64,000 nt of DNA from Candidatus Omnitrophota bacterium (GTDB lineage Bacteria; Omnitrophota; Gorgyraeia; Duberdicusellales; 4484-171). The notes beneath the pieces are model-generated. The model searched no databases and was not told the origin of the DNA. It saw only the letters and a list, made by a program, of their open reading frames with translations. Within the stretch, counting starts at the first letter, position 1, and the number at the start of each line of letters is the position of its first letter. The translations under genes were made by a program, and so were the position numbers. This document shows positions 1 to 64,000 of the stretch, one piece after another. The stretch lies in NCBI GenBank assembly GCA_023134705.1, contig JAGLUN010000051.1, forward strand, positions 3,362-67,361. The letters are read 5' to 3'.

Positions 1-1
1 T

Positions 2-1156
2 AAAAGGCTGAAAAAACACTTAATTATTAACAATAGTCTGCCTAAAACCATACTCGGTAAAATTAAACGCTACGAAGTAGAAAAAAAGTACGCTCATATA
101 ACAGAAGAGAAAGAAGAAAGAACAAAAGAATTATCACCTCAGGATTTAGAATTGTTAGCTTCCCCCATTTGCGGCAGAACTTTAGCCTATTTTTCCGCTG
201 AATTAAAACGGCCGCTTAACTTAGACGATCATTTAGAGCTGGACCTGGGTTTGGATTCTTTAGAACAGATAGGTTTATTTTTCGGATTTCAAGACGCTCT
301 TAGTGTAGAAATAAGCGAGGAGCAATTTCTCGGCGTATCCACTATCCGCGGCGTTTTAAAAAAGATAAAGGCTTCTTCTGAAGCAGCATCTTTAAAAGAA
401 ACAGCCCTAAACTGGCGGGAGATTTTACATTCGCCGGTTAAAGAAGACATAAAAGCATCCATATCTTTACGGCAATCTTCTACCGCAAAAGTCATTAATA
501 TTATTTTTTTGTGGATGCTGAAATTCATAACCCATACGGTTTTTCCTCTGAGAGTAAACGGTAAAGAGAATTTGCCGGAGAAAGGCCCTTTTATTTTATG
601 CCCTAACCATACCAGTTACCTGGACGGATTGATCCTGGCTTCTTCTCTGGATTCCTCTGCCCTTTTTAAGACTTACTTCCTGGGGTTTGCCGCTTATCTC
701 AAGCATCCTTTAATTGTTTGGACAAACAAGCTTTTGAGATTAATTCCTATAGATACTGCTTCAAGCTTAATGGACAGTTTAAAAATGTGTGCTTTTATTT
801 TGGGTGAGTCTAAAATATTATGCATGTTCCCGGAGGGGATCCGTTCCACTAATGGTAAACTCGGGGAGTTTAAGCGGGGGGTCGGAATCCTTGTTAAGGA
901 ATTGAATGTTCCGGTAGTTCCCGTGTATATCCGGGGTACTTATGAGGCCTGGCCTTTTTTTAAAAGACTGCCGAAATTGAATAAACTAAGCCTTTCTTTC
1001 GGTAAATTGTTAACCCCTGGGGAACTTGCCTCAGGAGGAGAATATAAGGTTGACATTTATAAAAATATAGTTGATAATTTAAAGCGAGAGATTTTGAATT
1101 TACAAAAAGAAAATGTGGTAGAAAGTAAAAATGAAATTGGGATTAATAAAAATTAA
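2..1156 (+). CDS. 3' part of a fusion protein: AMP-binding (acyl-CoA/acyl-ACP synthetase) C-terminus + phosphopantetheine-binding ACP domain + PlsC-type lysophospholipid acyltransferase (Aas-like). The 5' end lies outside the window.
   Basis: The open frame from position 2 reads LPKTILGKIKRYEVEKK, the C-terminal signature of AMP-binding enzymes. It is followed by LGLDSLEQIGL (PP-binding DSL serine), then the acyltransferase motifs NHTSYLDG (HxxxxD) and FPEGIRSTNGK (PEGTR). It is in frame with the listed ORF 152..1156. Confidence 0.6.
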   Translation, partial: KRLKKHLIINNSLPKTILGKIKRYEVEKKYAHITEEKEERTKELSPQDLELLASPICGRTLAYFSAELKRPLNLDDHLELDLGLDSLEQIGLFFGFQDALSVEISEEQFLGVSTIRGVLKKIKASSEAASLKETALNWREILHSPVKEDIKASISLRQSSTAKVINIIFLWMLKFITHTVFPLRVNGKENLPEKGPFILCPNHTSYLDGLILASSLDSSALFKTYFLGFAAYLKHPLIVWTNKLLRLIPIDTASSLMDSLKMCAFILGESKILCMFPEGIRSTNGKLGEFKRGVGILVKELNVPVVPVYIRGTYEAWPFFKRLPKLNKLSLSFGKLLTPGELASGGEYKVDIYKNIVDNLKREILNLQKENVVESKNEIGINKN

Positions 1157-1571
1157 ACACCTCCTTTCAAGAGACAAAAGGAAGACCGAACGCCTTATAC
1201 TGGGGGGGAATCTTTGGTATCGGCTTGGTTTTTCTCAGAAATGGACGGGCCCGTTGCCTATAGAAAATATCAGCGGCGGCGGAATTAACTTCAGATATAA
1301 AAAAAGCTTTAAGAAAAATACCGTGATAAATCTTATGATAAGTTTTCTTGGTGAAAGCGAACCTATAATCGTAAAAGGTAAAGTGACCTGGTGTAAGGCA
1401 ATGACCCCTCGCAAAACTTTAAACAATGAAGTTTTACCGGGGGGCTACAAAACAGGCGTTAAGTTCTTCAAGATGGATTATAATGACCGCCGCAAATTCA
1501 TAGATTACTTTAGCGAAAAGGTCATTACTAAATACCTGGATGCCGAAGGGAGAATGGAATCAGAAAAATGA
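1131..1571 (+). CDS. PilZ-domain protein (putative c-di-GMP receptor)
   Basis: RDKRKTER (RxxxR) is followed about 25 aa later by ENISGGG (D/NxSxxG), the two PilZ c-di-GMP binding motifs. The protein is small (146 aa) and its start overlaps the preceding gene. Confidence 0.55.
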   Translation: MKLGLIKIKHLLSRDKRKTERLILGGNLWYRLGFSQKWTGPLPIENISGGGINFRYKKSFKKNTVINLMISFLGESEPIIVKGKVTWCKAMTPRKTLNNEVLPGGYKTGVKFFKMDYNDRRKFIDYFSEKVITKYLDAEGRMESEK

Positions 1572-2410
1572 GTTTAGTAAAAACTACTGCGATAATATCC
1601 AGCGAGACGGATTTACAGACTTTTCTTAAATCTGTCGAGTATAGAGTTGTACGGAATAAAGAAGAGCTAAAGAAATCCTGCGCTCTCGTGTATAACGAAT
1701 ACATCAAAAGAGGTTATATGGAAAAAAATTTTTCCGGGTTAAGGATTTCAATCTATAACGCTTTTCCTCAAACAACTACTTTCATTGCCATTGTCGAACA
1801 CGAAGTCATAGCCACAGCTACTATAATACCTGATCTTTCTTTTGGGCTGCCGATGGAAACGACATACCATGAAGAACTTGAGAGATTCCGGAAGGAGAAC
1901 AAAAAGATTTGTGAGATATCTATGTTGGCCAGTGACACTGACCTTTTTAGCAGCGGAGCTTCAATGATGCTTCAGTCTAAAAAAATGTTTTTTATTTTCT
2001 TTTTATTCAAACTTATATTCGATTACGCCAAAAATATCCTTAACCTGGATAATATATGTATTACAATAAATCCCAAACACAATCTCACTTATGATTTTTT
2101 ATTATTTAAAAATATGGGTGGATTAAAAACATATTGCGATGCCAATGGGGCACCCGCGATAGCAAAATCCCTGGATTTAAATTCTATTGAAAAGGAATGT
2201 CAGGAAAAGAAAAAAGAAGGTATAGCCAGGATGTTTTTCCGGAGAAAAACCGATCCTGAGAAATTTTCCGGCAAATTTATGTTCAGCCTTCAGGATTTAA
2301 AATATTTTTTCACCGAGAAAACAGATATTTTTAAAAACGCCACCCCTTTTCAACTAGATTGCCTTAAACGCTGCTATCCCGCTTACGACTTCTCAACGAT
2401 TATCCCTTAA
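1568..2410 (+). CDS. GNAT-fold acyltransferase resembling the PEP-CTERM/exosortase-associated N-acyl amino acid synthase (FeeM-like) family
   Basis: 280 aa with a 4-bp start overlap with the PilZ gene. It sits next to an acyl-activating/ACP/acyltransferase gene, which is the context described for exosortase-associated N-acyltransferases. The family assignment rests on overall resemblance, not on a diagnostic motif. Confidence 0.4.
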   Translation: MSLVKTTAIISSETDLQTFLKSVEYRVVRNKEELKKSCALVYNEYIKRGYMEKNFSGLRISIYNAFPQTTTFIAIVEHEVIATATIIPDLSFGLPMETTYHEELERFRKENKKICEISMLASDTDLFSSGASMMLQSKKMFFIFFLFKLIFDYAKNILNLDNICITINPKHNLTYDFLLFKNMGGLKTYCDANGAPAIAKSLDLNSIEKECQEKKKEGIARMFFRRKTDPEKFSGKFMFSLQDLKYFFTEKTDIFKNATPFQLDCLKRCYPAYDFSTIIP

Positions 2411-2654
2411 GGAACGATAAAGAAAAAAATAATCATGAAACCACAGAGGACACCGAGAAATACTCTGGGAGAAGAGATGTCTCCCCCCTTTTGAAGATAT
2501 TAACCACAAAGAACCCAAAGAGCACAAAGTGAATGTTGATGAGTTAAAAAATAAAATTAACCCGCCAAAGGACGGATTTCGCTGGATACTTAATAAAGTG
2601 CTCAACCGCCGAAGGGGCAAATGGGAAAATATTTAAACCACAAGATTACACAGA

Positions 2655-2698
2655 TTCACCCTGTTAGATAATATAATTGAACCATCTAACGGGGTGAA
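2655..2698. other. Strong hairpin: 15-bp stem TTCACCCTGTTAGAT / ATCTAACGGGGTGAA with a 14-nt loop
   Basis: The inverted repeat is read directly from the sequence, with one T/G wobble position. It lies in the spacer between the two copies of the duplicated module. Confidence 0.6.
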
Positions 2699-3057
2699 CA
2701 CAGAAAAAAAGACACAGATAAACGCGGATTTTTTTAATTATGATTTAAAAGCGATATTTTCATATCAATCTTGTGAGAATCTCGTGAAAATTTTGTGGTT
2801 AAAAAATAATCCGCGTTAATCAGCTTAATACATTCCAATATGTGTTCTATCAATACTTTAACGTCTTTTTTCATAAAATAATCTCTTCTTCTTCTAATAT
2901 CTTTTCCTTAAGGAGAGAGTGAAGAGAAATATAGGTAACGATATTTTTACCTCCGGACAAAAATATAAGGTTGACATTTATAAAAATATAGTTGATAATT
3001 TAAAGCGAGAGATTTTGAATTTAAAAAAAGAAAGTGTGGTAGAAAATAAAAATTAAA

Positions 3058-3488
3058 TTGGGATTAATAAAAATTAAACACCTCGATTCAAGAGATAAAA
3101 GGAAGACCGAACGCCTTATGCTGGAGGGAAATCTTTGGGATAGGCTTGGTTTTTCTCAGAAATGGACCGGCCCTTTGCCTATAGAAAATATCAGCGGCGG
3201 CGGAATTAACTTCAGATATAAAAAAAGCTTTAAGAGAAATTCCGTGATAAATCCTATGATAGGTTTTCTTGGTGAAGGCGAACCTATAATCGTAAAAGGT
3301 AAAGTGACCTGGCCTAAGGCAATGCCTCCAGGCAAAACTTTAAACAATGAATTTTTACCGGGGGCTGCAAAACAGGCGTTAAGTTCTTCAAGATGGATTA
3401 TAATGACCGCCGCGAATTCATAGATTACTTTAGCGAAAAGGTCATTATTAAATACCTGGATGCCGAAGGCAAAATGGAATCAGAAAAA
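3058..3488 (+). pseudogene. PilZ paralog disrupted by a frameshift (G6 to G5 homopolymer) inside the duplicate copy
   Basis: It is identical in frame to the PilZ at 1131..1571 up to codon 101. From there the reading frame shifts, and the original C-terminus continues in another frame up to 3488. This could be a real pseudogene or a homopolymer sequencing error. Confidence 0.5.
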
Positions 3489-4300
3489 TGAGTTTAGTGA
3501 AAACTACTGCGGCAATATCCCGCGAGACGGATTTACGGACTTTTCTTGGACCTGTCGAGTATAGAGTTGTACGGAATAAAGAAGAGCTAAAGAAATCCTG
3601 CGCTCTCGTGTATAAAGAATACATAAAAAGAGGTTATATGGAAAAGAATTTTTCCGGGTTAAGGATTTCGATCTATAACGCTTTTCCTCAAACAACTACT
3701 TTCATTGCCATTGTCGAACAGGAAGTCATAGCCACAGCTACTATAATACCTGATCTTCCTTTTGGGCTGCCGATGGAGAAGACATACCATGAAGAACTTG
3801 AGAGATTCCGGAAGGACAACAAAAAGATTTGTCAGATATCTATGTTGGCCAGTGACAGCGAGCTTTTTAGCAGCGGAGCTTCAATGATGCTTCAGTCTAA
3901 AAAAATGTTTTTTGTTTTCTTTTTATTCAAACTTATGTTCGATTACGCTAAGAATATCCTTAACCTGGATAATGTATGTATTACAATAAATCCCAAACAC
4001 AATCCCACTTATGATTCTTTATTATTTAAAAATATGGGCGGATTAAAAACATATTCCGATGCCAATGGGGCACCCGCGATAGCAAAATTCCTGGATTTAA
4101 ATTCTGTCGAAACAGCCAGGATGTTTTTCTGGAGAAAAGCCGATCCTGAGAAATTTTCCGGCAAATTTATATTCAGCCATCAGGATTTAAAATACTTTTT
4201 CACCGAGAAAACAGATATCTTTAAAAACGCCACCCCTTTTCAACTAGATTGCCTTAAACGCTGCTATCCCGCTTACGACTTCTCAACGATTATTCCTTAA
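3488..4300 (+). CDS. Divergent paralog (270 aa, intact) of the GNAT-like N-acyl amino acid synthase-like protein
   Basis: It aligns over its full length to 1568..2410 with scattered substitutions and one 10-aa deletion. The frame is intact. Confidence 0.4.
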   Translation: MSLVKTTAAISRETDLRTFLGPVEYRVVRNKEELKKSCALVYKEYIKRGYMEKNFSGLRISIYNAFPQTTTFIAIVEQEVIATATIIPDLPFGLPMEKTYHEELERFRKDNKKICQISMLASDSELFSSGASMMLQSKKMFFVFFLFKLMFDYAKNILNLDNVCITINPKHNPTYDSLLFKNMGGLKTYSDANGAPAIAKFLDLNSVETARMFFWRKADPEKFSGKFIFSHQDLKYFFTEKTDIFKNATPFQLDCLKRCYPAYDFSTIIP

Positions 4301-4380
4301 GGATTTCACTTTGGATTATAATTTAAACTTTTATTTTCGGTTTTCTATTTTATGGTGTCTTGAATCTGGTATCTATTCAG

Positions 4381-4640
4381 AATTGATATTACGAGTATCT
4401 AGCATCCAGTATCGAGCTTCGCGTATCGCGTATCGAGCATCGCGTATTGCGTATCGAGTATCTAGCATCGAGGATCCAGGATCCAGGATCGAGGATCTAA
4501 AAGATTGTTCCTCATCTTTCGTCCCTCGTCCAAGTGAACGAAGTGAACGGTCGTCTCTCGTTCCTCGTTTTTCCTGTCCCCTCTCTTCTGTTCTCTAATT
4601 TTTATCTTCTAACGAGCATCTAGGATCAAGGATCTAAAAG
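4381..4640. repeat. Family-A composite intergenic repeat: CGCGTATCG-type octamer array, GATCCAGG/GATCGAGG units, then a CGTCCCTCGTC tract
   Basis: Tandem 8-9 bp units are read directly. The same composite recurs at 5521, 7834, 24496, 51271 and 57420. Confidence 0.8.
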
Positions 4641-4776
4641 GTTACATAAAGTTACTTAAAGTTACATAAGGTTACTTAAAGTTGCTTTAACGTGAAGCAA
4701 CCTTCCCTAACCTTAAGTAACGTTCTCAAAGTAACCTTCTTTAAGTAACCTTATTAGCCATCGACCATTGACTTCC
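4641..4776. repeat. Family-B element: imperfect palindrome built from GTTAC units phased every 10-11 bp, ending in GCCATCGACCATTGACTTCC
   Basis: The left arm is GTTACATAAAGTTACTTAAAGTTACATAAGGTTACTTAAAGTTGC. The centre is TTTAACGTGAAGCAACC. The right arm is the reverse-complement GTAACC units. Confidence 0.8.
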
Positions 4777-4801
4777 TTTGGGGTGTAGGGATAGAAGGGG
4801 C

Positions 4802-5143
4802 TTATTTCAAATATTCTTTTATTTTCAGCATTTTATTTTTTATATCCGGGATGTCCCGTAGTACAACTTCTAAAGTTAATTTCAAATCTATGCCGAAATA
4901 TTCATGTATAAGGATATCCCTCATACCGGCAATCTTTTTCCATGGAATCTCCGGATATTTTTCTTTTATGTCATCGGAAATATTCTTAACTGCTTCCCCG
5001 ATAATTTCGATACGGCGAATAACGGAATCCTGAAGCTGGACAGAGCCAAAAAAGTCATTGTCTGTTTTATCCCGCATATACTTTTCAACCAGCTCAATAG
5101 ATTCCAATATATGTTCTATCAATACTTTAACGTCTTTTTTCAT
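4802..5143 (-). CDS. hepT: HepT-like HEPN toxin (DUF86) of a HepT/MntA toxin-antitoxin pair
   Basis: It carries the Rx4HxY motif (RDILIHEY) and is 113 aa. It overlaps the upstream partner by 4 bp. Confidence 0.75.
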
Positions 5144-5427
5144 AAAATAATTTCTTGTTCTTCTAATATCTTTTCTTTAAGGAGGGGGTGAAGAGAAGCG
5201 TAGGTGACGATATCTACTTTTCTCCCCAGTAACTCCTGAAGTTCCAATTTTAAACCTACCAGATCTAATAAACTTTTTTTTTCTCCAAACTCAATAAGCA
5301 AATCAATATCACTTTCCTTTGTGATTTCGTTTCTTACAACCGAACCAAAAAGGGCGGCTTTTTTTACATTATGCTTTTTCAGTATTTTGTGAAAAACCTT
5401 TTTTATTTCATCAATCTGGATATCCAT
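5140..5427 (-). CDS. mntA: MntA-like minimal nucleotidyltransferase antitoxin
   Basis: It carries [17 protein letters not shown] (the GS...DxD nucleotidyltransferase motif). It is 95 aa and translationally coupled to hepT. Confidence 0.75.
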
Positions 5428-5636
5428 AAGTAGATTTGCTAAGGCACCCGTGAATAATAATGAAACAACTTAGTCCGATTATATAATAGCTTTATGTGCT
5501 TGTCAATAAAACCAGCGTTTTCTATTCGCGTATCGCATATCGAGGATCTAACAGATTATTCCTCCTCTCTCGTCCTTCATCTCTATATTCTTTACGAGTA
5601 TCGAGCATCGAGGATCTAGCATCAAGGATCTAAAAG

Positions 5637-5672
5637 GTTACATAAAGTTGCATAAAGTTACATAAGGTTGCG
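5637..5672. repeat. Family-B forward arm (GGTTACATAAAGTTGCATAAAGTTACATAAGGTTGCG) on the left of the four-helix-bundle gene
   Basis: It has the same phased GTTAC units as 4641..4690. The matching reverse arm lies at 6108..6225, on the other side of the gene. Confidence 0.7.
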
Positions 5673-6128
5673 TTTTTTTCGCAGCTTTGCGCCGGGGACT
5701 TTCCATGTTCCTTCCCGCTCCATCTTATACAAAGATTTAAGATATTGTCCAGTCATATAAGTCGCGCTTTGAAATAATTTCGAAAATGCGTCGAATTCTT
5801 TTTTGCTAATCAATCCGTCATCTTTGCAATCTTCAACATCGCCGCTTAATTCTTCTAAAGAACCCAGACTAATTCTAATGCTATGGATATATTCACCTAG
5901 AGTTCCTTTTCTATATCCCTCCCGTATATTTTGTTTTGCGCTTCTTGCGGCATCTCTCATTTGCGAAATCAGTCTTAGATGTATTGTTGAAAATCTTTTC
6001 GTTATTTTATGAATGAACTTACGTATTTGATAAATATCCTGATAAAATTTTAGCTTTTCATAGGCCAGAGTTTCCCGTCTTTCGTGTATTCTTTCGTCCA
6101 TTTCCTCTCTAACCTTCCCTAACCTCAA
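5658..6128 (-). CDS. Four-helix-bundle protein of the 23S rRNA intervening-sequence-associated family
   Basis: It carries ARSAKQNIREGYRKGT and SIRISLGSLEEL, the family core motifs (compare SxxNIAEG ... SxxExxxxL). It is 156 aa. Confidence 0.65.
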   Translation of the reverse strand: MRLGKVREEMDERIHERRETLAYEKLKFYQDIYQIRKFIHKITKRFSTIHLRLISQMRDAARSAKQNIREGYRKGTLGEYIHSIRISLGSLEELSGDVEDCKDDGLISKKEFDAFSKLFQSATYMTGQYLKSLYKMEREGTWKVPGAKLRKKRNLM

Positions 6129-6225
6129 GTAACTTTCTTAACGTAACCCTCTCAACGTAACCTTCTCTAACTTTAAGTAACTTTCTCAATGTACCCTTCC
6201 CCATGTAACCTTATGTACCCTTCCC
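6108..6225. repeat. Family-B reverse arm (GTAACC/TAACC units) on the right of the four-helix-bundle gene
   Basis: The sequence AACCTTCCCTAACCTCAAGTAACTTTCTTAACGTAACCCTCTCAACGTAACCTTCTCTAAC is nearly identical to 7783..7830 and 53880..53960. Confidence 0.75.
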
Positions 6226-6860
6226 TATCTAATGCGATAGCCCTCTACTATCTTCTCGAATTTTTTTTGAACACAAGAACGAATTCTTAAATTGGTTATT
6301 TTCCTTATCCATCCTTTCGCGTTCTTTAAATGAAATTGCTCTGAAAAATGCAGCTCAGGAAAATATCCAAACTGTTTTTTTTTACGGCAAGACAAATACA
6401 GGCTGTCAATTAAGGCCTTTTCAGGCTCAGCGATTAAGAATTCACCTTTTCCTTTAGACCAACAGAACCCGTCAAAGAATGAGGGGGCAATACGATGAAA
6501 AGAAAACACGCCTATTTTTGTTGATATAACTTTTGTATGAACCAGGGATGCGAGAGTAATTACTTGAGGTATTTGTTCAACTATTCCATAAAGATGTAGA
6601 GCACTCACAAAAGAAACATATGCCCTATGCCGGGGAAGTAGAAAAGGGATAATATTATAAGGGCTTACATATTTATCCCCCTTCTCATACCACAGGCCCC
6701 TATAAACTTTTACAAGAACACTCTCTTTTTCCAAATTATTCAAGGCCTGCGTTACAACAGACAAAGATTTACCGGAAAGGGCAGCGATTTCACGCGTCGT
6801 AAAAACTTTTCGGCCTAACTGCTTAATAAACTTTAAAACGGAACTTCTACGTTTTTCCAT
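6225..6860 (-). CDS. abiEi: AbiEi-like antitoxin/transcriptional regulator (N-terminal wHTH)
   Basis: It sits immediately downstream of an AbiEii-type nucleotidyltransferase and overlaps it. It has an N-terminal wHTH-like segment and is 211 aa. Confidence 0.5.
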   Translation of the reverse strand: MEKRRSSVLKFIKQLGRKVFTTREIAALSGKSLSVVTQALNNLEKESVLVKVYRGLWYEKGDKYVSPYNIIPFLLPRHRAYVSFVSALHLYGIVEQIPQVITLASLVHTKVISTKIGVFSFHRIAPSFFDGFCWSKGKGEFLIAEPEKALIDSLYLSCRKKKQFGYFPELHFSEQFHLKNAKGWIRKITNLRIRSCVQKKFEKIVEGYRIR

Positions 6861-7623
6861 TTATCAACTCATCTATAAAATTACACACCTTCAGTTTAAT
6901 CCCATCCCATACAGAACGCGTATCATACACATTCTGATCTTCGACAGAGAGATAAGAAACCACACTATCACGAAACTGTTCAAAACTGATTTCAAGTACA
7001 TTCTGATACGCCTTTTTTAAAATATTCTTTTCAATAAGTAATGCCCGGCTCTTGTCATATTGTGAACTCAAAAGATGAAGGTCAAAAACATCTCTTGCTT
7101 GAAGAAAAGCCCTTGTAACTAATGCTTTTATCTTTTGGCTCACCATAGAATCCGCGTCATAGTGAGGAACTAAAATCGGCGGCAGCTTATAGGCCCGCAA
7201 TACAGTATCCATAACTTCTTCTACCCGTACGCCTTCTTTAAAACCTCTCCTTGAAAATTCAATTTTAATAAATAAATCCTCTCCGCTTGCGGTTATCAAA
7301 TGGACTTTAAATGGCTGGGTAGTTTGTGTTTGCTTTGCTTTTTTTATATCCGGAGGAATTATCTTTTCAATACCAAAAGGTCTAAGTGTGTCCTGAAATG
7401 ATTGGGAATTAAGGACATTCATTACCATTTCAATAAGAGTATCAACGGCTACCCTTTCTACATCCAAATCTATATCTTCTGAGTAACGAATACTGTGAAA
7501 GAAAAAGCGCAAATTTACTCCACCCTTTAAAACATAGGTATCGGGTTTGAGCTTTCTCCCAAGCCATCGTAAGAATTCTAAATGAAATACCTCTCTTACT
7601 TGTAACGGGCTGTTTATTAGCAT
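6847..7623 (-). CDS. abiEii: AbiEii/AbiGii-family nucleotidyltransferase toxin (DUF1814)
   Basis: It carries LKGGVNLRFFFHSIRYSEDIDLDVE, matching the family signature LKGGTxL...R.SEDIDL. It is 258 aa. Confidence 0.7.
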   Translation of the reverse strand: MLINSPLQVREVFHLEFLRWLGRKLKPDTYVLKGGVNLRFFFHSIRYSEDIDLDVERVAVDTLIEMVMNVLNSQSFQDTLRPFGIEKIIPPDIKKAKQTQTTQPFKVHLITASGEDLFIKIEFSRRGFKEGVRVEEVMDTVLRAYKLPPILVPHYDADSMVSQKIKALVTRAFLQARDVFDLHLLSSQYDKSRALLIEKNILKKAYQNVLEISFEQFRDSVVSYLSVEDQNVYDTRSVWDGIKLKVCNFIDELINGKT

Positions 7624-7690
7624 TATAATTATGTATTATAGTTTAGTTATAACTAAATTTCAATACATTACTAAAAAGGTTAGATAAACG

Positions 7691-7833
7691 ATTACATAAA
7701 GTTATTTAAAGTTGCATTAACGTTACGTAACCTTCTTAACGCAACCTTCCCTAACCTTAAGTAACCTTCTCTAAGTAGCCTTCTCTACGTAACCTTCCCT
7801 AACCTCAAGTAACTTTCTTAACGTAACCTTCTC
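7691..7833. repeat. Family-B palindromic element with a short forward arm and a long reverse arm
   Basis: The sequence runs ATTACATAAAGTTATTTAAAGTTGCATTAACGTTACGTAACC, followed by phased GTAACC units. Confidence 0.8.
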
Positions 7834-7925
7834 ATCTCACTTGTATCTCTATATTCTTTGCGAGTATCTAGCATCGAGCATCCAGCATCTAAAGTGTTAT
7901 CCCTCATCTTTCGTCCCTCGTCTCT
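7834..7925. repeat. Family-A repeat segment (GCATCGAGCATCCAGCATC units, then CGTCCCTCGTC)
   Basis: It has the same units as 4396..4560. Confidence 0.7.
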
Positions 7926-8106
7926 TGAATTCCGGTGACTCAATGCTTAATTATTAACCACAAGATTGTAGAATCTGCAACAAACTTTTTAAAATCCTTT
8001 TCAAAATTCTCTTTTAGTGCTATTCTATAATTGTTTTACAAAGAAACGTAATAGTTTAATTATTCATTTTATGGGAGAGTAAACATTTAGGAGAAATTAG
8101 TTTTAT

Positions 8107-9681
8107 ATGGAAAAATATCTTATCTATAGCTTTTCAGGTGAACTGGACGATATATCTCATTTATTTCCTAACGAGAGATTAGCGCATATTGCGTCTATAA
8201 TAAATGCTTTAGGGAAAGAAGTTGCGATTTGGGATAGGGGGAATATTGATACACTAATTGCCTATGGAGCAGAAAAGATTAAGGAATTTGGAGATTTAGC
8301 TTTCGAAGATTTAAGCGATGATTATTTGAGCCTTGTTGAAAAAGAAGCAAGCAAAATAATTGAAGGTGGATTTGGTATGATTTTCCTTAATCTATGGCAG
8401 GGTTCCGGATTTAAGTTCTCAATGGACTTGGCAGAATTTTTAAAGACAAAGAGTGATGTTAAAATCTATGGGATTGGCCAGAAAGTCGATTGGTTTAAAG
8501 AGGATATTTTAAAAATAGCACCCTATATAGACGGCCTGATTTTAGGTTTAGGATTTGAGGCTATAGAAAGGATGATGGCCGGAGAAAAAGTAGAAACCAT
8601 TCCTAATTTGATATTGAGAGCAAAAGGGGGGGATTTGGTTTTTACTCTCAGAGAGGCCGTAACCAATATAAATACTCTCCCTCTACCCATTTATAATTCC
8701 AGAATATATACGGGAATTGGGGGGAAGATTCCTCTTTATCATATTGCCTTGTCTAATCAAGCCTGCCCTGGAAGATGTACTTTTTGTGAAAGGCCGGAAA
8801 ATTACGGGAGAAAGATTGTAAGAAGAGATATAAATATGGTAATAGATGAGCTTAGATATTTAATGGATAGCTGCAATGCGAGGTATTTTAGAATAGCTGA
8901 TTCGACTCCTCCGCCTCAATCCCTGACTGAACTCGCGAAGGCTATCATTTCCTCCGGCCTCCATAAGAAAGGCATTCATCTGTCAGCCTTCTCAAGAATA
9001 GATATAAATAGAAAAGAAGATTTCCCGGTTCTAAAAAAGGCGGGATTTGAAACTTTGTTCTTTGGTATAGAGTCGTTGGATAACGGAAATTTAGAGCGGA
9101 TAAATAAATGCATAACTTATACAGATATAAAAACTACTTTAGAAGAAGCATGTAAGGCAGATCTCTTTGTTGTCGGTAGTTTTATCTTTCCTATACCCGG
9201 GGAAACTAAAAAATCAATGGAAAATACACTCACAAGGCTTAATGAAATTAAAAAATACCTAAATTCTGCATTATTACAGCCTGCCGGAGTATATCCTTCA
9301 ACTGATTGGGGAAGAAATCCTAAAAAATACGGGATATTGCTTTCGCCAGATTATGTTAAGGAAGCTTTAATATATCCTATAAAACTTCTTATACCTATGA
9401 GATTCTGGACTCCCTTTCCATTTACCTACCGTATAATGGAAAAAGAAGCTGAAGATGTCAAATTTGAAGATATCATTTTAGTTTTTGAGCAGTTCTATAA
9501 AGCAGTAAGGACAGAAATAGGCATTCCAGGGATTCAAGATTATGGTCTCCTCATTGCCAAGATGCTTAAAAAGGATCCTCTTGAATTCACAAATGAAAGC
9601 ATAAAATATATGGTTACAAGGGATTATGCTAAAATAAAACAGATTGTAGAAGAAACTCAAAGAGGTCTTTCATGCCAGTGA
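8107..9681 (+). CDS. B12-binding-domain radical SAM protein (class B)
   Basis: It carries CPGRCTFCE (CxxxCxxC) in mid-protein. The N-terminal third is Rossmann-like and cobalamin-binding-like. It is 524 aa. Confidence 0.6.
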   Translation: MEKYLIYSFSGELDDISHLFPNERLAHIASIINALGKEVAIWDRGNIDTLIAYGAEKIKEFGDLAFEDLSDDYLSLVEKEASKIIEGGFGMIFLNLWQGSGFKFSMDLAEFLKTKSDVKIYGIGQKVDWFKEDILKIAPYIDGLILGLGFEAIERMMAGEKVETIPNLILRAKGGDLVFTLREAVTNINTLPLPIYNSRIYTGIGGKIPLYHIALSNQACPGRCTFCERPENYGRKIVRRDINMVIDELRYLMDSCNARYFRIADSTPPPQSLTELAKAIISSGLHKKGIHLSAFSRIDINRKEDFPVLKKAGFETLFFGIESLDNGNLERINKCITYTDIKTTLEEACKADLFVVGSFIFPIPGETKKSMENTLTRLNEIKKYLNSALLQPAGVYPSTDWGRNPKKYGILLSPDYVKEALIYPIKLLIPMRFWTPFPFTYRIMEKEAEDVKFEDIILVFEQFYKAVRTEIGIPGIQDYGLLIAKMLKKDPLEFTNESIKYMVTRDYAKIKQIVEETQRGLSCQ

Positions 9682-10349
9682 AAGTAGTAGAGGTAAAAGA
9701 AGTAACTAAAGATTTTTATTTAGGGAAAACCGTAATTCAGGCATTATGGAAGCTGAGCATTAATGTGGAAGATGGTGAGTTTATAGCCATCGCCGGCCCT
9801 TCAGGAAGCGGTAAAACTACGCTTCTTAATCTTATCGGCTGTATTGATAACCCGACTTCCGGAACTATAAAAATTGATGACGTGCAGGTAAACAATCTTT
9901 CCTCTAATAGATTAGCCGAACTACGAGCCTCTAAAATAGGTTTTATATTCCAAAGTTTTAATTTGATTCCTGTACTTTCAGGATTTGAAAATGTAGAATA
10001 TCCCCTTTTGAAAAAAAGAATGAATAAAGATGAACGGAAAAAAAGGGTTACTGCTGTTTTAGAAAATGTGGGATTGGAAAAATTTATCGAGCATAGACCC
10101 GATGAATTAAGCGGCGGCCAACGGCAAAGAGTAGCTATAGCCAGAGCTTTGGTTTCTAATCCTAAGATTATATTGGCGGATGAACCAACGGCTAATCTGG
10201 ATCATTCCACAGGAATAGATATTTTGAACCTTATGAAAAAAATAAATAAACTTTCAGGAACTACTTTTATCTTTTCTACGCATGACCCTAAAATAATAAA
10301 TATAGCGGACCGGATAATAAATCTATTTGACGGACAACTTTCAAAATAA
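9672..10349 (+). CDS. ABC transporter ATP-binding protein (MacB/LolD type)
   Basis: It has Walker A GPSGSGKTT, the signature LSGGQRQRVAIARAL and Walker B ILADEPT. Confidence 0.85.
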   Translation: MPVKVVEVKEVTKDFYLGKTVIQALWKLSINVEDGEFIAIAGPSGSGKTTLLNLIGCIDNPTSGTIKIDDVQVNNLSSNRLAELRASKIGFIFQSFNLIPVLSGFENVEYPLLKKRMNKDERKKRVTAVLENVGLEKFIEHRPDELSGGQRQRVAIARALVSNPKIILADEPTANLDHSTGIDILNLMKKINKLSGTTFIFSTHDPKIINIADRIINLFDGQLSK

Positions 10350-10356
10350 TCTGTAA

Positions 10357-11586
10357 TTGTTAGATATTATGTGTCTTAAGATAGCCATACGAAATGTCTT
10401 TAGAAATAAAGTAAGGACGATAATTACTCTTTTGGCAATAACTTTTGGTTGTATGTCTTTAATTTTAATCGGTGGTTTTATCCATGACGCTTTGACTACT
10501 TATAGAGACAGCATTATATATAGCCGTTTAGGGCACATACAAATTGCCAAAAAGGGTTTTTTTAAAGAAGGGACAATTAAACCCTTCGATTACATGATTG
10601 ATAATCCTGAAGAATTGAGGGAAGCACTCGATTCTTTAGACCACATAGAAAGAATAACTCCCCGGCTTCAATTTGTAGGCCTTCTCAGCAAGGGAGAAAC
10701 AACGTTTCCTTTTTTGGCCGAAGGAATCGATCCTGCCGGAGAGAAGTCTTTAAGTTCATACATTGAATTTGAAAAGGGTGAAAATCTTTCCAAAGGGGAT
10801 AATTACACGATTATTTTAGGAAAAGGCCTTGCGCGGGCAATCGGGGCGGACGTTGGTGACGATATGATTATACTTACCAATACAATCGAAGGTGGAATGA
10901 ACGCTCTTGACGTTAAAGTAAAAGGTATTTTTTACACTTCTTCAAAAGAATATGATGATCATTTTTTAAGAATACCGGTTCGGACAGCCCAATATTTACT
11001 TCAGACAGAGAAAGTTCAGAAATTTATCGTTATCTTAGATAAAACGGCAAACCTTAAAAAAGTCACAAATAGACTTGACGATTTTTTTGTAAAAAACAAT
11101 CTTCCTCTTGAATATAAAACTTGGTTTGACCTGGCGGAATTTTATAATAAACTTGTCGCGGTATATGAACGCCAGCTTAAAGTAATCAATATTATCATTT
11201 ACATTATTGTTATTTTAAGTATCAGCAACACTATGAGTATGGCCATATTTGAACGCACAAGAGAGATAGGTACGATTATGGCGTTAGGCGCTAAAAGGCA
11301 TGAAGTCTTATTCCTTTTTATTTTAGAAGGGGCTGTCTTAGGCGCCATAGGCAGTTTATTAGGTATCGGAGGCGGTATCTTTTTTGCCCATCTAATTTCC
11401 TGGATAGGTATTCCTATGCCTCCCGGCCCGGGCATCTCAGTAGGTTGGATAGGTAAAATCGCGGTAGTACCCGCGGTAGTATGTATATCTTTTTTTCTTT
11501 GTATGATTTCTGCAGTAATTTCTTCATTCTATCCCGCGTTTAAAGCAAGTAGACTTAATGTGGCGGAAGCTTTGCGCTATGTATAA
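10357..11586 (+). CDS. FtsX-like ABC permease (MacB/LolCE family) with a large periplasmic domain
   Basis: It has an N-terminal transmembrane segment, a periplasmic domain and three C-terminal transmembrane segments. It is 409 aa and directly follows the ATPase. Confidence 0.7.
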   Translation: MLDIMCLKIAIRNVFRNKVRTIITLLAITFGCMSLILIGGFIHDALTTYRDSIIYSRLGHIQIAKKGFFKEGTIKPFDYMIDNPEELREALDSLDHIERITPRLQFVGLLSKGETTFPFLAEGIDPAGEKSLSSYIEFEKGENLSKGDNYTIILGKGLARAIGADVGDDMIILTNTIEGGMNALDVKVKGIFYTSSKEYDDHFLRIPVRTAQYLLQTEKVQKFIVILDKTANLKKVTNRLDDFFVKNNLPLEYKTWFDLAEFYNKLVAVYERQLKVINIIIYIIVILSISNTMSMAIFERTREIGTIMALGAKRHEVLFLFILEGAVLGAIGSLLGIGGGIFFAHLISWIGIPMPPGPGISVGWIGKIAVVPAVVCISFFLCMISAVISSFYPAFKASRLNVAEALRYV

Positions 11587-12385
11587 AAGAGTATTTCTTC
11601 TAATAGCTGTTGTTTTTATCATTCCTGCAGGAGTTTTTGCTGTTTTTCCACAAGAAACTTTACCCACTATTGAACCCACCAGCGAAGTTAATGGAGTTAA
11701 GCGTATATCCTTATTTACTCCGGAGGAAATTTTAGAAAAATCAGACATGATAAGATCCCCAAATTTTGATTTTTCAGTTGAAGTAATAATTACCAGTTTT
11801 AGATCTAACAGAGAAACAACTGTCAGCCGTTATGAAACTATGATAAAAGAAAAAGATAAAACTTTGGTGAAAAGCGTCTATCCCCCGCGAGATAAAGGAA
11901 GAATCATTCTTATGCGTGGTTGGGATTTATGGATTTATTTACCTACTGTTTCCCGCCCGATCCGTATTTCACCGCGTGAAAGATTATTTGGAGAGGTATC
12001 ATATGGTGATATTGCCCGTATTAACTTTACTCACGATTATAATCCCGTTTTACTGGGGATAGAAAAAATAGACGAGAAAGAATATTATGTTCTTGAGCTT
12101 AATGCCGAAAATGAAAGGGTAACCTACCATAAAGTTATTTATTTCGTCGAAAAAAACACATTCAATCCATTTAAGGCGGAATTTTACGCTGTTTCGGGTA
12201 TCCTTCTTAAGGAGTGTTTGTATGAAGATTATCGTTATGTGTTAGGAGAATCCCGTCCGATGAAGCTCATTATTACCGATAAGCTTGTTAAAGGAAAAAA
12301 ATCAATAATGGAATATAAAAATATGACAAAAGCCGATTGGCCGGAAAAGATATTTAACAAATTTTACCTGAAGAAATTGAAATAA
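11579..12385 (+). CDS. LolA-like / DUF1329-like outer-membrane lipoprotein-sorting family protein (secreted)
   Basis: It has the signal peptide MYKRVFLLIAVVFIIPAGVFA. Its size and position after a MacB-like pair fit this family. The family call rests on resemblance. Confidence 0.4.
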   Translation: MYKRVFLLIAVVFIIPAGVFAVFPQETLPTIEPTSEVNGVKRISLFTPEEILEKSDMIRSPNFDFSVEVIITSFRSNRETTVSRYETMIKEKDKTLVKSVYPPRDKGRIILMRGWDLWIYLPTVSRPIRISPRERLFGEVSYGDIARINFTHDYNPVLLGIEKIDEKEYYVLELNAENERVTYHKVIYFVEKNTFNPFKAEFYAVSGILLKECLYEDYRYVLGESRPMKLIITDKLVKGKKSIMEYKNMTKADWPEKIFNKFYLKKLK

Positions 12386-12479
12386 AAAGGAAAGGTTTCG
12401 AGTTTGTTTTTTCGTTTTTTGGAAAACAGCATTTGAATTTATAAAAAGTATTTTTTTGTCTAATCTATTTATATCCGAA

Positions 12480-13829
12480 ATGAGAAAGACTTATGGATAT
12501 ATAATTATATTAACTCTCGTTTCTTTAATGCCTTTTTTCTCGAATGGAAAAGAACTTCCTCAAATTTTGTTGAAAGAAGAATCTCGGGAATTTGAGCCTC
12601 TTCCCTTTCCTTTTTCTGTTTCTCCTCCTTCCGGCTTCTTAAAAAGCGAATTTGCCTGCAGGGTTGTATCTTCTACAGAATGGACTAAAATGCGCAATAT
12701 TTTTCAAACATCTCTCCGGGGAGAATTGTTTGAAAATATAAAATTTAAATTTACCGGCCGCGCCTTCTATGATGCTGTATTCGCTTTAACTAACAATTTT
12801 TCAAGCGGAGTAAAAGATGACCATGGCCATGAAATTTGTTTAAGAGAAGCGTTTCTTGATTTTCCTTTGGGGGGGTGGGATTTTAGAATAGGTAAACAAC
12901 AAATTGTCTGGGGTGAAGCTGTGGGGATATTCCTTGCCGATATTGTAAACGCTAAAGATTTAAGAGAATTCATCTTGCCGGATTTTGACTTTATTCGGTT
13001 ATCACAATGGGCGGTTAACGCCGAATATTACTTAGAGAAATTTCATTTCGAACTAATATGGCAGCCTATTCTTGAATTTAATGAATTAGGTGTTCCTGGT
13101 TCTGAATTCGCTTTATCATTTCCTCCAAAACCGTTACCTTACATAATTACCGAAACAGATACTCCCGCTAATAGTTTAAAGAACGGCGAAGCTGGAATTC
13201 GTTTGTCTCATTCCGCTGAAACTTTTGATACAAACCTTTTTTATCTTTATTGTTTTGAAGATAATCCTATTTGGTTTCGTTCGATTGCTTCCACGTCAGC
13301 CGGGGCTACTTCTTTTGTTAACCTTCGATATAAACGTCAACATCAGATTGGCCTGACTTTTTCCAAAGAGTTAATTCCATTCATGGTAAGGGGAGAGTTC
13401 CTTTATACGACACCTAAGTATTTATCTGTATTAGACGCAACAGATGAAGATGGGGTAATTAAAAAAGAGATATTGGACTATGTACTGGGCATGGATTATA
13501 CGTTTTTTAAAAAAGTAGATTTTAATATGCAATTCGTTCAACACCTGATTTTTAATTACGACTCCCGTCTTCCCGAAGACCAAACAACAAGTTATTTATC
13601 ATTGCGGGCTGCTGCCGGATTTTTAAACAATGCGATTGAACCCGAAGTGTTTTTTATGTCCAATTTGTCCCAATCTGATTATCTGTTCCGCCCAAAGGTG
13701 AAATTCAATGTGAATGATGCCTGGCAGGTAAACGTTGGCGGCGATTTCTTTGGCGGGAAAACAATGAGTTTCTTTGGCCAATTTAAGGATAGAGACAGGG
13801 TATATTTAGAAGCCAAGTATGCTTTTTAA
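12480..13829 (+). CDS. DUF1302-like outer-membrane beta-barrel protein
   Basis: It has a signal peptide, the RIGKQQIVWGEA motif, alternating beta-strand-like segments and a C-terminal ...KYAF aromatic end typical of outer-membrane barrels. The start may be at 12456. Confidence 0.4.
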   Translation: MRKTYGYIIILTLVSLMPFFSNGKELPQILLKEESREFEPLPFPFSVSPPSGFLKSEFACRVVSSTEWTKMRNIFQTSLRGELFENIKFKFTGRAFYDAVFALTNNFSSGVKDDHGHEICLREAFLDFPLGGWDFRIGKQQIVWGEAVGIFLADIVNAKDLREFILPDFDFIRLSQWAVNAEYYLEKFHFELIWQPILEFNELGVPGSEFALSFPPKPLPYIITETDTPANSLKNGEAGIRLSHSAETFDTNLFYLYCFEDNPIWFRSIASTSAGATSFVNLRYKRQHQIGLTFSKELIPFMVRGEFLYTTPKYLSVLDATDEDGVIKKEILDYVLGMDYTFFKKVDFNMQFVQHLIFNYDSRLPEDQTTSYLSLRAAAGFLNNAIEPEVFFMSNLSQSDYLFRPKVKFNVNDAWQVNVGGDFFGGKTMSFFGQFKDRDRVYLEAKYAF

Positions 13830-13964
13830 AAATATGCCTTTTACGACAGATAATTAATGAGGATCCCCAATAGGGAATTGTTTGTTCCTATTTGTGAAGA
13901 TTTTGTTTGTAATTATTCGTAAAGTAATATAAAAAACATGGAAAATCGATAAGGAGGTTAATCT

Positions 13965-14669
13965 ATGTTTCAAAAAAAAGTGTTTATTATAAATACCATA
14001 ATTATAGGTATTCTTTTTGCTATTTCTAGTCTACTATCAGGGCTAATCTACAATGCTTTACGAATAATGAGCGGCCTCTATTTTAATCTATTTTTTATAT
14101 TTATCCTGCTGATTTCCGTAATGATATTTTATGTAATTTTCCTTTTATTCATCATTATCTACTATCGTACACTTTTAGCTTTTATCCCTCACCAAGAAGA
14201 TACAGTTTATTTGACTGAGAAAATTCCTTATCAGACCAGACAGCAATTAAGGACTATTCTTACCGGTGTAGCTTCAGACATAGCCACGCCTATATTATAC
14301 TATTTTTCTGATTGGCTGAAATTATTTGGTGCAAAAGTTGGAAAGAATTTTGTTCTCCGGGGAAAAGTTTGTAATCCTGAGTTGCTTGAAATTGGAAATA
14401 ACGTGCTTATTGGAAATAGCAGCTTCATTACTGCTCATTTGAAAGATGGAGTTCGGCTTATTTTCAAAAAAATAAAAATAGGGCATAATTGTACTATCGG
14501 GGTTAAAAGTATACTTTTTCCCGGGGTGGAGATTGGTGATAATTCAATTATTGGCGCCTATTCATTACTCCCGAAAGATATGAAAATTCCTCCTAATCAG
14601 GTTTGGGCCGGGATACCGGCAAAGAAAATAAAAGATATTGAAATTAAACACAGCCATTTAGATAAATAA
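13965..14669 (+). CDS. Membrane-anchored hexapeptide-repeat (LbH) acyl/acetyltransferase
   Basis: It has two N-terminal transmembrane helices. The C-terminal half carries I/L/V-G-x-N hexapeptide repeats (IGNNVLIGNSSFI, IGHNCTIGVKSILFPGVEIGDNSIIG). Confidence 0.5.
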   Translation: MFQKKVFIINTIIIGILFAISSLLSGLIYNALRIMSGLYFNLFFIFILLISVMIFYVIFLLFIIIYYRTLLAFIPHQEDTVYLTEKIPYQTRQQLRTILTGVASDIATPILYYFSDWLKLFGAKVGKNFVLRGKVCNPELLEIGNNVLIGNSSFITAHLKDGVRLIFKKIKIGHNCTIGVKSILFPGVEIGDNSIIGAYSLLPKDMKIPPNQVWAGIPAKKIKDIEIKHSHLDK

Positions 14670-14671
14670 GA

Positions 14672-15895
14672 ATGAAAACTATAGCAATGATTCCTAACGG
14701 ACATATTTTATCTCACCTTGTGAGGCTTTTGGTAATTGCCAGGGAATTACGCTCAAGGGGGCATAAAGTGATTTTTGCCGGCTCCGGTAAATATATGCAA
14801 ATAGCCGAAGATGAAGGGTTTGACGTATCCCTTCTTCTTGAAGCCGAGCATGAAAAATTAATGGCCGCCGTTAGAAAAAATAAAATAAACTTTATAAGTT
14901 TTAATGAGCTGGAACCCTTAGTTAAGGCAGATATAGAATTCTATAACAAAGTAAAGCCCGATTTAGTTCTTTCGGATGGAAGAATAAGCGCTATTGTTTC
15001 CAGCAGAATCCGTAAGGTACCGCATGGAGCCGTGGTTAACGCTTCTTCAACCGGCTATAGGGCTATTCCTTATGTGCCTTTATTCCCGTTTCTTTCAAAG
15101 ATACCTTTTAAAAAAAACTTCATATTCCAGGAATTGAACGTAAAGATTGAATGCGCGGTGTTTGATTTGTTTATGAGGGCATATACTAAGTTAAGCCGCA
15201 AATATAAATTAACCAGGCCTGTAAAGACGTCACAATTTTTAACCGGCTCTGATTTCACCTTACTTCCCGATATCCCTGAATATTTTCCTACATGTAATCT
15301 TCCCGAAAATTTCCATTATATCGGGCCGCTTCCCTGGGAAAGTAAACTTCCCCCTCCTTCCTGGATTAATGCGCTTAAAAAAGATTCCCCGGTAATTTAC
15401 ATAACTATGGGGTCCACAACTCCGGAAGATATTTATCAGTATATCCAGCGGGTTTTTACGAAATTGGATTACCAGGTTGTGCTTACTACCGGCGGCCAGG
15501 TGAGAAGCGAAATTATATCTTCAATGTCCGTTCCCGGAAAGATATTTGTAGAAAACTACGTAAATGGGGATCTTGTTATGCAAAAGAGTAATGTAGTAAT
15601 CTGCCATGGCGGGAATGGAACCATTTATCAAGCTATAAAAAATGGCGTTCCGATTGTAGGGATTCCCACTCACCACGACCAGGCATATAACATGAAAAGA
15701 GTGGAAAATCTGGGGATAGGGATAAAAGTCAGTTATGAACAATTTACAAAAGCTCCTTTGTCTTTGTTGAACGATTTAAAAAGAATTTTTTCTAATAATT
15801 CTTTCAGGGAAACAATTAGCAAATACCAAAAGATAGTGAATGCGTACACTCCGGCAAAAACAGCAGTTAACATTATAGAAGAGAGGTATATGTGA
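14672..15895 (+). CDS. GT1-family UDP-glycosyltransferase (MGT/UGT-like)
   Basis: It carries VICHGGNGTIYQAIKNGVPIVGIPTHHDQAYN, matching the UGT signature HGGxGT ... P ... DQ. It is 407 aa. Confidence 0.7.
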   Translation: MKTIAMIPNGHILSHLVRLLVIARELRSRGHKVIFAGSGKYMQIAEDEGFDVSLLLEAEHEKLMAAVRKNKINFISFNELEPLVKADIEFYNKVKPDLVLSDGRISAIVSSRIRKVPHGAVVNASSTGYRAIPYVPLFPFLSKIPFKKNFIFQELNVKIECAVFDLFMRAYTKLSRKYKLTRPVKTSQFLTGSDFTLLPDIPEYFPTCNLPENFHYIGPLPWESKLPPPSWINALKKDSPVIYITMGSTTPEDIYQYIQRVFTKLDYQVVLTTGGQVRSEIISSMSVPGKIFVENYVNGDLVMQKSNVVICHGGNGTIYQAIKNGVPIVGIPTHHDQAYNMKRVENLGIGIKVSYEQFTKAPLSLLNDLKRIFSNNSFRETISKYQKIVNAYTPAKTAVNIIEERYM

Positions 15896-15902
15896 TATGT
15901 AA

Positions 15903-16754
15903 AATAAGAAATTATCAAGGCAAAAATTTACCGGAGAAAGGCTTCTCTCCGGTAAAACTACCCCTTACTTTTTGGAAGAACATGCCTGCCGTTACAAATT
16001 CATAAAGGATATTATAAAAAATAAAGTTGTACTTGATGTGGGATGTGGTGAAGGGTATGGAGCTTAGTATTTGTCTTATTATGCTCAAAAAGTTGTTGCT
16101 ATAGATTTATCCCAAGAAACTATTGTTTATGCCCGGCAAAAATACGTAAGAAATAATTTAGATTTTTTTACTATGAACTCCTGTAGATTAGGATTTGATA
16201 ATGGAACATTTGATGTTATCTGTTCGTTCGAAATGATTGAACATGTTTTAGATGCCGGGGATTATCTCAAGGAAGCACAACGAGTATTAAACCAGGAAGG
16301 TATATTTATAGTTTCGACTCCCAACAAAAACAATTATCTTTTACACGGAAAAAATGAATTTCACGTCAAAGAATATTCTCTTGATGAATTCAGAAGTGCC
16401 TTGCAAAAATACTTCTCAAAGGTCGAGTTTTTTGGGCAAATATGCGGTTCCCGTTTTAGAAAATATTATAATTATGCTTTAGCAGGAATTTTTTTGAAGT
16501 TTAAAATCTTAACCTATATGCAAAATTTTCTTTCTTCATTTGCTAAACCTAAAGTTATCACGTTAGATGAGGTAAAACCCGTTATTTTCAGTTTTCAAAG
16601 CATGAAGTGTGGAAAGCTGATTTTTTTATCGCAAAATGCAAGAAGGAAGCCCGCTAAAAACGAACTTCCTTCTTTAGTTTTTAAATTTAAGCGATGTCTA
16701 TCTAACTTAAGCTTTAAGCTTAGATTTTCTTGCTTTTCCTTCTTTTTCCCATAA
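15903..16754 (+). pseudogene. Class I SAM-dependent methyltransferase interrupted by an in-frame TAG (16065..16067) and lacking a canonical start codon
   Basis: In one frame it reads QKFTGERLLSGKTTPYFLEEHACRYKFI...VVLDVGCGEGYGA*YLSYYAQKVVAIDLS...FDVICSFEMIEHV. Motif I is intact but followed by a stop. There is no ATG/GTG/TTG between the upstream TAA at 15900 and motif I. Confidence 0.5.
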
Positions 16755-17667
16755 AAGCAAATCCAAAGAGACCGAATCCCAGAAGAATAAGAGTACACGG
16801 TTCAGGTGTTCCGTATGCCCGTATAGGATCGGAACTTGTGACTTGCCATCCGTTGCTACCAGTTGATAAATCATGGTGGAGCCATATATCCGCAATAGCA
16901 TTGAGGGGACCTATTGTAAATTGACCTGGTACAAATGCACCTTGTCCACTTCCACCTAGTATTTCCAGATAACCATCACCATATCCTGTGTTAACTATGT
17001 TTGGGGTTGCCGGATAGACATTTATTGAACATTTGTAAACTATTTCCGGGGTACCATCGTGATCAAGATCAAGATATGGCACAAATCTTGAGGTTAACCA
17101 GAGGTTATTTGGTGCATCATCAATACCAGGGTAAGAATCATGTGATATCCCTTCTACCCATGCTCCTGGACCAGCTTGAGGTGCATTACCAGCGAGAGTA
17201 TTCCAGTCTGCACTCGTATCCTGCCATAGATCTGCTCGACCTGTATACCCTTGGGTTGTATACCTATTTCCTGCTTCGTAGTAAAATACTTGGGTCACGC
17301 TCCCATCAATTTCCGGAGTCCATGTTTGCGCGGCTAAAACGATATCATACATCATGAATCCAAATTCATCTGTTAAACTAGGGGTCCATACTGGAGATAG
17401 TCCGCTAGTTGACCATCCTGGTGGACCGTCAGCATGCCATACACTCTCAATGTTTCCCACACTTCGATCTTCATCTCCTATTACAAGAGGAGCACCAATA
17501 CCAACCGGAGACCACTCCTGCTCAGTATCATTCCAACGGAAATTTCCACTTGCATCTGTCATATGGAGAGCTATCGGCCCTTGAGGAATAATAATCGCTT
17601 CTGCCTTGGGAACTGCCCAGCATAAACTTATGGCGATTGCCATTACGATTAAACCTATTTTCTTCAT
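16720..17667 (-). CDS. Secreted PEP-CTERM-anchored protein (exosortase substrate)
   Basis: It starts at MKKIG with the RBS GGAGGTG and a signal peptide. Its C-terminus GTPEPCTLILLGFGLFGFAFMGKRRKSKKI has the PEP motif, a transmembrane helix and a basic tail. Confidence 0.8.
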   Translation of the reverse strand: MKKIGLIVMAIAISLCWAVPKAEAIIIPQGPIALHMTDASGNFRWNDTEQEWSPVGIGAPLVIGDEDRSVGNIESVWHADGPPGWSTSGLSPVWTPSLTDEFGFMMYDIVLAAQTWTPEIDGSVTQVFYYEAGNRYTTQGYTGRADLWQDTSADWNTLAGNAPQAGPGAWVEGISHDSYPGIDDAPNNLWLTSRFVPYLDLDHDGTPEIVYKCSINVYPATPNIVNTGYGDGYLEILGGSGQGAFVPGQFTIGPLNAIADIWLHHDLSTGSNGWQVTSSDPIRAYGTPEPCTLILLGFGLFGFAFMGKRRKSKKI

Positions 17668-17821
17668 CTTTCTTTCACCTCCTTCTTTTTTAGATTTTTT
17701 GTGACTTGAATTGTCACTCTTTGTGAATAAATTTTTACGTCCCATTTTACTTCTCCCTCCTTTCTTCTTTTGTGTTTTGTTTTTTCATTATTTGTTATTT
17801 TCCTGCTATTCGCTTTAGTTT

Positions 17822-17839
17822 AAGCAAGAGGCGTGCCAG
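17822..17839 (-). promoter_or_regulatory. Sigma-54 promoter (-24 TGGCAC / -12 TTGCT) for the PEP-CTERM gene
   Basis: The minus strand reads CTGGCACGCCTCTTGCTT, a perfect TGGCAC-N5-TTGC. Confidence 0.6.
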
Positions 17840-18035
17840 ATAGGGGTTTTTGTTAGTATTTTTTTATACACGCAGATTTTTTCGTATCGCGTATCGAGTA
17901 TCGCGTATTGCGTAAAGAAAGTCGATAGTTAATAGCTGATAGTGGGAAAAGTAAGGCGTTAAATAGTTTTACGAGTTAGCGAGTTGAACGAGTTTAACGA
18001 GTTTTAATGAAAAGGATAGAGGTTTTTTATGAAAA

Positions 18036-18140
18036 ATTGTAAAGTTTTTCGAATGTGTAAAGGAAAGCGACAGATTTCGTGGAAATATGCTTTGTGAAAT
18101 GTACTTCCTGAAATACATGGAAATATAGTTGAAATAAATT
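18036..18140 (-). promoter_or_regulatory. Upstream activator-like region with direct repeats of the TGAAATA/GGAAATA type; candidate enhancer for the sigma-54 activator
   Basis: It reads GGAAATATGCTTTGTGAAATGTACTTCCTGAAATACATGGAAATATAGTTGAAATAAAT. The same block is present at 19413..19630, 20690..20740 and 58040..58125. Confidence 0.45.
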
Positions 18141-18192
18141 GTCTGCCATAGGCTCTTCCAAAGGCAGATCCTCCTCATTATGGTGGGAAAAT

Positions 18193-18208
18193 CACGGGCA
18201 TGCCCGTG
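18193..18208. promoter_or_regulatory. Perfect 16-bp palindrome CACGGGCATGCCCGTG
   Basis: It is read directly. An identical copy lies at 19654..19669, at the same relative position in the next intergenic module. Confidence 0.5.
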
Positions 18209-18296
18209 GGGTGTTCCATTAACTTAATTCCCCCTTCTCCCTCGCGCCTATTTCTAAATTGGGATTTGTTTGTGAAGTATGAAGTGTAGAACACAA

Positions 18297-18336
18297 ACAA
18301 AAAGACAGAAGCTTTTATGCTTCTGTCTTTTTTATC
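18297..18336 (-). terminator. Intrinsic terminator hairpin (GACAGAAGC / GCTTCTGTC stem, flanking T/A runs) after the PEP-CTERM gene 18379..19134
   Basis: A 9-bp perfect stem with a 6-nt loop is flanked by T6 on the plus strand and by TTTTTGTTTGT on the minus-strand transcript. Confidence 0.6.
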
Positions 18337-18340
18337 TATT

Positions 18341-18395
18341 CTTCACGCGATACGCAACATGCGATATGCGATACGCATTTACGCGATACGTTTTC
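18341..18395. repeat. Family-A CGCGATACG array overlapping the last codons of the PEP-CTERM gene
   Basis: It reads CACGCGATACGCAACATGCGATATGCGATACGCATTTACGCGATACG. Confidence 0.7.
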
Positions 18396-19134
18396 TCCGC
18401 CTGAATCCCGCACCAGCTAATCCTATAAGCCCGGATCCAAGAAGAAGTATGGTTGCCGGTTCGGGGATAGGAGCTGTGTCGGCATCGTGGGAATATGGAG
18501 CGAAAACATCCTTCGACGTCCCGTTATCTTTATAGTAGGTGCCTGTAAGGTCAAAATGGATAAAAGAAAATATGGGGTTATAACTTATATCGTAAACCTG
18601 AATCTGTCCTAAGTCTTGTCCGTCACTTTCTGCAGGATTCCCCGGATTATAAGACAGGTCATAATTGTAAACAGTTGTCATTACGGCAAGAGGTGTAAAT
18701 AAAAAATCGTCGAGCTCCATAGAGGCATAATAAGTGAGATATATTCCATGAGGAGAAGTCCCTTCAGGTTGTCCGAAAGTTTCAAAATCATCTTTAAAGA
18801 GCTTTATGCCACCAATAGTGATAATCGGTGTTGTCTCTTCTTCAGTTGTCTCTTCTTCATAGGAAAGGTATTGATTTTCAAGGAGTGATATATGAAGTTT
18901 GACCTCGGTTATCTCAGTAAGAGTCCCATTTTTAGAGGCGCCCACGGCCCAGAGTTCAAAAGGATTATCGGTAGTAATCCATGTGTCTTCGCTTTTATCG
19001 GGAAACCAAGGGCTAACTTCATAATAAGTAGAATTAGGAATATAGAGTTGCAGTGCAGAAACAGCAAAAGCCGGAGTTGTAATGCCAAATACTAAAAATA
19101 GAAGCATTAAACCTTTCAACATACTTTTTTTCAT
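18379..19134 (-). CDS. Secreted PEP-CTERM-anchored protein
   Basis: It has the signal peptide MKKSMLKGLMLLFLVFGITTPAFA. Its C-terminus is IPEPATILLLGSGLIGLAGAGFRRRKRIA. Confidence 0.8.
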   Translation of the reverse strand: MKKSMLKGLMLLFLVFGITTPAFAVSALQLYIPNSTYYEVSPWFPDKSEDTWITTDNPFELWAVGASKNGTLTEITEVKLHISLLENQYLSYEEETTEEETTPIITIGGIKLFKDDFETFGQPEGTSPHGIYLTYYASMELDDFLFTPLAVMTTVYNYDLSYNPGNPAESDGQDLGQIQVYDISYNPIFSFIHFDLTGTYYKDNGTSKDVFAPYSHDADTAPIPEPATILLLGSGLIGLAGAGFRRRKRIA

Positions 19135-19192
19135 CTTTCTGTTTCCTTATTTTAGTTTTTCATCTAAAAATATACATTTTTCACCTTTAGGT

Positions 19193-19210
19193 AAGCAAAA
19201 AATGTGCCAA
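19193..19210 (-). promoter_or_regulatory. Sigma-54 promoter (TGGCAC-N5-TTGCT) about 60 bp upstream of the PEP-CTERM start
   Basis: The minus strand reads TTGGCACATTTTTTGCTTAC. Confidence 0.6.
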
Positions 19211-19756
19211 AAGGGGAATTTTGGGGGATGTTTTTTATAAACGATGCTTGATCCTCGATGCTGGATGCTAGATACTAGTAAAGAATAGAGATAAAAGTGA
19301 GATGATAAGGACGAGGGATGAGAAAAGCAAAAATTAGACTCAAGACTTAAGACTCAATAGAGAAAGTCATAAGGTCATAAAGCCAAAAGTTGCCGAAATT
19401 TGGGGGAAAATTGTAAAACTTTTCGAATGTGTAAAGGAAACCGACATGTTTCGGGGAAATATGCTTTGTGAAATGTACTTCCTGAAATACATGGAAATAT
19501 AGTTGAAATGAATAGAGATATATAGAAATATATAGTCCGCCAAGGCGGATCCGCCTCCGGCGGAAAATATATTGAAATATGGTTGAAATAAATTGTCTGC
19601 TATAGGCTTTTCCAAACAAAGGCAGATTCTTCTCGTATGTATGGCGGGAAGATCACGGGCATGCCCGTGGGATGTTCCATTAACTTAATTCCCCTCTCCC
19701 TCGCGCCTATTTTTAAATTGGGATTTTGTTTGTGAAGTATGTAGTGTGTGACATAA

Positions 19757-19795
19757 ACAAAAAGGCAGGAGCTTTTATGCTTCTGCCTTTTTTAT
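19757..19795 (-). terminator. Intrinsic terminator hairpin (AGGCAGGAGC / GCTTCTGCCT) after the PEP-CTERM gene 19857..20567
   Basis: It is a near-perfect stem with a following T-run. It is homologous to the hairpin at 18297..18336. Confidence 0.55.
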
Positions 19796-19856
19796 CTATT
19801 CTTCACGCATTAAGCGATGACCGAAGGGAATCCTGAGTATCCCCGACGGATACGCG

Positions 19857-20567
19857 TTACGAGGTATGTTTTTTTTGCCTGAATCCCGCGCCAATCAATC
19901 CCAAAAGCCCGGATCCAAGAAGAAGAATGGTTGCGGGTTCGGGGATGGGCGGAGTGCCTCTATATTCCAATCGAAAGGGAGTGTCTATATCAGCATGCCA
20001 GTTCCAACGATTATTACGTTCGTCTAGGTGATAGAATCCATCTCCGGTAGCAACCTTTGGTAAACGAAAGTCCGTATCGTCTGTTGTTGTGGCGGCATTT
20101 GAACCATTTAATCCGTAAAAACTAAGCCAATACTCACCGGAAGGAAGACCTAATGGAGTTGGGAGTGTGAATTCAATATCGTAAATTTTGTCAATAGTGG
20201 AAAAAGGGGCTATAGAACTTTGTAAAGCAGTGTAGTCACCAGGTATGAGTATTTGTTCATAAAAAGGAGAGGAAGTATCTGGCTTTCCAGAGCTAGAGTC
20301 GTTGTTAAAAATTGAAAATGTAAATTTTTCGAGTGAATAGTTTATAGTTATGCCTTCTTGAAACCAAACGGTATCTATTGTTGAATCCTGAGGAAGTGTG
20401 AAATCGTCGTAAATGCGCCACTTAGAAGGTGTAAAAGCTTCAGATGAGCGAAGACCTCCAGCAGATGTTCCGATGCCATTATCATAAATAATAATTGCGT
20501 CAGCCGTGCATGTGGAAATTATAATTACAAACATAGTTATAAAGAATATTAATATTCTTTTTCCCAT
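19857..20567 (-). CDS. Secreted PEP-CTERM-anchored protein
   Basis: It has a signal peptide. Its C-terminus is PIPEPATILLLGSGLLGLIGAGFRQKKHTS. Confidence 0.8.
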   Translation of the reverse strand: MGKRILIFFITMFVIIISTCTADAIIIYDNGIGTSAGGLRSSEAFTPSKWRIYDDFTLPQDSTIDTVWFQEGITINYSLEKFTFSIFNNDSSSGKPDTSSPFYEQILIPGDYTALQSSIAPFSTIDKIYDIEFTLPTPLGLPSGEYWLSFYGLNGSNAATTTDDTDFRLPKVATGDGFYHLDERNNRWNWHADIDTPFRLEYRGTPPIPEPATILLLGSGLLGLIGAGFRQKKHTS

Positions 20568-20624
20568 TCTGATGCCTCCTTTTTTAAATCTTCATCTAAA
20601 AATATACATTTTCCACTTTGTAAC

Positions 20625-20642
20625 AAGCAAAAAATGTGCCAA
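20625..20642 (-). promoter_or_regulatory. Sigma-54 promoter (TGGCAC-N5-TTGCT)
   Basis: The minus strand reads TTGGCACATTTTTTGCTTGTT. The spacing to the ATG is the same as for the promoter at 19193..19210. Confidence 0.6.
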
Positions 20643-20741
20643 ATGAGGATGGATAGACGCAAATTATGAGATACGGTGAGATTGATAGCAATAATATAGT
20701 GGAAATATATAGAAATAGGTTGAAATATAGTTGAAATACAA

Positions 20742-20868
20742 GGTTACTTAAGGTTAGGGAAGGTTACGTAGGAAAGTTACATTGAGAAGGTTGCTTAAAG
20801 AAGGTTACTTCACGTCAACGTAACCTTAAGTAACTTTAAGTAACTTTATGTAACCTTATTTTAATTAA
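20742..20868. repeat. Family-B palindromic element in the opposite orientation
   Basis: It reads AAGGTTACTTAAGGTTAGGGAAGGTTACGTAGG...CACGTCAACGTAACCTTAAGTAACTTTAAGTAACTTTATGTAACC. Confidence 0.75.
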
Positions 20869-20931
20869 CTTCTGCAATCTTTTTTATCTATTTTTCCCGC
20901 GATACACAATACGCGATACGCGTTACGTTTT

Positions 20932-22296
20932 TCATCCAATTCCGTATTTCTTCATCAAATCATACAGGGTGGGGCGGGTGACTCCGAGCATCTTCGCGGC
21001 CAGGCTTACATTCTCTTTGCTTTCATCTAAGGCTTTTTTGATAAGCTGAATTTCCATATTCTCGCGGGCTTCTTTTAAAGAAAGTTTCCCTGAATTTGAA
21101 TCTTCTCTATCGCCTCCGCCAAAGCCAAGCTCTGAAGAAATAATAAAAGAATTCTCTGCCAGGATAAAAGCTCTACGGACTCTATTTTCCATTTCTCTTA
21201 CATTACCCGGCCAGCTATAACTGTTCATTAAATCTTTACATTCTTTAGTAAAGCCCTTTATGGATTTGACCGGAGATTCTTCGCGATACTTATTAAGGAA
21301 ATAAGCAGCTAAAAGCAGTACATCTTCTCCTCTTTCCCGCAAAGGGGGGATTTGAAAGTTTATAACACTTAGCCGGTAATATAGATCTTCTCTGAACAGG
21401 CCTTGTTTAATCTTTTTCTTTAAATCGCTGTTAGTCGCGGCAATGATTCTTAGATTGAGCTCTATCGGATTATTCCCTCCAACGCGTTCTATAACATGTT
21501 CCTGGAGAAATCTTAAAATTTTCACCTGTAATCCAAGACTCATCTCACCGATTTCATCTAAGAAAACCGTGCCGGTATCAGCTATTTCCAATTTCCCAAT
21601 CCTTTTTATATGAGCATCGGTAAACGCGCCTTTTTCGTGGCCGAATAGTTCACTTTCTAAAAGATTCTCGGGAATCGCTCCGCAGTTTATTACCACAAAA
21701 GGGTGTTTTCCTCTTGGACTTAGGTAATGGATTGCTTTTGCCACTAATTCTTTTCCTGTGCCGCTTTCTCCGGTAATTAAAACCGCGGCATCGGTAGGCG
21801 CTACTCTTCTTATCAATTTAAAAACTTCTTTTATCGCCGGAGAACTGCCTATCATATCTTCAAATTTAAACTTATTCTGTAATTGTTCGGATAAACGCCG
21901 GTTTTCTTCCTCTAATTCCCGCAAGTATACGGCTCTTTTTAATATCACTTTTAATTCTTCGATTTTTACCGGCTTTGAATAATAATCAAACGCTCCTTTG
22001 TTTATAGATTCCAAGGCAATATCTTTTGTGTCATTTCCGGTTATCATAATTACTTTAATAAAAGGGTCATTATTTTTAATTTCCTCTAAAATTTCTATCC
22101 CTTCTTTCCGGTTTTTATTTAACGGGTCTAAATTAATGTCTAAAGCCGCTAGTTCAAATTTTTGTTCTCTAATTACTTTCAAGGCTTCCGGTTTATTTGA
22201 AGCAGTCAGGACTCCATAATCTCCTTCTAAAGCCCATTTTAGCTGTTTAAGGATACCTTCATCGTCGTCGACGATCAAAATTTTAGTTTTTGCCAT
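20932..22296 (-). CDS. prsR: Sigma-54-dependent response regulator (NtrC family; PEP-CTERM-box regulator PrsR type)
   Basis: It has a receiver domain (ILIVDDDEG ... D54-like), an AAA+ domain (GESGTGKE Walker A, and GAFTDA, a variant of GAFTGA) and a C-terminal Fis-type HTH. It lies downstream of prsK and next to sigma-54-promoted PEP-CTERM genes. Confidence 0.8.
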
Positions 22297-22476
22297 AGTT
22301 TACTCCATTTCTTAGTTTATCGAGTTTATCGAGTTCAATTGTCACGAATTCGATAGATTATGAGTAGTTAGTAGTTTGTTTAAAAAAATATGTTATCAGA
22401 CCGCTCACCAAAATATATCCTTCTCCCAAACCAACTACAAACTACAATGCACTTTTAAATTGAACTCGCTAACTTC

Positions 22477-24495
22477 TCACACTTGGGGCAATCTCACTTT
22501 AAACACTGTCCCCTCTCCCTCAACGCTTTCCGCCTCAATCTCCCCTCCATGTGCCTCGATAATAGTCTTGCATTGATAAAGGCCTACACCCATTCCCTTT
22601 TCTTTGGTGGAGCTAAAGGCTTTAAAAAGTTCATTCTCAATGAAATCTTTGGACATGCCGGTGCCGGTATCTTTAAATCGAATCTCGGCGAAGTTCCTCC
22701 CCGATTTACTGTCAATTCCCGGTTGTCCGGTATAAATCCCGGTGGAAATTATAAGATTTCCTTCGCCAGGCATGGCTTCCAGGGCGTTTATTAAAAGATT
22801 AAGAATGACTTTATTCATATAACGGCGGTCAACACATATTTCTATTGATTCCTCCACGTCTATAGTAAGCCGCGTATTCTTAAATCTGTCTTTTCCTAAG
22901 TCCCTTAAGGCTTCATTAATCAAATATGACAATTTATGTTTTTCCTTATTTATTGCTAAGTCTCCGCGCAATGTTTTAAATTCATTAATTAAACGTTTCA
23001 TTTTCCCGATAGCGTTTTCCAGCGTAAAAAAAGCGTCTTCCCGGAATTCAGGATTATTGAATTTATCTTTATTAGAAACAAGGAGTGAAAGGCTGTTAAC
23101 ATAATTCTTAACGTCATGGATAACGAATGAGGATAGTTTATAAATTGATTCTTTTTTCTCGGCTTCCCGTAATTTTTGATAAGCCCAGCAGTTTAAAATA
23201 ACGCTGGACGCCTGCAGTGATAAAACCTTAAGAAGTTCTTTGTCCAAGAAGTTGTTATCATTTAAAGACATCCCGATCAATCCGATAATTTCCTTATCTC
23301 CATATAAAGGCATTGCCGCTTCAATCTTGTTTTCTTTAAAAAAAACTTTTGCTTTGGGAAATTTGTTTTTATCCGGAGAAGAACTGTTAAAAGTTTCGTT
23401 AAAGTTAAAGGCTTCTCCCTGCCTTAGAAGCCGGTCACAAAATCCTTCTTCAAAAGGTGTCTCTTTTTCAAAGACAAAAACCCGGACAGCGGAAACATTC
23501 ATAATTTTTGAAATCGCGTCCTGGATGTTTTTCTTTATTTTTTCGACATCAGTAACGAGAGAAATTTTATAAGTAAAATCTTCCCAGATTTTTTGCCAAT
23601 CATATTTTTGGCGGGTTAAATACCTTAATAGGAATGTTCTTAACCGCTCCCGGAAAGATAATGAGAAGATAAGAAATAGTAAAGCGAAAAATATAAAAAG
23701 CGCGGTTAGAAAAGAAAACAGAACATTCAGATTCCAGCCAAAAGTCTGGAACAGTTTGATGAACGCGCCGATGAAAAATAGATAGCCTCCGACAAGGAAA
23801 AGAGTCAAAGAGGCATGAATTACGGTTTTTTCTTTTACTGCTTCGATAGAAAAACCTTTTTGAGAGGCAAAAAGAAAAATCAATCCGCCGGCAAAGACGC
23901 TTATTGACGAATAAGTTAAAACTCCAATATGTATCTCAAAAAATAATACCGCGTAGGTAGCCAGAACAACATACGGAGTAAGTAAAAATAAAGCGCTTGT
24001 AAAAAGCAATCCCAGCCTCTTTTGTCTTAAAAAGTATAAGCTTCTTTCTATATTGGAAATTGAAAAACTCAAATCAAAAATAAGAAAAATAAAAAAATAT
24101 TGCGCTAATTGAGGGAGTGTCGGGAATAAGTCATTCCCCGGTAAAATTATAAAAGGCTTTATCCACCAGAGCAGGAAAAACATCAAGGAAATAAGTCCTA
24201 AAACCGGGGTTAAAATCAGCCGGTTAAAAACATACCGTTTAGAGGGTAGCAATGATACGCTGAAAATAAGCCAAAATAAGGATATAAGGCAAAATCCCAG
24301 GCCGAATATCTTATCCGCGAAAGGGACCTCAAAAAAGAAGGAAAACTTGGCGATTTCCAAAACTACAAGGCTTAAAATACAAAATGCCGCCAGAAGATTG
24401 GTAATGCTCTTGCGCTTGAAAAGATTAAAGGTAGAAAACCCCAGCATAAAGATATTTACAATCGCAATTATTGATAAAATTGTTTGATCAAACAT
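22477..24495 (-). CDS. prsK: Multi-pass membrane sensor histidine kinase (PrsK-like PEP-CTERM-system kinase)
   Basis: It has about 10 N-terminal transmembrane helices, a GAF-like segment, an H-box VIHDVKN and an HATPase domain (GTGMSKDF, GMGVGL). It is 672 aa. Confidence 0.7.
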   Translation of the reverse strand: MFDQTILSIIAIVNIFMLGFSTFNLFKRKSITNLLAAFCILSLVVLEIAKFSFFFEVPFADKIFGLGFCLISLFWLIFSVSLLPSKRYVFNRLILTPVLGLISLMFFLLWWIKPFIILPGNDLFPTLPQLAQYFFIFLIFDLSFSISNIERSLYFLRQKRLGLLFTSALFLLTPYVVLATYAVLFFEIHIGVLTYSSISVFAGGLIFLFASQKGFSIEAVKEKTVIHASLTLFLVGGYLFFIGAFIKLFQTFGWNLNVLFSFLTALFIFFALLFLIFSLSFRERLRTFLLRYLTRQKYDWQKIWEDFTYKISLVTDVEKIKKNIQDAISKIMNVSAVRVFVFEKETPFEEGFCDRLLRQGEAFNFNETFNSSSPDKNKFPKAKVFFKENKIEAAMPLYGDKEIIGLIGMSLNDNNFLDKELLKVLSLQASSVILNCWAYQKLREAEKKESIYKLSSFVIHDVKNYVNSLSLLVSNKDKFNNPEFREDAFFTLENAIGKMKRLINEFKTLRGDLAINKEKHKLSYLINEALRDLGKDRFKNTRLTIDVEESIEICVDRRYMNKVILNLLINALEAMPGEGNLIISTGIYTGQPGIDSKSGRNFAEIRFKDTGTGMSKDFIENELFKAFSSTKEKGMGVGLYQCKTIIEAHGGEIEAESVEGEGTVFKVRLPQV

Positions 24496-24700
24496 GATTT
24501 TTTCGTATGCTTATCGCGTATCGAGTATCGCGTATCGAGCATCCAGTATCTAAAAGCTCGTCCCTCGTCTCTTCGTCCCTCATTTTTCGTTTTTCCTGTC
24601 CTCTATTCTCTGATTTCTGTCTTCCAACGAGTATCCAGCATCGAGCATCTAGCATCTAAAGTTGGCCATCGGTTCCTTCGCCCATTGACTTTCTTTTAAC
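24496..24700. repeat. Family-A composite repeat (CGCGTATCGAG array, CGTCCCTCGTC tract, GCATCGAGCATCTAGCATC units, then a variant of the GCCATCG...CCATTGAC terminus)
   Basis: It is read directly and is collinear with 4396..4776. Confidence 0.8.
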
Positions 24701-26208
24701 TCCGTCCCGTCTCCTATATAAAAATCATCAATCCAAAGAGTATCTTTCTGATACCGATCTTCATGTATATAAAATTGAAATACTTTCAAATATTTTAAGG
24801 AGGGCAAAACGTTTTTCACAATAGCTCGCACATCGATATACATTTCATGCCATTTCCCGTCATTGATTAAATGAATGTCCCTCAGATCTATCCAATCATT
24901 ATATAGTGTTTTAACGCGTATTTTGAACGGCACCCCTTCAGAAATCATATACGCGAAACTGACTATCGGATAATTCTCGAGATTCCAAAGGTCTAATTGG
25001 ATGATGTTATATACCCGCTCTGCCCCAGAAGCTTTAAATTTTACTTTTTGAGCATTCCTATGCGGAGATATTATTTTGGTATTTACAGTTGTATCTACCG
25101 TTCCGGAGTTTTCAAACTTTCCGGGAGAAGGTTTTAAATTATCAAAAATAAACATCGTGTTATCATTTGCCAGTCGCTTCCGTGATTCTTCTTCCGAAAC
25201 TACCGTAGGATTTCTTCCAATTAATTTAACATCAGCGACTACCGGACGATGATCCGACCCTATATCAGGTCCGACCTGACAACGAATAACCTTCCAATTA
25301 CCATCACACAATAGATGGTCAATGCGTACCCCATGCCAACTGGTGTATTTTGTATACCCAAACCCAAAGCCTGCTTTTGAAAAAGTATTGGTAAGCGATG
25401 GCCAATACTTTTTATAAATAGGATTAATTTCTGACATATTAAAATCCCCGCCTACCAAAACCGTTTTGTATGAAGAAATCCATCGTGACATAATAGCAGA
25501 ATCTTTAGCCTGTAACTTCGTAACGCTTCTCATTTTTGATAGACCTCTTACTCTATTATCCATAAAAGCGGCTAAACCTTTTCTTGGCGTCACCAAATGC
25601 ACATTAAAAAAATGTATGGGCCCCATAACCCCTTCTAATTCATATTTCCCAACTAAACCACCATCCCCATCTAATTTTTGTATATTTTTCACAACAGCAT
25701 TCTTGATTTTTAATCGACTTGCTATCCCTAGAGATCCTTGAAATGATAAGTACCATTGATTTTGAGGCAATATTTCTTTTAAAGCATTCTGATCTTGCCA
25801 GTAGACCTCTTGCAGTGCAATAATATCAGGACGTGTTCTCGAAATAAAGTCACATAAAGAAGTTGCGTTAAGATTTTCACCAATATTAAAAGTCATAATT
25901 CTAAGATTAGTACATGATTGCTCATTCTTTTGGCTTAGTATGGAAAAGGGTATGTTAAATTTCATAATGCAAAAAGTAATTATTAAAAAAGAGAGGCTGT
26001 GAACTATAATTACTCCCTTTCTCTTTACCAGCAACCCCGTTATAAAAAGAAATCCAACAGGAAAATAAAGAACCCACAGGGGCGCCATTAAAAATATATT
26101 GGCCAGCCACCATAGTGCTGTTGGCCAATATGGGATGGTGCACAAAATGCAAAGCATTATCAGGTATAGGACTGAAAATAACCAAACTAATAATTTTATT
26201 ACTTTCAT
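24649..26208 (-). CDS. Endonuclease/exonuclease/phosphatase (EEP)-family protein with an N-terminal membrane anchor and an extra C-terminal domain
   Basis: It has about three N-terminal transmembrane helices, then the EEP motifs LRIMTFNIGENL, IIALQEV and GSDHRPVVADV. Confidence 0.55.
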   Translation of the reverse strand: MKVIKLLVWLFSVLYLIMLCILCTIPYWPTALWWLANIFLMAPLWVLYFPVGFLFITGLLVKRKGVIIVHSLSFLIITFCIMKFNIPFSILSQKNEQSCTNLRIMTFNIGENLNATSLCDFISRTRPDIIALQEVYWQDQNALKEILPQNQWYLSFQGSLGIASRLKIKNAVVKNIQKLDGDGGLVGKYELEGVMGPIHFFNVHLVTPRKGLAAFMDNRVRGLSKMRSVTKLQAKDSAIMSRWISSYKTVLVGGDFNMSEINPIYKKYWPSLTNTFSKAGFGFGYTKYTSWHGVRIDHLLCDGNWKVIRCQVGPDIGSDHRPVVADVKLIGRNPTVVSEEESRKRLANDNTMFIFDNLKPSPGKFENSGTVDTTVNTKIISPHRNAQKVKFKASGAERVYNIIQLDLWNLENYPIVSFAYMISEGVPFKIRVKTLYNDWIDLRDIHLINDGKWHEMYIDVRAIVKNVLPSLKYLKVFQFYIHEDRYQKDTLWIDDFYIGDGTELKESQWAKEPMANFRC

Positions 26209-26339
26209 CTAATTTCTGCTTTATAGGATTAGTGTTTTAATAGGAGTAGATATCCAAAGGCATTTCGCTCCCAGACATTCTCATATATAATCATAATTAT
26301 TTAAAAAAATCTAATATTTATATAACTATTGATATTCAT

Positions 26340-27428
26340 TTAAATTCTCTTTTTTAATATATAATCACGATATTTTGAAGGATCGCCATCCATTCCATCC
26401 TCTGCTGCTTTTATAGTATTATACATTTCTCTCGCTGTAACATAATGAAGCTTATACTGCATACCATCATTATATTTTTCATCAAGATATGAAAGCATCT
26501 TACGCATTGGATCACCTAAAAGGGTATCCCAATTGTGCTCTTGTGTTCCATGAGTATACACTTTAACAAATATCCATCCCGGCCTTCCTTTTACATGAAT
26601 ACCTTGTTTTATCCACAAGTCTATCCTATCTTCTATAGGATTATTTGAGTAAGAAATCTCGCCATTTTCAATGCGAGGTAAAATGCCCCATTTACGCCTT
26701 TTCCAATTTAAGGCAAGAGGCCCCTGAATTATCATCAGATCTCCTGAAGGCTTCCCTCCAACTTTAACATCAACGCCATCATTATGCGATTTTGGTTTGC
26801 ATGGATCATCTTTAGCATAATAAATGCTGTTTATCTTCCTGGTCTGAGATACATCTGGTGCGGATGGCAATGTAAAATCAGCATAACATCCTGTTTCTTT
26901 CAATATTATTAGTTCATTATTTACCCCACACCATTTATCATCTCCACGAGAATTATCCAATGCCCAGTTGCCATGTATAAAACCATATCTAATATTTCCT
27001 TCATTATCTTTTGACAACAAACCATGTTTTGAAAGATTTTCTTTAAAACTTTCTACCTTTCTCTTAAGACCTTCACCTGTATCGTTATGATGATGTAAAT
27101 GTATTTCTATTTCTCCAAACCCACTCTCAGATATTCTCTTTAACTTATCAATATGCTCTTTTCTATATTCTTCTTCCGGATAAAAAAATGTATATTGAAA
27201 CGGCCTTCCACTGTTATCTTTAAACTCGCTTGCTATTTTAGGAAAATCATTAACCCATTTATCAACACGTTTAACTTCTGTATCATACGAAGGATTGTTC
27301 CAACGAGGCTCAAAATGATCTACCATACAAAACATAATGTGAGTAGGTGACTCTTTACAAACATCATTTGTATTCATTAATTTTTGTTTTATATAATCTG
27401 CCAGCCAAATATGGGTATTTTTAAACAT
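26340..27428 (-). CDS. Hypothetical protein, possibly a metal-dependent carbohydrate esterase or hydrolase (His-rich site)
   Basis: It is 362 aa and carries MVDHFEP and EIHLHHHND motifs. It is embedded in the glycan locus. No firm family assignment is possible from sequence alone. Confidence 0.25.
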   Translation of the reverse strand: MFKNTHIWLADYIKQKLMNTNDVCKESPTHIMFCMVDHFEPRWNNPSYDTEVKRVDKWVNDFPKIASEFKDNSGRPFQYTFFYPEEEYRKEHIDKLKRISESGFGEIEIHLHHHNDTGEGLKRKVESFKENLSKHGLLSKDNEGNIRYGFIHGNWALDNSRGDDKWCGVNNELIILKETGCYADFTLPSAPDVSQTRKINSIYYAKDDPCKPKSHNDGVDVKVGGKPSGDLMIIQGPLALNWKRRKWGILPRIENGEISYSNNPIEDRIDLWIKQGIHVKGRPGWIFVKVYTHGTQEHNWDTLLGDPMRKMLSYLDEKYNDGMQYKLHYVTAREMYNTIKAAEDGMDGDPSKYRDYILKKRI

Positions 27429-28590
27429 TATCAGTTCTTTCTCTCATTAATATTTCTATTATTCTACTAGATGCCTTACCATCTCCATAAGGACTAACCG
27501 CTTTTGACATTTTAAAATATTCAGAGCTATTATGTAATAACAACTCTGTTTCACTAACTATTCTTTCTGAATTTGTTCCTATAAGCTTTGCAACACCCGC
27601 TTCAACCCCTTCTGGACGTTCTGTTTCTGATCTTAAAACTAATACAGGCTTACCTAAAGCAGGCGCTTCTTCTTGTATCCCTCCTGAATCAGTAATAACA
27701 ATATGTGCTTTATTTAAAAGCCTTACCAAATCAAAATACTCCACTGGTGAAAATAAATGTATTCTATCCTTATTTGCCAAAATTTTATCAACAACATTTT
27801 TTACATTAGGATTAAGGTGTACTGGATATATAATCTCTACATCCTCGTTTTTTTTTACAATTTGCATCAAGCCTGCACATATATTTTCTAAAGGCTTACC
27901 AAAATTTTCTCTCCTGTGAGCTGTCACAAGAATTAACTTGTTCCCATTAAGAAACGAAGTGTCTATATTAGATGGATATCCTTCAATATTCTTCAATATC
28001 ATTTGCAATGCATCTACCACACTATTCCCAGTTACAAAAATACTGTCTTTATCAAAATCTTCTTTTAGTAATGCATTCTTTGCACCTTCTGTAGGCGCAA
28101 AATTATATGTTGCTAATTTACCTATAATATTGCGATTAGCTTCTTCTGGAAAAGGATTATAGATATTATTGGTTCTTAACCCTGCCTCTATATGACCAAC
28201 AGGAATCTTTTGATAAAATGCTGCAAGAGCAGCTGTCATAGCAGTTGTAGTATCCCCTTGCACCAGAACTACATGTGGCTTAACCTCCTTAAGAGTAGCG
28301 CTTAGCGCTACCAAAGCTTTAGCTGTAAAAGAATCTAATGTTTGGTTCTTCTCCATTAAGTCAAGATCAATATCAGGTTTTATGTTAAATAATGCTAAGA
28401 ACTGATCCAACATCTCCCGATGTTGCGCTGTAACACACACCATAGAAGTAAATGCATCAGGATGTTTTTCTAGTTCTTTTATAACAGGAGCCATCTTTAT
28501 GGCTTCTGGCCTTGTACCAAACACAAAAAGAACTTTTTTAACCATATCCTTATTTTTTGTATTATTTAAGTTATAAATAGGTTTTAACAT
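27421..28590 (-). CDS. wecB: UDP-N-acetylglucosamine 2-epimerase (non-hydrolysing)
   Basis: It carries VLFVFGTRPEAIKMAPV, HVEAGLRT and DSGGIQEEAPALGKPVLVLR. Confidence 0.85.
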   Translation of the reverse strand: MLKPIYNLNNTKNKDMVKKVLFVFGTRPEAIKMAPVIKELEKHPDAFTSMVCVTAQHREMLDQFLALFNIKPDIDLDLMEKNQTLDSFTAKALVALSATLKEVKPHVVLVQGDTTTAMTAALAAFYQKIPVGHIEAGLRTNNIYNPFPEEANRNIIGKLATYNFAPTEGAKNALLKEDFDKDSIFVTGNSVVDALQMILKNIEGYPSNIDTSFLNGNKLILVTAHRRENFGKPLENICAGLMQIVKKNEDVEIIYPVHLNPNVKNVVDKILANKDRIHLFSPVEYFDLVRLLNKAHIVITDSGGIQEEAPALGKPVLVLRSETERPEGVEAGVAKLIGTNSERIVSETELLLHNSSEYFKMSKAVSPYGDGKASSRIIEILMRERTDNV

Positions 28591-29657
28591 TTTGCCAGAG
28601 ACTCCTTGTTGTTTTCTTTCGCTACGGGCCTAACCGCTGATGAAATGCCAGGGCCAAACTTAGCACAATCTTTAATATTATCCCAATTAGTATCAAACCA
28701 CTGGATCGTTTCCTTTAAGCCATAGTCAAAGTCCTGAATAGGGTCAAATCCGAGTACCTTTCTGGCTTTTTCATTGGAAGCGAGCAATCTTGTTTTTGTA
28801 TCCCATTTCCTCCTAGGCAAATACCTGATCTCCTTATCGCTACCCGCAAACTTATTTACCTTATTAGCGAGATCTATTATCTTTATTTCCTTACCAGCGG
28901 CCAGATTAAACGCCTCGCCTATCGCTTCTTTCATATACCCCATGCGTAAAAGACCATCCACTATATCTCCTACATACGTAAAATCTCTTGTCTCTTCTCC
29001 AGTACCTGTTATAGGTAAAGATTGTCCTTGCATAGCCCAGTATATAAAGTTAGGTATTACATTCCTATATTGGCCCGGTACTTCACCTGCTCCATATGAA
29101 TTAAAAAATCTTGCTTTTGAAATAGGTAACCCCTTCATCTTATAAAAATAATTCATGTATAGCTCGCCAAGCATTTTAGTAATCTGATAAGGAGTGCCCA
29201 TATACATACTTGCGCCTAGATCCTCCTTAAAAGGCATTGGTGCATCACTTGGATAAATAGAGCACCCCGATGATGCATATACTAGTCTCTCGAGTTTTCC
29301 ATACATAACACCATACTGTAGAAGCTTTAGTGTACCCAGGCCATTTATATTAAGATCCTTTTCCGGATAATCAACTGAATTTTGATTTGCAAAAAAAGCA
29401 GCCAGATGAAATATAATCTGCGGCTCTTCATTAAAAACTCTTTTAAGGTCGACCTCATCTACCACATCGCCTTGTACAAAAAGAAGCCCTTGCTCATTCT
29501 GAGGCAGATTCCATGTATAGCCGGAACTTAAATCATCAAGCACGATAACCTGGGCTTTTAACTCCAACAATTTTCTTACAAGAATCGAACCCACAGCACC
29601 TGCTCCTCCTGTAACCAGGACTTTTCTACCTTCGTAATAATTTAGATATTCCTTCAT
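28584..29657 (-). CDS. Extended-SDR NAD-dependent nucleotide-sugar epimerase/dehydratase
   Basis: It carries VLVTGGAGAVGS (GxxGxxG) and YQITK (the YxxxK catalytic pair). It is 357 aa. Confidence 0.7.
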   Translation of the reverse strand: MKEYLNYYEGRKVLVTGGAGAVGSILVRKLLELKAQVIVLDDLSSGYTWNLPQNEQGLLFVQGDVVDEVDLKRVFNEEPQIIFHLAAFFANQNSVDYPEKDLNINGLGTLKLLQYGVMYGKLERLVYASSGCSIYPSDAPMPFKEDLGASMYMGTPYQITKMLGELYMNYFYKMKGLPISKARFFNSYGAGEVPGQYRNVIPNFIYWAMQGQSLPITGTGEETRDFTYVGDIVDGLLRMGYMKEAIGEAFNLAAGKEIKIIDLANKVNKFAGSDKEIRYLPRRKWDTKTRLLASNEKARKVLGFDPIQDFDYGLKETIQWFDTNWDNIKDCAKFGPGISSAVRPVAKENNKESLAKC

Positions 29658-29672
29658 TTTTATCCCCTTTGT

Positions 29673-30896
29673 TTAAGCTGTTTTTAATTTTCGATATATT
29701 TCCAGACATTTTGTCAGAGAAAAATTTTCTACTACATAATCTCTTCCATTATTTGCAAATTCTTTACAAAGCCTCTTATCTAAATATATTTTTCTTATAG
29801 CTTCTGCCAAGCCTTTACAATCACCCGCATCTACGCAAATACCGCATTTACTTTCTTTTATTATTTTTGGAGCATCGCCTCCCAATGGTAAACTCGCGGC
29901 AACAGCTCTTCCTGCAGACATAATGCTTAAAAGTTTAGATGGCACTACCGGAGTCTTCACTTCCTTATGCAGATTGACTAAACATGCATCAGATGCAGCA
30001 AGTAATCTAACATACTTTTCTTTAGGTAACATTGGTAAGAATCTGACATTCTTAAGCTCTTTTGCCTTTACCTTTTCCTGCAAACGCTCTTTTTCTACAC
30101 CATATCCTACAATTAAAAAAATTATATTATCTTTTTTTAAATATTCAGCGCTTTCTATCACTGTATCCAAATCCTGAGAATAACCTATCACACCTGCAAA
30201 AGATACAATAAATTCTCCATTAAGTAAAAATTCTTTACGAAACTCAAGATCTATCGGCTTTGGCTGTATCATGTCCGTATCTATCCAGTTTGGGATAGTA
30301 ATAACACTGGATGGCTTTACACCTTTTGATATAACATGGTTTCTGTTCCCTTCTGAATGTACCGTAACAATATCTGCTTTGTTGTAAATGAATGACTCTA
30401 ATTTTTCTAGCTTTCCTATCATAGCTTTATTGGTCAATACCCCTAAATCTATTGCACTCTGTGGAAAAAGATCCTGCACATTGCATATAAACGGTTTTTT
30501 ATTTATTTTACTTAAACCATAAGCCGTCAATCCTAAAGGTAAAGGCGGCGAATAAACCAAAATCCGATCATAAGAAGCCTTCTTGATAAATAAACCTCTT
30601 ATAAAAAATAAAAACGCCATTATCAGGTGGTCCATACCCCTGGCTATTGGAATATAACGAGGAAGAGATAGAAGCCTCATTCGCACTACCTTTATGCCTT
30701 CCATCTCCTCTACCATAGATAATCTACCTTTATATTTCTCAGGAAGGTCCTTAGAATTAATATTGTATCTAGGAAATCCCGTAAGAACGGTCACCTTATC
30801 CCCTTTTTCTACAAGTTTTTTTCCCAGTTCAAAAAACAAAAATGAAGCTGACCCTATCTCAGGGGGAAAATACGCATTTATCATTAACCATTTCAT
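29673..30896 (-). CDS. GT4-family glycosyltransferase
   Basis: It has a GT-B fold and a C-terminal EX7E-like region (ESKCGICVD). It is 407 aa. Confidence 0.65.
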   Translation of the reverse strand: MKWLMINAYFPPEIGSASFLFFELGKKLVEKGDKVTVLTGFPRYNINSKDLPEKYKGRLSMVEEMEGIKVVRMRLLSLPRYIPIARGMDHLIMAFLFFIRGLFIKKASYDRILVYSPPLPLGLTAYGLSKINKKPFICNVQDLFPQSAIDLGVLTNKAMIGKLEKLESFIYNKADIVTVHSEGNRNHVISKGVKPSSVITIPNWIDTDMIQPKPIDLEFRKEFLLNGEFIVSFAGVIGYSQDLDTVIESAEYLKKDNIIFLIVGYGVEKERLQEKVKAKELKNVRFLPMLPKEKYVRLLAASDACLVNLHKEVKTPVVPSKLLSIMSAGRAVAASLPLGGDAPKIIKESKCGICVDAGDCKGLAEAIRKIYLDKRLCKEFANNGRDYVVENFSLTKCLEIYRKLKTA

Positions 30897-30905
30897 ACAA
30901 TACTC

Positions 30906-32090
30906 CTAAATATTTTCTATTTTTAATGAACTTACATCTGTAATACTGTTATAAAAATCGATTATTTTTTCTACATTCTTTCTCCATGTGTGGTTATTGG
31001 AGACCTTTTTACGACCTGCCGCACCCATCTTTGTGCTTAATTCAGAGTCGCTTAATAAGTTTATCAAGGCATTCTTCAAGCCTTCTGCGTCTTTACGATT
31101 AAAAAGTATCCCTTCTTGGCCATCACTAATAACTAATTTTATATTCTTTAATCTCGGCCCAACAACAGGCTTCTGCATTGCCATATATTCAAACATCTTT
31201 ACCGGAGAAGTATAAGCAGCTGCGTCAGGCACTACTGCTATATCAAACATATTAATATAAGCAGGTAATACATCATAAAGCACCCTACCTGTAAATATCG
31301 CTCTCTCATCTAAGTGTTCTTCCTTTATGCGTTGCTTTATAACTTGATATGTCTGCCCCCCGCCTATCAACATCACCTTTACATCCTTATTCTTTTCTAA
31401 AAGTAACTTAAAACTATCTAACAACAAATCAAGCCCGTGCCAAGGAGCAAAACACCCTACCCATCCAATGATCCTATCTTTTTTGGTTATGCCATATTTA
31501 TCAAGTATTTTTTTATCTGACTCCATTGGCTTAAAATGCTCAATATCAACAGCATTAGGTAAAACTAATATCTTTTCCTTATCTATACCATGAGATAAAA
31601 TATCATGTTTAAGATGATCTGATATCACATAAATTATCGCTGCTCTCTTGAATATTAAATGTTCTAAAAAACTTTCTAAAAACCTAAACACACCTGTTCT
31701 TTTGGGGTATATCTCGCTCCTTGTCGTAAAATTAACTTCCAAAAATAAAGGCTTCCTAAAAAATATTGAAATAAAACAACCAACCATACTCAATAAAGCA
31801 TATCTTTCATAAACAATATCGTATTTATTCCTTATTTGATATACTACAAGCCTCAAAATAGCAGGGATATTATACAACACTTCCAGCATCTCAAATAAAA
31901 TTCTTGGCATTTTAGTCGCAATCCTTTTATCTTTATCTGATAATTTTTTAGATTCAAAATCTACATTACAGCCTGCATATGAGATTACATCTACTTGATA
32001 GCCAAGAGACTTGAATCCATCAACTATGCCTTTTATATGAGTTCCATCGGCTCCACTACAACGTGTTTTATGGTGATACATTACTTTCAT
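30906..32090 (-). CDS. GT4-family glycosyltransferase
   Basis: It carries FEYMAMQKPVV and GILFN (the GT4 C-terminal domain). It is 394 aa. Confidence 0.65.
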   Translation of the reverse strand: MKVMYHHKTRCSGADGTHIKGIVDGFKSLGYQVDVISYAGCNVDFESKKLSDKDKRIATKMPRILFEMLEVLYNIPAILRLVVYQIRNKYDIVYERYALLSMVGCFISIFFRKPLFLEVNFTTRSEIYPKRTGVFRFLESFLEHLIFKRAAIIYVISDHLKHDILSHGIDKEKILVLPNAVDIEHFKPMESDKKILDKYGITKKDRIIGWVGCFAPWHGLDLLLDSFKLLLEKNKDVKVMLIGGGQTYQVIKQRIKEEHLDERAIFTGRVLYDVLPAYINMFDIAVVPDAAAYTSPVKMFEYMAMQKPVVGPRLKNIKLVISDGQEGILFNRKDAEGLKNALINLLSDSELSTKMGAAGRKKVSNNHTWRKNVEKIIDFYNSITDVSSLKIENI

Positions 32091-32107
32091 AATTTTATTC
32101 TCTTATC

Positions 32108-33484
32108 CTATAAGTTGTCTTTCGCGACTTTTGATACAACAAAGCGTCTTTTACCTGATTTTGGAACTTCTATTTGAGCTACATAACTAAGACTAAAGTT
32201 TACTCCCTCACCTAAAAGTATATTTAAAGACTTCTTTATATGCTCTTCAAATTCACCATTATATAATTCATTTTTCACTATTATTACTTCAATATTTGAA
32301 ATTGACTTCTGAACTATCTGATATTGATCAATGCCTTTAAATGCCCTGAATATATTTGTAAAATTCGGCGCTGTAAGCACTCTATTTGGTAAAATTACCA
32401 TATCAGCGACTCTCCCTTCAACCTTCCCTAGTAAAGGGAGTTTAATTCCGCATCTACAGTAATTTTCAACTGCCATAAAACCAGCGTCTCCTATTTCGTA
32501 TCTTATCAATGGAAAAGCAAAATTATTAAAATCTGTGATAACGATCTTCCCGAGTTCACCTGGTTTTTTCTGCATTCCATTACTATCCGAGATCTCTAAG
32601 TGAAATATGTCAGAATTTACATGATAACCGTTATGTAGAGGGCATTCTGCTGCAATGTAAAATTCTGCAGCTCCATAATGATCGAAAACTTTGTCTTTCC
32701 CAAACACATCATTGAGTAATTCCCTCTGATATTCTTGAAGTGTTTCGGAACTAGTGATTATTGCTTTTACAAAATTAAAACATGCCCCTGGATGATTTTT
32801 CTTGATAAATTTTGCAAGTTGATATACACCACTTGCATACCCCCATACGCTTTCTGGTTTCCATGATACGATCTGTTTATAATAATTACCTAAAATCTGT
32901 TCTGTCAAAAAAGCAATCGGCATATTCTTGCTATTAAGCAACCAAAGTTTAAGCTTGCCTATTGTTTTTTGTCTTTTGGTATATTCATAATGAGAACCTG
33001 TCATTTGCGCATTTCTGCCACCCAATCTTAATCCTGCCCAACTGCCATTTCTTAACATCGCTGCTCTTCTCCATCCCAAAGATATTCTGTCGCAAAAAAA
33101 ATGCAGCGGCTCACCTGTAGATCCGCCAGTATTAGCCTTTACAAACCTTGCAGCAGGAACATTTTCACACTTAATCTCATCAATGTTACTATTAATATTT
33201 TTTTTGGTTAAAATAGGAATATCTTGAAAAAATTTTTCATCTTTTATTGGCAACTTAATATCTTCCAGCCTTTTTTTATAAAAAGAAGAATTCTTCCTTG
33301 CGTGATTAAGTATAATATTTAACTTATCAATCCGCCATTTTCTCAGAACATTTTTATCCCAATATTGCGATCTATTAAGCTGTTTCAATTTACCAACGCT
33401 CCTATCGCCTCTAAGAAAATCTGCAGCATAAAATAAAAATTTATGCGCTAACACGCTACTCATCTTAAGTAAACCTCCGTCCAT
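32108..33484 (-). CDS. CapK/PaaK-like adenylate-forming ligase (phenylacetate-CoA ligase family) of capsule loci
   Basis: It carries TGGSTGEPLHFF (the AMP-binding P-loop variant of this family). It is 458 aa. Confidence 0.6.
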   Translation of the reverse strand: MDGGLLKMSSVLAHKFLFYAADFLRGDRSVGKLKQLNRSQYWDKNVLRKWRIDKLNIILNHARKNSSFYKKRLEDIKLPIKDEKFFQDIPILTKKNINSNIDEIKCENVPAARFVKANTGGSTGEPLHFFCDRISLGWRRAAMLRNGSWAGLRLGGRNAQMTGSHYEYTKRQKTIGKLKLWLLNSKNMPIAFLTEQILGNYYKQIVSWKPESVWGYASGVYQLAKFIKKNHPGACFNFVKAIITSSETLQEYQRELLNDVFGKDKVFDHYGAAEFYIAAECPLHNGYHVNSDIFHLEISDSNGMQKKPGELGKIVITDFNNFAFPLIRYEIGDAGFMAVENYCRCGIKLPLLGKVEGRVADMVILPNRVLTAPNFTNIFRAFKGIDQYQIVQKSISNIEVIIVKNELYNGEFEEHIKKSLNILLGEGVNFSLSYVAQIEVPKSGKRRFVVSKVAKDNL

Positions 33485-35640
33485 TCATCTTTGATGTTAT
33501 CCCAGGAGAATTCGTTAACTAATTCTCTAGCGTTTATTATAAGCTGCTTAGCCAAATCTTTATTTTCAAGTAATTCGAATATTCTTTCCGACATCCTTAC
33601 ATGATCATTACTCTCAACCATTAATCCAGTTACGCCGTCTTTTATTAAATATTTTAATCCTCCAACATTAGTTGAAATAACCGGCAACCCTGATGCAAAC
33701 GCCTCTAAAACCGAAACTGGCATATTATCAACGCTTGATGGATTAATAAAAAAATCCGCTTGCGCATAAAAAGATGAGATATTATTATTATCAACTCGAC
33801 CTAAAAAATCTACTGACTCAGATAATCCTAATTCGTCTACTAACCGCTCGAGATTCTCTCTGTCATTCCCATCGCCTAACAATCTAAGCCGCGCTGATTT
33901 GTACTTTTCTTTAATAATAAAAAAAGCCCTGATCGCGCACTGTATGTTATATATTTTTTCCATATTTCTTGTTACTATAAAATTCGGTAAAAAATCCTCT
34001 CTTTTCTTAAACTCGAGCTTCTCAAAATTGCAAATGTTCGGTATAACCTTTACGTCTATTTTATATTCATTAAAAATATCTTTCAAAAAATCTGAGGGCA
34101 CGACAATTTCATCGCTTAACTTCATTATAAGTTTGATCAAAAAAGAATATTTCTTTAAAAAGTCTTCCGCAGCCCCTCCATGATAATGAATAATAGATTT
34201 TTTTCTAAAAAACTTTGTTACAATTACTGCTGGAGCTGTGTATAAAAAGTAATCCAGGTAAGAATTACTGAATACATGCACAATACCTACTCTTGGCACT
34301 ATTCTTAAAAGATTCAGCACATAATAAAAAAACCTGACAACTGTTCTTAATATCTTGATCTTGCTGAGGTATTTAAAATTCTTATTTCTCATAACAGACT
34401 GCACAAAAAATCCTTCTTTCTGCATTTTTTCAACAAATAACCTTGCCTGTAAACCCATTCCGCCATCTGGAGGAGGAAATTCTCCTGCCACGCATATCCT
34501 TTTATTTGTTGATTTTTTAAATATAGATTTATAAATATCCTGATATTCACTGACCATATGTTCAAAAGTAAAAAACTCTTCTATTCTTTTTCTCCCCTTT
34601 TCTCCCATTTTTTTAGATATATCCAAGTCCCGCGTAAGCTCACATAATGCCCCGGCTAATAAGTCCGGCCTGCCAGAGGGAACAACTAATCCGGTCTCTC
34701 CATGAATAACTACCTCCGCATTACCATCCACATCTGTCGCAACAACAGGTAAAGATGATGCCATGGCCTCTAAAATAACAACCGGAAGACCTTCTCTTTT
34801 TGAAGATAAAACAAAAATATCCATTATGCTCATAAGATCAGCTATATCCCGTCTATTGCCTAAAAATATTACTTTTTCAGAAAGTTCTAATTTACGGGCC
34901 AACTCCTCTACTTTACTTTTCAAATGGCCATCCCCTATCAAAAGCAAATAAGAGCATGGTATTTTTTCTGCTACCTGCTTATAAGATTTTAATAGTGTTT
35001 CATGATCTTTATTTTCAAAAAACCGTGCTATATTTCCTATAACTACATAATCTTTTTTTAGTCCTAAATTAGTTTTAATTGTATCCCTGCCATTAATCAC
35101 TTCAAAATCCTTTGCACGAACAGCATTATATATAACCTTTATCTTTTCTGAATTAATCCTGGATTTCTCTACCATATGTTTCTTAACACTTCCTGCGACA
35201 GTAGTTATAACGCTTGTAAACTTAGAGAGGTTTCTTTCTATAAAAGACCATCTCTTCACATGATAATTGTTATAATCACTTGCCGTATGCTGTGTATGGA
35301 CTATCGGTATTCCAGCTATTTTTGCTGCTATTCCTCCATAAAGCCAATTTGTAGGATTATGTGTATGAACTATATCAATAAAATTAGCCTTTAATACTTT
35401 TGCTAATCTAATAGATAAAAGCCAATCAAACCCATATTTTTTATCTACTTCAATTACTTGTATACCATCCTTTATATATTCTTTTTTAAGCTTTCCGTCT
35501 TTCATAAACACAAATATCAGCGGCTCAAAGAGATTCCTATCTAGTTTTTTACCTATCTCAAGGATTAAAGTCTCAACCCCACCAATATCCAGGGAATAAT
35601 TAACAAATCCTATTCTGATTTTTTTATTCATAATAAGCAC
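33460..35640 (-). CDS. Fusion of two GT4 glycosyltransferase modules (726 aa)
   Basis: It has two complete GT-B units, each with an E-rich C-terminal sugar-donor motif (EGLPVVILEAMASSLPVVATDVDG and SVLEAFASGLPVISTNVGG). Confidence 0.65.
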   Translation of the reverse strand: MLIMNKKIRIGFVNYSLDIGGVETLILEIGKKLDRNLFEPLIFVFMKDGKLKKEYIKDGIQVIEVDKKYGFDWLLSIRLAKVLKANFIDIVHTHNPTNWLYGGIAAKIAGIPIVHTQHTASDYNNYHVKRWSFIERNLSKFTSVITTVAGSVKKHMVEKSRINSEKIKVIYNAVRAKDFEVINGRDTIKTNLGLKKDYVVIGNIARFFENKDHETLLKSYKQVAEKIPCSYLLLIGDGHLKSKVEELARKLELSEKVIFLGNRRDIADLMSIMDIFVLSSKREGLPVVILEAMASSLPVVATDVDGNAEVVIHGETGLVVPSGRPDLLAGALCELTRDLDISKKMGEKGRKRIEEFFTFEHMVSEYQDIYKSIFKKSTNKRICVAGEFPPPDGGMGLQARLFVEKMQKEGFFVQSVMRNKNFKYLSKIKILRTVVRFFYYVLNLLRIVPRVGIVHVFSNSYLDYFLYTAPAVIVTKFFRKKSIIHYHGGAAEDFLKKYSFLIKLIMKLSDEIVVPSDFLKDIFNEYKIDVKVIPNICNFEKLEFKKREDFLPNFIVTRNMEKIYNIQCAIRAFFIIKEKYKSARLRLLGDGNDRENLERLVDELGLSESVDFLGRVDNNNISSFYAQADFFINPSSVDNMPVSVLEAFASGLPVISTNVGGLKYLIKDGVTGLMVESNDHVRMSERIFELLENKDLAKQLIINARELVNEFSWDNIKDEWTEVYLR

Positions 35641-36936
35641 TCAAATGATTTCCTTAATAGCTATAAGCCATATTCCTATAGTTATAAAAATAGTCAAAGC
35701 TACCAACATACCCCAGTCATTAAAACTAATATTAAAATTAAAATTTTTTATATGATTTTTAGCAGATAAAACAAAGCTTGCTGATAAAGCACATAAAATA
35801 TATAAAATATCAAGCTCCATTAAAACAAACGTAGTAGCTACTGCAAAACCTACAATGGTCAAAAAAAGTACTCGCGACATAAGAAGAAACTCATCATTCA
35901 ATTTATTCCTATATCTATTAAAAATTTTAAAAAGATTTTTAAGTGGCCAATATAACAATGATAGATAAATTAACAAACCGGGAAATCCCATTTCTGATAA
36001 GTTTTCAACATAATTACTATGCGAAAAATATTCTGTCTGCACTCTAAATTGCCCTTTCCCTATGCCAAAAATAGGATTAGACTTTGCCATATAAAAAGCT
36101 TGCTCCCATGTCCACGTTCTCTCATGAGCAGATTTCTCTTCAGAATTCAAGACCTTCATCCTCTCTGGAACAGAATTATATATTATTGGCAAAACTAATA
36201 AACAAATAATTAAAGCTTTTCTTGCCTTAAATCTTACAATGAAAAACATCGCTACAATACACATAAAGGCAATAAACCCGCCTCTCGACTTAGTAAGACA
36301 AATTCCATAGCTTAGCAAAGCAAAAATAACTGTGTACGTCATTTTTTGAAGACTTTTATTTTTTTTTCTAAAAATATTTTCTAGACAAAAAGGTATGCAA
36401 AATAAAAATGGAAAACATAATACATTAGGGCCATCCCACAAACCAATCCAAAAACTCCTGCCACCGTACTTATGAAAGTCCATCAATGATGTTTGATGCA
36501 TCATATTTGAATTTGTATGAAGCGCTTGCCTGGCCCATCCCACCCCAGTAATACTTTGATGGATAGATTGAACTCCTAAAATACTACAAAGCAAAACTGA
36601 GAAAAAAAGAACTTTTTTGATCTTTTTTGGAGAATCTACTATAAATACAAACATTACAAAAACACAAAACCTTTTAAAGAGATTAACAAATTGTTGTGTT
36701 CCTGCATCAAAATTACCATTTACAATATTTGTGATAAAACCAAAACAAATAAATGCGAAAAGAAACCATCCTACTGGAGTTATATCTTGTCTTTTATTTT
36801 TACTAGCATTAGCAAAAGCAATAAACAATCCTGCGATAACAATAAAATCATTCACTGGCCAGCCATATACCAAGGATCCTTGCCAATCTTGAGGCCGTAT
36901 AAATAATGTTATTAGAAAGAAATAAATCGCAATCAT
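35641..36936 (-). CDS. O-antigen ligase/polymerase-like (Wzy-type) polytopic membrane protein
   Basis: It has about 10-12 transmembrane helices with a large periplasmic loop and is 431 aa. It could alternatively be a PEP-CTERM-locus O-antigen-ligase-like protein. Confidence 0.5.
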   Translation of the reverse strand: MIAIYFFLITLFIRPQDWQGSLVYGWPVNDFIVIAGLFIAFANASKNKRQDITPVGWFLFAFICFGFITNIVNGNFDAGTQQFVNLFKRFCVFVMFVFIVDSPKKIKKVLFFSVLLCSILGVQSIHQSITGVGWARQALHTNSNMMHQTSLMDFHKYGGRSFWIGLWDGPNVLCFPFLFCIPFCLENIFRKKNKSLQKMTYTVIFALLSYGICLTKSRGGFIAFMCIVAMFFIVRFKARKALIICLLVLPIIYNSVPERMKVLNSEEKSAHERTWTWEQAFYMAKSNPIFGIGKGQFRVQTEYFSHSNYVENLSEMGFPGLLIYLSLLYWPLKNLFKIFNRYRNKLNDEFLLMSRVLFLTIVGFAVATTFVLMELDILYILCALSASFVLSAKNHIKNFNFNISFNDWGMLVALTIFITIGIWLIAIKEII

Positions 36937-36952
36937 ATTTGATCCAATATTT

Positions 36953-37924
36953 TTAACTTCTATTTGTTAAAAAACTCTTAATTCTTTTGAAAATTAAAAT
37001 AATACTAGGACTTAGATAAGTTAAAACCAAATATTTAAGGGTCTTGAGTTTAAACTTAAATTTTAAAGACCGCTTAAACTCTTTTCTGGCTTCGTCGTTT
37101 TTGTTAACACAAAATAACTTATAACCTATAGTAAAATGATTTTTTGCCAGTCTATATGGCAAAAGTTGATTTAACTTTTTCCGCACATCTGGAAATGCAC
37201 AAATTGTCTTCTCAATTGCCTTGTCTACCCAGAAATACGTATTTCTGACATCCCTTGTTATATGACTATTATGCCTGCGCACCTGCACCAGAGGTAAATC
37301 AATGTAACCTGTTATTTTACGCCCCTTGGTCAAACGCAACCACAAGTCATAATCTTCCGACATTGACAAGGACTCATTAAACACGCCTCCTTTTTTAAAG
37401 CTTTCTCGCTTAAGCAAAACCGAAGATGTCCGAATAAAGTTTTCTCTGAATAGAGAAAAAAAGATGTCTCCAGCGAAACATTTTTTAAACTTATTTGTAT
37501 ATCCTGAGTTATTTACATTGGCTTGCAGGTCAAAGGAACTATAATCAGTATGTATTAACTCAAGAGTAGAATTATTTTTAAATAGTTTTATTTGCGTTTC
37601 AATCTTTTTATCGACCCATCTATCGTCAGCATCTAAAAATGCTACGTATTCGCCCTGAGCATATTCAATGCCTTTGTTTCTCGCTGCTGCCGGCCCTCTA
37701 TTCTCCTGATAAATATAGCATATATTCATTGGTGATTTTGTGGCATGTTGACTTTGTGGCCCCATATATTTTTCAACTACTTCTTTTGTACTGTCTGTAG
37801 ATCCATCATCCACAATAATAATTTCGATATCTCGGTATGTTTGAGCCAAAACAGATTCAATTGCTTGCCCGATATACAGCTCACTATTAAACGCAGGTAT
37901 AATTACATTCACTGATCCCATCAT
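36953..37924 (-). CDS. GT2-family glycosyltransferase
   Basis: It carries VNVIIPAFNSELYIGQAIESVLAQTY, IIIVDDGSTD and FLDADD. Confidence 0.75.
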   Translation of the reverse strand: MMGSVNVIIPAFNSELYIGQAIESVLAQTYRDIEIIIVDDGSTDSTKEVVEKYMGPQSQHATKSPMNICYIYQENRGPAAARNKGIEYAQGEYVAFLDADDRWVDKKIETQIKLFKNNSTLELIHTDYSSFDLQANVNNSGYTNKFKKCFAGDIFFSLFRENFIRTSSVLLKRESFKKGGVFNESLSMSEDYDLWLRLTKGRKITGYIDLPLVQVRRHNSHITRDVRNTYFWVDKAIEKTICAFPDVRKKLNQLLPYRLAKNHFTIGYKLFCVNKNDEARKEFKRSLKFKFKLKTLKYLVLTYLSPSIILIFKRIKSFLTNRS

Positions 37925-38104
37925 CGCTCTTTACCTACATAATCTCTTTAACTGCTATTAAATACACGACTACAATAACCAGAAACATCCCAATAGACAC
38001 CGGAAAAGCATCTTTAATCCTGAACTGCAAACTAAAGTTTTGTAATTCTCTCCTGGCAATATTTACACACTCCGCCTATATTCTGTCATAGATCAATATT
38101 ACCA

Positions 38105-38123
38105 CCAACTTTGTTGGTGGACA
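38105..38123 (-). terminator. Perfect hairpin CCACCAAC-TTT-GTTGGTGG just downstream of the FkbM methyltransferase gene
   Basis: The inverted repeat is read directly. There is no strong U-run, so its terminator function is uncertain. Confidence 0.3.
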
Positions 38124-38137
38124 ATACAAGGTGTGTA

Positions 38138-38872
38138 TCAAGTTAATTCCTTAACCATTACACAATCATATTCTATAATTACTAGATTCCTTTTGTCTCG
38201 AGAGACTGGATAGAGACCGGAAACCCTAAAGCCTAGTTCATTATATTTCTTTAAAACATGAATATAGTCAGGCGCGTCTTTATATATTTGCTTAAACGAC
38301 AATTCTGACTGTATTCCGAAAATATTGTTTATGCTTTTTTGAGCCCCTTTAATAACTTCCAAATCGAAACCTTGCGTATCCATTTTTAGAAAAACGCAGG
38401 GCTTATTTATGTCTTTGAGGATTTTAAAAAGTATTGAGTCTATGGTTTTTACCTGGACATTTTCGGCATGATCAATATCAAGAGAATCTTTGAACCTTTC
38501 TTTTGAGTAAGATACCGGGGTTAAAAATGACGAAAAGTCATCAGATTTCATAACTTTAATAGTTTTAGTCGATTCCTCACTACCCAGGGCAAAATTATAA
38601 GCTTTCCATTTCGGATCATTTTTACAACACAAAGATAATTCTTTAAAAGAGTGTTGAACAGGTTCAAATGATATTATTTGCCCTAAAAACCCATTTCTTC
38701 TTAATCGCCTTCCGAACTCTCCTTTATGCGCACCAACATCTATAACACAATTGACATTCAGAATTTTAAAAAGATTAAAAACGTGACGATCAATTACTAA
38801 ATGGTTATCTTTTATTTTGACGCGATACAAATCATAACCAAAAAAGTTTGCGATTTGTTTGATCAATTTCAT
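38138..38872 (-). CDS. FkbM-family SAM-dependent methyltransferase
   Basis: It carries VIDVGAHKGEF (motif I) and is 244 aa. It is a typical sugar O-methyltransferase of glycan clusters. Confidence 0.65.
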   Translation of the reverse strand: MKLIKQIANFFGYDLYRVKIKDNHLVIDRHVFNLFKILNVNCVIDVGAHKGEFGRRLRRNGFLGQIISFEPVQHSFKELSLCCKNDPKWKAYNFALGSEESTKTIKVMKSDDFSSFLTPVSYSKERFKDSLDIDHAENVQVKTIDSILFKILKDINKPCVFLKMDTQGFDLEVIKGAQKSINNIFGIQSELSFKQIYKDAPDYIHVLKKYNELGFRVSGLYPVSRDKRNLVIIEYDCVMVKELT

Positions 38873-38984
38873 TTTTGTCCTTTTGAAAAATTCAAAATTA
38901 ATAATTAAAATACTTTTCGAACATATGAAAAAGAATCGTTCATATTAATTACCTATAGTTATTGTCTTACACTCCTCTATTTTC

Positions 38985-39181
38985 CTAATAAAAATATTTA
39001 ATTCTGTCAGAATATTTTTTGAGATATTCTTCTAATACTTCTTCGGTATTATCTGTGAGACTACATCAACAACAATAATTTCAAAATCCTGAAAGGTTTG
39101 ATACAACATTGATTCTATCGCTTCAGTTATATGTTTTGCACAGTTATAAGTAGGAATTATTACACTTACTAAAGATTTCAT
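38985..39181 (-). pseudogene. Remnant 5' fragment of a GT2 glycosyltransferase gene (frameshifted and truncated)
   Basis: The minus strand reads [39 protein letters not shown], then shifts frame. After an apparent 4-nt loss the other frame continues as [23 protein letters not shown] and stops. Confidence 0.5.
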
Positions 39182-39192
39182 TTTTGCATCCT

Positions 39193-40698
39193 TTAAGGTA
39201 ACAATACCGCTTTTTTAAAATACTTTCTTTCCATTTTATTAAAACCGAAAGAAAAGATAAGAATAATAAATAATAAAAATCCACAGCAAGATAAAATTAT
39301 TAAATTCAAATAATTTGGTACTATAAAAACTTTGAACAACTGCCAAAATAAAACAAGAATAAATAAAGATTTAAATGTTATCGGTATTAATATGTTAAAG
39401 TAAAACTTAGTCGGTTTAAAATCTATAATTTTACAAATATATATTGGTTGTACAAATAATTTTACTATTAACATAGGGATAGCTTGTCCAAGGGCAACGC
39501 CAATTAAACCAAACCTCCTTACAAGTAATAAGCTAAGTATAAGATTGCTAAGCCCCTCTAGACTATTAGCTATAGCAAAGTACTTATGTTTTGAAATACC
39601 ATACAGTAACCCCCATGCTGAACTTTGCATTAAGGCAAAGATTGTAGGTATAATTAATATTAGAAGGATAGGGTAAGCGTTTGTATACTCCTTGCCAACC
39701 CACCGTTCAAGGAAGGCCTTGCCAAGTAATATTATAAATCCTCCTATAAAAAATGATAAATAGCCACTTATTTTTGTAATCAATACATATTTTTCTTGTA
39801 TGGATTTATAATCTCCTTTTCCATCATACTGGCTAAATACAGGCATCATCAATCCTGTTGAATTAGAGATAAACATTGTAAAATATCTTATAAGATTTGC
39901 AGCTACAGCATAAATAGTCACATAATTTAAGCCCATAAAACCTGCAATAACAAAATTGCTGACTTTGAAGTTTAATTGATTCGCAATTTGTATTATAAAA
40001 CTAGTAAAGCTATATTTAAAAAAAGGTTTTAATAATGACATATCTATAAATTTCCTAGATAAAACTATGTAGTTAAACATCTTTTTAACCATAATAAATT
40101 TAACAAGATAACCAGAAGCTTCAAGACCGAAAGTAATTATTGCTAGAGCCAAAATCCCATATCCAGCCTTTAAGAAAACAACCACTAAGGCAGTTCTTAA
40201 TATTAACTTGCTAAATTCTATAGTAGCGTATAAATCATATCTAACGTGTGAGAGGAGAATTCCAGAAAAAACACGCATAGGAAATCCAAATGCCATGCTT
40301 ACTCCCAATACAACTATTAATTGTCTAAAAAGAACTACATCTGATGGTCTTTTTACAAAAAATGGCGCTAATGCAACAATCACAACCGTAATAAGTAAAC
40401 TTAATACTCCTATAAAATTAAAAAGCAACAATGAAGTATTAATACTCTTGTTTGCTGCAGTAAAATCCTGTGAACCAATTGCTTTTGAAATAAATCTCTG
40501 GGCTGCAAAAACTAAACCAAAATCAAAAATTCCATAAAAGCCTAAAAAAGAACCAGCAATCATCCAAAGCCCATACATTTTATCGCCTAAAGAATGTATT
40601 ATGAACGGCATAAGAAGTATACCTATTAATGCGCTAGCAATAAAATTAGATGTTCCTACTACAGATCCTCTAATTAAAGCTTTTGCTTTCCTACTCAT
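39193..40698 (-). CDS. wzx: Wzx-type oligosaccharide flippase (polysaccharide biosynthesis protein, MOP superfamily)
   Basis: It has about 12-14 transmembrane helices and is 501 aa. Its position in the glycan cluster fits a flippase. Confidence 0.6.
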
Positions 40699-40738
40699 TA
40701 TCTCTCCTTATAATGTTGCAACAATGCCATCTATTGTA

Positions 40739-41905
40739 TTATAAGATCTCATACAACTGCAGATGCTGATTAATAACTTTTCCAATAGCAAATTTTTCTT
40801 CAATCATCCGTCTTCCCAATACCCCCATTTCAAGTGACAGGTTTTTACTATTTAAAAGTGATTTAATTGCATCACCTAAAGCAACATGATCCCCAGCTGG
40901 CACCAGAACACCATTTGTACCATGCTTAACAAGCTCTGGTATACCTCCAACAGCACTTGCAACAACGGCTTTGCCAGCTGCCATTACTTCAAGGATGGTA
41001 TATGGCAAGGCTTCTTTTAGGGATGGGTGGACAAGAAAATCAGAAGCACACAGTATTTCAGGAACGTCACTTCGTCGGCCAGTAAAATAAATATTCTCTT
41101 GCACACCAAGTTCATCTACTAATTCTGTTAGATTTTTTTGAAAATAGCCTTCGCCCACAACGATAAACATGACCTCTGGAGCATATTTTGTAACCATGGG
41201 AATGGCACGAATCAAATATTCTAGCCCCTTCGCCGGTATCAACATTGAAACAGTCGTTATAAAAAATAATCTATTTACTATATTTAAGTTTGGGAAAATC
41301 TCTGCCATAGTTTTTTTGGATTGAAATTTATCAAGATTAACACCATTATAAATAACCATGATTTTACTTTCCGACACTCCCTTGGCAATCAATTGTTTCT
41401 TCACTTCTTTTGACACAGCACAAATTTTGTCAACAACATGAGAAAGTAAACCTATTTTTGAAATATATTTTTTTAGTGTTTTAAGCAAAAAACTACCACT
41501 TGCATTGTGTATTTCAGAGTGCTGATACCAAATTAACTTAGGCAAGCATAACATTAATGCATTAAGCATTTTTATAACAAAAATAGTTGATTCAAAGCAA
41601 AAATGAAATGTTGCCAGATCTATTTTTTTAGATTTTATTAGATTAGCTATAGAAAAAGCTATCCAAATATTATGTTTTCTTTTGTCAAATTTGTCAGCCC
41701 ACCAATTGTTTAATACGGTATATTTAAATCCTACATCCTTTAACTTGGTTTTGACCAGTTCACATGGCTCGATAGGAAGCACAAATTCTGCAATCACATC
41801 GCGTTTTACGCATTCTTGTAAAAACATGCGATGAAACTCCGCCATTGAATCCAAGCGCTTCATATAATAGTCCATTACGATCAGAATTCTTTTATTTTTA
41901 TCCAT
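40739..41905 (-). CDS. GT4-family glycosyltransferase
   Basis: It carries EALPYTILEVMAAGKAVVASAVGGIPELV. Confidence 0.7.
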   Translation of the reverse strand: MDKNKRILIVMDYYMKRLDSMAEFHRMFLQECVKRDVIAEFVLPIEPCELVKTKLKDVGFKYTVLNNWWADKFDKRKHNIWIAFSIANLIKSKKIDLATFHFCFESTIFVIKMLNALMLCLPKLIWYQHSEIHNASGSFLLKTLKKYISKIGLLSHVVDKICAVSKEVKKQLIAKGVSESKIMVIYNGVNLDKFQSKKTMAEIFPNLNIVNRLFFITTVSMLIPAKGLEYLIRAIPMVTKYAPEVMFIVVGEGYFQKNLTELVDELGVQENIYFTGRRSDVPEILCASDFLVHPSLKEALPYTILEVMAAGKAVVASAVGGIPELVKHGTNGVLVPAGDHVALGDAIKSLLNSKNLSLEMGVLGRRMIEEKFAIGKVINQHLQLYEIL

Positions 41906-41911
41906 AAGCGT

Positions 41912-42961
41912 TTAGCCTTTAAATAGCTCAACAAATTTTGAAATCTTTTTTGAAAACATATATACAAAGTTGTAGAAAACCTTCGGAATCTCTAACCTTA
42001 TATAATAGTGCATGTTGCGTTTATTTCCGTCTACGCAAGCCAACCATTCTCTATCATTTATTTTGAGTGCCGACAAATGATGCATGCCATCTTTATTCCA
42101 ACCAGTATTTGAAAATTTTAATATTGGGTATTTATTTATCTCTTTTTCAATATATTTGTTTGTAGTAAGCTCTAGAATCTCAAATCCCCTTAATGAACTA
42201 CCATATCTCGGATAACCATTTTGAGCTACTCGTATCAATTTTCCATTTATATTGAGAATATTACCGCCTGATCTCGTTTTAGAACGGTCATTTTTGATTA
42301 TTGGACTTTTAGGATGTAAAGTCCAAGGACCATCTGGTGTAAGTGCATAATAAAGATTTAATGTCGATGGCGATATGGTTGTAAATAACCACCATTTGTC
42401 ATTATAATAAAAAATTGTTGAATCAACAAAATCGTTTCCTGTAAGAATTTTTTTTACTAGCTTCCATTTATACGGAAAGTTTTCGGATTTATACAACCTA
42501 ATGGATTTGTCCTCTGCGGATTCCGGAATCATATAATATTGATTTTCATACTTGAATACACATGGGTATGAAAGATGGAAAGGCTCTTTTAAAACTACTT
42601 TTTGATACTCCCAGTTAATCCCTTCTATGCTTGTAGCTAATCCAATATTACCTCCCTTGGATGTCAAAGTCTCAAAAAACATGTAGTAGGTTCCTTTTTC
42701 AAAAACTAAAAATGGATCTGCAACAAACTTAGTATTCCTGCAACCTACATTCTTCATTGATAAAACAGGATTTAATATACCGGGATAAGGCGTTAACTGA
42801 AATGAGGAGTTATCCGATAATATTTTATATATACCAATACTCCATTCATCGCCCTCTTTTGCGTTCAAGCTTATAGGTAGAAACTGAGTTTTAGCACCAA
42901 TGCTCACCAAAACAAATACAGCTAAAGAAAATATAAAAATGATTTTTAATGTTTTATTCAT
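41912..42961 (-). CDS. Secreted five-bladed beta-propeller protein of the GH43/GH130-like (glycoside hydrolase or glycan-modifying) fold
   Basis: It has a signal peptide. The motif ADPFLVFEKGTYYMFFE is typical of the first blade of GH43-like propellers. It is 349 aa. Confidence 0.4.
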   Translation of the reverse strand: MNKTLKIIFIFSLAVFVLVSIGAKTQFLPISLNAKEGDEWSIGIYKILSDNSSFQLTPYPGILNPVLSMKNVGCRNTKFVADPFLVFEKGTYYMFFETLTSKGGNIGLATSIEGINWEYQKVVLKEPFHLSYPCVFKYENQYYMIPESAEDKSIRLYKSENFPYKWKLVKKILTGNDFVDSTIFYYNDKWWLFTTISPSTLNLYYALTPDGPWTLHPKSPIIKNDRSKTRSGGNILNINGKLIRVAQNGYPRYGSSLRGFEILELTTNKYIEKEINKYPILKFSNTGWNKDGMHHLSALKINDREWLACVDGNKRNMHYYIRLEIPKVFYNFVYMFSKKISKFVELFKG

Positions 42962-42967
42962 AAGTTT

Positions 42968-43975
42968 TTAAAAATTATTTTGCAAAATAACATCGATTAC
43001 AGAATAAATGTGCTTATAATTCCACTTGTCTTTCTGTAGATGCTCATCAATAAGTTGTTGTCGATATCTTCTAGTAATGGTATTTATCCAAAACATAATC
43101 AACATAGGTCTTATAAATTGGTCAGAAATCATAAGCCTGCCTAAATACTTATCAATTATTTTTTGCTCAAGCATGCTAAATTTAGAGCTTATAGGGCCAT
43201 TGCAAAATACATGCAAGAGCTGTTGCCTTTTCATAATTCCCTTTTTATCTATTAAAAGATAGAATACATCTAAAAGTGGCAATCCCTCCAGTCCCGAGAG
43301 ATCCCAGTCTATAATGCCTTCTATATGCCATGTTTTAGTATTAACGAGTATGTTTTCTACCTTATAATCTCCGTGCATCCATACAGTCTTAAATTTTTTA
43401 TCAATTAATTGTTTTTTAATATTTTGTTTTATCGTTTTAAGTTTTTCTCGATATTCATCATTTAGATACAAATTTAATCTCTCAAAGTCTCTGCCAAATA
43501 ATCGTTTAAAATTGGATTCCGTTATAGTAATATCTTTTGCTGTTTCCTGATGGAATTTGGTTATAAAATCCGCTGCTTTTACTACCAACTCATCCATCTT
43601 TTTGATCGGTAGACCTATGGCAACTCCGGGCAATTTTTCTTCACAATAGTATTTTTTCCCTTGGAATTCGCCTTCTTGTAAAATTCGCGGAGTTAAGTTT
43701 GCTATATTTGTTTTTTGTGTTTTTTTCAACATTATCTTATTTACTCTACATCTTATAGCGCTTAACCTATCCAATGGCATGCGAAGTATGTTTTTTTTAG
43801 TTATAATAATAAGAGTATTTGGCTTCCCAATAAAAATCCTCTTAACATTCTTAAGGCCTAAATCTTTAATAATAGCATTGCCCAAAGAATTATTCTTAAG
43901 TAAAGGATTATTAAAAATACTTGCCTTAATAGATTCTTTAAAAATCAAAATTCTGTCTTTAAACTCACTAAGCAT
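42968..43975 (-). CDS. Protein-kinase-like (aminoglycoside/choline-kinase type) phosphotransferase
   Basis: It carries HGDYKVENILV (the catalytic loop HGDxxxxN) and IIDWDLSG (DxD). Confidence 0.5.
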   Translation of the reverse strand: MLSEFKDRILIFKESIKASIFNNPLLKNNSLGNAIIKDLGLKNVKRIFIGKPNTLIIITKKNILRMPLDRLSAIRCRVNKIMLKKTQKTNIANLTPRILQEGEFQGKKYYCEEKLPGVAIGLPIKKMDELVVKAADFITKFHQETAKDITITESNFKRLFGRDFERLNLYLNDEYREKLKTIKQNIKKQLIDKKFKTVWMHGDYKVENILVNTKTWHIEGIIDWDLSGLEGLPLLDVFYLLIDKKGIMKRQQLLHVFCNGPISSKFSMLEQKIIDKYLGRLMISDQFIRPMLIMFWINTITRRYRQQLIDEHLQKDKWNYKHIYSVIDVILQNNF

Positions 43976-44070
43976 AACACTCCTGGGATTGCCTTACTCC
44001 TTTTTATACCTGCTACTAATCCTACATATCCCAACCCAATTGTACAAATATTCATAACAATGTTCTATTT

Positions 44071-44742
44071 TTAACCTTTTGTTTTGATGAACTTATTTGA
44101 GATCTTTATTCCTTTTGTTATTATATGTACAAACGGAGAACTTTTTTTGGTAATATGTTCTGCTAAACTTAAATTTAAAAGAAATTCTTCTTTGCTATTA
44201 AAGGACTGGATTTTTAAAACGGTACTATCTATCTCATCTCTTGTATGAGCATCGCTTCCTGATATCTTTATTTTTTTTTCTTTTTCAGCTAACTTGAGAG
44301 CTCTTTCATTATCTTTTGCATATAAATTCCTTGAATTAAAGACCTCCAGAATATCAACGCTATCTATTATTCTATTTAAGGCATTCTCTCTTAATCTTTC
44401 TTTTCTAAATGAGTCGTATGGATGCGGGATACAAACAATACCATTTTGGCATCTTATTTGTTCTATAGTCTTTTCCGGGCTCATTCCGGAACATATCTCT
44501 TTATCTAAGAATAAGCCCATAACTTCACCTTCAGTAGTATTTATTTCCTCTCCCACTATTATCTGTAATCCTTCTGGTGCTACTTTCTTTAACTCAATAG
44601 CCCCCTTTATAGTATTGTGATCTGTAATTATAATTGAGCTTATGTTCTTATGTATGCAAAATTCTATTACTTCCCTTAAAGAAGTCCTGCAGTCTAAAGA
44701 GAATTCAGTATGGATGTGAAATGCACACTTTATAATGCTCAT
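44071..44742 (-). CDS. PHP-domain metal-dependent phosphoesterase
   Basis: It carries FHIHTEFSLD, IIITDHNT and SGSDAHT, the PHP His/Asp metal ligands. It is 223 aa. Confidence 0.55.
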   Translation of the reverse strand: MSIIKCAFHIHTEFSLDCRTSLREVIEFCIHKNISSIIITDHNTIKGAIELKKVAPEGLQIIVGEEINTTEGEVMGLFLDKEICSGMSPEKTIEQIRCQNGIVCIPHPYDSFRKERLRENALNRIIDSVDILEVFNSRNLYAKDNERALKLAEKEKKIKISGSDAHTRDEIDSTVLKIQSFNSKEEFLLNLSLAEHITKKSSPFVHIITKGIKISNKFIKTKG

Positions 44743-45992
44743 TTTGAACCACCTTTATTGCATACTAAAGGTCTAATAATTTTCTCTATTGTCAAAGATG
44801 CCAAAATAATAATAAAAGGAATTGCCAGCAATCGATACCTGGTAGTAGAATACGTAAGCATAATTACCAGCGAAATAGATATGATCCAAAAATGGAATAG
44901 CCACCACTCGACATTCATATCTTTTATAAGGATTATGATAGCTGGTATCGCTAAAATAATTAAACCAGCATACCAGACAAGCCATACTATTCTAAAAATC
45001 GTTTCAGGGGTTAATTGAGTTAAGTCCATATTATGATAAGGAACTCTCCATAATAAATATAGTTTCTTTAGAGATAATCTTACGGATCTAATAGGATCTT
45101 CTAAGATAAATTCGATCCCTTTCTTATACCCCTCACTACCTGCTCTTAATTCTAAACGCGATAGCTCCTCATCTGTGGCATTTTCTAATGTATCAGGCCA
45201 TATGACACCTGGCGCTAATCTCCAGAGAAAATCACCATTAGCATCAGGGTTATTACCCATGTAAAAATTTATTCCACCATTAGTAGATACAGGGACTATT
45301 TTATGCAATATCGCATAATTCCTTATTATCCATGGCGACATCGTAACCATCATAAAAATAGCAATAACCAAAAACTTCTTTATGGATTTTTTTACTTTTC
45401 CCGGAGAAGGGGAAGATATGAATATCCACACAGAAATAGGGGCAATAAAAAGAAATGCTGTCTCTCGTGTAAGAGCAGAAAGCCCCAACAAAATACCGCT
45501 AATTATTCCATCTTTATTTGCAGAATGTCTCATAAATCTGTAAAGGAATAAAATAGCTGACATAAATAAAAACAAAAATAATGTCTCGCTCCATAATTCT
45601 CCTGGATACCTAATAAACTGAGGATAAAAAGCAAATAAACCAGCAGCTATTAAAGCTGTTAACTTATTAGAAAGTAATTTGGTTAATAAATAGATCACTA
45701 TACAAGTCAATATACTTAATATCGCCTGAATCACTTTCACTGCAAGATAGTTATAGCCGAATAGTTTATAGATGCCTGCTAAAAAATAAGGATATGCAGG
45801 CGGCCTATACGCAAACAGCTGGCCATTACGATAAGAACCTTCTTCTATTATATGTTTGGCTGCTTTATCATAATAATAAGGATCGCTTTTTATCTCTTTA
45901 GGTGAGTAAGCAAATATCCAAAAAAGCCTTAAGAAAAAGGCAAACGTCAAAGCAACAAACAATATTTTCTTAGTTGATATATCCTTAAACAT
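44739..45992 (-). CDS. GT-C fold polyprenyl-phosphate-sugar-dependent glycosyltransferase (ArnT/PMT, GT83/GT39-like)
   Basis: It carries FAYRPPAYPYFLAGIYKLFG in the first periplasmic loop, matching ArnT YRPPLYPxF. It has about 11 transmembrane helices. Confidence 0.6.
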   Translation of the reverse strand: MFKDISTKKILFVALTFAFFLRLFWIFAYSPKEIKSDPYYYDKAAKHIIEEGSYRNGQLFAYRPPAYPYFLAGIYKLFGYNYLAVKVIQAILSILTCIVIYLLTKLLSNKLTALIAAGLFAFYPQFIRYPGELWSETLFLFLFMSAILFLYRFMRHSANKDGIISGILLGLSALTRETAFLFIAPISVWIFISSPSPGKVKKSIKKFLVIAIFMMVTMSPWIIRNYAILHKIVPVSTNGGINFYMGNNPDANGDFLWRLAPGVIWPDTLENATDEELSRLELRAGSEGYKKGIEFILEDPIRSVRLSLKKLYLLWRVPYHNMDLTQLTPETIFRIVWLVWYAGLIILAIPAIIILIKDMNVEWWLFHFWIISISLVIMLTYSTTRYRLLAIPFIIILASLTIEKIIRPLVCNKGGSK

Positions 45993-46004
45993 TCATTTCC
46001 CTTT

Positions 46005-46349
46005 CTATTGCCCCATTGATAACAAACAAATACCGGAAACTACCAAAAGAACTCCCCCAATTTGATGTAACTTTAAAAATTCTCCAATAAAAAAATATGC
46101 CAAAAGTACAACTAATAGATTAGAGCCTCCAATAACAACCGGAAAAGCAACTAATAACTTGACATGTTTCAATACAACCAAATACATGACAGTGCTAATG
46201 ACATAACAAGATAGTCCTATCCATATAAAATAATTCGTCGTTAAGTTTTGTAAGGAAAAAGATCCTGAAGCTTTCTTTAAACATAACTGGCCAGCCGAGG
46301 TTAATATAATTGTTAAAACCATAATAGTATTTATAATCCAATTTGACAT
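46005..46349 (-). CDS. Small 4-TM EamA/SMR-like protein (ArnE/ArnF-type polyprenyl-phospho-sugar flippase subunit)
   Basis: It is 114 aa with four hydrophobic helices. It sits between the ArnT-like and UbiA-like genes. Confidence 0.5.
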   Translation of the reverse strand: MSNWIINTIMVLTIILTSAGQLCLKKASGSFSLQNLTTNYFIWIGLSCYVISTVMYLVVLKHVKLLVAFPVVIGGSNLLVVLLAYFFIGEFLKLHQIGGVLLVVSGICLLSMGQ

Positions 46350-46365
46350 ATTAAATGCTCCTTAA

Positions 46366-47334
46366 TCAATGCATTAAGATGCTAAAAGTTACAAGAAGCC
46401 AAAGCACTATTGGGACAATAAAAGCTTTGTCTTTTAATATAATATCAACCGGTCCTATCCCATTACCTTCCTGCGTCTTAAACATATAACGAAATAAACA
46501 ATATATAACCATAGGCACAGTATACATAAAAGCAGTTGAGTGATGCCTGGCAACGGTTTCAGGATCTACTACAAAAAGGATATAAGACAATATACATATA
46601 GCGTTCATTATAGATAGCGCTGAATTTAGCTTTTCCTTGCTATACACGATCAAAGTAGGCCTGGCATCAGATCTTTTTATTGTCCCATTGCTAAGCCACT
46701 CTAACTCTGCACGTCTTTTTCCAAATGCGAGAAATAAGCTAAGAGAAAAACCACAAACCATAAACCATCTGGACGGTTCAACGCTTATAACATAGCAACC
46801 TGCGATAAATCTGAGCATAAAACCTATAGAAATCGATAACACATCGGCTATTACTTTATGTTTTAAATATGTACTATATATTACATTATTGAATACATAG
46901 GCTAACATGATTAAAAATACTACTTTATCTAGCGTAAATGCTAAACCCAGCCCTGAGCTCAAAAGAATTATCCCTACAAATATAGCTGTAGTTTTAGAAA
47001 TATTACCAGATGCAATAGGCCTTAACTTCTTTTTTGGATGAACTTGGTCTTTTTTTATATCTACGATATCATTAAGTATATAAATACTACTTGAAATAAT
47101 ACTAAAGGCGAAAAAACAATATATAGCCTGTATAACAGAATGAAGATCAAGAAATAATCTAGAAAAAACTAAGGGTGCCAAGACAAATACATTCTTAATC
47201 CAATGATGGATACGTAATTGTTTAGCCCAAATAGCAAGTAAATTATTACTCACTTTTGTAATTCCGGGGATACGATACCCAATTGTTAACCATAAAATTT
47301 TCATGAGATTCTTTTTTGTTTCAATATATTTCAA
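46366..47334 (-). CDS. UbiA-superfamily polyprenyl-phosphate phosphoribosyl (sugar-phosphate) transferase, resembling decaprenyl-phosphate phosphoribosyltransferase
   Basis: It carries ILNDIVDIKKDQVHPKKKLRPIASG, matching the NDxxDxxxD...RPxxxG motif of DPPR synthases. It has about 8 transmembrane helices. Confidence 0.55.
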   Translation of the reverse strand: MKYIETKKNLMKILWLTIGYRIPGITKVSNNLLAIWAKQLRIHHWIKNVFVLAPLVFSRLFLDLHSVIQAIYCFFAFSIISSSIYILNDIVDIKKDQVHPKKKLRPIASGNISKTTAIFVGIILLSSGLGLAFTLDKVVFLIMLAYVFNNVIYSTYLKHKVIADVLSISIGFMLRFIAGCYVISVEPSRWFMVCGFSLSLFLAFGKRRAELEWLSNGTIKRSDARPTLIVYSKEKLNSALSIMNAICILSYILFVVDPETVARHHSTAFMYTVPMVIYCLFRYMFKTQEGNGIGPVDIILKDKAFIVPIVLWLLVTFSILMH

Positions 47335-47347
47335 CTTTCTTGTGATC

Positions 47348-48448
47348 TTATGACTTTGCGCCCTTGCGACTTTCTCTATTGAGTCTTATGTCTTCTGTTT
47401 TCTGTACTTTGTCCTTCACAACCTGCATTCCTTCCTGCAATCGTTGCCCATACATCTTTTTATAGTAATTAAGGTACTCCCCTGACTTAATTTTCATCCA
47501 CCAGCCTTTATTCTGCCTATACCACTCAATTGTTTTTTCTATGCCTTCTTCGAACTTGTATTTAAGCTGCCAGCCTAATTCATTCTTAATTTTAGTTATA
47601 TCCATAGCATACCGTCTATCATGGCCAAGCCTATCTTTTACATAAGTAATTAAGGATTTAGGTTTATTCAAATGTTTTAATATTATTTTTGCTATATTTA
47701 TATTAGTTTCCTCTGAATTTCCTCCGGCATTATAGACTTCTCCTATCCTGCCTTTATGCAAAACAACATCTATTGCCCGGCAAAAATCTTCGGTATAAAT
47801 CCAGTCTCTAACGTTTAAACCGTCTCCGTATAATGGAATGGGTTGATTATCTAAAACATTTGAAATAGTTAAGGGGATATATTTCTCCGGGAATTGATAA
47901 GGCCCGTAGTTATTTGTGCAGCGGACAATTGTTGCCGGAAATTTGAATGTTTCCACATAAGACCGGACTAACAAATCTGAACTTGCTTTTGATGCTGAAT
48001 AAGGACTATTTGGTTGTATTGGCGTTAACTCAGTAAATACCCCTGTCGGACCAAGAGAACCATATACTTCATCAGTCGAAATATGGATAAATTTCTCAAT
48101 ATTGTTTTCTTTTGCCGCTTCTAATAAAACATGAGTGCCAACGATATTTGTTTTTATAAAAGGAATGGAATCTGTAATAGACCGGTCAACGTGTGATTCA
48201 GCGGCAAAATGAACTATAAATGAAATTCCTTCTTCTTTTATTAGATTACTTACCAATTTTCTATCCTCAATCCTTCCCTTAATAAATTTATAATTTGGAT
48301 TACCTTCTATGCTTTTTAAATTTTCTAAGTTACCGGCGTAAGTCAATGCATCTAAATTAATTATCTTATAATCATAATTGTTAAGCATATAATGAATGAA
48401 ATTCGAGCCTATAAATCCACAGCCACCGGTTATTAATATATTTTTCAT
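47348..48448 (-). CDS. rfbB: dTDP-glucose 4,6-dehydratase
   Basis: It carries ILITGGCGFIGSNF and YSASKASSD. It has the full-length RfbB architecture. Confidence 0.85.
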   Translation of the reverse strand: MKNILITGGCGFIGSNFIHYMLNNYDYKIINLDALTYAGNLENLKSIEGNPNYKFIKGRIEDRKLVSNLIKEEGISFIVHFAAESHVDRSITDSIPFIKTNIVGTHVLLEAAKENNIEKFIHISTDEVYGSLGPTGVFTELTPIQPNSPYSASKASSDLLVRSYVETFKFPATIVRCTNNYGPYQFPEKYIPLTISNVLDNQPIPLYGDGLNVRDWIYTEDFCRAIDVVLHKGRIGEVYNAGGNSEETNINIAKIILKHLNKPKSLITYVKDRLGHDRRYAMDITKIKNELGWQLKYKFEEGIEKTIEWYRQNKGWWMKIKSGEYLNYYKKMYGQRLQEGMQVVKDKVQKTEDIRLNRESRKGAKS

Positions 48449-48452
48449 AGTA

Positions 48453-48500
48453 TATTTGATTACACAGATTATTGCTAGATTACACAGATTTCTGTTCGAT
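48453..48500. repeat. Array of GATTACACAGAT-type units (left flank of the GxxExxY gene)
   Basis: It reads GATTACACAGATTATTGCTAGATTACACAGATTTCTGTTCGATTGCTCAGATT. Confidence 0.7.
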
Positions 48501-48508
48501 TGCTCAGA

Positions 48509-48889
48509 TTAAAGAACAAACCTTTTAACTCCACAACTTTTATTGCCGAAATTAACTAATAATCCGACTTTCAAATTAGATGCTCTTAAATAAGAAAGTA
48601 TCTGGTATTTAAAAACATCGGGAATATTGCCTGTTAAGGCTTTAACTTCAACTATAACTTTATCTTCTATGATTAAGTCTAATCTAAGTCTGCCAACATT
48701 CTCTCCTTGATACGAAATCGTAAAACTTTTCTCAGTCTGATACCTTAAGCCTTCCTGTTTTAAAGCTATCTCTAAGGCATTATGGTATATACGCTCATTA
48801 AATCCCGGCCCTAATTCAGAATGAACCCTATAACAACAACCTATTATTTTTTCTGTAAGTGAATCATTATCTTTCATCTGTGTAATCAT
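48509..48889 (-). CDS. GxxExxY-family protein (PD-(D/E)xK-like small selfish/insert gene)
   Basis: It carries LGPGFNERIYHNAL (G..E..Y) and the family end ...GVKRFVL. It is 126 aa. Confidence 0.65.
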   Translation of the reverse strand: MITQMKDNDSLTEKIIGCCYRVHSELGPGFNERIYHNALEIALKQEGLRYQTEKSFTISYQGENVGRLRLDLIIEDKVIVEVKALTGNIPDVFKYQILSYLRASNLKVGLLVNFGNKSCGVKRFVL

Positions 48890-48965
48890 TTTTCATAATC
48901 TGCGTAATCATTTATTATAATCTGTGCCATCATTTTTTATTATCTGTGTAATCTTCCTTTTAATC
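48890..48965. repeat. Array of ATCTGTGTAATC-type units (right flank, inverted relative to the left flank)
   Basis: It reads ATAATCTGCGTAATCATTTATTATAATCTGTGCCATCATTTTTTATTATCTGTGTAATCTTCCTTTTAATCTGTGTAATCA. Confidence 0.7.
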
Positions 48966-49850
48966 TGTGTAATCATTTATTCTAATAAATTTATCGGTAG
49001 ATTCCTCCCATTTTGGGATAGCGATATCTAATGTTTTTTTGATTTTTAAATTCGACATAGCGGAAAACATCGGCCTCTTTGCTTTTGTTTTAAAAGTATC
49101 TATTGAAACGGGAACAATTATATTTTCAGTACCCATTCTATTAATAAAATATCTGGCTAATTCATGTCTTGAAGCATAGCCGGTATTAGTTAGATGGAAT
49201 AAGCCCGTTATGCCTTTTTCTAAACTTAATAATGTAACATTTACAATATTTTCTGTATATGTAGGAACTGAGACTTCATCAGATGTTATTTTAAGCACTT
49301 TAGATTTTTCAGCCCACTGTCTTAACTTGTATAAAAAGTTTTGTTTCCCCTTTCCGATAACCCAACTTAATCTGAATATCAAAAAATCAGATAAACACTC
49401 TTTGATTGCCTGTTCTCCCTCTAATTTGCTTTTACCATATACATTAAGAGGATTTGTCATGTCTTCTTCTACATATAAATCCTGTTTTTGTCCATCAAAC
49501 ACATAGTCTGAACTATAGTGGACTAAAAATATTTTATTTTCTTTACAGATTCTTGCTAAATTCTCGACAGCCTGACTATTTACTAAATGTGCTAATTTTG
49601 AATTTTCTTCGGCTTCATCAACTAGATTATATGCGGCGCAATTAATAATGACATTGGGTTTAGCTTCATTTATTATTGTTCTTGTCTTTGTGAAATCAGT
49701 AATATCCCATTCTTCTTCCGATGGAGCAGCAAAATCAATTTTTCTTTCATGGAAAATTTTCTGAAATTCTTTACTTAATTGCCCTGAAGCGCCTGAAATT
49801 AAAAATTTATTATTCTTCATCGTAAATAAAGCTTTTTTTAATGTTATCAA
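48960..49850 (-). CDS. rfbD: dTDP-4-dehydrorhamnose reductase
   Basis: It has a Rossmann N-terminus (LISGASGQL), is 296 aa and lies in the rfb gene order. Confidence 0.8.
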   Translation of the reverse strand: MITLKKALFTMKNNKFLISGASGQLSKEFQKIFHERKIDFAAPSEEEWDITDFTKTRTIINEAKPNVIINCAAYNLVDEAEENSKLAHLVNSQAVENLARICKENKIFLVHYSSDYVFDGQKQDLYVEEDMTNPLNVYGKSKLEGEQAIKECLSDFLIFRLSWVIGKGKQNFLYKLRQWAEKSKVLKITSDEVSVPTYTENIVNVTLLSLEKGITGLFHLTNTGYASRHELARYFINRMGTENIIVPVSIDTFKTKAKRPMFSAMSNLKIKKTLDIAIPKWEESTDKFIRINDYTD

Positions 49851-50376
49851 AAGAAGGATAAACTGAATCTTTTTCTGATAAAATAGGACTTTCTACCGGC
49901 CAATCAATCTTTAAGGTATCGTCATTCCAAATTATCCCTCTCTCGTGCTGAGGTGAATAAATATTCGTGCATTTATATATAACTTCTGTTATCTCAGATA
50001 ATGTACAAAATCCGTGGGCAAATCCTGAGGGGATATATAGCATTTTTTTATTTTTTGAAGATAGATTAACCCCTATCCATTTACCATAAGTTGGAGACCC
50101 TGTTCTTATATCTACGGCTACATCAAAGATTTCTCCGGAAATAACTTGAATGGTTTTACCTTGAGCAAAGGGGGAAATCTGATAATGTAAACCCCTTAAA
50201 ACTCCTTTTTGAGTTGATTTTGAATAATTATCCTGAATAAATCTTTCTTTTATTCCAAATTCTATAAAATCTGAATACTTATAGGTTTCCATAAAGAAAC
50301 CTCTGCCATCAGGAAAGACTTTAGGTTCAATTAAAACAAGTCCGGGAATATCTAATTTTTTAAAACTAAACGGCAT
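49810..50376 (-). CDS. rfbC: dTDP-4-dehydrorhamnose 3,5-epimerase
   Basis: It carries [11 protein letters not shown] and is 188 aa with a cupin fold. Confidence 0.85.
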
Positions 50377-51259
50377 AACTACATCCCTTATTCATATTTT
50401 CCTTAATAATTCTCAACAAGTACTCACCGTATCCGGCGTTTACATTCTTAGCTATAATTTGTAATTGGTTTTGGTTGATAAAGCCCATCTTATACGCTAT
50501 CTCTTCAATACATCCGATTTTTAGGCCTTGCCGTTCTTCAATGGTTTTAATAAACATTGAGGCATCAAGCAATGAATTATGAGTCCCTGTATCAAGCCAG
50601 GCGTATCCTCTGCCTAATAATTTGACTTTTAACTGCTTCCTCTGTAAATAGGTATTGTTAACATCAGTAATTTCTAACTCTCCTCTCTGGGAAGGCTTGA
50701 TTTTCTTTGCTATTTTTACAACCGAGTTATCATAAAAATATAATCCGGTAATCGCCCAGTTGGACTTAGATTTTTTAGGTTTTTCTTCTATAGAAATTAC
50801 ATTATTGTTATCATCAAACTCTACTACACCGTAACGTTGGGGGTCTTTTACGTAATACCCAAAAACAGTAGCCCCTTGTTTCTGTGAAACTGTTTCCTTT
50901 AAAACCTCTGAAATACCGTGGCCAAAAAATATATTATCTCCCAACACTAAACACACTGAATTCTTACCAATAAATTCTTCTCCTATAATGAATGCCTCGG
51001 CTAAACCTTTGGGTTCTTTCTGTTGGGCGTATTGAATGTTTAAGCCAAAATCTTCTCCGCTATTTAATAAATCCGTAAATCTCGGCAAAGCCTCAAGCGT
51101 TGAGATAATAAGTATATCCCTGATTCCTGCCAGCATTAATACCGATAATGGATAATAAATCATCGGTTTGTCATAAACAGGCAAAAGCTGCTTACAAACG
51201 GCTTTTGTTACCGGATATAATCTTGTTGCTTTACCGCCTGCTAATATTATTCCTTTCAT
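50366..51259 (-). CDS. rfbA: Glucose-1-phosphate thymidylyltransferase
   Basis: It carries [39 protein letters not shown]. Confidence 0.9.
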
Positions 51260-51270
51260 TCTTTAGCTTC

Positions 51271-51420
51271 TCTCTATTATCGTATATCGTATCGCGTATT
51301 GCGTATCGAGTATCGAATATCTATCATCTACTCTCCATTTTCTGTTCTCGCCCTACATTTCTCGTCCTTCGTCTTTTCGTCTCTCGTCCCTCGTTTCTTA
51401 TCCCCCTTCACTTCCGTCCA
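51271..51420. repeat. Family-A composite repeat
   Basis: It has the CGTATCGCGTATTGCGTATCGAGTATCG array, then the TCGTCC/CTCGTCCCTCGT tract. Confidence 0.8.
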
Positions 51421-52757
51421 ACACTCACATAAGTAAATCCTAATCTTTTCATCCTCTCCGGCTCATAGATGTTCCGGGTGTCAATTAGTACCGGTTTTTT
51501 TAACAATTTTTTTGCTTTTGCTAAGTCGAGATACCGGAATTCGTTCCATTCGGTAAGGATAACCAGAGCGTCGCTGTCTTCCATAACCTCATAGGCGTCA
51601 TTACAATACCTGATATCCTTCAGTACTTTTTTTGCCGCGTTCATTGCCACCGGGTCAAACGCTTTTATTTGAGCGCCGTCTTTTTTTAAACCTTCGATTA
51701 TAGTAATAGCCGCGGATTCCCGAATATCATCAGTGTTAGGTTTAAAGGCTAAGCCTAATATGCCAATGGTTTTATTTTTAAGATTGCCTATTATCTTTTT
51801 GATTTTTTCTATCATCCATTTTTTTTGCCGCTCATTTACCGCTACAGTTGCTTTCACGATTTTTAAGTCATAACCCACGTTTTTGGCAATATCAATTAAA
51901 GCAAGGGTATCTTTTGGGAAGCAGGACCCTCCGTAGCCGGGGCTGGCATGAAGGAATTTAAAGCCGATTCTTCTATCGAGCCCGATGCCTTTAGCAATCA
52001 TGTTTACGTCAGCTCCTACCTTTTCGCAGATATTAGCCATTTCATTGATGAATGAAATTTTTGTCGCCAGAAACGCGTTTGCCGCGTATTTAATCATCTC
52101 GGATGTTTCGAGTGTGGTGAATACCATGGGGGTTTCGAATAAATAAAACGGCCGGTAGATATCTTTCATAATCGCTCTTGCCTGATCACTTTCCGTGCCT
52201 ACGACAATCCTATTCGGACGCATAAAGTCTTCGATTGCCGAACCTTCCCTCAGGAATTCAGGATTTGATACCAGGTCAAAATCCGGCATCCGGGGATCAA
52301 TATCCGGATTCTTAGCTAATCGTTCCGGAGAAAATTTTTCATCTAATGTTTTCTGAATCATTACGCGGACATTGGCGCAGGTTCCCATTGGAACAGTGCT
52401 TTTCATCACAATAACTTTATACTCATCCATATGTTCAGCTATTGCTACGGCAACCGCGTTTATGTTTGATATGTCAGGCGCGCCATCACCGCTATTAGGT
52501 GTATTTACCGCGATATAAAGAGCTAAAGACGATTGGATGCTTTCTTCTAAATTTGTAGTAAAGCTTAGCCGTTTTTCTTTTAGATTCCTATGGACTAATT
52601 CCTCTAACCCCAGTTCATAAATGGGAATAATGCCTTTTCGCAGTTTCTTGATTTTTTCCTCATCTTTATCCACGCATATTACCGTATGCCCGAAATCCGC
52701 CAGACAGGTTCCTGTTACTAAGCCCACATAGCCGGCACCAAAAATTGAGATATTCAT
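51408..52757 (-). CDS. ugd: UDP-glucose 6-dehydrogenase
   Basis: It has the N-terminal NAD-binding motif FGAGYVGLVTG and the catalytic segment GGSCFPKD. It is 449 aa. Confidence 0.85.
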   Translation of the reverse strand: MNISIFGAGYVGLVTGTCLADFGHTVICVDKDEEKIKKLRKGIIPIYELGLEELVHRNLKEKRLSFTTNLEESIQSSLALYIAVNTPNSGDGAPDISNINAVAVAIAEHMDEYKVIVMKSTVPMGTCANVRVMIQKTLDEKFSPERLAKNPDIDPRMPDFDLVSNPEFLREGSAIEDFMRPNRIVVGTESDQARAIMKDIYRPFYLFETPMVFTTLETSEMIKYAANAFLATKISFINEMANICEKVGADVNMIAKGIGLDRRIGFKFLHASPGYGGSCFPKDTLALIDIAKNVGYDLKIVKATVAVNERQKKWMIEKIKKIIGNLKNKTIGILGLAFKPNTDDIRESAAITIIEGLKKDGAQIKAFDPVAMNAAKKVLKDIRYCNDAYEVMEDSDALVILTEWNEFRYLDLAKAKKLLKKPVLIDTRNIYEPERMKRLGFTYVSVGRK

Positions 52758-52760
52758 GTT

Positions 52761-53720
52761 TTAAACCGCCTCCTTCTTTCCAAGCGAAATTTTTTTTGAA
52801 AAATATTCTATTGTTCTTTTTAAACCCTCATCGATATCAATCCGGGGTTTCCATTTTAAAATTTTAGTTGCTTTTGTGATATCGGGTTTTCTTCTTTTGG
52901 GATCGTCTTGGGGCAATTTAAAAAATGTTATTTTTGACGATAAGCCGGTTATTTCCATTACTTTTTTCGCGAGCTCAAGCATCGTATATTCACTTGGATT
53001 CCCTAAATTAATAGGTAACAAATATTTAATGTCCATGAGTTTTAAAATTCCTTCAATTAAATCATCCACGAAACAAAAGGATCTGGTTTGCGTACCCTTT
53101 CCATATATTGTTAATGCCTTCCCTTTCAAAACCTGCACAATAAAATTAGAAACGACTCTTCCATCATCAAGCTGCATATTCGGCCCATAGGTATTGAAAA
53201 TACGGACAATTCGAATTTCAATATTATGTTGACGGTGATAGGCGTAGGTTAATGCTTCAGCCCCTCTTTTGCTTTCATCATAACAACTACGCTCACCAAT
53301 CGTATTGACATTACCCCAATATTCTTCAGGCTGCGGATGAATTAGCGGGTCTCCATACACTTCAGAAGTCGATGCGAGAAAAAACTTTGCCTTCTTGAGC
53401 TTTGCTAATCCTAAACAATTATGTGTACCTAAAAGCCCGGATTTTAAGGTCTTAATCGGATGCGCGAGATAATCGTTAGGGGAAGCAATCGCGGCAAAAT
53501 GTAAAACCCAGTCAATATCTTCTTCTATTACAAACGGCTTTGATATATCATGCTCAATAAGTGTGAAGTTGTTGTTCCCTATCAATCCCCGCACATTTTC
53601 CTTGGATCCGGTGATAAAATTATCTATACATACTACCCGATCCCCTCGATCGAGAAACTTCTTGCATAAATGGGATCCAATAAAACCCGCGCCGCCGGTA
53701 ATTAAGATTTTCATTTTCAA
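52761..53720 (-). CDS. UDP-glucuronate decarboxylase (UDP-xylose synthase)
   Basis: It carries ILITGGAGFIGSHL and YDESKRGAE, and closely resembles UXS-type SDRs. It is 319 aa. Confidence 0.75.
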   Translation of the reverse strand: MKMKILITGGAGFIGSHLCKKFLDRGDRVVCIDNFITGSKENVRGLIGNNNFTLIEHDISKPFVIEEDIDWVLHFAAIASPNDYLAHPIKTLKSGLLGTHNCLGLAKLKKAKFFLASTSEVYGDPLIHPQPEEYWGNVNTIGERSCYDESKRGAEALTYAYHRQHNIEIRIVRIFNTYGPNMQLDDGRVVSNFIVQVLKGKALTIYGKGTQTRSFCFVDDLIEGILKLMDIKYLLPINLGNPSEYTMLELAKKVMEITGLSSKITFFKLPQDDPKRRKPDITKATKILKWKPRIDIDEGLKRTIEYFSKKISLGKKEAV

Positions 53721-53740
53721 TCTCCTTTGAGTATCAAGTA

Positions 53741-53990
53741 TTGCGTATCGTGTGAAGAAAGGTTACATAAAGTTACTTAAAGTTAAGGTTACTTAAAGTT
53801 ACATAAGGTTACTTAAAGTTGCTTAAGGTTGCGTTAACGTGAAGTAACCTTCTCAAAGCAACCTTCTCTAACCTTCCCTAACCTCAGGTAACTTTCCCAA
53901 AGTAACCTTCTCTGCGTAACCTTCTTAATGTAACCTTCTTAATGTAACCTTCTCTAAGTACCTTATCAGCTATCGACCATCGACTTCCTT
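53741..53990. repeat. Family-B element (the largest copy) with the terminus CAGCTATCGACCATCGACTTCC
   Basis: It reads AAGGTTACATAAAGTTACTTAAAGTTAAGGTTACTTAAAGTTACATAAGGTTACTTAAAGTTGCTTAAGGTTGCGTTAACGTGAAGTAACC, followed by nine reverse GTAACC/TAACC units. Confidence 0.85.
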
Positions 53991-54016
53991 TTTGTGAGTT
54001 TGTGACATAGAACACT

Positions 54017-55342
54017 TCAGAGTCTCCAGTACAACAATCCTGAGTCTTTGAATGTTTCTTTGTTGAAGATGCCTTTAACATCAATCACTACGCCTTTACT
54101 GCCTTTGCGCGATACATGGTTTTTTATGGCTTCGGGTGTTAGTTTTTCCCGGAAAAGGTCGTGGTTCACCGCGAGTATTATGCCGTCAGCCTTAATCTCA
54201 GGGGTGTATCCGGTTAAATCTATGTTGTATTCTTTTTTTACCTCTTCTTTATCAGCTAAAGGGTCGCAGATAATGACTTCTACTCCATAGACTTTTAGCT
54301 CTTGGATTATGTCAATTACCCGGGAATTGCGGATATCACTGACATTCTCCTTAAAAGTGATTCCGCAAAGGAGAATTTTTGCTCCTTTGACCGGTTTATC
54401 AGCTTCAATGAGGTTTTTTATTACGGCTTCGGCAATATATTTGCCCATACCGTCATTTATTCTTCGTCCGGCAAGTATAATTTGGGGATTATAGCCTAAT
54501 TCTTCAGCTTTGAAAGTTAAGTAGTAAGGGTCTACTCCGATGCAATGGCCGCCTACCAGTCCGGGAAACATTTTGATGAAATTCCATTTAGTTGCCGCGG
54601 CATTTAATACCGATAAAGTATCAATGCCGGCTTTTTGAAAAATTATCGCCAGTTCGTTCATAAGCGCGATATTGAGATCTCTCTGAGTGTTCTCTATGAT
54701 TTTCGCGGCTTCGGCGCATCTAATAGACTCGGCTTTATACACTCCGGCTTCGATAATCAATTCGTAAACTTCAGAAATTTGCTTAAGTGTTTCCCGGTCA
54801 CAGCCGGATACTACCTTTATAATATTTGTAAGTGTATGTTCTTTATCCCCGGGATTAATGCGTTCGGGAGAATAGCCGGCTTTAAAATCTTGTTTATACT
54901 TAAGCTTTGAATGTTGTTCTAAAAGCGGTATGCAAAGGTCTTCGGTCACTCCGGGATAAACTGTTGATTCAAAAACAACAATAGCGCCTTTTTTTAAGTT
55001 TTTACCCACGATTTTCGAAGCATTCAGGAGGTAGGAGAGATCAGGCCGCTTATTTTTGGTTATCGGTGTAGGCACAGCTACAATAATGAAATCAGCTTGT
55101 TTCAGTTTTTTTTCGTCGTCTGTAAATTCCAGGAAAGACGCGGATTTGATTTCATCGGGGGTTGTTTCGTTGTTTGAGTCAATTCCCTTTTGTAAATTAG
55201 CTATCCGCGTTTGTTTTAAGTCAAACCCGATAGTATGCGTAATTTTACCGAATTCGACAGCCAGAGGAAGTCCGACATAACCAAGCCCCACAACCGCGAC
55301 TTTCGCTTTTTTTGTTTTGAGCTTTTCAGATAAATTCATCAT
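54017..55342 (-). CDS. UDP-N-acetyl-hexosamine 6-dehydrogenase (WecC/TviB/WbpA family nucleotide-sugar dehydrogenase)
   Basis: It has the N-terminal motif VVGLGYVGLPLA and the catalytic Cys region GGHCIGVDP. It is 441 aa. Confidence 0.7.
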   Translation of the reverse strand: MMNLSEKLKTKKAKVAVVGLGYVGLPLAVEFGKITHTIGFDLKQTRIANLQKGIDSNNETTPDEIKSASFLEFTDDEKKLKQADFIIVAVPTPITKNKRPDLSYLLNASKIVGKNLKKGAIVVFESTVYPGVTEDLCIPLLEQHSKLKYKQDFKAGYSPERINPGDKEHTLTNIIKVVSGCDRETLKQISEVYELIIEAGVYKAESIRCAEAAKIIENTQRDLNIALMNELAIIFQKAGIDTLSVLNAAATKWNFIKMFPGLVGGHCIGVDPYYLTFKAEELGYNPQIILAGRRINDGMGKYIAEAVIKNLIEADKPVKGAKILLCGITFKENVSDIRNSRVIDIIQELKVYGVEVIICDPLADKEEVKKEYNIDLTGYTPEIKADGIILAVNHDLFREKLTPEAIKNHVSRKGSKGVVIDVKGIFNKETFKDSGLLYWRL

Positions 55343-55510
55343 CTCTCACCTTTTTTTATTTAACCACATTTTTTTTGACAGGATTAACTGGATTAACAAG
55401 ATAAAATTTCATATTTAACCACAAGATTACACTAGATCTTGATACTTTAAAATCTTCTTAACAATTTAATCGCGGATTATTTTTTTACCACGAAGTTCAC
55501 GAAGGTTTTA

Positions 55511-55957
55511 TCATAGAACAAATCTTTTTATTCCTAATTTTAATTTTTCAACGTTAAAATTAAGCAATAACCCAACTTTAATTTTTGCCAATTTCATATA
55601 AGTTAGTATTTGAGCTTCGTGTATGCCTAAAATTTTATCAACGCTTTTTAATTCTATAATAAGCTTATTTGCTATAAGAATATCGATACGATATCCACAA
55701 TCTAATTTAATCCCGTTATATTCTATCGGTAAAGAACATTGTAGAGTAAACGGTATATCTGATAGTTTTAATTCATGAGCTAAACATTGTTCATAAGCCG
55801 ATTCAAGTAAGCCTGGTCCAAGAGCCCGGTGTACTTTTATGGCACAACCTATAACTTTATTTGATAATTCATCAAATTTTACTTCGTGTCCTTCGTGTTT
55901 AAAATATTTATTTACCGGCACTTCTTCCATACTCATCTTCCAGCCTCTGGATATCAT
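55511..55957 (-). CDS. GxxExxY-family protein (second copy)
   Basis: It carries LGPGLLESAYEQCL and the end GIKRFVL. The start is probably internal (M8 or M10), so the overlap with manC may be shorter. Confidence 0.6.
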   Translation of the reverse strand: MISRGWKMSMEEVPVNKYFKHEGHEVKFDELSNKVIGCAIKVHRALGPGLLESAYEQCLAHELKLSDIPFTLQCSLPIEYNGIKLDCGYRIDILIANKLIIELKSVDKILGIHEAQILTYMKLAKIKVGLLLNFNVEKLKLGIKRFVL

Positions 55958-57368
55958 CTTCTTCCAGATATTTTCCGCATTGCACCTCTATGATTTTTAA
56001 AGGGATATCTATGGGATTTTCCAAGCAATGAATGCCTTTTTTGGGGATATAAGTGCTTTCATTGGTGTTAAGGTAGAGAGTGTTTTTTTTGTTGGTTATT
56101 TTCGCTTCGCCTTCCACTACTACCCAGTGTTCGCTTCTTTGTATATGTCTCTGGAGGCTCAGTCTTTTATGGGGTAATACTTCCACAAGTTTAACTTTAA
56201 ATCCAATGCCGGAATTTAAAACCGTGTAAGTTCCCCAGGGCCTTTTTACTTTCGTATGAATTGAATGTTCTTTACGTCGGTTTTGTTTGAGGATACGGAC
56301 TATTTCTTTTACTTCTTCCGCTCTTGACTTGTCACAAACAAGAAGAGCGTCCGGCGTATCGCTGATAATCAGGTCTTTTAAGCCAATAGTAGCAATCAGC
56401 CTTGGCTCACCGAATACCGCTGTATTTTTGCTCCCTATATCTATGGAATCCGCCTGGATTGTATTACCGTTTTTATCTTTAGCTAAAAGTTCAGCTAAAG
56501 CCGGCCAGGAACCCAAATCCGACCAGCCAATATCTTTCGCGGCCACTACCGCGGTTCGCTTGGATTTCTCTAATATCCCGTAGTCAAGCGAAATAGCCGG
56601 TATTCGTTTCCATGTTTTTTCGTTTATATCCGCGGTATCTATTTTCTTTAGTTTCGCGGCAAGTTCCGGCAAATAAGCTGTTATTTCATCCAAAATGACT
56701 TTTGCTTTCCAGATAAACATTCCACTGTTCCAGAAATATTTTTTGTCCTTAAAATACTTCTCGGCTTTAACCCTATCCGGTTTTTCCACGAATTTCTCAA
56801 CACGATATGCTTTGTATTTCGCCTGTCTGTTTTTACTCTTTAGGTCTATGGTCTGTGGTCTATGGTCTATGGTCTGTATTTTAATATACCCATACCCTGT
56901 ATGAGGCATAGTTGGCGGAATCCCCAGAGTAACCAGATAATCTTTTCCTGCTAATATCTCTGCCTGTTTCAATACACCTAAAAAACTTGTGTTATTCGAA
57001 ATAAAGTGGTCTGAGGGGAAAACAAACATTATCGCGTCAGGGTCTTGTTTAATTATAAACCTTGCGGCTAAACCAATAGCCGGAGCAGTGTTTTTCCCTT
57101 CAGGCTCAAGAATGATATTCGCCTCCGGTATGAAAAAATTTTCAACCTGTCTTTTTATCTCGAAGTTATGCCGGCAATTGGCGACAATATAAATGTTTTT
57201 TGGCGCGATAAAGGGTGTAATCCGTTTCACGGTCTGTTGAAGTAAGGATTTATTGCCTTTGAGTTTTAAAAATTGCTTTGGTTCCAACTCCCGGCTTAAC
57301 GGCCAAAAACGGCTGCCTACTCCGCCAGCCAGAATTACCGCGTACTTGTTATTTGATATTTCGTTCAT
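55908..57368 (-). CDS. manC: Mannose-1-phosphate guanylyltransferase / mannose-6-phosphate isomerase (bifunctional, with a cupin C-terminus)
   Basis: It carries AVILAGGVGSRFWPLS and FVEKP. The C-terminal cupin carries GEAKI...YIPKGIHCLENP. Confidence 0.85.
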   Translation of the reverse strand: MNEISNNKYAVILAGGVGSRFWPLSRELEPKQFLKLKGNKSLLQQTVKRITPFIAPKNIYIVANCRHNFEIKRQVENFFIPEANIILEPEGKNTAPAIGLAARFIIKQDPDAIMFVFPSDHFISNNTSFLGVLKQAEILAGKDYLVTLGIPPTMPHTGYGYIKIQTIDHRPQTIDLKSKNRQAKYKAYRVEKFVEKPDRVKAEKYFKDKKYFWNSGMFIWKAKVILDEITAYLPELAAKLKKIDTADINEKTWKRIPAISLDYGILEKSKRTAVVAAKDIGWSDLGSWPALAELLAKDKNGNTIQADSIDIGSKNTAVFGEPRLIATIGLKDLIISDTPDALLVCDKSRAEEVKEIVRILKQNRRKEHSIHTKVKRPWGTYTVLNSGIGFKVKLVEVLPHKRLSLQRHIQRSEHWVVVEGEAKITNKKNTLYLNTNESTYIPKKGIHCLENPIDIPLKIIEVQCGKYLEEDDIQRLEDEYGRSAGK

Positions 57369-57620
57369 ATATCGTCAATGGTTAATAGTCGATAGTCAAT
57401 GGTCGATAGTCTATGGGGAGAAAGTAACGCGTATTGCGTATCCTTCGGGGATACTCAGGATTCTCTCCTTCGACTGTGCTCAGGACAAGTTTCGGTCATC
57501 GCATATCGAGCATTCAGCATCCAAACTTTCTGACTTCTGTCCTCTGACTTCTGAAGCCTGTCTCCTCCCACTTCTCTATCGAGCATCTAAACTTTCTATT
57601 TACTGCCTTCTTCCCTCTGA
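57361..57620. repeat. Family-A composite repeat with GTCGATAGTCAATGG units
   Basis: It has TCGTCAATGGTTAATAGTCGATAGTCAATGGTCGATAGTCTATGG, then CGTATTGCGTATCC and GAGCATTCAGCATCC/GAGCATCTAAAC units. Confidence 0.75.
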
Positions 57621-57678
57621 AGTTTTAGGCCTTGAGTCTTGGGTCTTGGGAAGAAGGCTTTTTCTCCCCTGTCCTGCT

Positions 57679-57999
57679 TCATCCTTTGTTTTTTTTCTTT
57701 CTTTTCAACGCGGAAAGGACTAATCCTCCTAATCCGATTCCAAAAAGGGTTAAAGTTGCCGGTTCAGGATTAAGACCAACAAAATCATTGCCACTGCCCG
57801 AATTACTAGTGCCGCCTAAATCATCTGTATAGCCTGGATCATTTGAGTAATCAAGATCAACAAAATCACCGCCGCTGCCCGAATTATTTGAGTAATCGGC
57901 ACCGGAAAAAGAAACCGAATCAGAATCGCTGCCCCCTCCTCCGCTTTTACAGCCAATAAAGCAAACTGCTACTGTCAAAATCAGTATAAATCTTAACAT
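57679..57999 (-). CDS. Small low-complexity PEP-CTERM lipoprotein (Gly/Ser/Asp-rich)
   Basis: It has the RBS GGAGGTGATCC. The signal peptide carries the lipobox FIGC. Internal repeats are SGSGGDFVDLDYSN and SGSGNDFVGLN. The C-terminus is NPEPATLTLFGIGLGGLVLSALKRKKKNKG. Confidence 0.65.
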   Translation of the reverse strand: MLRFILILTVAVCFIGCKSGGGGSDSDSVSFSGADYSNNSGSGGDFVDLDYSNDPGYTDDLGGTSNSGSGNDFVGLNPEPATLTLFGIGLGGLVLSALKRKKKNKG

Positions 58000-58039
58000 T
58001 ATGGATCACCTCCTTTTGAATAGTCTATGGTCGATATTC

Positions 58040-58140
58040 ATTGAAATATGCTTCGCGAAATATACTTCGTGAAATATACTTCATGAAATATATAGATATA
58101 GATAGAAATAAATGGAAATATGTTGAAATAAATAGTCCGC
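58040..58140 (-). promoter_or_regulatory. GAAATAT direct-repeat block (14-bp period) upstream of the small PEP-CTERM gene, homologous to the blocks at 18036 and 19413
   Basis: It reads CGCGAAATATACTTCGTGAAATATACTTCATGAAATATATAG...GGAAATATGTTGAAATAAATAGTCCGCCATTGGCGG. Confidence 0.45.
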
Positions 58141-58179
58141 CATTGGCGGAAAATATAATTGGAATACATCTTTATTGCT

Positions 58180-58578
58180 TTAATCTTCATTTTTGGCCTT
58201 AGTTTTTGATTTGTATGTTGAACTTATAAAGTTATTTAATTTGATTGATAATTTCTTGCTCAATTTTTCCATTTTGTTAAAAATATCTTTATCGATAATC
58301 TTTCGTTCATGGAGTAAAGATAACCAATGTTCACACGATTCACTTAAAGACGCACGGCTGGTATAATAGAACTTAATCCTATCTAAGAAGTGATATCTTT
58401 TATACCCTTCAGCAATGTTTGCCCCTACAGAATCGATAGATTCAATAAATTGATCTCCCATAATCTTCTTTTCATGCCAATTCAATGCGCTATAGATTTC
58501 CCATGCAATTCCTGATAATTCTCTGGATATCCTGTAAACCTCTAAATCCTTCAGTTCTATATATTTCTTTATATCCAT
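58180..58578 (-). CDS. Four-helix-bundle protein (23S IVS-associated family), second copy
   Basis: It carries SVGANIAEGYKRYH and YYTSRASLSESCEHW. It is 132 aa. Confidence 0.65.
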   Translation of the reverse strand: MDIKKYIELKDLEVYRISRELSGIAWEIYSALNWHEKKIMGDQFIESIDSVGANIAEGYKRYHFLDRIKFYYTSRASLSESCEHWLSLLHERKIIDKDIFNKMEKLSKKLSIKLNNFISSTYKSKTKAKNED

Positions 58579-58603
58579 TCTATATCTATATATTGATATA
58601 TCT

Positions 58604-59581
58604 CTACCCTTTCACCAGTTGGCTTTTAAAATATTCGACTGTTCTCCTAAGGCCTTGTTCAAAATCAACTATGGGTTTGAAGCCAAGCATTGACTTGATT
58701 TTAGAAACATCGGCTAAGGTTTTGAATACGTCTCCTTTGCGTACAGGTAAAAATTCCGGTTGGATATTTTTGCCGATGATTTTATTGAGTGAGTCAACTA
58801 TGCTTAATACAGTGTTGTCTTTTCCGTTGGCAACGTTAAGAATCGTATTGCGTATCGCGTATTGCGTATCGCGTAAAGGGACGGTGGCGGCAAGGATGTT
58901 GGCTTCAACTACGTTATCAATATAAGTAAAATCACGGGATTGTTTGCCATTACCAAAAATCGGCGGTTGTTCATTATTAAGAATGCAATGGATAAATTTA
59001 GGGATAACTACAGCGTATTCGTCGTCTAATGCCTGCCTTGGGCCGAACACGTTAAAGTAACGCAGGCTTACTGTTTCCAGGCCGAAGTTCTCGCTGAAAA
59101 TCCGGCAGTAATATTCACCGGCTAATTTAGTCAAAGCGTAAGGAGAAATAAGTAACGGATAGGCGGTTTCCTTCTCAGGGAATTTGTCGGTATCTCCATA
59201 AACAGAACTTGATGACGCAAAGACCAAACGTTTCGTCCCGCACTCTCCACCGGCTTTAAGCATATTTAAAGTGCCATTAATATTTACCTCGTTATATTCA
59301 TAAGGGTTATTCATTGATTTAGGTACACTGCGTAAGGCGGCCTGGTGGAATATAATTTCGATACCTTTACAGGCTCTTAGACAAGTATCATAGTCACAGA
59401 TATCGCCTCTGATTAGTCGATAGTCGATGGCCGATTGTCCATAGCTGGATACAAAAGAGAGGTTCTCTTCTTTTCCGGAAGAGAAGTTATCAAGTACAAC
59501 CACGTCATTTCCTTCCTTCAGTAATCGTTCAACAATATGTGAACCGATAAATCCTGCTCCGCCGGTTACCAATGCTTTCAT
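58604..59581 (-). CDS. NAD-dependent UDP-sugar 4-epimerase (GalE/WbpP-like extended SDR)
   Basis: It carries ALVTGGAGFIGSH and YALTKLAGE and is 325 aa. The codons 58849..58880 are a family-A repeat unit (see findings). Confidence 0.75.
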   Translation of the reverse strand: MKALVTGGAGFIGSHIVERLLKEGNDVVVLDNFSSGKEENLSFVSSYGQSAIDYRLIRGDICDYDTCLRACKGIEIIFHQAALRSVPKSMNNPYEYNEVNINGTLNMLKAGGECGTKRLVFASSSSVYGDTDKFPEKETAYPLLISPYALTKLAGEYYCRIFSENFGLETVSLRYFNVFGPRQALDDEYAVVIPKFIHCILNNEQPPIFGNGKQSRDFTYIDNVVEANILAATVPLRDTQYAIRNTILNVANGKDNTVLSIVDSLNKIIGKNIQPEFLPVRKGDVFKTLADVSKIKSMLGFKPIVDFEQGLRRTVEYFKSQLVKG

Positions 59582-59832
59582 TGTTTTCTCCTTATTTAAT
59601 AGATATTGTCAAAATTATTTAAGTTTAAATAACCAATCACCAAGATATACCCTTACGGGCACAGGCAAGATACAAACAAATTCCAATCTTCAATAATCAA
59701 TAACCAAAATACCTGATTTTGTTGAATTTTTTGGTTATTGAAATTTGGTCATTGGTTATTGTTTGGTTATTGTTTCTTGTGTCTTGGTTATTCATTCCTT
59801 CTGTGCCCTCTGTGGTTTTTTCATAACTTATC

Positions 59833-60567
59833 CTAAAATGTAAAAACCGCTTCGGTATAACTGTCTAAATCTCCGATATCGAACCAATCACCCTGGAAAG
59901 TATATCCATAGACACTATCCCGTTGGGAAAGCCATTCTAAATAACTTCCTATTTTGTCAAGATCATTGTCAGCTTGGAAATATTCTTTAATAAGAGAGAC
60001 TTTTTCTTTGGGGAAAAAGTAAAGGCATGTTGAAATAAGCTGTGAGCCGTTTAATTGATTGGGTTTTTCGAAAAACTCAATAACTTTTGACGTATTATCC
60101 ATTTTTACTATGCCGAATTTATTCGCTTTTAATTTTCCATTCAGGTTATAAACGCCAATCACATTGTTTGGCCGTAGTTTTTTAGTAAAATCCACGAATT
60201 CATCAAGGGAGAAAGAGAATAAATTATCTCCGCCGAGTACCAATAAATCATCGTCAATATTTTCCTTTTCACAAACAAAGGCTAAATCTTTTACCGCGCC
60301 TAACTTATCTTTGTGATTTAAAGAGCCGTCATTAATGAGTTTAATCGGTGTTTCGGAATTGAAGTTGTCAAGCCATTGTTGGAATTGTTTGAAAAAACGG
60401 TTATTGCTAACAATAAATATTTCTTCTACTTCTTCTATTAACTGAACTTTATTTACAATAAATTCAATAATAGGTTTACCCCGTATAGGAAGAAGAGGCT
60501 TCGCCCGTTCTTTGGTTAAAGGATATAACCTTGTTCCATAACCAGCCGCTAGGATTATTGCTTTCAT
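59833..60567 (-). CDS. Sugar-phosphate nucleotidyltransferase (NTP_transferase domain only)
   Basis: It carries MKAIILAAGYGTRLYPLTKERAKPLLPIRGKPII and is 244 aa. Confidence 0.7.
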   Translation of the reverse strand: MKAIILAAGYGTRLYPLTKERAKPLLPIRGKPIIEFIVNKVQLIEEVEEIFIVSNNRFFKQFQQWLDNFNSETPIKLINDGSLNHKDKLGAVKDLAFVCEKENIDDDLLVLGGDNLFSFSLDEFVDFTKKLRPNNVIGVYNLNGKLKANKFGIVKMDNTSKVIEFFEKPNQLNGSQLISTCLYFFPKEKVSLIKEYFQADNDLDKIGSYLEWLSQRDSVYGYTFQGDWFDIGDLDSYTEAVFTF

Positions 60568-60590
60568 AAGTTTCGTATCCTCCGGGAATA

Positions 60591-60800
60591 CTCAGGATTC
60601 CCTTCGGTCATTTCGTATTGCGTATCGCGTATCGCGTATTGCGTTATAAATTCCTTTTACTAACTTTATACCTTTTTTCCAAACTCTTAAATCTCTAAAA
60701 TATTTTATTTTGTCTTCCATTTTGTCATATTTGTGTTTTGTACGCGATACGCGATACTCGTTACGCGATACGCTATTATTGCTTTCATAAATTTCGTATT
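60591..60800. repeat. Family-A arrays in inverted orientation bracketing a 5' fragment (about 60650..60740) of a four-helix-bundle gene
   Basis: 60611..60645 reads CGTATTGCGTATCGCGTATCGCGTATTGCG. 60745..60790 reads GTACGCGATACGCGATACTCGTTACGCGATACG. 60650..60740 is about 90 percent identical to 61092..61180. Confidence 0.75.
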
Positions 60801-60803
60801 GCG

Positions 60804-61163
60804 TTATAATTTTTTTGCTAAATTAGTAATCATTCTACAAATATGGTCGATTATTTCTGTTAATTCGTTTTCTTTGTCTTCTTTTATGTAAGACAATTCT
60901 TTTGTAATTATCACCTGGGTTTCTAATTCCGCGCAGGAACCTAAAGATATATTGAGAAATTGTTTGTATTCTTTGTTATGTTTTCGTCTAAAACCCTCTG
61001 CTATGTTAGAAGGGATAGAAATGGCACATCTTCTCATTTGAGAAGAAAGTCCATATTGTTCTTCTTTAGGGAAACTTTTCGTTGTTTTATAAATTTCTTT
61101 TACTAGCTCTATACCTTTTTTCCAAACTCTTAAATCTCTAAAACGTCTTATTTTGTCTTCCAT
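60804..61163 (-). CDS. Four-helix-bundle protein (23S IVS-associated family), third copy
   Basis: It carries RRCAISIPSNIAEGFRRKH and NISLGSCAELETQ. It is 119 aa. Confidence 0.7.
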   Translation of the reverse strand: MEDKIRRFRDLRVWKKGIELVKEIYKTTKSFPKEEQYGLSSQMRRCAISIPSNIAEGFRRKHNKEYKQFLNISLGSCAELETQVIITKELSYIKEDKENELTEIIDHICRMITNLAKKL

Positions 61164-61214
61164 ATTGTCATATTTGTTTGTACGCGATACGCAATACGCG
61201 TTACGCGATACGAA

Positions 61215-61706
61215 TCACGCGATACGCGTTACAATATTTTTAAAGAATATAATTGCTCCCACAATTACCGCGTTTATTGAGGCTAAGAGGACCCCGGCAG
61301 CGGCAATGTCTTTAACCAGTTTAACCGAAGGATGATATTTCTTGCCGTTTAAAAAGTCTAAGCTTAACTCTAAAGCCGTGTTAATAATTTCACAAGCAAT
61401 AACAAAGATCATGGCTAAAAACAAAATTGCCATTTCTAAATAAGAAACCTTAATCAAAAGACTTAAGACAATGACCGATAATCCCGTAATAATATGTATA
61501 CGGATGTTCCTTTGGCTTTTTAAAGCGAATTTAAGCCCTTCCCAGGCACAAACAAAGCTGCTCAATAAATTTCTTCGTTTATTAAAAATATTTAAGGGAT
61601 AATTGTTAACCTCTAATGAAGAAGCATTAGCGGTTAAGGGATTAGGTCCGGAATGATTATTTTTTACAACTTCATCCATCCCTTGACCAAGATTAATCTC
61701 CGGCAT
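61215..61706 (-). CDS. dgkA: Diacylglycerol/undecaprenol kinase (DgkA family)
   Basis: It carries EIINTALELSLDF and VKDIAAAGVLLASINAVIVG, and has three transmembrane helices. The start is assigned at the internal Met to avoid the upstream overlap. The ORF could extend to 61772. Confidence 0.55.
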   Translation of the reverse strand: MPEINLGQGMDEVVKNNHSGPNPLTANASSLEVNNYPLNIFNKRRNLLSSFVCAWEGLKFALKSQRNIRIHIITGLSVIVLSLLIKVSYLEMAILFLAMIFVIACEIINTALELSLDFLNGKKYHPSVKLVKDIAAAGVLLASINAVIVGAIIFFKNIVTRIA

Positions 61707-61716
61707 AGTTATTGTT

Positions 61717-62352
61717 CTATTCATTATTCCTCCCTTCGGCGCTTGTAAGCTTTGATTTCTGATTGGAATCACGTGATTTTAATATTCTTGCTGGCACTCC
61801 CACTACTACAGCGTTATCAGGAACATTCTTATTCTTTGTCACTACTGCCCCGGCTCCGGTTATCGCGCCTTTACCTATTTTTAGAGGAGCGACTAAAATT
61901 GAGCCGCTTCCGATAAAAGCTCCTTTTTTAATTGTTGTTTTATGTTTTTGTTTGCCGTCGTAATTAGCGATAATTGTTCCCGCGCCGATATTTACCCTTT
62001 CTTCAACCATGGTATCGCCCAGATAAGTCAGGTGCTTGACTTTGCTTCCTTTAGAAATTGTACTGCGATTTAATTCCACAAAATTTCCCACAATGACTTC
62101 ATCTTTAACTCTGGTCCCTTTGCGTATCCGGGCAAAAGGGCCAATCTGACAGTTTTTGCCGATCTTAACATCGGTTTCTATGACAGTTAAAGGATTTATT
62201 GTTGTTCCTTTACCAATAGTTACGCCGTCAGCAATGTAAGTAGTTAAGGGGTCAATAATCTTCACCCCGCGTTTTATTAATTTATAAAGGCGACTTAACC
62301 GCTCTTTATTTTGGGCTATTATTTGTTCTCCGGGATTAAAATTGTTTTTCAT
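61717..62352 (-). CDS. Stand-alone GlmU-type left-handed beta-helix acetyltransferase domain (GlcN-1-P N-acetyltransferase-like)
   Basis: It carries GPFARIRKGTRV, HLTYLGD, IGAGTIIANYDGKQKHKTTIKKGAFIGSGSILVAPLKIGKGAITGAGAVV, which is collinear with the C-terminal domain of GlmU. No N-terminal uridyltransferase domain is present. Confidence 0.6.
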   Translation of the reverse strand: MKNNFNPGEQIIAQNKERLSRLYKLIKRGVKIIDPLTTYIADGVTIGKGTTINPLTVIETDVKIGKNCQIGPFARIRKGTRVKDEVIVGNFVELNRSTISKGSKVKHLTYLGDTMVEERVNIGAGTIIANYDGKQKHKTTIKKGAFIGSGSILVAPLKIGKGAITGAGAVVTKNKNVPDNAVVVGVPARILKSRDSNQKSKLTSAEGRNNE

Positions 62353-62386
62353 ATTTTACTCCTCGTTATCCGGTTATTTCCGTATT

Positions 62387-63787
62387 TCAAGCATGTAAGC
62401 CGGTTTCCTCCGGCTCTATCCCGATTTCTCCTTTTATCCGGGCAGCTAAACTCTGCGCTATTTCCGTAATTAAACCCTGGTCTTTACCTTCAACCATGAT
62501 TCTTGCTAAGGGCTCGGTTCCTGAATACCTGACTAAAAGCCTTCCGTTATCTTTTAGCCGGGTATTAGAATCACATATAGCTCCCCAGACCGAAGGGATA
62601 GATTCAAAAGGTTTTTTTTCTTTTACTTTTACATTCAATAAGATTTGGGGCATCTTTTTAAAACATTTTGAAAGCTCATTTAACGAGGTGTTTTGTTCTT
62701 TCAATATTTTAAGAATTTTTAGCGCCGTAAGCAGGCCGTCAGGTGTGGGAGAATGATCTAAAAGAATGATGTGTCCTGATTGCTCACCGCCTAAGTTAAG
62801 ATGGTTCTTAATCATAGATTCCAAAACGTATTTATCACCTACGTTGGTAAAAATAACCTTGCCGCCTAACTTTTCTATCGCCAGTTTTAAACCGTAGTTA
62901 CTCATTACTGTGGTAACGATTGTAGCTTTAGGGAGCCTTTGATTCTTTAATAAATAACCGGCAATTATAGCTAAGATATAATCACCGTCTAAGATATCCC
63001 CTTTATTATCAATAAGAATCATTCTGTCTCCGTCACCGTCAAAAGCGAAGCCGATATCAGACCCGGTATTTACGACTAATTCTTTAAGGAGCGCCGGATT
63101 CATTGCTCCTCCTTTGTTTATATTTTCACCGCACGGGGAATCGTTTATAGATATAACCCGGGCTTTTAATTGTTCAAAAAGTTTTTTGGCAAAAAGAGCG
63201 GTAGCTCCACAGCCACAATCCAGACAAATGTTTATCCCCTCTAAATTTAAATTCCCCAGTATTGACTTCAGAAAATTGAGGTAAAGAGAGTTAGCCGGTT
63301 CAAGCGAAGATACTTCTCCCCGTTTCTGACAGGTTAAATCAACAAAACTGTGAATCAAATTGTTAAATATTATTTCCTCAATCCAGTCTTCATCCTGAGG
63401 TGAAACTTTATACCCCCCGGAACCAAAAAATTTAATGCCGTTATCTGTGGGTTCATTATGAGAAGCGGAAATCATAATTCCCATATCCGCGGAAAGCTCT
63501 TTTACCAAAAAAGCCAGCCCGGGGGTAGGAATTATTCCGGCTAAAAGGACATCTACCCCGTAGGAGCTGATGGCATCAGATAATATGCTTTCGATCCTAT
63601 AGCCGCTTAACCGGGTGTCCTTGCCGATAATTACTTTCATCGGGAGGTTGCTGCCCTTCCTTTTATAATGAAGCAGGCGGGCTATACTGCCTCCTATTTT
63701 GAAAACCATGCCGTCAGTTAGAGGATAAATCCCCGGGGTACCTCTTATCCCGTCTGTGCCGAATAATTTTTCGTGTTTTTGTTCCAT
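62387..63787 (-). CDS. glmM: Phosphoglucosamine mutase (phosphohexomutase family)
   Basis: It carries FGTDGIRG and ISASHNEPTDNGIKFF (the phosphoserine loop). It is 466 aa. Confidence 0.75.
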   Translation of the reverse strand: MEQKHEKLFGTDGIRGTPGIYPLTDGMVFKIGGSIARLLHYKRKGSNLPMKVIIGKDTRLSGYRIESILSDAISSYGVDVLLAGIIPTPGLAFLVKELSADMGIMISASHNEPTDNGIKFFGSGGYKVSPQDEDWIEEIIFNNLIHSFVDLTCQKRGEVSSLEPANSLYLNFLKSILGNLNLEGINICLDCGCGATALFAKKLFEQLKARVISINDSPCGENINKGGAMNPALLKELVVNTGSDIGFAFDGDGDRMILIDNKGDILDGDYILAIIAGYLLKNQRLPKATIVTTVMSNYGLKLAIEKLGGKVIFTNVGDKYVLESMIKNHLNLGGEQSGHIILLDHSPTPDGLLTALKILKILKEQNTSLNELSKCFKKMPQILLNVKVKEKKPFESIPSVWGAICDSNTRLKDNGRLLVRYSGTEPLARIMVEGKDQGLITEIAQSLAARIKGEIGIEPEETGLHA

Positions 63788-63799
63788 ATTTAAACCTCG

Positions 63800-64000
63800 C
63801 TAACTATTTTTCTGGTGGTAATAATAATAGTAACCGCAAAAATCGGGTGTCCGGTGATCAGTTTTGGTAAGGATAAATCCCAGAAATTTATTATGCGCCT
63901 GTTCAAGAAGCTCTTTTGCCTTTTCCACAATATGGGCCTTTGTGCGCTGTGCCTGAACCACTATAATAACGCCTTCGGTTTGAAGCCCTAAGACCCGGGC
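63800..64000 (-). CDS. C-terminal end of a BY-kinase (Wzc/EpsG-type chain-length-determinant tyrosine kinase). The N-terminus lies outside the window.
   Basis: The partial frame reads ...VIIVVQAQRTKAHIVEKAKELLEQAHNKFLGFILTKTDHRTPDFCGYYYYYHQKNS*. The C-terminal Tyr cluster is characteristic of BY-kinases. Confidence 0.55.
   Translation of the reverse strand, partial: ARVLGLQTEGVIIVVQAQRTKAHIVEKAKELLEQAHNKFLGFILTKTDHRTPDFCGYYYYYHQKNS

Follow-up and report, generated by a model that had tools for sequence, protein, structure and literature searches.

Family A, a set of tandem arrays dispersed through the window analysed here (the whole stretch of Omnitrophota DNA, 64,000 nucleotides), is on balance best explained as degenerate heptanucleotide satellite DNA of the STRR/long simple-sequence-repeat (LSSR) class, made by slippage, homogenised by conversion and retained where it is tolerated. 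With these arrays, the class gains a new phylum, the Omnitrophota. The class itself is already known; judging from sequence comparison and from the literature searched, in which no description of heptamer or other tandem repeats in Omnitrophota was found, both this host and the composite into which the arrays are built appear to be undescribed. Over 35 years heptamer arrays have been reported from cyanobacteria and a handful of other groups, with no agreed origin or role. The syndrome shared with uncultivated Omnitrophota-like genomes (period-7 dominance, placement at start and stop codons, mixed unit families, nested small elements and in-frame copies within proteins) means that it is not a cyanobacterial peculiarity.

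Repeat unit and period

Tandem Repeats Finder, a self-match scan and a scan for phased ATC runs located tandem arrays at every site named in the first-pass annotation of this DNA: 4381-4640, 5521-5636, 7834-7925, 24496-24665, 51271-51420 and 57420-57620, with shorter family-A arrays at 17881, 18341, 20897, 60611 and 61181. The annotation had described octamers with an 8-bp period, and this must be corrected to seven. Each of these sites had period 7 in Tandem Repeats Finder, along with its multiples 14 and 21. Over the 64 kb, a self-match of at least 75% was reached by 50 windows at period 7 and by none at periods 5, 6, 8, 9, 11 or 12, and phased ATC runs on the plus strand comprised 51 units at period 7 versus no more than 6 at any other non-multiple period. 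Read in register, the units are ATC-N-M-G-N (ATCGAGC, ATCGCGT, ATCCAGG, ATCTAGC) and CGTAT[C/T]G, and the last unit of an array is usually ATCTAAA(AG). The stretch CGCGTATCG resolves into one heptamer unit plus two bases, and the CGTCCCTCGTC tract proved to be a degenerate heptamer array too (unit CTCGTCC; Tandem Repeats Finder).

The curated family-A set from the 64-kb window comprises 21 arrays, 788 nt altogether, and these occur far beyond chance expectation. They are GC-rich in AT-rich DNA, as the annotation had remarked (46.7% GC, versus 35.6% for the window), and 19 of the 21 lie mostly outside ORFs in a window whose non-ORF share is 11.8% (binomial p = 4e-16). Four-bp palindromes or restriction-like sites are not enriched in the units (36% observed versus 38% shuffled, in a set that includes a few viral loci). 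Two marks of the STRR/LSSR class are thus present, head-to-tail 7-nt units and many dispersed, mainly intergenic arrays. The STRR1-3 units are CCCCAGT, TTGGTCA or CAACAGT; family A, with ATCNMGN and CGTATYG, falls outside STRR1-3 in the strict sense.

Genomic setting of the arrays

The window is an exopolysaccharide/PEP-CTERM locus. It carries genes for PEP-CTERM proteins and sugar-nucleotide enzymes, glycan genes, and a sigma-54 activator together with a histidine kinase. Scattered among these are small accessory genes, namely three 23S-rRNA-IVP genes and one fragment, a PD-(D/E)XK_3 gene, HepT/MNT and AbiE. No tRNA or tmRNA was found in the window. Its UGDH matches a protein of a 'Candidatus Omnitrophica' MAG at 100% identity, on which ground a cyanobacterial origin was rejected, and the next relatives are 74-75% identical; a search of genome contigs with the radical-SAM protein matched only distant, unrelated taxa, and positions 4300-8100 had no BLASTN match among plasmids. 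Arrays cluster around the small accessory genes and the PEP-CTERM genes, and none lies in the two long operons of closely packed genes (8.1-16.7 kb and 26.3-51.2 kb).

Seven stretches are composites (coordinates refer to the plus strand unless marked minus). The first, c1, lies between the convergent genes FeeM (plus) and HepT (minus). It begins with an array of about 15 units (CGCGTAT, ATCGAGC, ATCTAGC and ATCCAGG; 4392-4501) that ends in ATCTAAAAG, continues through CT-rich P and Q blocks (TTCCTCATCTTTCGTCCCTCGTCC ... TTTTTCCTGTCCCC...CTAACGAG; 4502-4612) and closes with a second family-A array (ATCTAGG ATCAAGG ATCTAAA; 4613-4640). Composite c2 (5521-5636: array, P block, Q block, array) is flanked on one side by a 23S-IVP gene, whose stop is at 5658, and on the other by the promoter of the MNT/HepT pair, a consensus sigma-70 promoter at 5506-5478 on the minus strand, while c3 (7835-7925: Q block, array at 7861-7893, P block) occupies a divergent intergenic region. 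Composite c4 (24512-24660), 18 nt upstream of the histidine-kinase start (24495), consists of an array (24512-24554), a CTCGTCC tract, a Q block and a second array (24628-24660) that contains the stop codon (24649) of the upstream gene. In c5 (51278-51400), between the UGDH stop (51408) and an RmlA-like start (51259), an array (51278-51332) is joined to a CTCGTCC-type tract. Composite c6 (19243-19330, minus) is reversed and holds a P-like block, a Q block and an ATCNAGN array (19243-19278). Finally, c7 (57420-57620) carries a CGTATTG/CGTATC array split by a 59-nt version of a dispersed element, followed by ATCGAGC units, a TTCTGAC heptamer tract and ATCGAGC ATCTAAA.

The remaining arrays between genes are as follows. 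A short CGTATCG/CGTATTG array is present at 17883-17914. On the minus strand, a TACGCGA-orientation array (18345-18390) overlaps the stop of a PEP-CTERM gene (18379-19134) and is preceded by an intrinsic-terminator-like hairpin, a CGTATC array (19800-19865) is broken by a 30-nt dispersed element, and a CGCGATA array (20898-20927) lies 5 nt off the stop of the sigma-54 activator gene (20932-22296). The Shine-Dalgarno sequence (AGGAG) of gene 52761-53720 (minus) is immediately preceded by a short family-A array at 53727-53757. Upstream of an NTP-transferase start (60567), the stretch 60568-60644 comprises CGTATC, the 30-nt element (60575-60612) and a CGTATTG/CGTATCG array (60614-60644). Two further TACGCGA arrays on the minus strand border a 23S-IVP gene: one (60741-60773) separates it from a duplicated fragment of its own 5' end, and the other (61181-61232) is 18 nt upstream of a 23S-IVP start (61163) and overlaps the DAGK stop (61215). 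A local duplication that involves the 23S-IVP gene (60639-60734 versus 61082-61177) has arrays at its junctions. A separate TTGGTCA/TTGGTTA array was detected by Tandem Repeats Finder at 59726-59792.

Folding and transcription termination

Family-A arrays act neither as terminators nor as folded RNA. Arrays and whole composites fold like dinucleotide shuffles of themselves on both strands (z between -1.2 and +0.75). A terminator role had been proposed in the annotation; the terminator scan found no array with a hairpin followed by a T-run, and its one hit (4545-4563) is the terminator-like hairpin in the non-repeat insert of c1. The annotation also drew attention to alternating pyrimidine-purine runs, with Z-DNA implied. 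The longest such run in any array is 8 nt, shorter than the uninterrupted run of about 10-12 nt or more expected of a Z-DNA tract, and Z-DNA was rejected. Rfam gave no match at the gathering score for the window and none at E <= 1 for 4300-8100; at a permissive threshold, the only matches were sub-threshold and terminator-driven, near 18.3 and 19.8 kb. The neighbouring 10-mer and 14-mer arrays (for example at 4636-4765) belong to a different family, which forms a long hairpin (z = -6.4).

Position relative to start and stop codons

The arrays had been described as frequently abutting or overlapping the 3' ends of minus-strand genes. This is correct for the stops at 24649, 18379, 20932 and 61215, all but the third of which are inside arrays, but it is not a specific placement: arrays are found with equal regularity 7-40 nt before start codons (24495, 51259, 53720, 60567 and 61163), because they fill the whole spacer. 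An association with toxin-antitoxin or selfish genes is likewise seen in this window, where 23S-IVP, HepT/MNT and AbiE are all flanked by arrays, but it is inseparable from the fact that arrays occupy most of the longer spacers. If the arrays are satellite DNA, selection would purge the harmful ones, leaving those in spacers that end 5' of a ribosome-binding site or abut a stop.

The same class is found in relatives. A metagenome scan with the window's WbpP-like epimerase yielded 80 orthologous loci (798 kb in total), in which 39 arrays have period 7, versus 3 with period 8, 6 with period 10 and 11 with period 14; there are none at periods 4-6, 9, 11 or 13, and 11 is the maximum for any period other than 7 between 4 and 15. 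The period-7 excess that marks the STRR/LSSR class is therefore lineage-wide in these orthologous loci. By manual count, about 19 of 30 intergenic arrays in relatives have their ends at most 50 nt before a start codon in the same orientation, immediately 5' of the Shine-Dalgarno sequence; about 10 begin no more than 35 nt past a stop codon, and several form inverted pairs. Where the spacers of relatives are long, the arrays are near the downstream start and away from the upstream stop. Loci L009 and L011, whose UGDH is 74% identical to that of the window, have short arrays of 7- or 8-nt units directly upstream of start codons. ATTGCGT/CGTATCG is common to L009, L048/L049 and the window, GGATCTA is shared by L009 and the window, and CGTAT[C/T/A]G units turn up again in genomes with protein identities of 72% or less. 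(L009 and L010 are one sequence, and this pair gives no strain comparison.) A degenerate pattern of four ATCBMGN units matched at least 120 viral contigs, where the chance expectation, estimated with an assumed collection size, is well below one; most of these matches are perfect (ATCCAGA)5-type repeats and a few are mixed arrays that resemble family A.

These positions bear on the main rival to the satellite reading, in which the arrays would be cis-acting 5'-UTR or intercistronic sites for a nucleic-acid-binding protein, forming a post-transcriptional regulon like that proposed for the Beggiatoaceae TAACTGA repeats. We consider such a role unlikely, though it has real points in its favour. 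Arrays of the window (before the starts at 24495, 51259, 53720 and 61163) and of relatives alike stand directly 5' of Shine-Dalgarno sequences, as the TAACTGA repeats do (PMC4679880), and in long spacers they keep to the downstream start. Start-adjacent arrays also show an orientation bias, TACGCNA being on the coding strand in about 10 cases versus 2 (a tentative manual count of cases that are not independent). This bias, together with the sharing of related units by divergent genomes, would fit a strand-specific 5'-UTR function better than a neutral satellite. Over all sites, however, family-A arrays occur in both orientations relative to transcription, and they are also found between convergent genes (4392-4640), after stops and inside coding regions. 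The units are highly degenerate, and a candidate binding protein was not identified. S1, Csp or CsrA-like proteins may be considered as binders, as may a HutP/TRAP-like oligomer that would read NAG triplets spaced 7 nt apart.

In-frame arrays in enzyme genes

The most interesting by-product of the analysis is a hypervariable, repeat-encoded loop in a conserved epimerase. The WbpP-like epimerase of the window (58604-59581, minus) is 71-72% identical to its L009 and L011 orthologues, and two of its loops are encoded by in-frame family-A heptamer arrays on the minus strand: loop 1 at 59410-59444 (CnATCGA) and loop 2 at 58844-58875 (TACGCGA/TACGCAA). By DNA periodicity, more than 20 of the orthologues in the 80 loci carry a heptamer array at loop 1, and their units differ (ACGCAAT, ACCTACA, ACACAAT, CTCCAAA, CTATSAG, CTATACG, AGTCGAC and GGACCGT among them); many other orthologues have small palindromes at the same site. 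Loop 1 is 18-20 residues long in array-free proteins versus about 22 in those with arrays. The ORF is intact across the match in 77 of the 80 orthologues and is interrupted at the array in none; the other three look like tblastn extensions beyond the stop codon. Array-bearing epimerases are scattered over a neighbour-joining tree, which is based on a single gene and is not robust. A second enzyme gene behaves similarly: relative to structure 2x5s, ManC (gene 55908-57368) has a 15-residue insert that is encoded, in frame, by a GGTCTAT array of a sister family (56838-56883).

If the satellite reading is correct, only in-frame versions of an array would survive in such insertion-tolerant protein loops. 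The last unit of the loop-1 array runs into the native codons for Y-E-L-I, an outcome expected of local slippage. The repeated use of this one loop by different elements in many lineages, in contrast, has no obvious explanation in slippage plus selection and hints at site targeting. An active, sequence-directed process, recombinase-mediated or RNA-templated, might write and swap 7-nt arrays and small palindromes at preferred sites that include the epimerase surface loop. We regard this as quite unlikely; if it were true, the arrays would be traces left by a tiny mobile or conversion system that exists outside the cyanobacteria and also remodels protein loops in frame. Whatever the mechanism, the loop is a natural comparative system, with dozens of orthologues 60-97% identical and different arrays or palindromes at one codon position, and array turnover by slippage, conversion or insertion could be followed there, as to both rate and mechanism, from metagenomes alone.

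Composite architecture and the dispersed element

The collinear architecture described in the annotation is real. In an alignment of seven copies, the leading array closes with ATCTAAA(AG) and is followed by TTCCTCNTCTYTCGTCC; a CT-rich stretch with ACGAG at its end comes next, and a second array, again closing with ATCTAAA(AG), completes the order. Between five and seven copies in the window are collinear, with modules (H being the array) permuted and incomplete to varying degrees (H-P-Q-H, Q-H-P, P-Q-H), and column identity among them averages 45%. Three occurrences of the block CCTCNTCTYTCGTCC were counted, versus 0.03 expected, and the non-array blocks, this one included, are absent from 91 loci of other genomes. 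Because the shared blocks exceed expectation in this way, the copies are related by descent within the genome and are not independent expansions. A possible derivation of the composite from one long, diverged array was rejected on a hand check, the 7-nt register offsets (120, 165 and 68 nt) being no multiple of 7. As part of the satellite reading, arrays and flanking blocks would have been copied together between loci by ectopic recombination or gene conversion, giving the recurring collinear composite.

In three arrays, a 30-nt element is inserted after CGTATC, always at one fixed unit position. Only a weak hairpin, with no significance, is predicted for it.

Turnover between strains

Differences between close relatives are concentrated in arrays. 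First, L048 and L049 are 99.6% identical over 7.2 kb, and the only indels of at least 4 nt (34 and 5 nt) fall within one array module. Over about 60 nt, the L049 allele almost matches a paralogous module that lies 1.7 kb away; the L048 version is shorter and different. This suggests an ectopic conversion or copying event. Second, L027 and L037 have flanks about 97% identical and arrays of equal length in which every unit differs (CTATSAG versus CTATACG). Third, L087 and L091, also about 97% identical, have palindromes at loop 1 in one and a GGACCGT array in the other. The array variation between close strains that characterises the STRR/LSSR class is therefore seen in all three pairs of relatives.

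We propose that slipped-strand replication in a 7-nt register creates the arrays and drives their turnover, that they may have no required function, and that they would mainly influence spacer length and serve as a substrate for local rearrangement and cassette insertion. Copying between loci can be inferred directly in the one case of L048/L049. Two further points count against the satellite reading. The L048/L049 difference (39 nt) is no clean multiple of 7, and pure slippage was therefore not observed. A strain comparison, which the annotation had named as a check, succeeds in the relatives but not in this genome, whose epimerase is the only member of its sequence cluster and whose nearest UGDH homologue is the one at 74-75%. 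The suggestion that the arrays are recombination hot spots receives indirect support from the indels in array modules of 99.6%-identical relatives, from the duplication junctions at arrays in the window and from the arrays that flank accessory genes.

The composite might instead be a non-autonomous mobile element of the MITE/BIME type, mobilised by a transposase or recombinase whose gene lies elsewhere in the genome. The five to seven collinear copies with genome-specific non-repeat blocks, the gain or replacement of a whole array module between 99.6%-identical strains and the separate 30-nt element at one unit position in three arrays all agree with this. We nevertheless think it distinctly improbable, as the copies have ragged ends and permuted modules and are, at 45%, only distantly alike, their arrays lack palindromic structure, neither terminal inverted repeats nor target duplications can be seen at the composites, and no transposase, RAYT or reverse transcriptase is present among the approximately 30 window ORFs scanned.

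It is very improbable that the arrays are contingency loci in which gain or loss of a 7-nt unit switches polysaccharide genes (within coding sequences) or retunes promoter and ribosome-binding-site spacing (between genes). Seven is not a multiple of three, the entire window is an EPS/PEP-CTERM locus, in-CDS arrays occur in ManC and, about 125 nt into the gene, in a surface-polysaccharide epimerase, and some orthologues have perfect arrays (ACACAAT x5, CTACGAC x4). However, most arrays, including all of family A, are degenerate, and slippage should therefore be slow; the epimerase ORFs include no frameshifted 'off' allele; there are two arrays per gene; and arrays are also found in non-surface contexts.

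That the arrays are assembly artefacts or chimeric joins at repeats is extremely improbable even for a short-read MAG whose arrays are multi-copy and break an independent assembly, since that assembly (Logan, from the same sample) agrees at 100% identity with window positions 51352-53817 and so reproduces the junctions between array and flank, in-CDS arrays keep the reading frame of conserved enzymes, the same class occurs at equivalent positions in dozens of independent assemblies, and gene order across arrays is functionally coherent (sugar-nucleotide genes). The Logan contig ends inside arrays on both sides, where that assembly breaks; this fits multi-copy repeats and argues against invented sequence.

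Comparison with known repeats

The STRR/LSSR class has been reported in cyanobacteria, Beggiatoaceae, Xanthomonas and some Bacteroidetes; polymerase slippage has been proposed for its period of 7, and strains differ in 7-nt steps (PMC4679880, PMC4692102). The cyanobacterial STRR and the bacterial long simple sequence repeats of 7 nt (Mazel 1990 and Mrazek 2007, as cited in these two papers) have no agreed function. Family A resembles them in its head-to-tail heptamers, its many dispersed and mainly intergenic arrays, its excess of period 7 and its mixture of unit families within a spacer. It departs from them in its Omnitrophota host, in its units (ATCNMGN and CGTATYG rather than STRR1-3), in its strong degeneracy and in the collinear composite that links its arrays with conserved non-repeat blocks.

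TAACTGA repeats are found in marine Beggiatoaceae, cyanobacteria and Bacteroidetes (MacGregor 2015, PMC4679880). Like family A, they lie a few to tens of nt before starts, sometimes over upstream stops, with a minority in ORFs at tolerant positions, and contigs often end inside them (PMC4679880). Family A has another unit, no single dominant unit and mixed orientation, and its copies within ORFs are in internal loops of conserved enzymes, whereas TAACTGA copies are at protein ends (PMC4679880). Xanthomonas and Nostoc have GGGNATC heptamer repeats, which are rich in G and form quadruplexes (Rehm 2015, PMC4692102). They too are intergenic, ATC-containing heptamers with extensive variation in length and sequence at the same loci among close relatives (PMC4692102). 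Unlike them, family A has no G-tracts and no significant structure.

Small dispersed repeats (SDR) are said to have been found by Elhai in 2008 embedded in the heptamer arrays of Nostoc punctiforme. The element of about 30 nt at one fixed heptamer-unit position in three arrays here is reminiscent of them; it differs in having three copies, a weak predicted hairpin and no sequence relation. Rickettsia palindromic elements, reportedly described by Ogata in 2000, are selfish repeats inserted in frame in protein genes. As with those elements, short repeats are translated here in surface loops of conserved proteins with the frame kept; unlike them, tandem heptamers as well as palindromes are involved, and these are exchanged at one loop among close relatives. 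REP units are palindromic hairpins mobilised by RAYT transposases. Family A shares with enterobacterial REP/BIME the mosaic of collinear short motifs in intergenic operon spacers; its arrays, in contrast, are direct repeats without structure, and the window ORFs scanned include no RAYT. On the practical side, these arrays fragment short-read assemblies, and in MAG annotation they give rise to spurious ORFs and alter gene ends.

Repeats within coding sequence

Small repeats concentrate in loop 1 of the WbpP-like epimerase (gene at window 58604-59581; loop 1 at 59410-59444 and loop 2 at 58844-58875), and comparison of the orthologues on contigs of relatives (L009 and L011) and at metagenome loci (L012-L091) identifies this loop as a hot spot. 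Heptamer arrays with differing units are found in loop 1 of more than 20 orthologues, and others carry small palindromes of the GGGACTGTCCC type, the CATTGCGAGG...GCAATC type or the AAACAGTTTCC...GGAAACTGTTT type. These inserts, arrays and palindromes alike, are in frame in every case, and pairs that are ~97% identical (L087 vs L091) can have wholly different inserts in loop 1. Epimerase loops of several metagenome contigs (loop 1 of L028, L035 and L057; loop 2 of L009, at 7530-7630) have an in-frame insertion of a palindromic element whose translation reads RHCEE...RSADVAIS / RHCEEPRRGDEAI; it looks like a small, widely dispersed hairpin repeat.

The ManC gene (window 55908-57368, minus strand) contains a GGTCTAT/GGTCTGT heptamer array at 56838-56883. 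Compared with the solved GDP-mannose pyrophosphorylase 2x5s, the protein has 15 inserted residues (TIDHRPQTIDLKSKN), which this array encodes, and the same unit family (ACAGACC) makes up epimerase loop 2 in the metagenome loci L047-L049.

Duplications and dispersed elements

Two copies of a 300-400 nt non-coding module (window 18033-18355 and 19407-19815; 84-93% identical) each lie 3' of paralogous PEP-CTERM genes. Both end with a strong intrinsic terminator-like hairpin (aaagacagaagcttttatgcttctgtctttttt) followed by an array of TACGCGA units that belongs to the degenerate 7-nt family A. Rfam searches with these two modules gave only sub-threshold matches. Family A arrays also occupy each junction of a local duplication of ~440 nt (60556-61240), in which the 5' end of a 23S-IVP gene is present twice (60639-60734 and 61082-61177; the copies are 91% identical). 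The NTP-transferase gene likewise has its initial codons (ATGAAAGCAATAAT) doubled there (~60556-60570 and ~60775-60790). A larger tandem duplication of ~1.4 kb (1026-2413 vs 2947-4303; 93-96% identical, spacing 1.9 kb) takes in two genes, one for a PilZ-domain protein and one for a FeeM-like N-acyl amino acid synthase.

Three arrays are interrupted by a dispersed element of ~30 nt, CnTCGGGrATACTCAGGATTCCCTTCGGTC (57437-57495, 19822-19851 on the minus strand and 60575-60612), each at the identical position of the CGTATC unit. One of the three copies has an additional 29-nt internal segment. The hairpin of this element is weak and non-significant, and the element was not found in 211 other loci. 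Directly downstream of the family A array/block mosaic at 5521-5636, and upstream of an MNT/HepT toxin-antitoxin pair, is a promoter that matches the sigma-70 consensus perfectly (TTGACA, 17 nt, TATAAT; 5506-5478, minus strand).

Other repeat families and assembly

A second repeat family, located between small accessory gene cassettes (4636-4765, 5637-5669, 6110-6222, 7680-7834, 20740-20858 and 53759-53968), consists of 10-mer arrays (AAGGTTACNT) opposite inverted 14-mer arrays (GTAACCTTCTCAAN), and the two together fold into long hairpins with imperfect pairing (z = -6.4 on one strand and -5.8 on the other). Heptamer families without sequence relation to family A (57385-57416, 57528-57554, 57631-57650, 19336-19357 and 59726-59792) have the units ATAGTCG, TTCTGAC, CTTGGGT, AGACTCA and TTGGTCA/TTGGTTA, the last of which is also the unit of cyanobacterial STRR2.

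A Logan contig assembled independently from the same sample (SRR13892601) is identical (100%) to window 51352-53817, and both of its ends fall within repeat arrays; arrays of this kind break up short-read assemblies.

Further repeats occupy other spacers (19484-19595, 20693-20738, 58042-58135 and 48862-48986): AT-rich 10-mer arrays (GAAATATATA), one 14-mer array (TGAAATATACTTCG) and, at 48862-48986, a 22/44-nt tandem repeat.

Follow-up and report, generated by a model that had tools for sequence, protein, structure and literature searches.

Introduction

The intervening sequences (IVS) of 23S rRNA, known from Leptospira, Coxiella, Brucella and Xanthomonas, enclose an open reading frame (ORF) of the PF05635 family within complementary termini that make up a long stem; they exist in gene-bearing (about 430–750 nt) and gene-less (about 100–150 nt) forms, are sporadic among relatives and are part of the host transcript (PMC4990558). 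In Coxiella, the S23p ORF is bordered by a 28-bp inverted-repeat stem that is cut by RNase III, and S23p from Xanthomonas is a homopentamer (PMC4990558). Avd, the homologue found in DGRs, recognizes an RNA stem-loop that has flipped-out bases and is encoded beside its own gene, and Avd-binding stem-loops have been predicted in 207 of 278 DGRs (bioRxiv 10.1101/2023.10.23.563531).

Here, we describe a family of repeats, family B, in a 64,000-nucleotide (64-kb) stretch of DNA from a Candidatus Omnitrophota bacterium (the window). We are highly confident that these repeats are the arms of a hairpin cassette, the complete form of which encloses a four-helix-bundle gene, together with gene-less derivatives. 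The best reading, which we consider probable, is a cassette resembling the rRNA IVS but residing outside rRNA, accompanied by gene-less derivatives, with arms that most likely pair in the transcript. Such cassettes are widespread and apparently undescribed, having neither an Rfam family nor, as far as we could find, a paper devoted to them.

Family B shares with the 23S rRNA IVS the enclosed ORF, the two size forms and the sporadic distribution, and it would likewise be part of a host transcript. It differs from the IVS in lying between protein-coding operon genes, in that RNase III cleavage is here a proposal, and in having modular arms of about five 10-nt units with an AGGTTAC core, a unit that is specific to the protein subfamily, and dispersed gene-less copies. 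The REP/REPIN–RAYT systems are comparable as dispersed intergenic hairpin repeats with a small protein gene flanked by inverted repeat copies, in which the protein subfamily tracks the repeat sequence and inheritance is largely vertical with lineage-specific expansions. However, the family-B protein is a four-helix bundle without known catalytic activity rather than an HUH Y1 transposase, and the arms are tandem arrays of 45–50 nt rather than GC-rich palindromes of 20–40 nt with GTAG/CGTC heads. Correia elements are processed by RNase III. Like Correia/NEMIS, ERIC, RUP and BOX MITEs, family B consists of intergenic palindromes of ∼100–200 nt that are present in multiple copies and probably co-transcribed, but it shows no target-site duplication, has no partner insertion sequence or transposase among the 52 window ORFs scanned, is made of tandem units and has a loop that is variable or gene-bearing. 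Unlike DGR Avd, it is accompanied by no reverse transcriptase or TR/VR pair that we could find, forms a long multi-unit duplex instead of a 9-bp stem-loop and encodes a protein (that of copy 2) that misses the Avd model. Finally, the cyanobacterial STRR and Beggiatoaceae TAACTGA heptamers (PMC4679880) are also short tandem units in spacers, with a unit common to distant phyla and arrays occasionally within ORFs, but they are exclusively direct repeats, mostly located immediately before start codons, and the TAACTGA heptamers are not tied there to hairpins or four-helix-bundle genes (PMC4679880).

Copies in the window

A two-unit motif, GTTRCNTAANGTTRC, matches the window 23 times with at most one mismatch, against 0.24 matches expected, and none of 100 shuffles reaches this number. 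All of the matches fall in the intervals in which the first-pass annotation had placed the repeats, confirming a real, non-random family at those positions. The six copies counted there reduce to five loci: the copy that had been split in two is a single element with a gene in its loop (copy 2, below), while copies 1, 3, 4 and 5 are gene-less derivatives. As the core is AGGTTAC in the 5′ arm and its reverse complement, GTAACCT, in the 3′ arm, either strand of an element reads (GGTTAC..)n-loop-(GTAACC..)n.

Copy 1 (4638–4757), delimited from its sequence, tandem repeats, motif matches and fold, is a gene-less hairpin. Its left arm (4638–4685) comprises five units at 10-nt spacing (GTTAC at 4641, 4651, 4661 and 4671; GTTGC at 4681), the loop (4686–4696) is TTTAACGTGAA and the right arm (4697–4757) also comprises five units (GCAAC, CTAAC and three times GTAAC), at spacings of 10, 10, 14 and 14 nt. 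The predicted folds have energies of −38.2 and −47.5 kcal/mol (z-scores of −6.0 and −5.5). The element is located 3′ of a HepT gene. Copy 3 (7680–7834) is a degenerate gene-less copy with an eroded left arm, a right arm expanded to 2.3 repeats of a 48-nt block and a weak fold (z-scores of −1.4 and −3.1); it is situated between divergent genes, upstream of the AbiE promoter (7663–7635). Copy 4 (20740–20860), a gene-less hairpin with the opposite orientation to the others (−40.9 and −33.8 kcal/mol), has a sigma-54 response-regulator gene on one side and a PEP-CTERM gene on the other. Copy 5 (53759–53968) is an expanded gene-less hairpin, with ∼7–8 units in the left arm, ∼10 in the right arm and the loop GTTAACGTGAA, which fills the spacer of two co-directional sugar-nucleotide genes (−59.5 and −79.7 kcal/mol; z-scores of −4.7 and −6.2). 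Copies 1, 4 and 5 form long hairpins on either strand (z-scores of −4.6 to −6.2). The central core reported for all copies, TTAACGTGAAG, is common to copies 1, 4 (inverted) and 5, but is only partial in copy 3. The gene-less copies have their own common loop sequence and have therefore been amplified without the gene in this Candidatus Omnitrophota lineage; the route by which the copies spread we can only infer.

Tandem 10-nt units of the type GTTAC(A/T)TAAA were found at 4641–4683, 5637–5669, 20820–20858 (opposite strand) and 53762–53830. The 10-nt period holds for one arm only. In the other arm, units of the GTAACCTTCTCxAx type have lengths of either 10 or 14 nt, so that helical phasing does not extend over the whole element. 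This bears on the proposal that helix-phased A/T tracts produce curved DNA that serves as an insulator or is occupied by a nucleoid protein. A TAAA or TTAAA every 10 bp on one arm of the window copies would suit such a model, as would the predominance of the 10-nt period in the family. However, classical DNA bending needs phased A4–6 tracts, and the window copies carry A3 runs. Related copies elsewhere have periods of 9, 10, 11 and 14 nt, and in GC-rich relatives the units take forms such as GGTTACGTAAG or GGTTACGGGAG and the spacers contain no A-tract. Phased A/T tracts are not what the family conserves, and this variation in period and the variants without A-tracts disfavour curvature, which would also leave the inverted arrangement, the covariation of the arms and the enclosed gene unexplained; we regard it as highly improbable.

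The location at operon ends that had been put forward is not specific: two copies lie between co-directional genes, one lies inside a co-directional string, one is convergent and one divergent. Nor is the supposed conserved terminus, ATCGACCATYGACTTCC, a general feature, since exact copies of it number two in the window and accompany two of the five elements (at 4760 and 53972). It belongs to a separate heptamer module, GCCATCGACCATTGACTTCC, which follows copy 1 (4758–4776), outside the hairpin, and reads GGTCGAT/GGTCAAT on the other strand; a second module, CAGCTATCGACCATCGACTTCC, occupies 53969–53990. The same heptamers recur at 57384–57416 and 59414–59442. These arrays constitute a repeat family distinct from family B, and in another Omnitrophota genome (L162) such an array flanks another four-helix-bundle (IVP) gene.

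The complete cassette

Copy 2 (5634–6225) carries, in place of the short loop of the other copies, a four-helix-bundle gene that the first-pass annotation did not note within its split copy. The gene lies on the minus strand (5658–6101; 147 amino acids; annotated start ATG at 6101) and takes the place of the hairpin loop. Read in the orientation of the gene, the 5′ arm (6104–6225, minus strand) contains about nine units of the AGGTTAC type, spaced by 10 and 14 nt, and ends in the ribosome-binding site GAGAGGAAATG, and the 3′ arm (5634–5672, minus strand) contains four units, GTAAC or GCAAC. The TAA stop codon falls inside a GTAAC unit, an arrangement also seen in most related loci. When the whole cassette RNA is folded, the two arms pair with each other.

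The protein matches PF05635 (E = 2.4e-17; 63.5 bits, cut-off 33.8) and TIGR02436 (E = 8.6e-16; 58.1 bits, cut-off 24) and is identical to an NCBI entry, 'four helix bundle protein [Candidatus Omnitrophica bacterium]' (P0122). It matches PDB entry 2GSC with E = 5.5e-5, and a profile built from six such proteins matches 2GSC (E = 1.4e-20) and 2RLD (E = 4e-5), each of which contains five chains. Across the family, the loop of the complete form is a gene of 130–150 amino acids that represents a distinct subfamily of the S23p/IVP/Avd-like family (PF05635, TIGR02436). This subfamily comprises at least 700 protein clusters.

Conservation in metagenomes

A protein-first search gave 80 metagenome loci of the copy-2 subfamily with GC contents of 31–67%, of which 56 were non-redundant and had enough flanking sequence. 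In 46 of these 56 loci, at least three GTTNC pentamers precede the gene and at least three GNAAC pentamers follow it; the reverse arrangement was never observed (0 of 56), and three of either pentamer were reached in seven of 79 distant control windows. The arms most often have five units, and 83% of the steps between units measure 10 nt. The features retained throughout the family are the AGGTTAC/GTAACCT core, an arm length of about five units and arm complementarity. Alignment of the arms with each other in 65 loci showed complementary termini enclosing the element. In a blind 6-mer test of arm complementarity, which was too noisy to be informative, the top 6-mers were exact complements in six of 63 loci, and the commonest words were AGGTTA/TAACCT.

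The two arms have changed in concert. In some lineages the unit is altered on both, giving GGTTAAC/GTTAACC, GGTTGGC/GCCAACC or GGTTATC/GATAAC. Among 20 elements with exactly five units on each side, 81.7% of the cells are paired, compared with 77.5% when shuffled, and the covariation score is 0.191, compared with 0.123; neither value was reached in 500 shuffles. Sliding the register of the arms leaves merely 29–43% paired. The left-hand neighbour shares the strand of the cassette gene in 50 of 55 cases, and the right-hand neighbour does so in 51 of 56 (∼91%). Among transition mismatches, 274 would still be G·U pairs in the sense RNA and 173 are of the antisense type, an excess that could also stem from a transcription-linked mutation bias and that was counted over loci that are not independent.

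The first-pass annotation had taken absence from close relatives at syntenic sites to speak against a structural or regulatory role; this condition is partly borne out, as both patterns occur. At an EPS locus, cassettes of the same class are present in Omnitrophota L162 and absent at the matching sites in L163. Between larB and larC, however, the cassette is kept in four divergent contigs, with arms that are 68–84% identical, while the flanking genes are 57–73% identical. This orthologous site is relevant to the notion that the arrays are functionless, microsatellite-like products of slippage, unrelated from genome to genome. Intergenic arrays of 7, 10 and 14 nt are indeed abundant, their unit numbers vary and some occur even within an ORF. 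Against this, the same core, unit order and 5+5 design recur in different metagenome-assembled genomes (MAGs) and phyla, the arms at the orthologous site are as conserved as the neighbouring genes and the arrays are strictly tied to one protein subfamily. Arm conservation and subfamily association already contradict neutral slippage, to which we give next to no credence.

Gene-less 5+5 hairpins also occur outside the window, in Omnitrophota and Planctomycetia, for example in rplL–rpoB (L022) and rpsL–rpsG spacers and next to tmRNA and tRNA genes. The rplL–rpoB spacer of Escherichia coli carries an RNase III site. Judged by spacer type and strand-specific folding energy (the ORF heuristic being unreliable in GC-rich loci), gene-less copies have no fixed orientation relative to their neighbours. 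The 198 kb surrounding the subfamily genes contain just one gene-less hairpin, from which it appears that most genomes possess the cassette without a population of hairpins.

Such locations invite comparison with REP-like host functions, in which the hairpins would act independently of the four-helix-bundle protein as stabilizers of the upstream mRNA or as terminators or insulators separating cistrons, and the gene would merely lodge in them. The length and stability of the hairpins (z-scores down to −6), their presence in the spacers of highly expressed operons and beside tmRNA/tRNA genes and the position of copy 1 relative to the HepT gene are compatible with this. Nevertheless, no copy contains a terminator-like T-run or a consensus site, and, if the gene lodged in arbitrary hairpins, one would not expect the subfamily and the unit type to coincide in at least 46 of the 56 loci, nor the remaining subfamilies to be matched with different units; the single gene-less hairpin in 198 kb is a further difficulty. 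A host function of this kind seems quite unlikely.

Possible mechanism

The cassettes lie between operon genes in the same orientation, and we propose that they are co-transcribed with them. The arms would then pair in the transcript to give an imperfect duplex of ∼45–50 bp with periodic mismatches, closing off the ORF in the manner of the terminal inverted repeats of the 23S IVS. By analogy with known members of the family, this duplex may be the working part, as a cut site for RNase III and/or as a binding site for the presumably pentameric four-helix-bundle protein. Taken alone, we regard such an RNA-level mechanism as close to evenly balanced, leaning slightly against; the cassette classification and the mechanism considered jointly we favour on balance.

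Several observations sit uneasily with pairing as the essential property. The overall fold of the 611-nt copy-2 cassette is no better than that of shuffled sequences (z = −0.57). The variable base of the pentamer and the borders of the units are mismatched in about half of cases. Conservation of the GTT..C / G..AAC bases goes far beyond the demands of pairing, which points to recognition by a sequence-specific factor, possibly at the level of DNA. The gene-less copies lack a fixed orientation, and copy 3, set between divergent genes, precedes a promoter. Moreover, a copying mechanism, rather than selection, could maintain the complementarity of the arms.

One alternative is a DNA-level element, in which the arms are arrays of double-stranded binding sites, similar to transposon ends or operators, and the RNA hairpin is incidental; we consider this unlikely. 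The reader would be the four-helix-bundle protein itself or some recombinase, and the cassette and its gene-less derivatives would be moved or regulated through these sites. An AGGTTAC core that is invariant over GC contents of 31–68% and several phyla, beyond the needs of pairing, fits such a site, as do the dominant 10-bp period, the presence or absence at syntenic sites in L162 and L163 and the occurrence of gene-less copies in either orientation; those in the window share the loop and flanking modules (family D11), which suggests that they spread as units. On the other hand, periods of 9 and 14 nt occur, target-site duplications are not visible at copies 1, 2, 4 and 5, none of the 52 window ORFs scanned encodes a transposase, integrase or reverse transcriptase and the cassette between larB and larC is inherited stably. 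Co-orientation with the operon and the G·U asymmetry would be unexpected for a site that acts purely on DNA.

To our knowledge, the PF05635/TIGR02436 family, which is very large and often present in multiple copies, has no known function outside DGRs. The cassette provides this orphan family with a specific candidate nucleic-acid partner that can be tested as a pentamer against a five-unit array. It also suggests that hairpin cassettes living inside operons form a broader class, for which the rRNA IVS is just one habitat, and offers a possible source for some of the intergenic short tandem repeats of uncultured phyla. A more speculative and somewhat unlikely extension is that each S23p/IVP subfamily is a sequence-specific nucleic-acid binder with a cognate site in the array flanking its own gene. 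If so, the copy-2 subfamily would recognize five AGGTTAC units per arm, one per protomer, and the gene-less arrays (rplL–rpoB, rpsL–rpsG, tmRNA/tRNA and EPS operons) would be either the regulon of the protein or non-autonomous copies that it helps to spread. The partnership of protein and repeat would be comparable to that of RAYT and REPIN, built on a non-enzymatic RNA-binding barrel, and the heptamer arrays in the window and in other genomes would be the 'codes' of sister subfamilies.

Other element classes

The statement that the repeats are not a CRISPR array, REP/BIME or a known MITE was borne out. The units abut without spacers and the two halves are inverted, unlike a CRISPR array. The arms are AT-rich arrays of 10-nt units and the flanked gene encodes a four-helix bundle, not the Y1 HUH transposase of REP/REPIN–RAYT. 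Inverted arms such as those of a MITE are present, but inspection revealed no target-site duplication beside copies 1, 2, 4 and 5, and the 52 window ORFs scanned (from a list of 81 ORFs of at least 90 amino acids) include no parent insertion sequence; the only gene found between ends of the family-B type is the four-helix-bundle gene. The suggestion of a non-autonomous mobile element comes close for the gene-less copies.

An integron was considered because toxin–antitoxin pairs and small ORFs run in one orientation at 4800–7623, but five-unit arms do not resemble the R″/L″–L′/R′ two-box layout of an attC cassette (GTTRRRY core) and the scanned ORFs include no integrase. A DGR was rejected on the lack of a reverse transcriptase among the 52 ORFs and of a match between the copy-2 protein and NF033474, the DGR Avd model. 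The elements are not 23S rRNA IVS in the strict sense, which are inserted in helix 9, 25 or 45 of that rRNA, since they are not in rRNA and their neighbours are protein-coding genes. Searches of Rfam (the window at gathering thresholds, 4300–8100 by E-value and 38 related loci) returned nothing on the elements; neither rRNA nor any other Rfam family was present in the window, in the 18 loci that contain gene-less elements or in the 20 that contain cassettes, and conserved rRNA motifs (up to three mismatches) were absent from 987 kb of sequence. A terminator scan detected no terminator-like site or T-run in any copy, arguing against intrinsic terminators, and a promoter scan detected no consensus site inside any copy; the strong promoters that it found belong to the toxin–antitoxin pairs. 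Carriage by phages was examined in IMG/VR, which gave 11 matches to the DNA motif and none to the protein subfamily. In the literature that we searched, tandem-unit hairpins are not connected with four-helix-bundle or GxxExxY genes, although a paper that does so may exist.

Related cassettes and tandem arrays

The window contains three four-helix-bundle genes of the PF05635/TIGR02436 family, none of which encodes a protein matching the PADLOC defence-system library. Besides copy 2, a related cassette with a different unit (58037–58606, minus strand) carries a gene at 58180–58578, the product of which is 25% identical to the copy-2 protein, between inverted arrays of the GAAATA/TATATAGATA type (58037–58140 and 58579–58606). 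Another (60736–61238, minus strand) carries a gene at 60804–61163 with 31% identity, flanked by heptamer (TACGCGA/CGTATCG) arrays; its product scores 33.6 against NF033474, for which the cut-off is 80.

Unit type follows subfamily in other genomes as well. In copy 2, in a bacterium of 68% GC (L033) and in a Planctomycetia MAG (L063), the four-helix-bundle gene lies between the arms, and the three proteins are 51–57% identical to one another. Their identity to five further four-helix-bundle proteins encoded in these genomes, each with different flanking units, is only 20–34%.

For annotation, arrays of this kind become recognizable as cassette arms instead of being annotated as spurious ORFs. 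Tandem arrays with units of 7, 10 and 14 nt abound in the intergenic regions of the window; the number of units differs between copies, and some arrays are found even within an ORF. A 95-amino-acid ORF at 4311–4598, which matches no family, sits in such repeats.

Results and discussion

The 'split' copy of the family-B repeat (copy 2, 5634-6225) encloses a gene on the minus strand (5658-6101, 147 aa) whose product belongs to the 23S-rRNA-intervening-sequence protein/four-helix-bundle family (PF05635, TIGR02436). One arm runs directly up to the ribosome-binding site of the gene, and the stop codon is provided by the TAA within a GTAAC unit of the opposite arm; relative to the gene-less copy 5 (53759-53968), ~30 nt around the loop are replaced by the gene. 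With this gene lying between its halves, the split copy is a single locus, and five loci are counted rather than the six proposed in the first-pass annotation. The repeats do lie in the intervals reported there: the two-unit motif GTTRCNTAANGTTRC, allowing at most one mismatch, has 23 matches in the window, all within those intervals, against 0.24 expected. The window itself is a chromosomal EPS/PEP-CTERM locus (GC ~36%) of an uncultured Candidatus Omnitrophota bacterium, with a near-identical counterpart in one metagenome scaffold; one of its proteins has 100% identity to an NCBI entry assigned to 'Candidatus Omnitrophica bacterium'.

In the window copies, Tandem Repeats Finder assigned a period of 10 nt to the arrays of one arm and of 14 nt (GTAACCTTCTCxAx) to those of the other. 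Copies 1 (4638-4757), 4 (20740-20860) and 5 form long predicted hairpins from either strand (fold z-scores -4.6 to -6.2), and copy 3 (7680-7834) folds poorly; the arrangement (GGTTAC..)n-loop-(GTAACC..)n appears on both strands because GTAACC is the reverse complement of GGTTAC. The suggestion of curved DNA from phased A/T tracts is not supported as a conserved property, since the period is not constant, 14-nt units occur on one arm and A-tracts are missing from GC-rich variants. Nor are the copies confined to operon ends, as had been proposed, every kind of gene context being found; promoter and terminator scans gave no consensus within them. The 'conserved terminus' is present in two copies, but only in those two, and is itself a heptamer array. 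The gene-less copies of the window have the loop TTAACGTGAAG and their flanking modules in common and thus multiplied as gene-less units. Gene-less hairpins are rare elsewhere (one in 198 kb of cassette flanks), with none in L162 or L163, two further Omnitrophota loci, and those of the window look like a lineage-specific expansion. An ORF of 95 aa (4311-4598) in the repeat-rich spacer at 4300-4640 overlaps heptamer arrays, has no family match and is probably not a gene.

GGTTAC arms also enclose a four-helix-bundle gene at two loci from other genomes, L033 (68% GC), where they are inverted, 55 nt long and near-perfect, and L063. The three proteins share 51-57% mutual identity and only 20-34% with five other four-helix-bundle proteins from the window and L162. 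Retrieval by protein gave 80 metagenome loci of this subfamily (GC 31-67%). Enough flanking sequence was available for 56 non-redundant loci, of which 46 carry at least three GTTNC upstream and at least three GNAAC downstream, and none has the reverse arrangement; only 7/79 distant control windows reach three of either pentamer. The modal chain is five units on each side, spaced by 10 nt in 83% of steps and 9 nt in 11%, and the first or second GTAAC unit usually holds the stop codon of the gene. In most exceptions the unit is changed on both arms (GGTTAAC/GTTAACC, GGTTGGC/GCCAACC, GGTTATC/GATAAC). The subfamily comprises at least 700 clusters, those named by organism being from Omnitrophota, Planctomycetota, candidate division WOR-1 and Candidatus Edwardsbacteria. 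A Bacteroidota variant of the gene-array association is found in an Alistipes MAG (L065, 6520-7400), where a longer four-helix-bundle-like gene (6649-7221) has copies of one GTTNCTTAAG 10-nt array module, in direct orientation, on both sides.

A search for three consecutive units, using one genome per species, gave 79 loci, many from Omnitrophota and Planctomycetia MAGs and at least 12 from one MAG of 65-69% GC. In its canonical form in this set, the element has five GTTNC before and five GNAAC after a loop of 3-28 nt, the units of both arms being spaced by 10 nt, and it is often bounded by GGAGGTTAC...GTAACCTCC. A simple microsatellite was considered and rejected: arms from different loci and different MAGs (seen in L020, L023 and L044) have their non-identical units in the same order but enclose unrelated loops, so the element is a defined dispersed sequence. 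Gene-less copies occur in the rplL-rpoB (L022) and rpsL-rpsG (L011) spacers, upstream of an IHF/HU gene (L074) and adjoining tmRNA (L044) or tRNA genes (L078). One contig (L107) carries both a gene-less 5+5 hairpin (158-272) and, 1.2 kb apart, a gene-bearing cassette between larB and larC (1440-1937).

Most cassette genes have the same orientation as the genes beside them (50/55 left, 51/56 right), which implies co-transcription. In the minimum free-energy fold predicted for the RNA of the complete copy-2 cassette, the two arms are paired. In 20 exact 5+5 elements, pairing along the arm-arm helix reaches 81.7%, compared with 77.5% after shuffling and 29-43% when the register is slid, and changes on both arms are significant. 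Mismatches recur at the variable base of the pentamer and at unit borders, giving a predicted duplex with periodic defects. Of the transition mismatches, 274 stay G.U in the sense RNA and 173 are of the opposite kind (p ~2e-6 by our own arithmetic, the loci being non-independent), an excess to which mutation bias could contribute. At the larB-larC site the cassette is kept in four divergent contigs, with identities of 68-84% for the arms, 67-78% for the cassette gene and 57-73% for the flanking genes, so that the arms, although non-coding, are under constraint.

In 23S rRNA intervening sequences, complementary termini cut by RNase III enclose either an S23p-family ORF or a short loop (PMC4990558). 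The cassettes share this anatomy but are located outside rRNA. Avd, the DGR member of the family, forms a pentameric barrel; the RNA stem-loop to which it binds has flipped-out bases and is encoded close to the gene for Avd (bioRxiv 10.1101/2023.10.23.563531). Given these two parallels, we favour a role at the RNA level, in which the arm duplex would act as a processing site, as the site where the encoded pentamer binds, or as both; that five units face five protomers is no more than suggestive. A reader acting at the DNA level would also be compatible with the invariant core of the units. No Rfam family matched the elements in the window or at related loci, and our literature search found no paper describing these hairpin cassettes. 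The closest descriptions are the rRNA intervening sequences and the TAACTGA/STRR heptamer repeats, the latter without a reported link to these four-helix-bundle genes.

Two further four-helix-bundle genes of the window (58180-58578 and 60804-61163) each lie between inverted arrays of other units. In L162, a syntenic EPS locus, three such genes each lie between inverted heptamer arrays, two of the cassettes being 5+5 heptamers by our count from the sequence; one heptamer family is the 'terminus' of the first-pass annotation. In L163, from a third Omnitrophota genome, the corresponding sites are occupied by plain short spacers, so that cassettes have been gained or lost as units. A truncated 5' four-helix-bundle fragment followed by heptamers (60650-60722) is a second copy of the first part of the intact gene at 60804-61163 (matching region 61095-61175), suggesting cassette decay or recombination.

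Within the rml/EPS operon, two small minus-strand GxxExxY/PD-(D/E)XK ORFs (TIGR04256, PF13366) also lie between inverted short-unit arrays: 48509-48889 (within 48458-48986, flanks GATTACACAGATT.. and AATCTGTGTAATC..) and 55511-55957 (within 55478-55957, flanks CACGAAGTTCACGAAGG and CTTCGTGTCCTTCGTG). They thus represent a second multi-copy small-protein family with the same hairpin-cassette layout. A heptamer array (CGTATTGCGTATCG x 2.3, 58840-58875) runs in frame within an NAD-dependent epimerase ORF (58604-59581, minus), and encodes PLRDTQYAIRNT, the corresponding residues of the L162 orthologue being DNASGEV; this ORF holds another heptamer-like stretch at 59414-59442. A third repeated module, containing a small GGGAATCCTGAGTATCCCC-type hairpin, adjoins heptamer arrays in both orientations (19805-19866, 57425-57466, 60574-60623).

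HepT/MNT and AbiEii/AbiEi toxin-antitoxin pairs (4802-5427; 6225-7623) share one orientation with the copy-2 cassette, with a near-consensus sigma-70 promoter for each pair (5506-5478, 12/12 positions; 7663-7635, 11/12). A block encoding PilZ and a FeeM-like N-acyl amino acid synthase is duplicated in tandem (1026-1731 and 2947-3651, 93-94% identity), and between the duplicates lies a 127-nt copy of the HepT/MNT junction (2818-2944, matching 5087-5213 at 90% identity).

Follow-up and report, generated by a model that had tools for sequence, protein, structure and literature searches.

We identified a PF05635/TIGR02436 four-helix-bundle gene (4HB1) on the minus strand that occupies the centre of a family-B palindrome in the 64-kb stretch of DNA analysed here (the window). 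The gene and its arms probably constitute one genetic unit, an IVS-type hairpin cassette lying between protein-coding genes. The same layout recurs in dozens of bacteria and within an rRNA gene, which points to a self-contained, insertable cassette. It comprises about five 7- or 10-nt units upstream, an ORF of 110-150 aa and a reverse-complement array downstream; the ORF belongs to PF05635 or, in sister cassettes, to GxxExxY.

Table 1. Cassettes, their parts and ORF-less (solo) palindromes in the window
Feature	Positions	Strand	Description or basis
Solo B palindrome	4638..4752		10-mer arm, ~20-bp centre (GTTGCTTTAACGTGAAGCAAC), 14-mer arm; 82% identical to 7685-7796
Downstream arm of 4HB1 cassette	5634..5672		Family-B 10-nt array, AAGGTTACAT-type, about 3.5 units
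4HB1 gene	5658..6101	-	PF05635, TIGR02436, PDB 2gsc match, ENA call
Upstream arm of 4HB1 cassette (gene orientation)	6108..6225		Inverted family-B array, TRF rows 6110-6212 and 6203-6222
Solo B palindrome	7680..7834		TRF, sequence comparison
Solo B palindrome, opposite orientation	20740..20858		TRF, motif matches, sequence comparison
PDX1 GxxExxY (PDDEXK_3) cassette	48438..48994	-	Gene 48509-48889; GATTACACAGA-type arms 48438-48511, 48862-48994
Solo B palindrome within sugar-nucleotide operon	53759..53968		TRF, motif matches, sequence comparison
PDX2 GxxExxY cassette	55479..55957	-	ORF 55511-55957; CACGAAG-type inverted arms 55479-55504, 55882-55907
4HB2 cassette	58085..58602	-	Gene 58180-58578 (132 aa); inverted arms 58085-58135, 58550-58602; PF05635 73.7 bits
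Duplicated, decayed second 4HB3 cassette	60611..60803		Sequence comparison, inverted-pair search
4HB3 gene, 119 aa	60804..61163	-	PF05635 146.9 bits; NF008911 and TIGR02436 matches
Upstream arm of 4HB3 cassette	61181..61232		Family-A heptamers, TACGCGA on + strand

The 4HB1 gene and its two arms

In a profile search the 4HB1 ORF (5658-6128) matches PF05635 at 63.5 bits (curated cut-off 33.8); it also matches TIGR02436 at 58.1 bits (cut-off 24) and, by sequence similarity alone, PDB 2gsc (XCC0516) with E=5.5e-5. The TTG-start version of the ORF reaches 6128, and translation probably begins with the ATG at 6101, which gives 147 aa and is called identically in the ENA record. An SD-like GAGAGGAAA lies immediately 5' of the gene, and the stop and final 5 codons are encoded within the 10-mer arm. 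The host site is the 3' end of an AbiEii/AbiEi operon, upstream of the MNT/HEPN promoter, with the AbiEi and MNT/HEPN genes as neighbours.

The sequence-only reading of this DNA had placed two opposed arms around the gene, and Tandem Repeats Finder (TRF) located both, reporting 3.3 copies of a 10-nt unit at 5637-5669, inverted arrays of 14/48-nt period at 6110-6212 and a further 10-nt array at 6203-6222. Pattern matches in the downstream arm lie at 5634, 5644 and 5654, and across the window the B motif AAGGTTACATAAAGTTAC was matched 21 times with up to 3 mismatches allowed, where 0.1 matches were expected. The upstream arm carries GTAACC cores on the plus strand, mostly in 14-nt units with the 10-nt units outermost, and is 82-86% identical to the solo-copy arms at 7743-7831 and 53865-53966. 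It forms inverted pairs with 5634-5674: the best pair flanking the gene joins 5644-5674 to 6154-6184 (31 nt, 84% complementarity) and a second joins 5634-5653 to 6203-6222. Because the two arms are unequal in period (10 nt against mostly 14 nt), continuous pairing is limited in the window copy. The predicted fold of the 606-nt cassette RNA is not more stable than those of shuffles (z = -0.55), and this one copy therefore provides no evidence for structure, although its minimum-energy fold does pair the outer arms. Ranking of 60 window genes by flanking inverted-repeat score placed PDX1, 4HB2 and 4HB1 as the top three. A telomere-like reading of the arms was rejected, as their polarity is opposite, with G-rich 5' ends.

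No promoter-like site was found in the 4HB1 upstream arm, and an Rfam search of the whole window returned no family and no rRNA match. Profile searches and gene lists revealed no transposase in or beside the cassettes, and no RVT domain appears in the gene lists around the three four-helix-bundle copies. Sequence analysis gave no support for nuclease or homing activity of the four-helix-bundle protein.

Solo palindromes and sister cassettes in the window

Four ORF-less B palindromes with short centres (about 20 bp) are present in the window, in agreement with the earlier description of 4HB1 as filling a position where gene-free copies have some 20 bp. Solo palindromes are rare in other cassette-carrying genomes (1 in 264 kb), and one solo B palindrome (L075) lies in a MAG that also holds a filled copy (L053). 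The ORF-less palindromes are probably decay products of the cassette, and may have lost the ORF by internal deletion. As a separate observation, the window genome is unusually rich in short intergenic tandem arrays.

The third copy, 4HB3, had likewise been described as bracketed by inverted family-A arrays, and we recovered such a pair (60612-60644 and 61182-61214, 33 nt, 88%). Its upstream arm rewrites the final codons of the DAGK gene (..KNIV/TRIA-stop). Next to 4HB3 is a decayed tandem duplicate of the cassette, with 61087-61212 matching 60644-60772 at 90.7%. The duplicate consists of an A arm (60611-60645), a gene remnant (60646-60740), an inverted A arm (60741-60773), a copy of the NTP-transferase 5' end (60776-60794) and a residual A unit (60795-60803), the duplication having also copied the first 14 nt of the adjoining NTP-transferase gene and about 9 nt upstream. 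The remnant retains the N-terminal ~26-30 codons and is therefore 3'-truncated in the gene sense, not 5'-truncated as first described. The truncated copy resembles what may be an intermediate of ORF loss. A match of 4HB3 to bAvd is sub-threshold (32.8 bits, cut-off 40), and 4HB1 gave no Avd match. A single-protein scan of viral contigs with 4HB3 returned one locus. A 70%-identical relative of 4HB3 in L216 occupies a different site and has the same GCGTATC-type heptamer arms.

The arms of 4HB2 include 16 nt of 100% complementarity (58087-58102 and 58579-58594). The two GxxExxY genes of the window, PDX1 and PDX2, are unrelated to PF05635 and carry lineage-specific inverted arms of their own. Both match PF13366 (127.5 and 146.4 bits, respectively) and TIGR04256 (132.7 and 151.3 bits) above cut-off, and in PDX2 the domain begins at residue 30. 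The arms of PDX1 pair over 34 nt at 79%. Relatives of PDX1 with ~70% identity (L218, L219 and L220) are flanked by the same arms, and those in WOR-3 and Deltaproteobacteria retain GATTACACAGAT arms. Neither scan of viral contigs gave a match to a GxxExxY protein.

Recurrence of the layout in other genomes

Homologues of 4HB1 with 50-78% identity were found at 84 loci (72 clusters at 90% nucleotide identity) in Omnitrophota, Planctomycetota and metagenomes, many of them on very short contigs, as expected of repeated DNA. At most of these loci, whose genomes span 33-69% GC, about five GGTTAC-containing 10-nt units lie upstream and an inverted array downstream, and 80 metagenome loci share this combination of gene and inverted arrays. 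A DNA-pattern scan with the B motif recovered at least three genomes from two phyla in which a 57-70%-identical gene lies between inverted GGTTAC arrays. The scan of the genome collection gave at least 109 matches, mostly single chance matches, and all informative loci among the matches listed came from Omnitrophota and Planctomycetota. Across the homologue loci, GTTAC cores are spaced 10 nt apart and stand in the expected orientation 335 times, against 16 in the opposite one. The arms are complementary and specific to their locus: over 66 non-redundant loci the mean duplex energy was -52.1 kcal/mol when arms were matched, -42.6 when pairs were mismatched and about -34 after shuffling.

In other PF05635 subfamilies, 21 of 23 loci likewise have arms whose complementarity exceeds that of all 100 shuffles, as do five of eight plasmid copies; in one plasmid copy (L235) the arrays are direct, not inverted. 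Two loci (L176 and L181) keep the 5-nt cores alone inverted, with non-complementary spacers. The PF05635 genes examined in Nostoc punctiforme and Geminocystis are flanked by heptamer arrays. The arm motif follows the gene lineage across phyla, with GGTTAC decamers at 4HB1 genes, GCGTATC heptamers at 4HB3 genes and GATTACACAGAT at PDX1 genes. Median copies per arm are 4.5 for decamers (IQR 4.1-4.6) and 4.4 for heptamers (IQR 4.0-4.65; 31 nt); unit number is conserved and arm length is not. The upstream chain of core motifs has a mode of 5 (26 of 54 loci), and downstream arms frequently show just 3-4 recognisable cores. In one genome the unit variants of the arms also occur in an array within a coding gene.

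Insertion into host DNA

In a related genome (L213) the DAGK and NTP-transferase genes overlap (ATGA), with neither cassette gene nor arms at the junction. This is the kind of empty site that had been sought, found here at the sister 4HB3 locus. Cassettes also occupy different sites in different genomes, and together these results support the selfish, insertable character proposed earlier. Some cassettes, such as the LarC-adjacent set L113, L118, L122 and L135, retain one host site across diverged genomes. No clear target-site duplication was detected at the one junction compared (DAGK/NTP-transferase against L213), and the 5658-6101 locus itself yielded no orthologous empty site. L216/L217, considered as an empty site for 4HB1, were rejected: their AbiEi gene is 61% identical, but the context differs and other repeats lie downstream. 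At the sister loci the unit entered host DNA as a whole, together with its arms, and we infer the same for 5658-6101.

The sequence-only reading had regarded 4HB1 as either cargo of a repeat element or an insertion into the centre of one. The association of gene and arms proved to be real, non-random and general; however, a passenger on an independent repeat and an insertion into a pre-existing palindrome are both less well supported, because the arm motif tracks the gene lineage, the empty site is armless and solo palindromes are rare in the other carrier genomes. These same observations make gene and arms look like one unit, from which the solo palindromes probably derive.

Link to rRNA genes, RNA pairing and expression

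A genuine IVS is present in Azospirillum (L233), where it interrupts a 23S rRNA gene that matches the LSU model at 523.6 bits. In it a PF05635 ORF lies between arms of five heptamers each, and the arms consist of these heptamer arrays instead of rRNA sequence. The Coxiella IVS has a 28-bp terminal stem within which RNase III cleavage was shown experimentally, and rRNA IVSs take the place of the tetraloops of helices 9, 25 and 45 (PMC4990558). By analogy, the arms of the cassettes described here may pair in the transcript to form a stem of roughly 30-45 bp, which RNase III probably cuts, freeing the ORF-bearing loop from host RNA. Such release would make the insertion tolerable.

Mismatches in 4HB1-type arms are G:U in 126 cases and A:C in 75, where composition predicts a ratio of 1.07-1.25. 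The excess was not reproduced at 23 other PF05635 loci (27 against 33), and we therefore treat it as weak evidence for arm pairing at the RNA level. A sense-strand C-to-T bias could account for part of the excess.

No promoter belonging to the cassette is evident. Among 4HB1-subfamily loci, 29 have both neighbours pointing the same way as the gene and none has both opposed, and this near-constant co-orientation, given the lack of an evident promoter, suggests that read-through probably accounts for transcription of the subfamily. In the second PF05635 set both neighbours are opposed at 8 loci and both co-oriented at 4, by an ORF heuristic that is weak at high GC. Given this frequent opposition, read-through expression is no general rule.

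Alternative explanations

A tentative proposal, compatible with the cassette model and concerned with the purpose of the arms, is that they are candidate binding sites for the flanked protein, with one pentamer ring per arm and one unit per subunit. Recognition could take place in RNA or DNA and might serve self-regulation, or the maintenance or spread of cognate arrays, in the way that RAYT serves REPINs. According to literature cited in PMC4990558 and PMC3936711, XCC0516 and Avd are pentamers, and PDB 2gsc has 5 chains. Since PF05635 proteins form homopentameric rings and the arms hold about five units, one ring could read one arm. Consistent with this are the conservation of unit number instead of arm length (medians 4.5 and 4.4), the modal upstream chain of five cores, the 5 + 5 heptamers of the Azospirillum rRNA IVS, and the persistence of core motif and orientation at L176 and L181 where spacers are not complementary. 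The motif is also specific to the protein lineage, and unit variants are common to the arms and to the array inside a coding gene of the same genome. However, the lineage specificity can be explained by co-descent of gene and arms alone, and downstream arms often have 3-4 recognisable cores. The unrelated GxxExxY nuclease-fold genes share the architecture with arms of 2-4 units of about 21 nt, and the Coxiella IVS protein is seemingly not made in vivo (PMC4990558). We regard as unlikely the broader version, in which PF05635 pentamers, and likewise GxxExxY proteins, read their own five-unit arms and maintain, homogenise or spread cognate arrays genome-wide.

Similarly doubtful is a DNA-transposon reading, in which the arms would be terminal inverted repeats with several subterminal binding sites, mobilised in trans by an enzyme encoded elsewhere; the ORF would then be cargo and the solo palindromes MITE-like. 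Presence/absence polymorphism, near-identical units at different sites, dispersed ORF-less copies, the many homologues on very short contigs and the mixed orientation in the second PF05635 set would all fit such an element. It is difficult to reconcile with the lack of a transposase in or adjoining the cassettes, the lack of a clear target-site duplication at the single junction compared, the co-orientation of the 4HB1 set with host genes (29 against 0) and the retention of one host site by the LarC-adjacent cassettes.

Alternatively, the gene may have entered the loop of a pre-existing, independent B palindrome, so that the arms belong to the target. We consider such targeting of hairpin loops improbable, more so than the transposon. 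Four ORF-less B palindromes with ~20-bp centres do occur in the same window, solo L075 shares a MAG with filled L053, and the replacement of rRNA tetraloops by IVSs (PMC4990558) shows a liking for hairpin loops. Against it, cognate arms accompany the gene at most of the 84 loci (72 non-redundant clusters) over 33-69% GC, solo palindromes are nearly absent from carrier genomes (1 in 264 kb), the empty DAGK/NTP-transferase junction has no arms, and the arms of the rRNA IVS are heptamer arrays and not rRNA sequence. Finally, that the arms are unrelated intergenic repeats lying beside the gene by chance, as might be imagined in a genome so rich in short intergenic tandem arrays, is refuted by the recurrence of the layout at 72 non-redundant loci and in other subfamilies, and by cassette genes taking the first three places when 60 window genes are ranked on flanking inverted repeats.

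Implications

Genes of the PF05635 and GxxExxY families rank among the commonest small bacterial genes of unassigned function, and they occur in operons, defence loci and rRNA genes. Our results indicate that such genes come with inverted, lineage-specific arms on either side, made of about five short tandem repeats, and that the classic rRNA IVS is built likewise. A single element class would join IVS ORFs, the four-helix-bundle genes that interrupt operons and at least part of the intergenic heptamer and decamer arrays. In the annotation of neighbouring genes, cassettes account for spurious extensions at the N and C termini and for peptide insertions derived from repeats. If the flanked protein does read its arms, the pair would be a REPIN-RAYT-like partnership with a different protein, and this would explain the STRR-type heptamer arrays of cyanobacteria, xanthomonads and others as well as the function of the IVS protein. 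A non-exhaustive full-text literature search found no prior paper tying PF05635 or GxxExxY genes to flanking repeat arrays.

Comparison with known systems

The arms resemble the short intergenic 7-nt tandem repeats described as cyanobacterial STRR, Xanthomonas GGGAATC and Beggiatoaceae TAACTGA arrays. Those of Xanthomonas often form convergent inverted pairs (PMC4692102), and those of Beggiatoaceae are direct repeats upstream of start codons (PMC4679880). In contrast to the cassettes, most arrays described in these two papers are ORF-less, and neither paper mentions PF05635 genes. The Avd protein of diversity-generating retroelements has a homologous four-helix-bundle fold and is a pentamer, but no reverse transcriptase or template/variable repeat pair lies beside any of the three window genes. 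As with MITEs and their parent insertion sequences, full-length units occur beside ORF-less derivatives that keep the inverted ends. The cassettes differ in having no transposase and no evident target-site duplication; the duplicated 14 nt of host gene belong to the tandem duplication of the whole 4HB3 cassette.

The likeness to REPIN-RAYT systems lies in a small gene between inverted cognate repeats, dispersed intergenic hairpin doublets (four solo B palindromes in 64 kb) and a repeat family specific to the gene lineage. However, the cassette protein is a four-helix bundle or has the GxxExxY PD-(D/E)XK fold, unlike the HUH/Y1 transposase of RAYTs, and the Pfam and NCBIfam matches of 4HB1 are to PF05635/TIGR02436 only. 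The cassette repeats are tandem arrays of 7-10-nt units, not single REP palindromes, and most carrier genomes sampled have few solo copies or none.

The rRNA IVSs of Leptospira, Coxiella and Brucella differ from the 4HB1 cassette in location, since 4HB1 lies between protein-coding genes in a window without rRNA and not in helix 9, 25 or 45. The 4HB1 arms also use 10- and 14-nt units of unequal period, ORF-less copies are dispersed in the window genome, and RNase III excision is known for rRNA-borne copies only. In other respects the two agree: they share the S23p/PF05635 ORF family bounded by terminal inverted repeats, their sizes are comparable (about 430-760 nt for IVSs, 592 nt for the 4HB1 cassette), and the Azospirillum rRNA copy, with five heptamers in each arm, is built like the cassettes. 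Like these IVSs, 4HB1 is an S23p-family ORF between inverted repeats able to form a stem.

Five small genes between inverted repeat arrays

We identified five small genes of two types in the window (35.6% G+C) by profile search: three PF05635 four-helix-bundle genes (4HB1, 4HB2 and 4HB3) and two GxxExxY/PDDEXK_3 genes (PDX1 and PDX2). Each sits between inverted arrays of short tandem repeats (arms), and the repeat family differs from gene to gene. Among 60 window genes scored for flanking inverted repeats, PDX1, 4HB2 and 4HB1 ranked highest. The sequence-only reading had placed 4HB1 in the centre of a palindrome of family B (10- or 14-nt units with GGTTAC/GTAACC cores) and 4HB3 between inverted arrays of family A (heptamers of the GCGTATC or TACGCGA type), and both placements hold. 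That of 4HB1 is confirmed by Tandem Repeats Finder arrays, by the count of the B motif (21 occurrences in the window vs 0.1 expected), by a minus-strand ORF between the arms that matches PF05635 (63.5 bits) and TIGR02436, and by four ORF-less copies with short centres. These solo palindromes resemble the filled copy in combining, unusually, a 10-mer with a 14-mer arm, and they share with it the inner segment CCTTCCCTAACCTYAAGTAAC.

Positions of the bracketed genes, repeat arrays and ORF-less palindromes in the window
Feature	Position	Arms	Arm length, complementarity
4HB1, PF05635 gene	5658-6101	5644-5674 / 6154-6184	31 nt, 84%
4HB2, PF05635 gene	58180-58578	58087-58102 / 58579-58594	16 nt, 100%
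4HB3, PF05635 gene	60804-61163	60612-60644 / 61182-61214	33 nt, 88%
PDX1, GxxExxY gene	48509-48889	48438-48471 / 48961-48994	34 nt, 79%
PDX2, GxxExxY gene	55511-55957	55479-55504 / 55882-55907	26 nt, 81%
10-nt array (Tandem Repeats Finder)	5637-5669
Inverted array, period 14/48 (Tandem Repeats Finder)	6110-6212
Inverted array, period 10 (Tandem Repeats Finder)	6203-6222
ORF-less B palindrome, centre ~20 bp	4638-4752
ORF-less B palindrome, centre ~20 bp	7680-7834
ORF-less B palindrome, centre ~20 bp	20740-20858
ORF-less B palindrome, centre ~20 bp	53759-53968

4HB1 probably starts at the ATG at 6101, giving 147 aa; the ENA record makes the same call, and the ENA metagenome ERZ23498525 contains the same DNA as the window. 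The last five codons and stop of the gene are encoded by the 10-mer arm, and the nearest solved relative of its product is the pentameric XCC0516 (2gsc, E=5.5e-5). A perfect minus-strand sigma-70 consensus (TTGACA, 17 nt, TATAAT; 5506-5478) lies just downstream of the cassette (gene plus arms), upstream of an MNT/HEPN toxin-antitoxin pair, which it serves. PDX1 (48438-48994) and PDX2 (55479-55957) are built like the four-helix-bundle cassettes, and each has a separate arm family. In the PDX2 ORF, the N-terminal KHEGHEV arises from translation of the arm.

Mosaic context

The same composite module (4497-4640 vs 5545-5636) lies ahead of both the solo palindrome (4638) and the filled palindrome (5634). 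It is made up of an A-type array, ATCTAA.AGATT.TTCCTC, heptamers of the TCGTCC type, CTCTATATTCTTTACGAG, another A-type array and GGATCTAAAAGG. It follows that a larger mosaic repeat either contains the B elements or was copied together with them. Nearby, a segmental duplication of ~1.4 kb (1026-2413 vs 2947-4303; 94-96% identity) spans PilZ-like and FeeM-like genes, and its second copy adjoins a 127-nt fragment 90% identical to the MNT/HEPN gene junction (2818-2944 vs 5087-5213). The spacer between the copies holds ORF-less arrays (2490-2530 and 2630-2720) of kinds seen beside GxxExxY genes (AACCACAAAG.., AAGATTACACAGATTCACC), which may be remnants of a lost cassette. Further on, two neighbouring minus-strand genes are each followed by a copy of a non-coding block of ~400-500 nt (18033-18468 vs 19407-19946; 82-93% identity). 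The block includes 10-nt arrays of the GAAATA type, GC-rich hairpins (ATCACGGGCATGCCCGTGGG) and a terminator-like stem, and its first copy is bracketed by inverted family-A arrays (17883-17914 / 18345-18390).

Recurrence in other genomes and metagenomes

Queried with nothing but the B motif, a DNA-pattern scan of species-representative genomes returned mostly chance hits; among the matches listed, at least three loci have inverted GGTTAC arrays on the two sides of a 57-70% identical four-helix-bundle gene (L053, Omnitrophota; L035, Brocadiia; L109, Planctomycetia). The MAG of L053 also carries an empty B palindrome (L075). A metagenome scan queried with an alignment of these proteins yielded 80 more loci (50-78% identity, 33-69% G+C), and adding the three genome loci and the window gives a set of 84 (72 clusters at 90% nucleotide identity). 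Sampling is biased: it comprises a single metagenome scan focused on the 4HB1 subfamily, with small samples from other subfamilies.

In gene orientation, most of the 84 loci have a GTTAC-core array upstream and a GTAAC-core array downstream. Across 4HB1-type loci, 335 cores point in the expected direction vs 16 in the opposite one, with a dominant core spacing of 10 nt, and variant cores change jointly in both arms (GGTTGC/GCAACC, GGTTAA/TTAACC, GGTTATC/GATAACC). For 66 non-redundant loci, the mean duplex energy was -52.1 kcal/mol for matched arms, -42.6 for cross-locus pairs and about -34 for shuffles, with z < -3 in 65% of loci. In several 4HB1-type loci, including L126 and L053, the sole in-frame start upstream of the conserved AYEKLKFYQ belongs to an ATGTTAC unit in the upstream arm and lies 8 nt downstream of an AAGG; ribosome-binding site and start codon may therefore both come from the arm.

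The architecture extends past the 4HB1 subfamily, and even past the PF05635 protein family. Inverted heptamer arrays (for example GGGCTTT/AAAGCCC, AGTCTGT/ACAGACT and CGTTACA/TGTAACG) also bracket other PF05635 genes found within fetched loci and viral contigs, and their complementarity beats all 100 shuffles in 21 of 23 loci. PDX1-type genes (~70% identity) in WOR-3, Deltaproteobacteria and other metagenomes (L218, L219, L220) retain the GATTACACAGAT / ATCTGTGTAATC arms. Inverted arms are also significant in five of eight plasmid copies: none of 100 shuffles was as good for Nostoc punctiforme, Geminocystis, Azospirillum and Riemerella, and one of 100 for Gemmatirosa.

Two more of these plasmid copies, on gamma (L228) and alpha (L229) of Nostoc sp. 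PCC 7120, are identical four-helix-bundle genes with a CTGCCCT heptamer array still present downstream but none visible upstream. An ISL3-family transposase gene ends ~70 nt upstream of the gene in L228, and a matching transposase-like C-terminal coding sequence, which we read from the DNA and which the record leaves unannotated, precedes it in L229. The transposase gene may have displaced the upstream arm, and the gene was apparently copied along with the IS end. An exception to the inverted-arm rule is found in Pseudanabaena galeata plasmid pPg_01 (L235, 45865-47012), where long arrays in direct orientation (~15 AAAAGCT copies upstream, ~10 AAAAGCC downstream) flank a four-helix-bundle gene situated between cas6 and cas4.

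Probable insertion of gene and arms

The sequence-only reading suggested that the genes ride on the repeat elements as passengers, a view that four observations do not favour. A locus from a sister sample (L213; epimerase 79% identical) retains the operon PGM - DAGK - NTP-transferase - epimerase with an empty site, at which DAGK and NTP-transferase overlap (ATGA) and 4HB3 and all A arrays are missing. In the window, the last codons and stop of DAGK come from the arm (TRIA and stop after ..KNIV). At another site, between RhuM and ManC (L216/L217), a gene 70% identical to 4HB3 has heptamers of like type and orientation. Solo palindromes are nearly absent from other carrier loci (one case in 264 kb), and the 4HB3 locus itself holds a duplicated copy in which both arms remain but the gene is reduced to its first ~26-30 codons, plausibly an intermediate toward an ORF-less palindrome. 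Given these observations, we favour insertion of gene and arms as a single unit, from which the solo palindromes would derive. For 4HB1 (5658-6101) we found no orthologous empty site; the L216 homologue of AbiEi (61% identity) lies in another context. In the gene lists, neither transposase nor reverse transcriptase genes are associated with the cassettes, and the one junction compared shows no clean target duplication.

The SDR epimerase gene of the window (58604-59581) carries an in-frame family-A heptamer array (58844-58875, encoding ..RDTQYAIRNT..). The L213 orthologue shares this insertion, and L214 has none; in L216 the same loop contains an insertion made of AATACTC, the unit variant of that genome (encoding TQYSILNT). 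Units seem to undergo concerted evolution with other arrays of their genome.

Function of the arms

The arms are complementary, lineage-specific and conserved in unit number. The median copy number is 4.5 in decamer arms (IQR 4.1-4.6) and 4.4 in heptamer arms (IQR 4.0-4.65; 31 nt), and the upstream chain most often has five cores (26/54 loci). Three observations are suggestive of pairing at the RNA level. Specifically, 29 loci of the 4HB1 subfamily are co-oriented with both neighbours and none is opposed to both, as judged by a simple ORF heuristic that is unreliable at high G+C; mismatches between 4HB1-type arms are more often G:U than A:C (126 vs 75), beyond the ratio of 1.07-1.25 predicted by base composition, arm alignment within tandem arrays being ambiguous; and we found no promoter-like site in the upstream arm of the window copy of 4HB1. 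Against the generality of this, a second PF05635 set has no G:U excess (27 vs 33) and mixed cassette orientation, a few loci (L176, L181) keep the cores but have lost spacer complementarity, and the window cassette RNA folds no better than shuffles. We therefore consider an IVS-type cassette (IVS, intervening sequence of rRNA) the best-supported mechanism, in which the arms would pair in the transcript and form a stem that is a probable RNase III substrate. In a second role, the arms may be binding sites for the pentameric protein, five units to five subunits.

Relationship to known systems

A direct link to rRNA is provided by Azospirillum lipoferum 4B plasmid AZO_p2 (L233; NC_016586.1 13983-15136), where a 23S rRNA gene (LSU model 523.6 bits) contains a PF05635 ORF. 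This ORF is unannotated, and the genuine 23S rRNA intervening sequence that carries it has an upstream arm (CAGAGGA CGGATGA CAGAGGA CGGAGGA CAGAAAG) and a downstream arm (CCGTCCT CTGTCTT CTGTCAT CCGTCTT CTGAGTG); like the cassettes in construction, it has five heptamers in each arm. The Coxiella IVS, with an ORF of the same family, has a 28-bp terminal stem within which RNase III cleavage was shown experimentally (PMC4990558), and the IVS protein is described as functionally uncharacterised (PMC11270868).

Intergenic heptamer arrays, convergent pairs included, are known from Xanthomonas, Nostoc and Beggiatoaceae (PMC4692102, PMC4679880); terms for PF05635 genes are absent from both papers. Interruption of cas operons by PF05635 genes has been reported (PMC3936711), and in open-access full text we found no paper describing arms as a general feature of these genes. 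The organisation resembles that of REPIN-RAYT systems, but the window element has no HUH transposase. Its protein is homologous to Avd, but lacks retroelement partners. Overall, among known entities the ORF-bearing rRNA IVS comes closest: the window element has its structural characters, but outside the rRNA location that defines that class.
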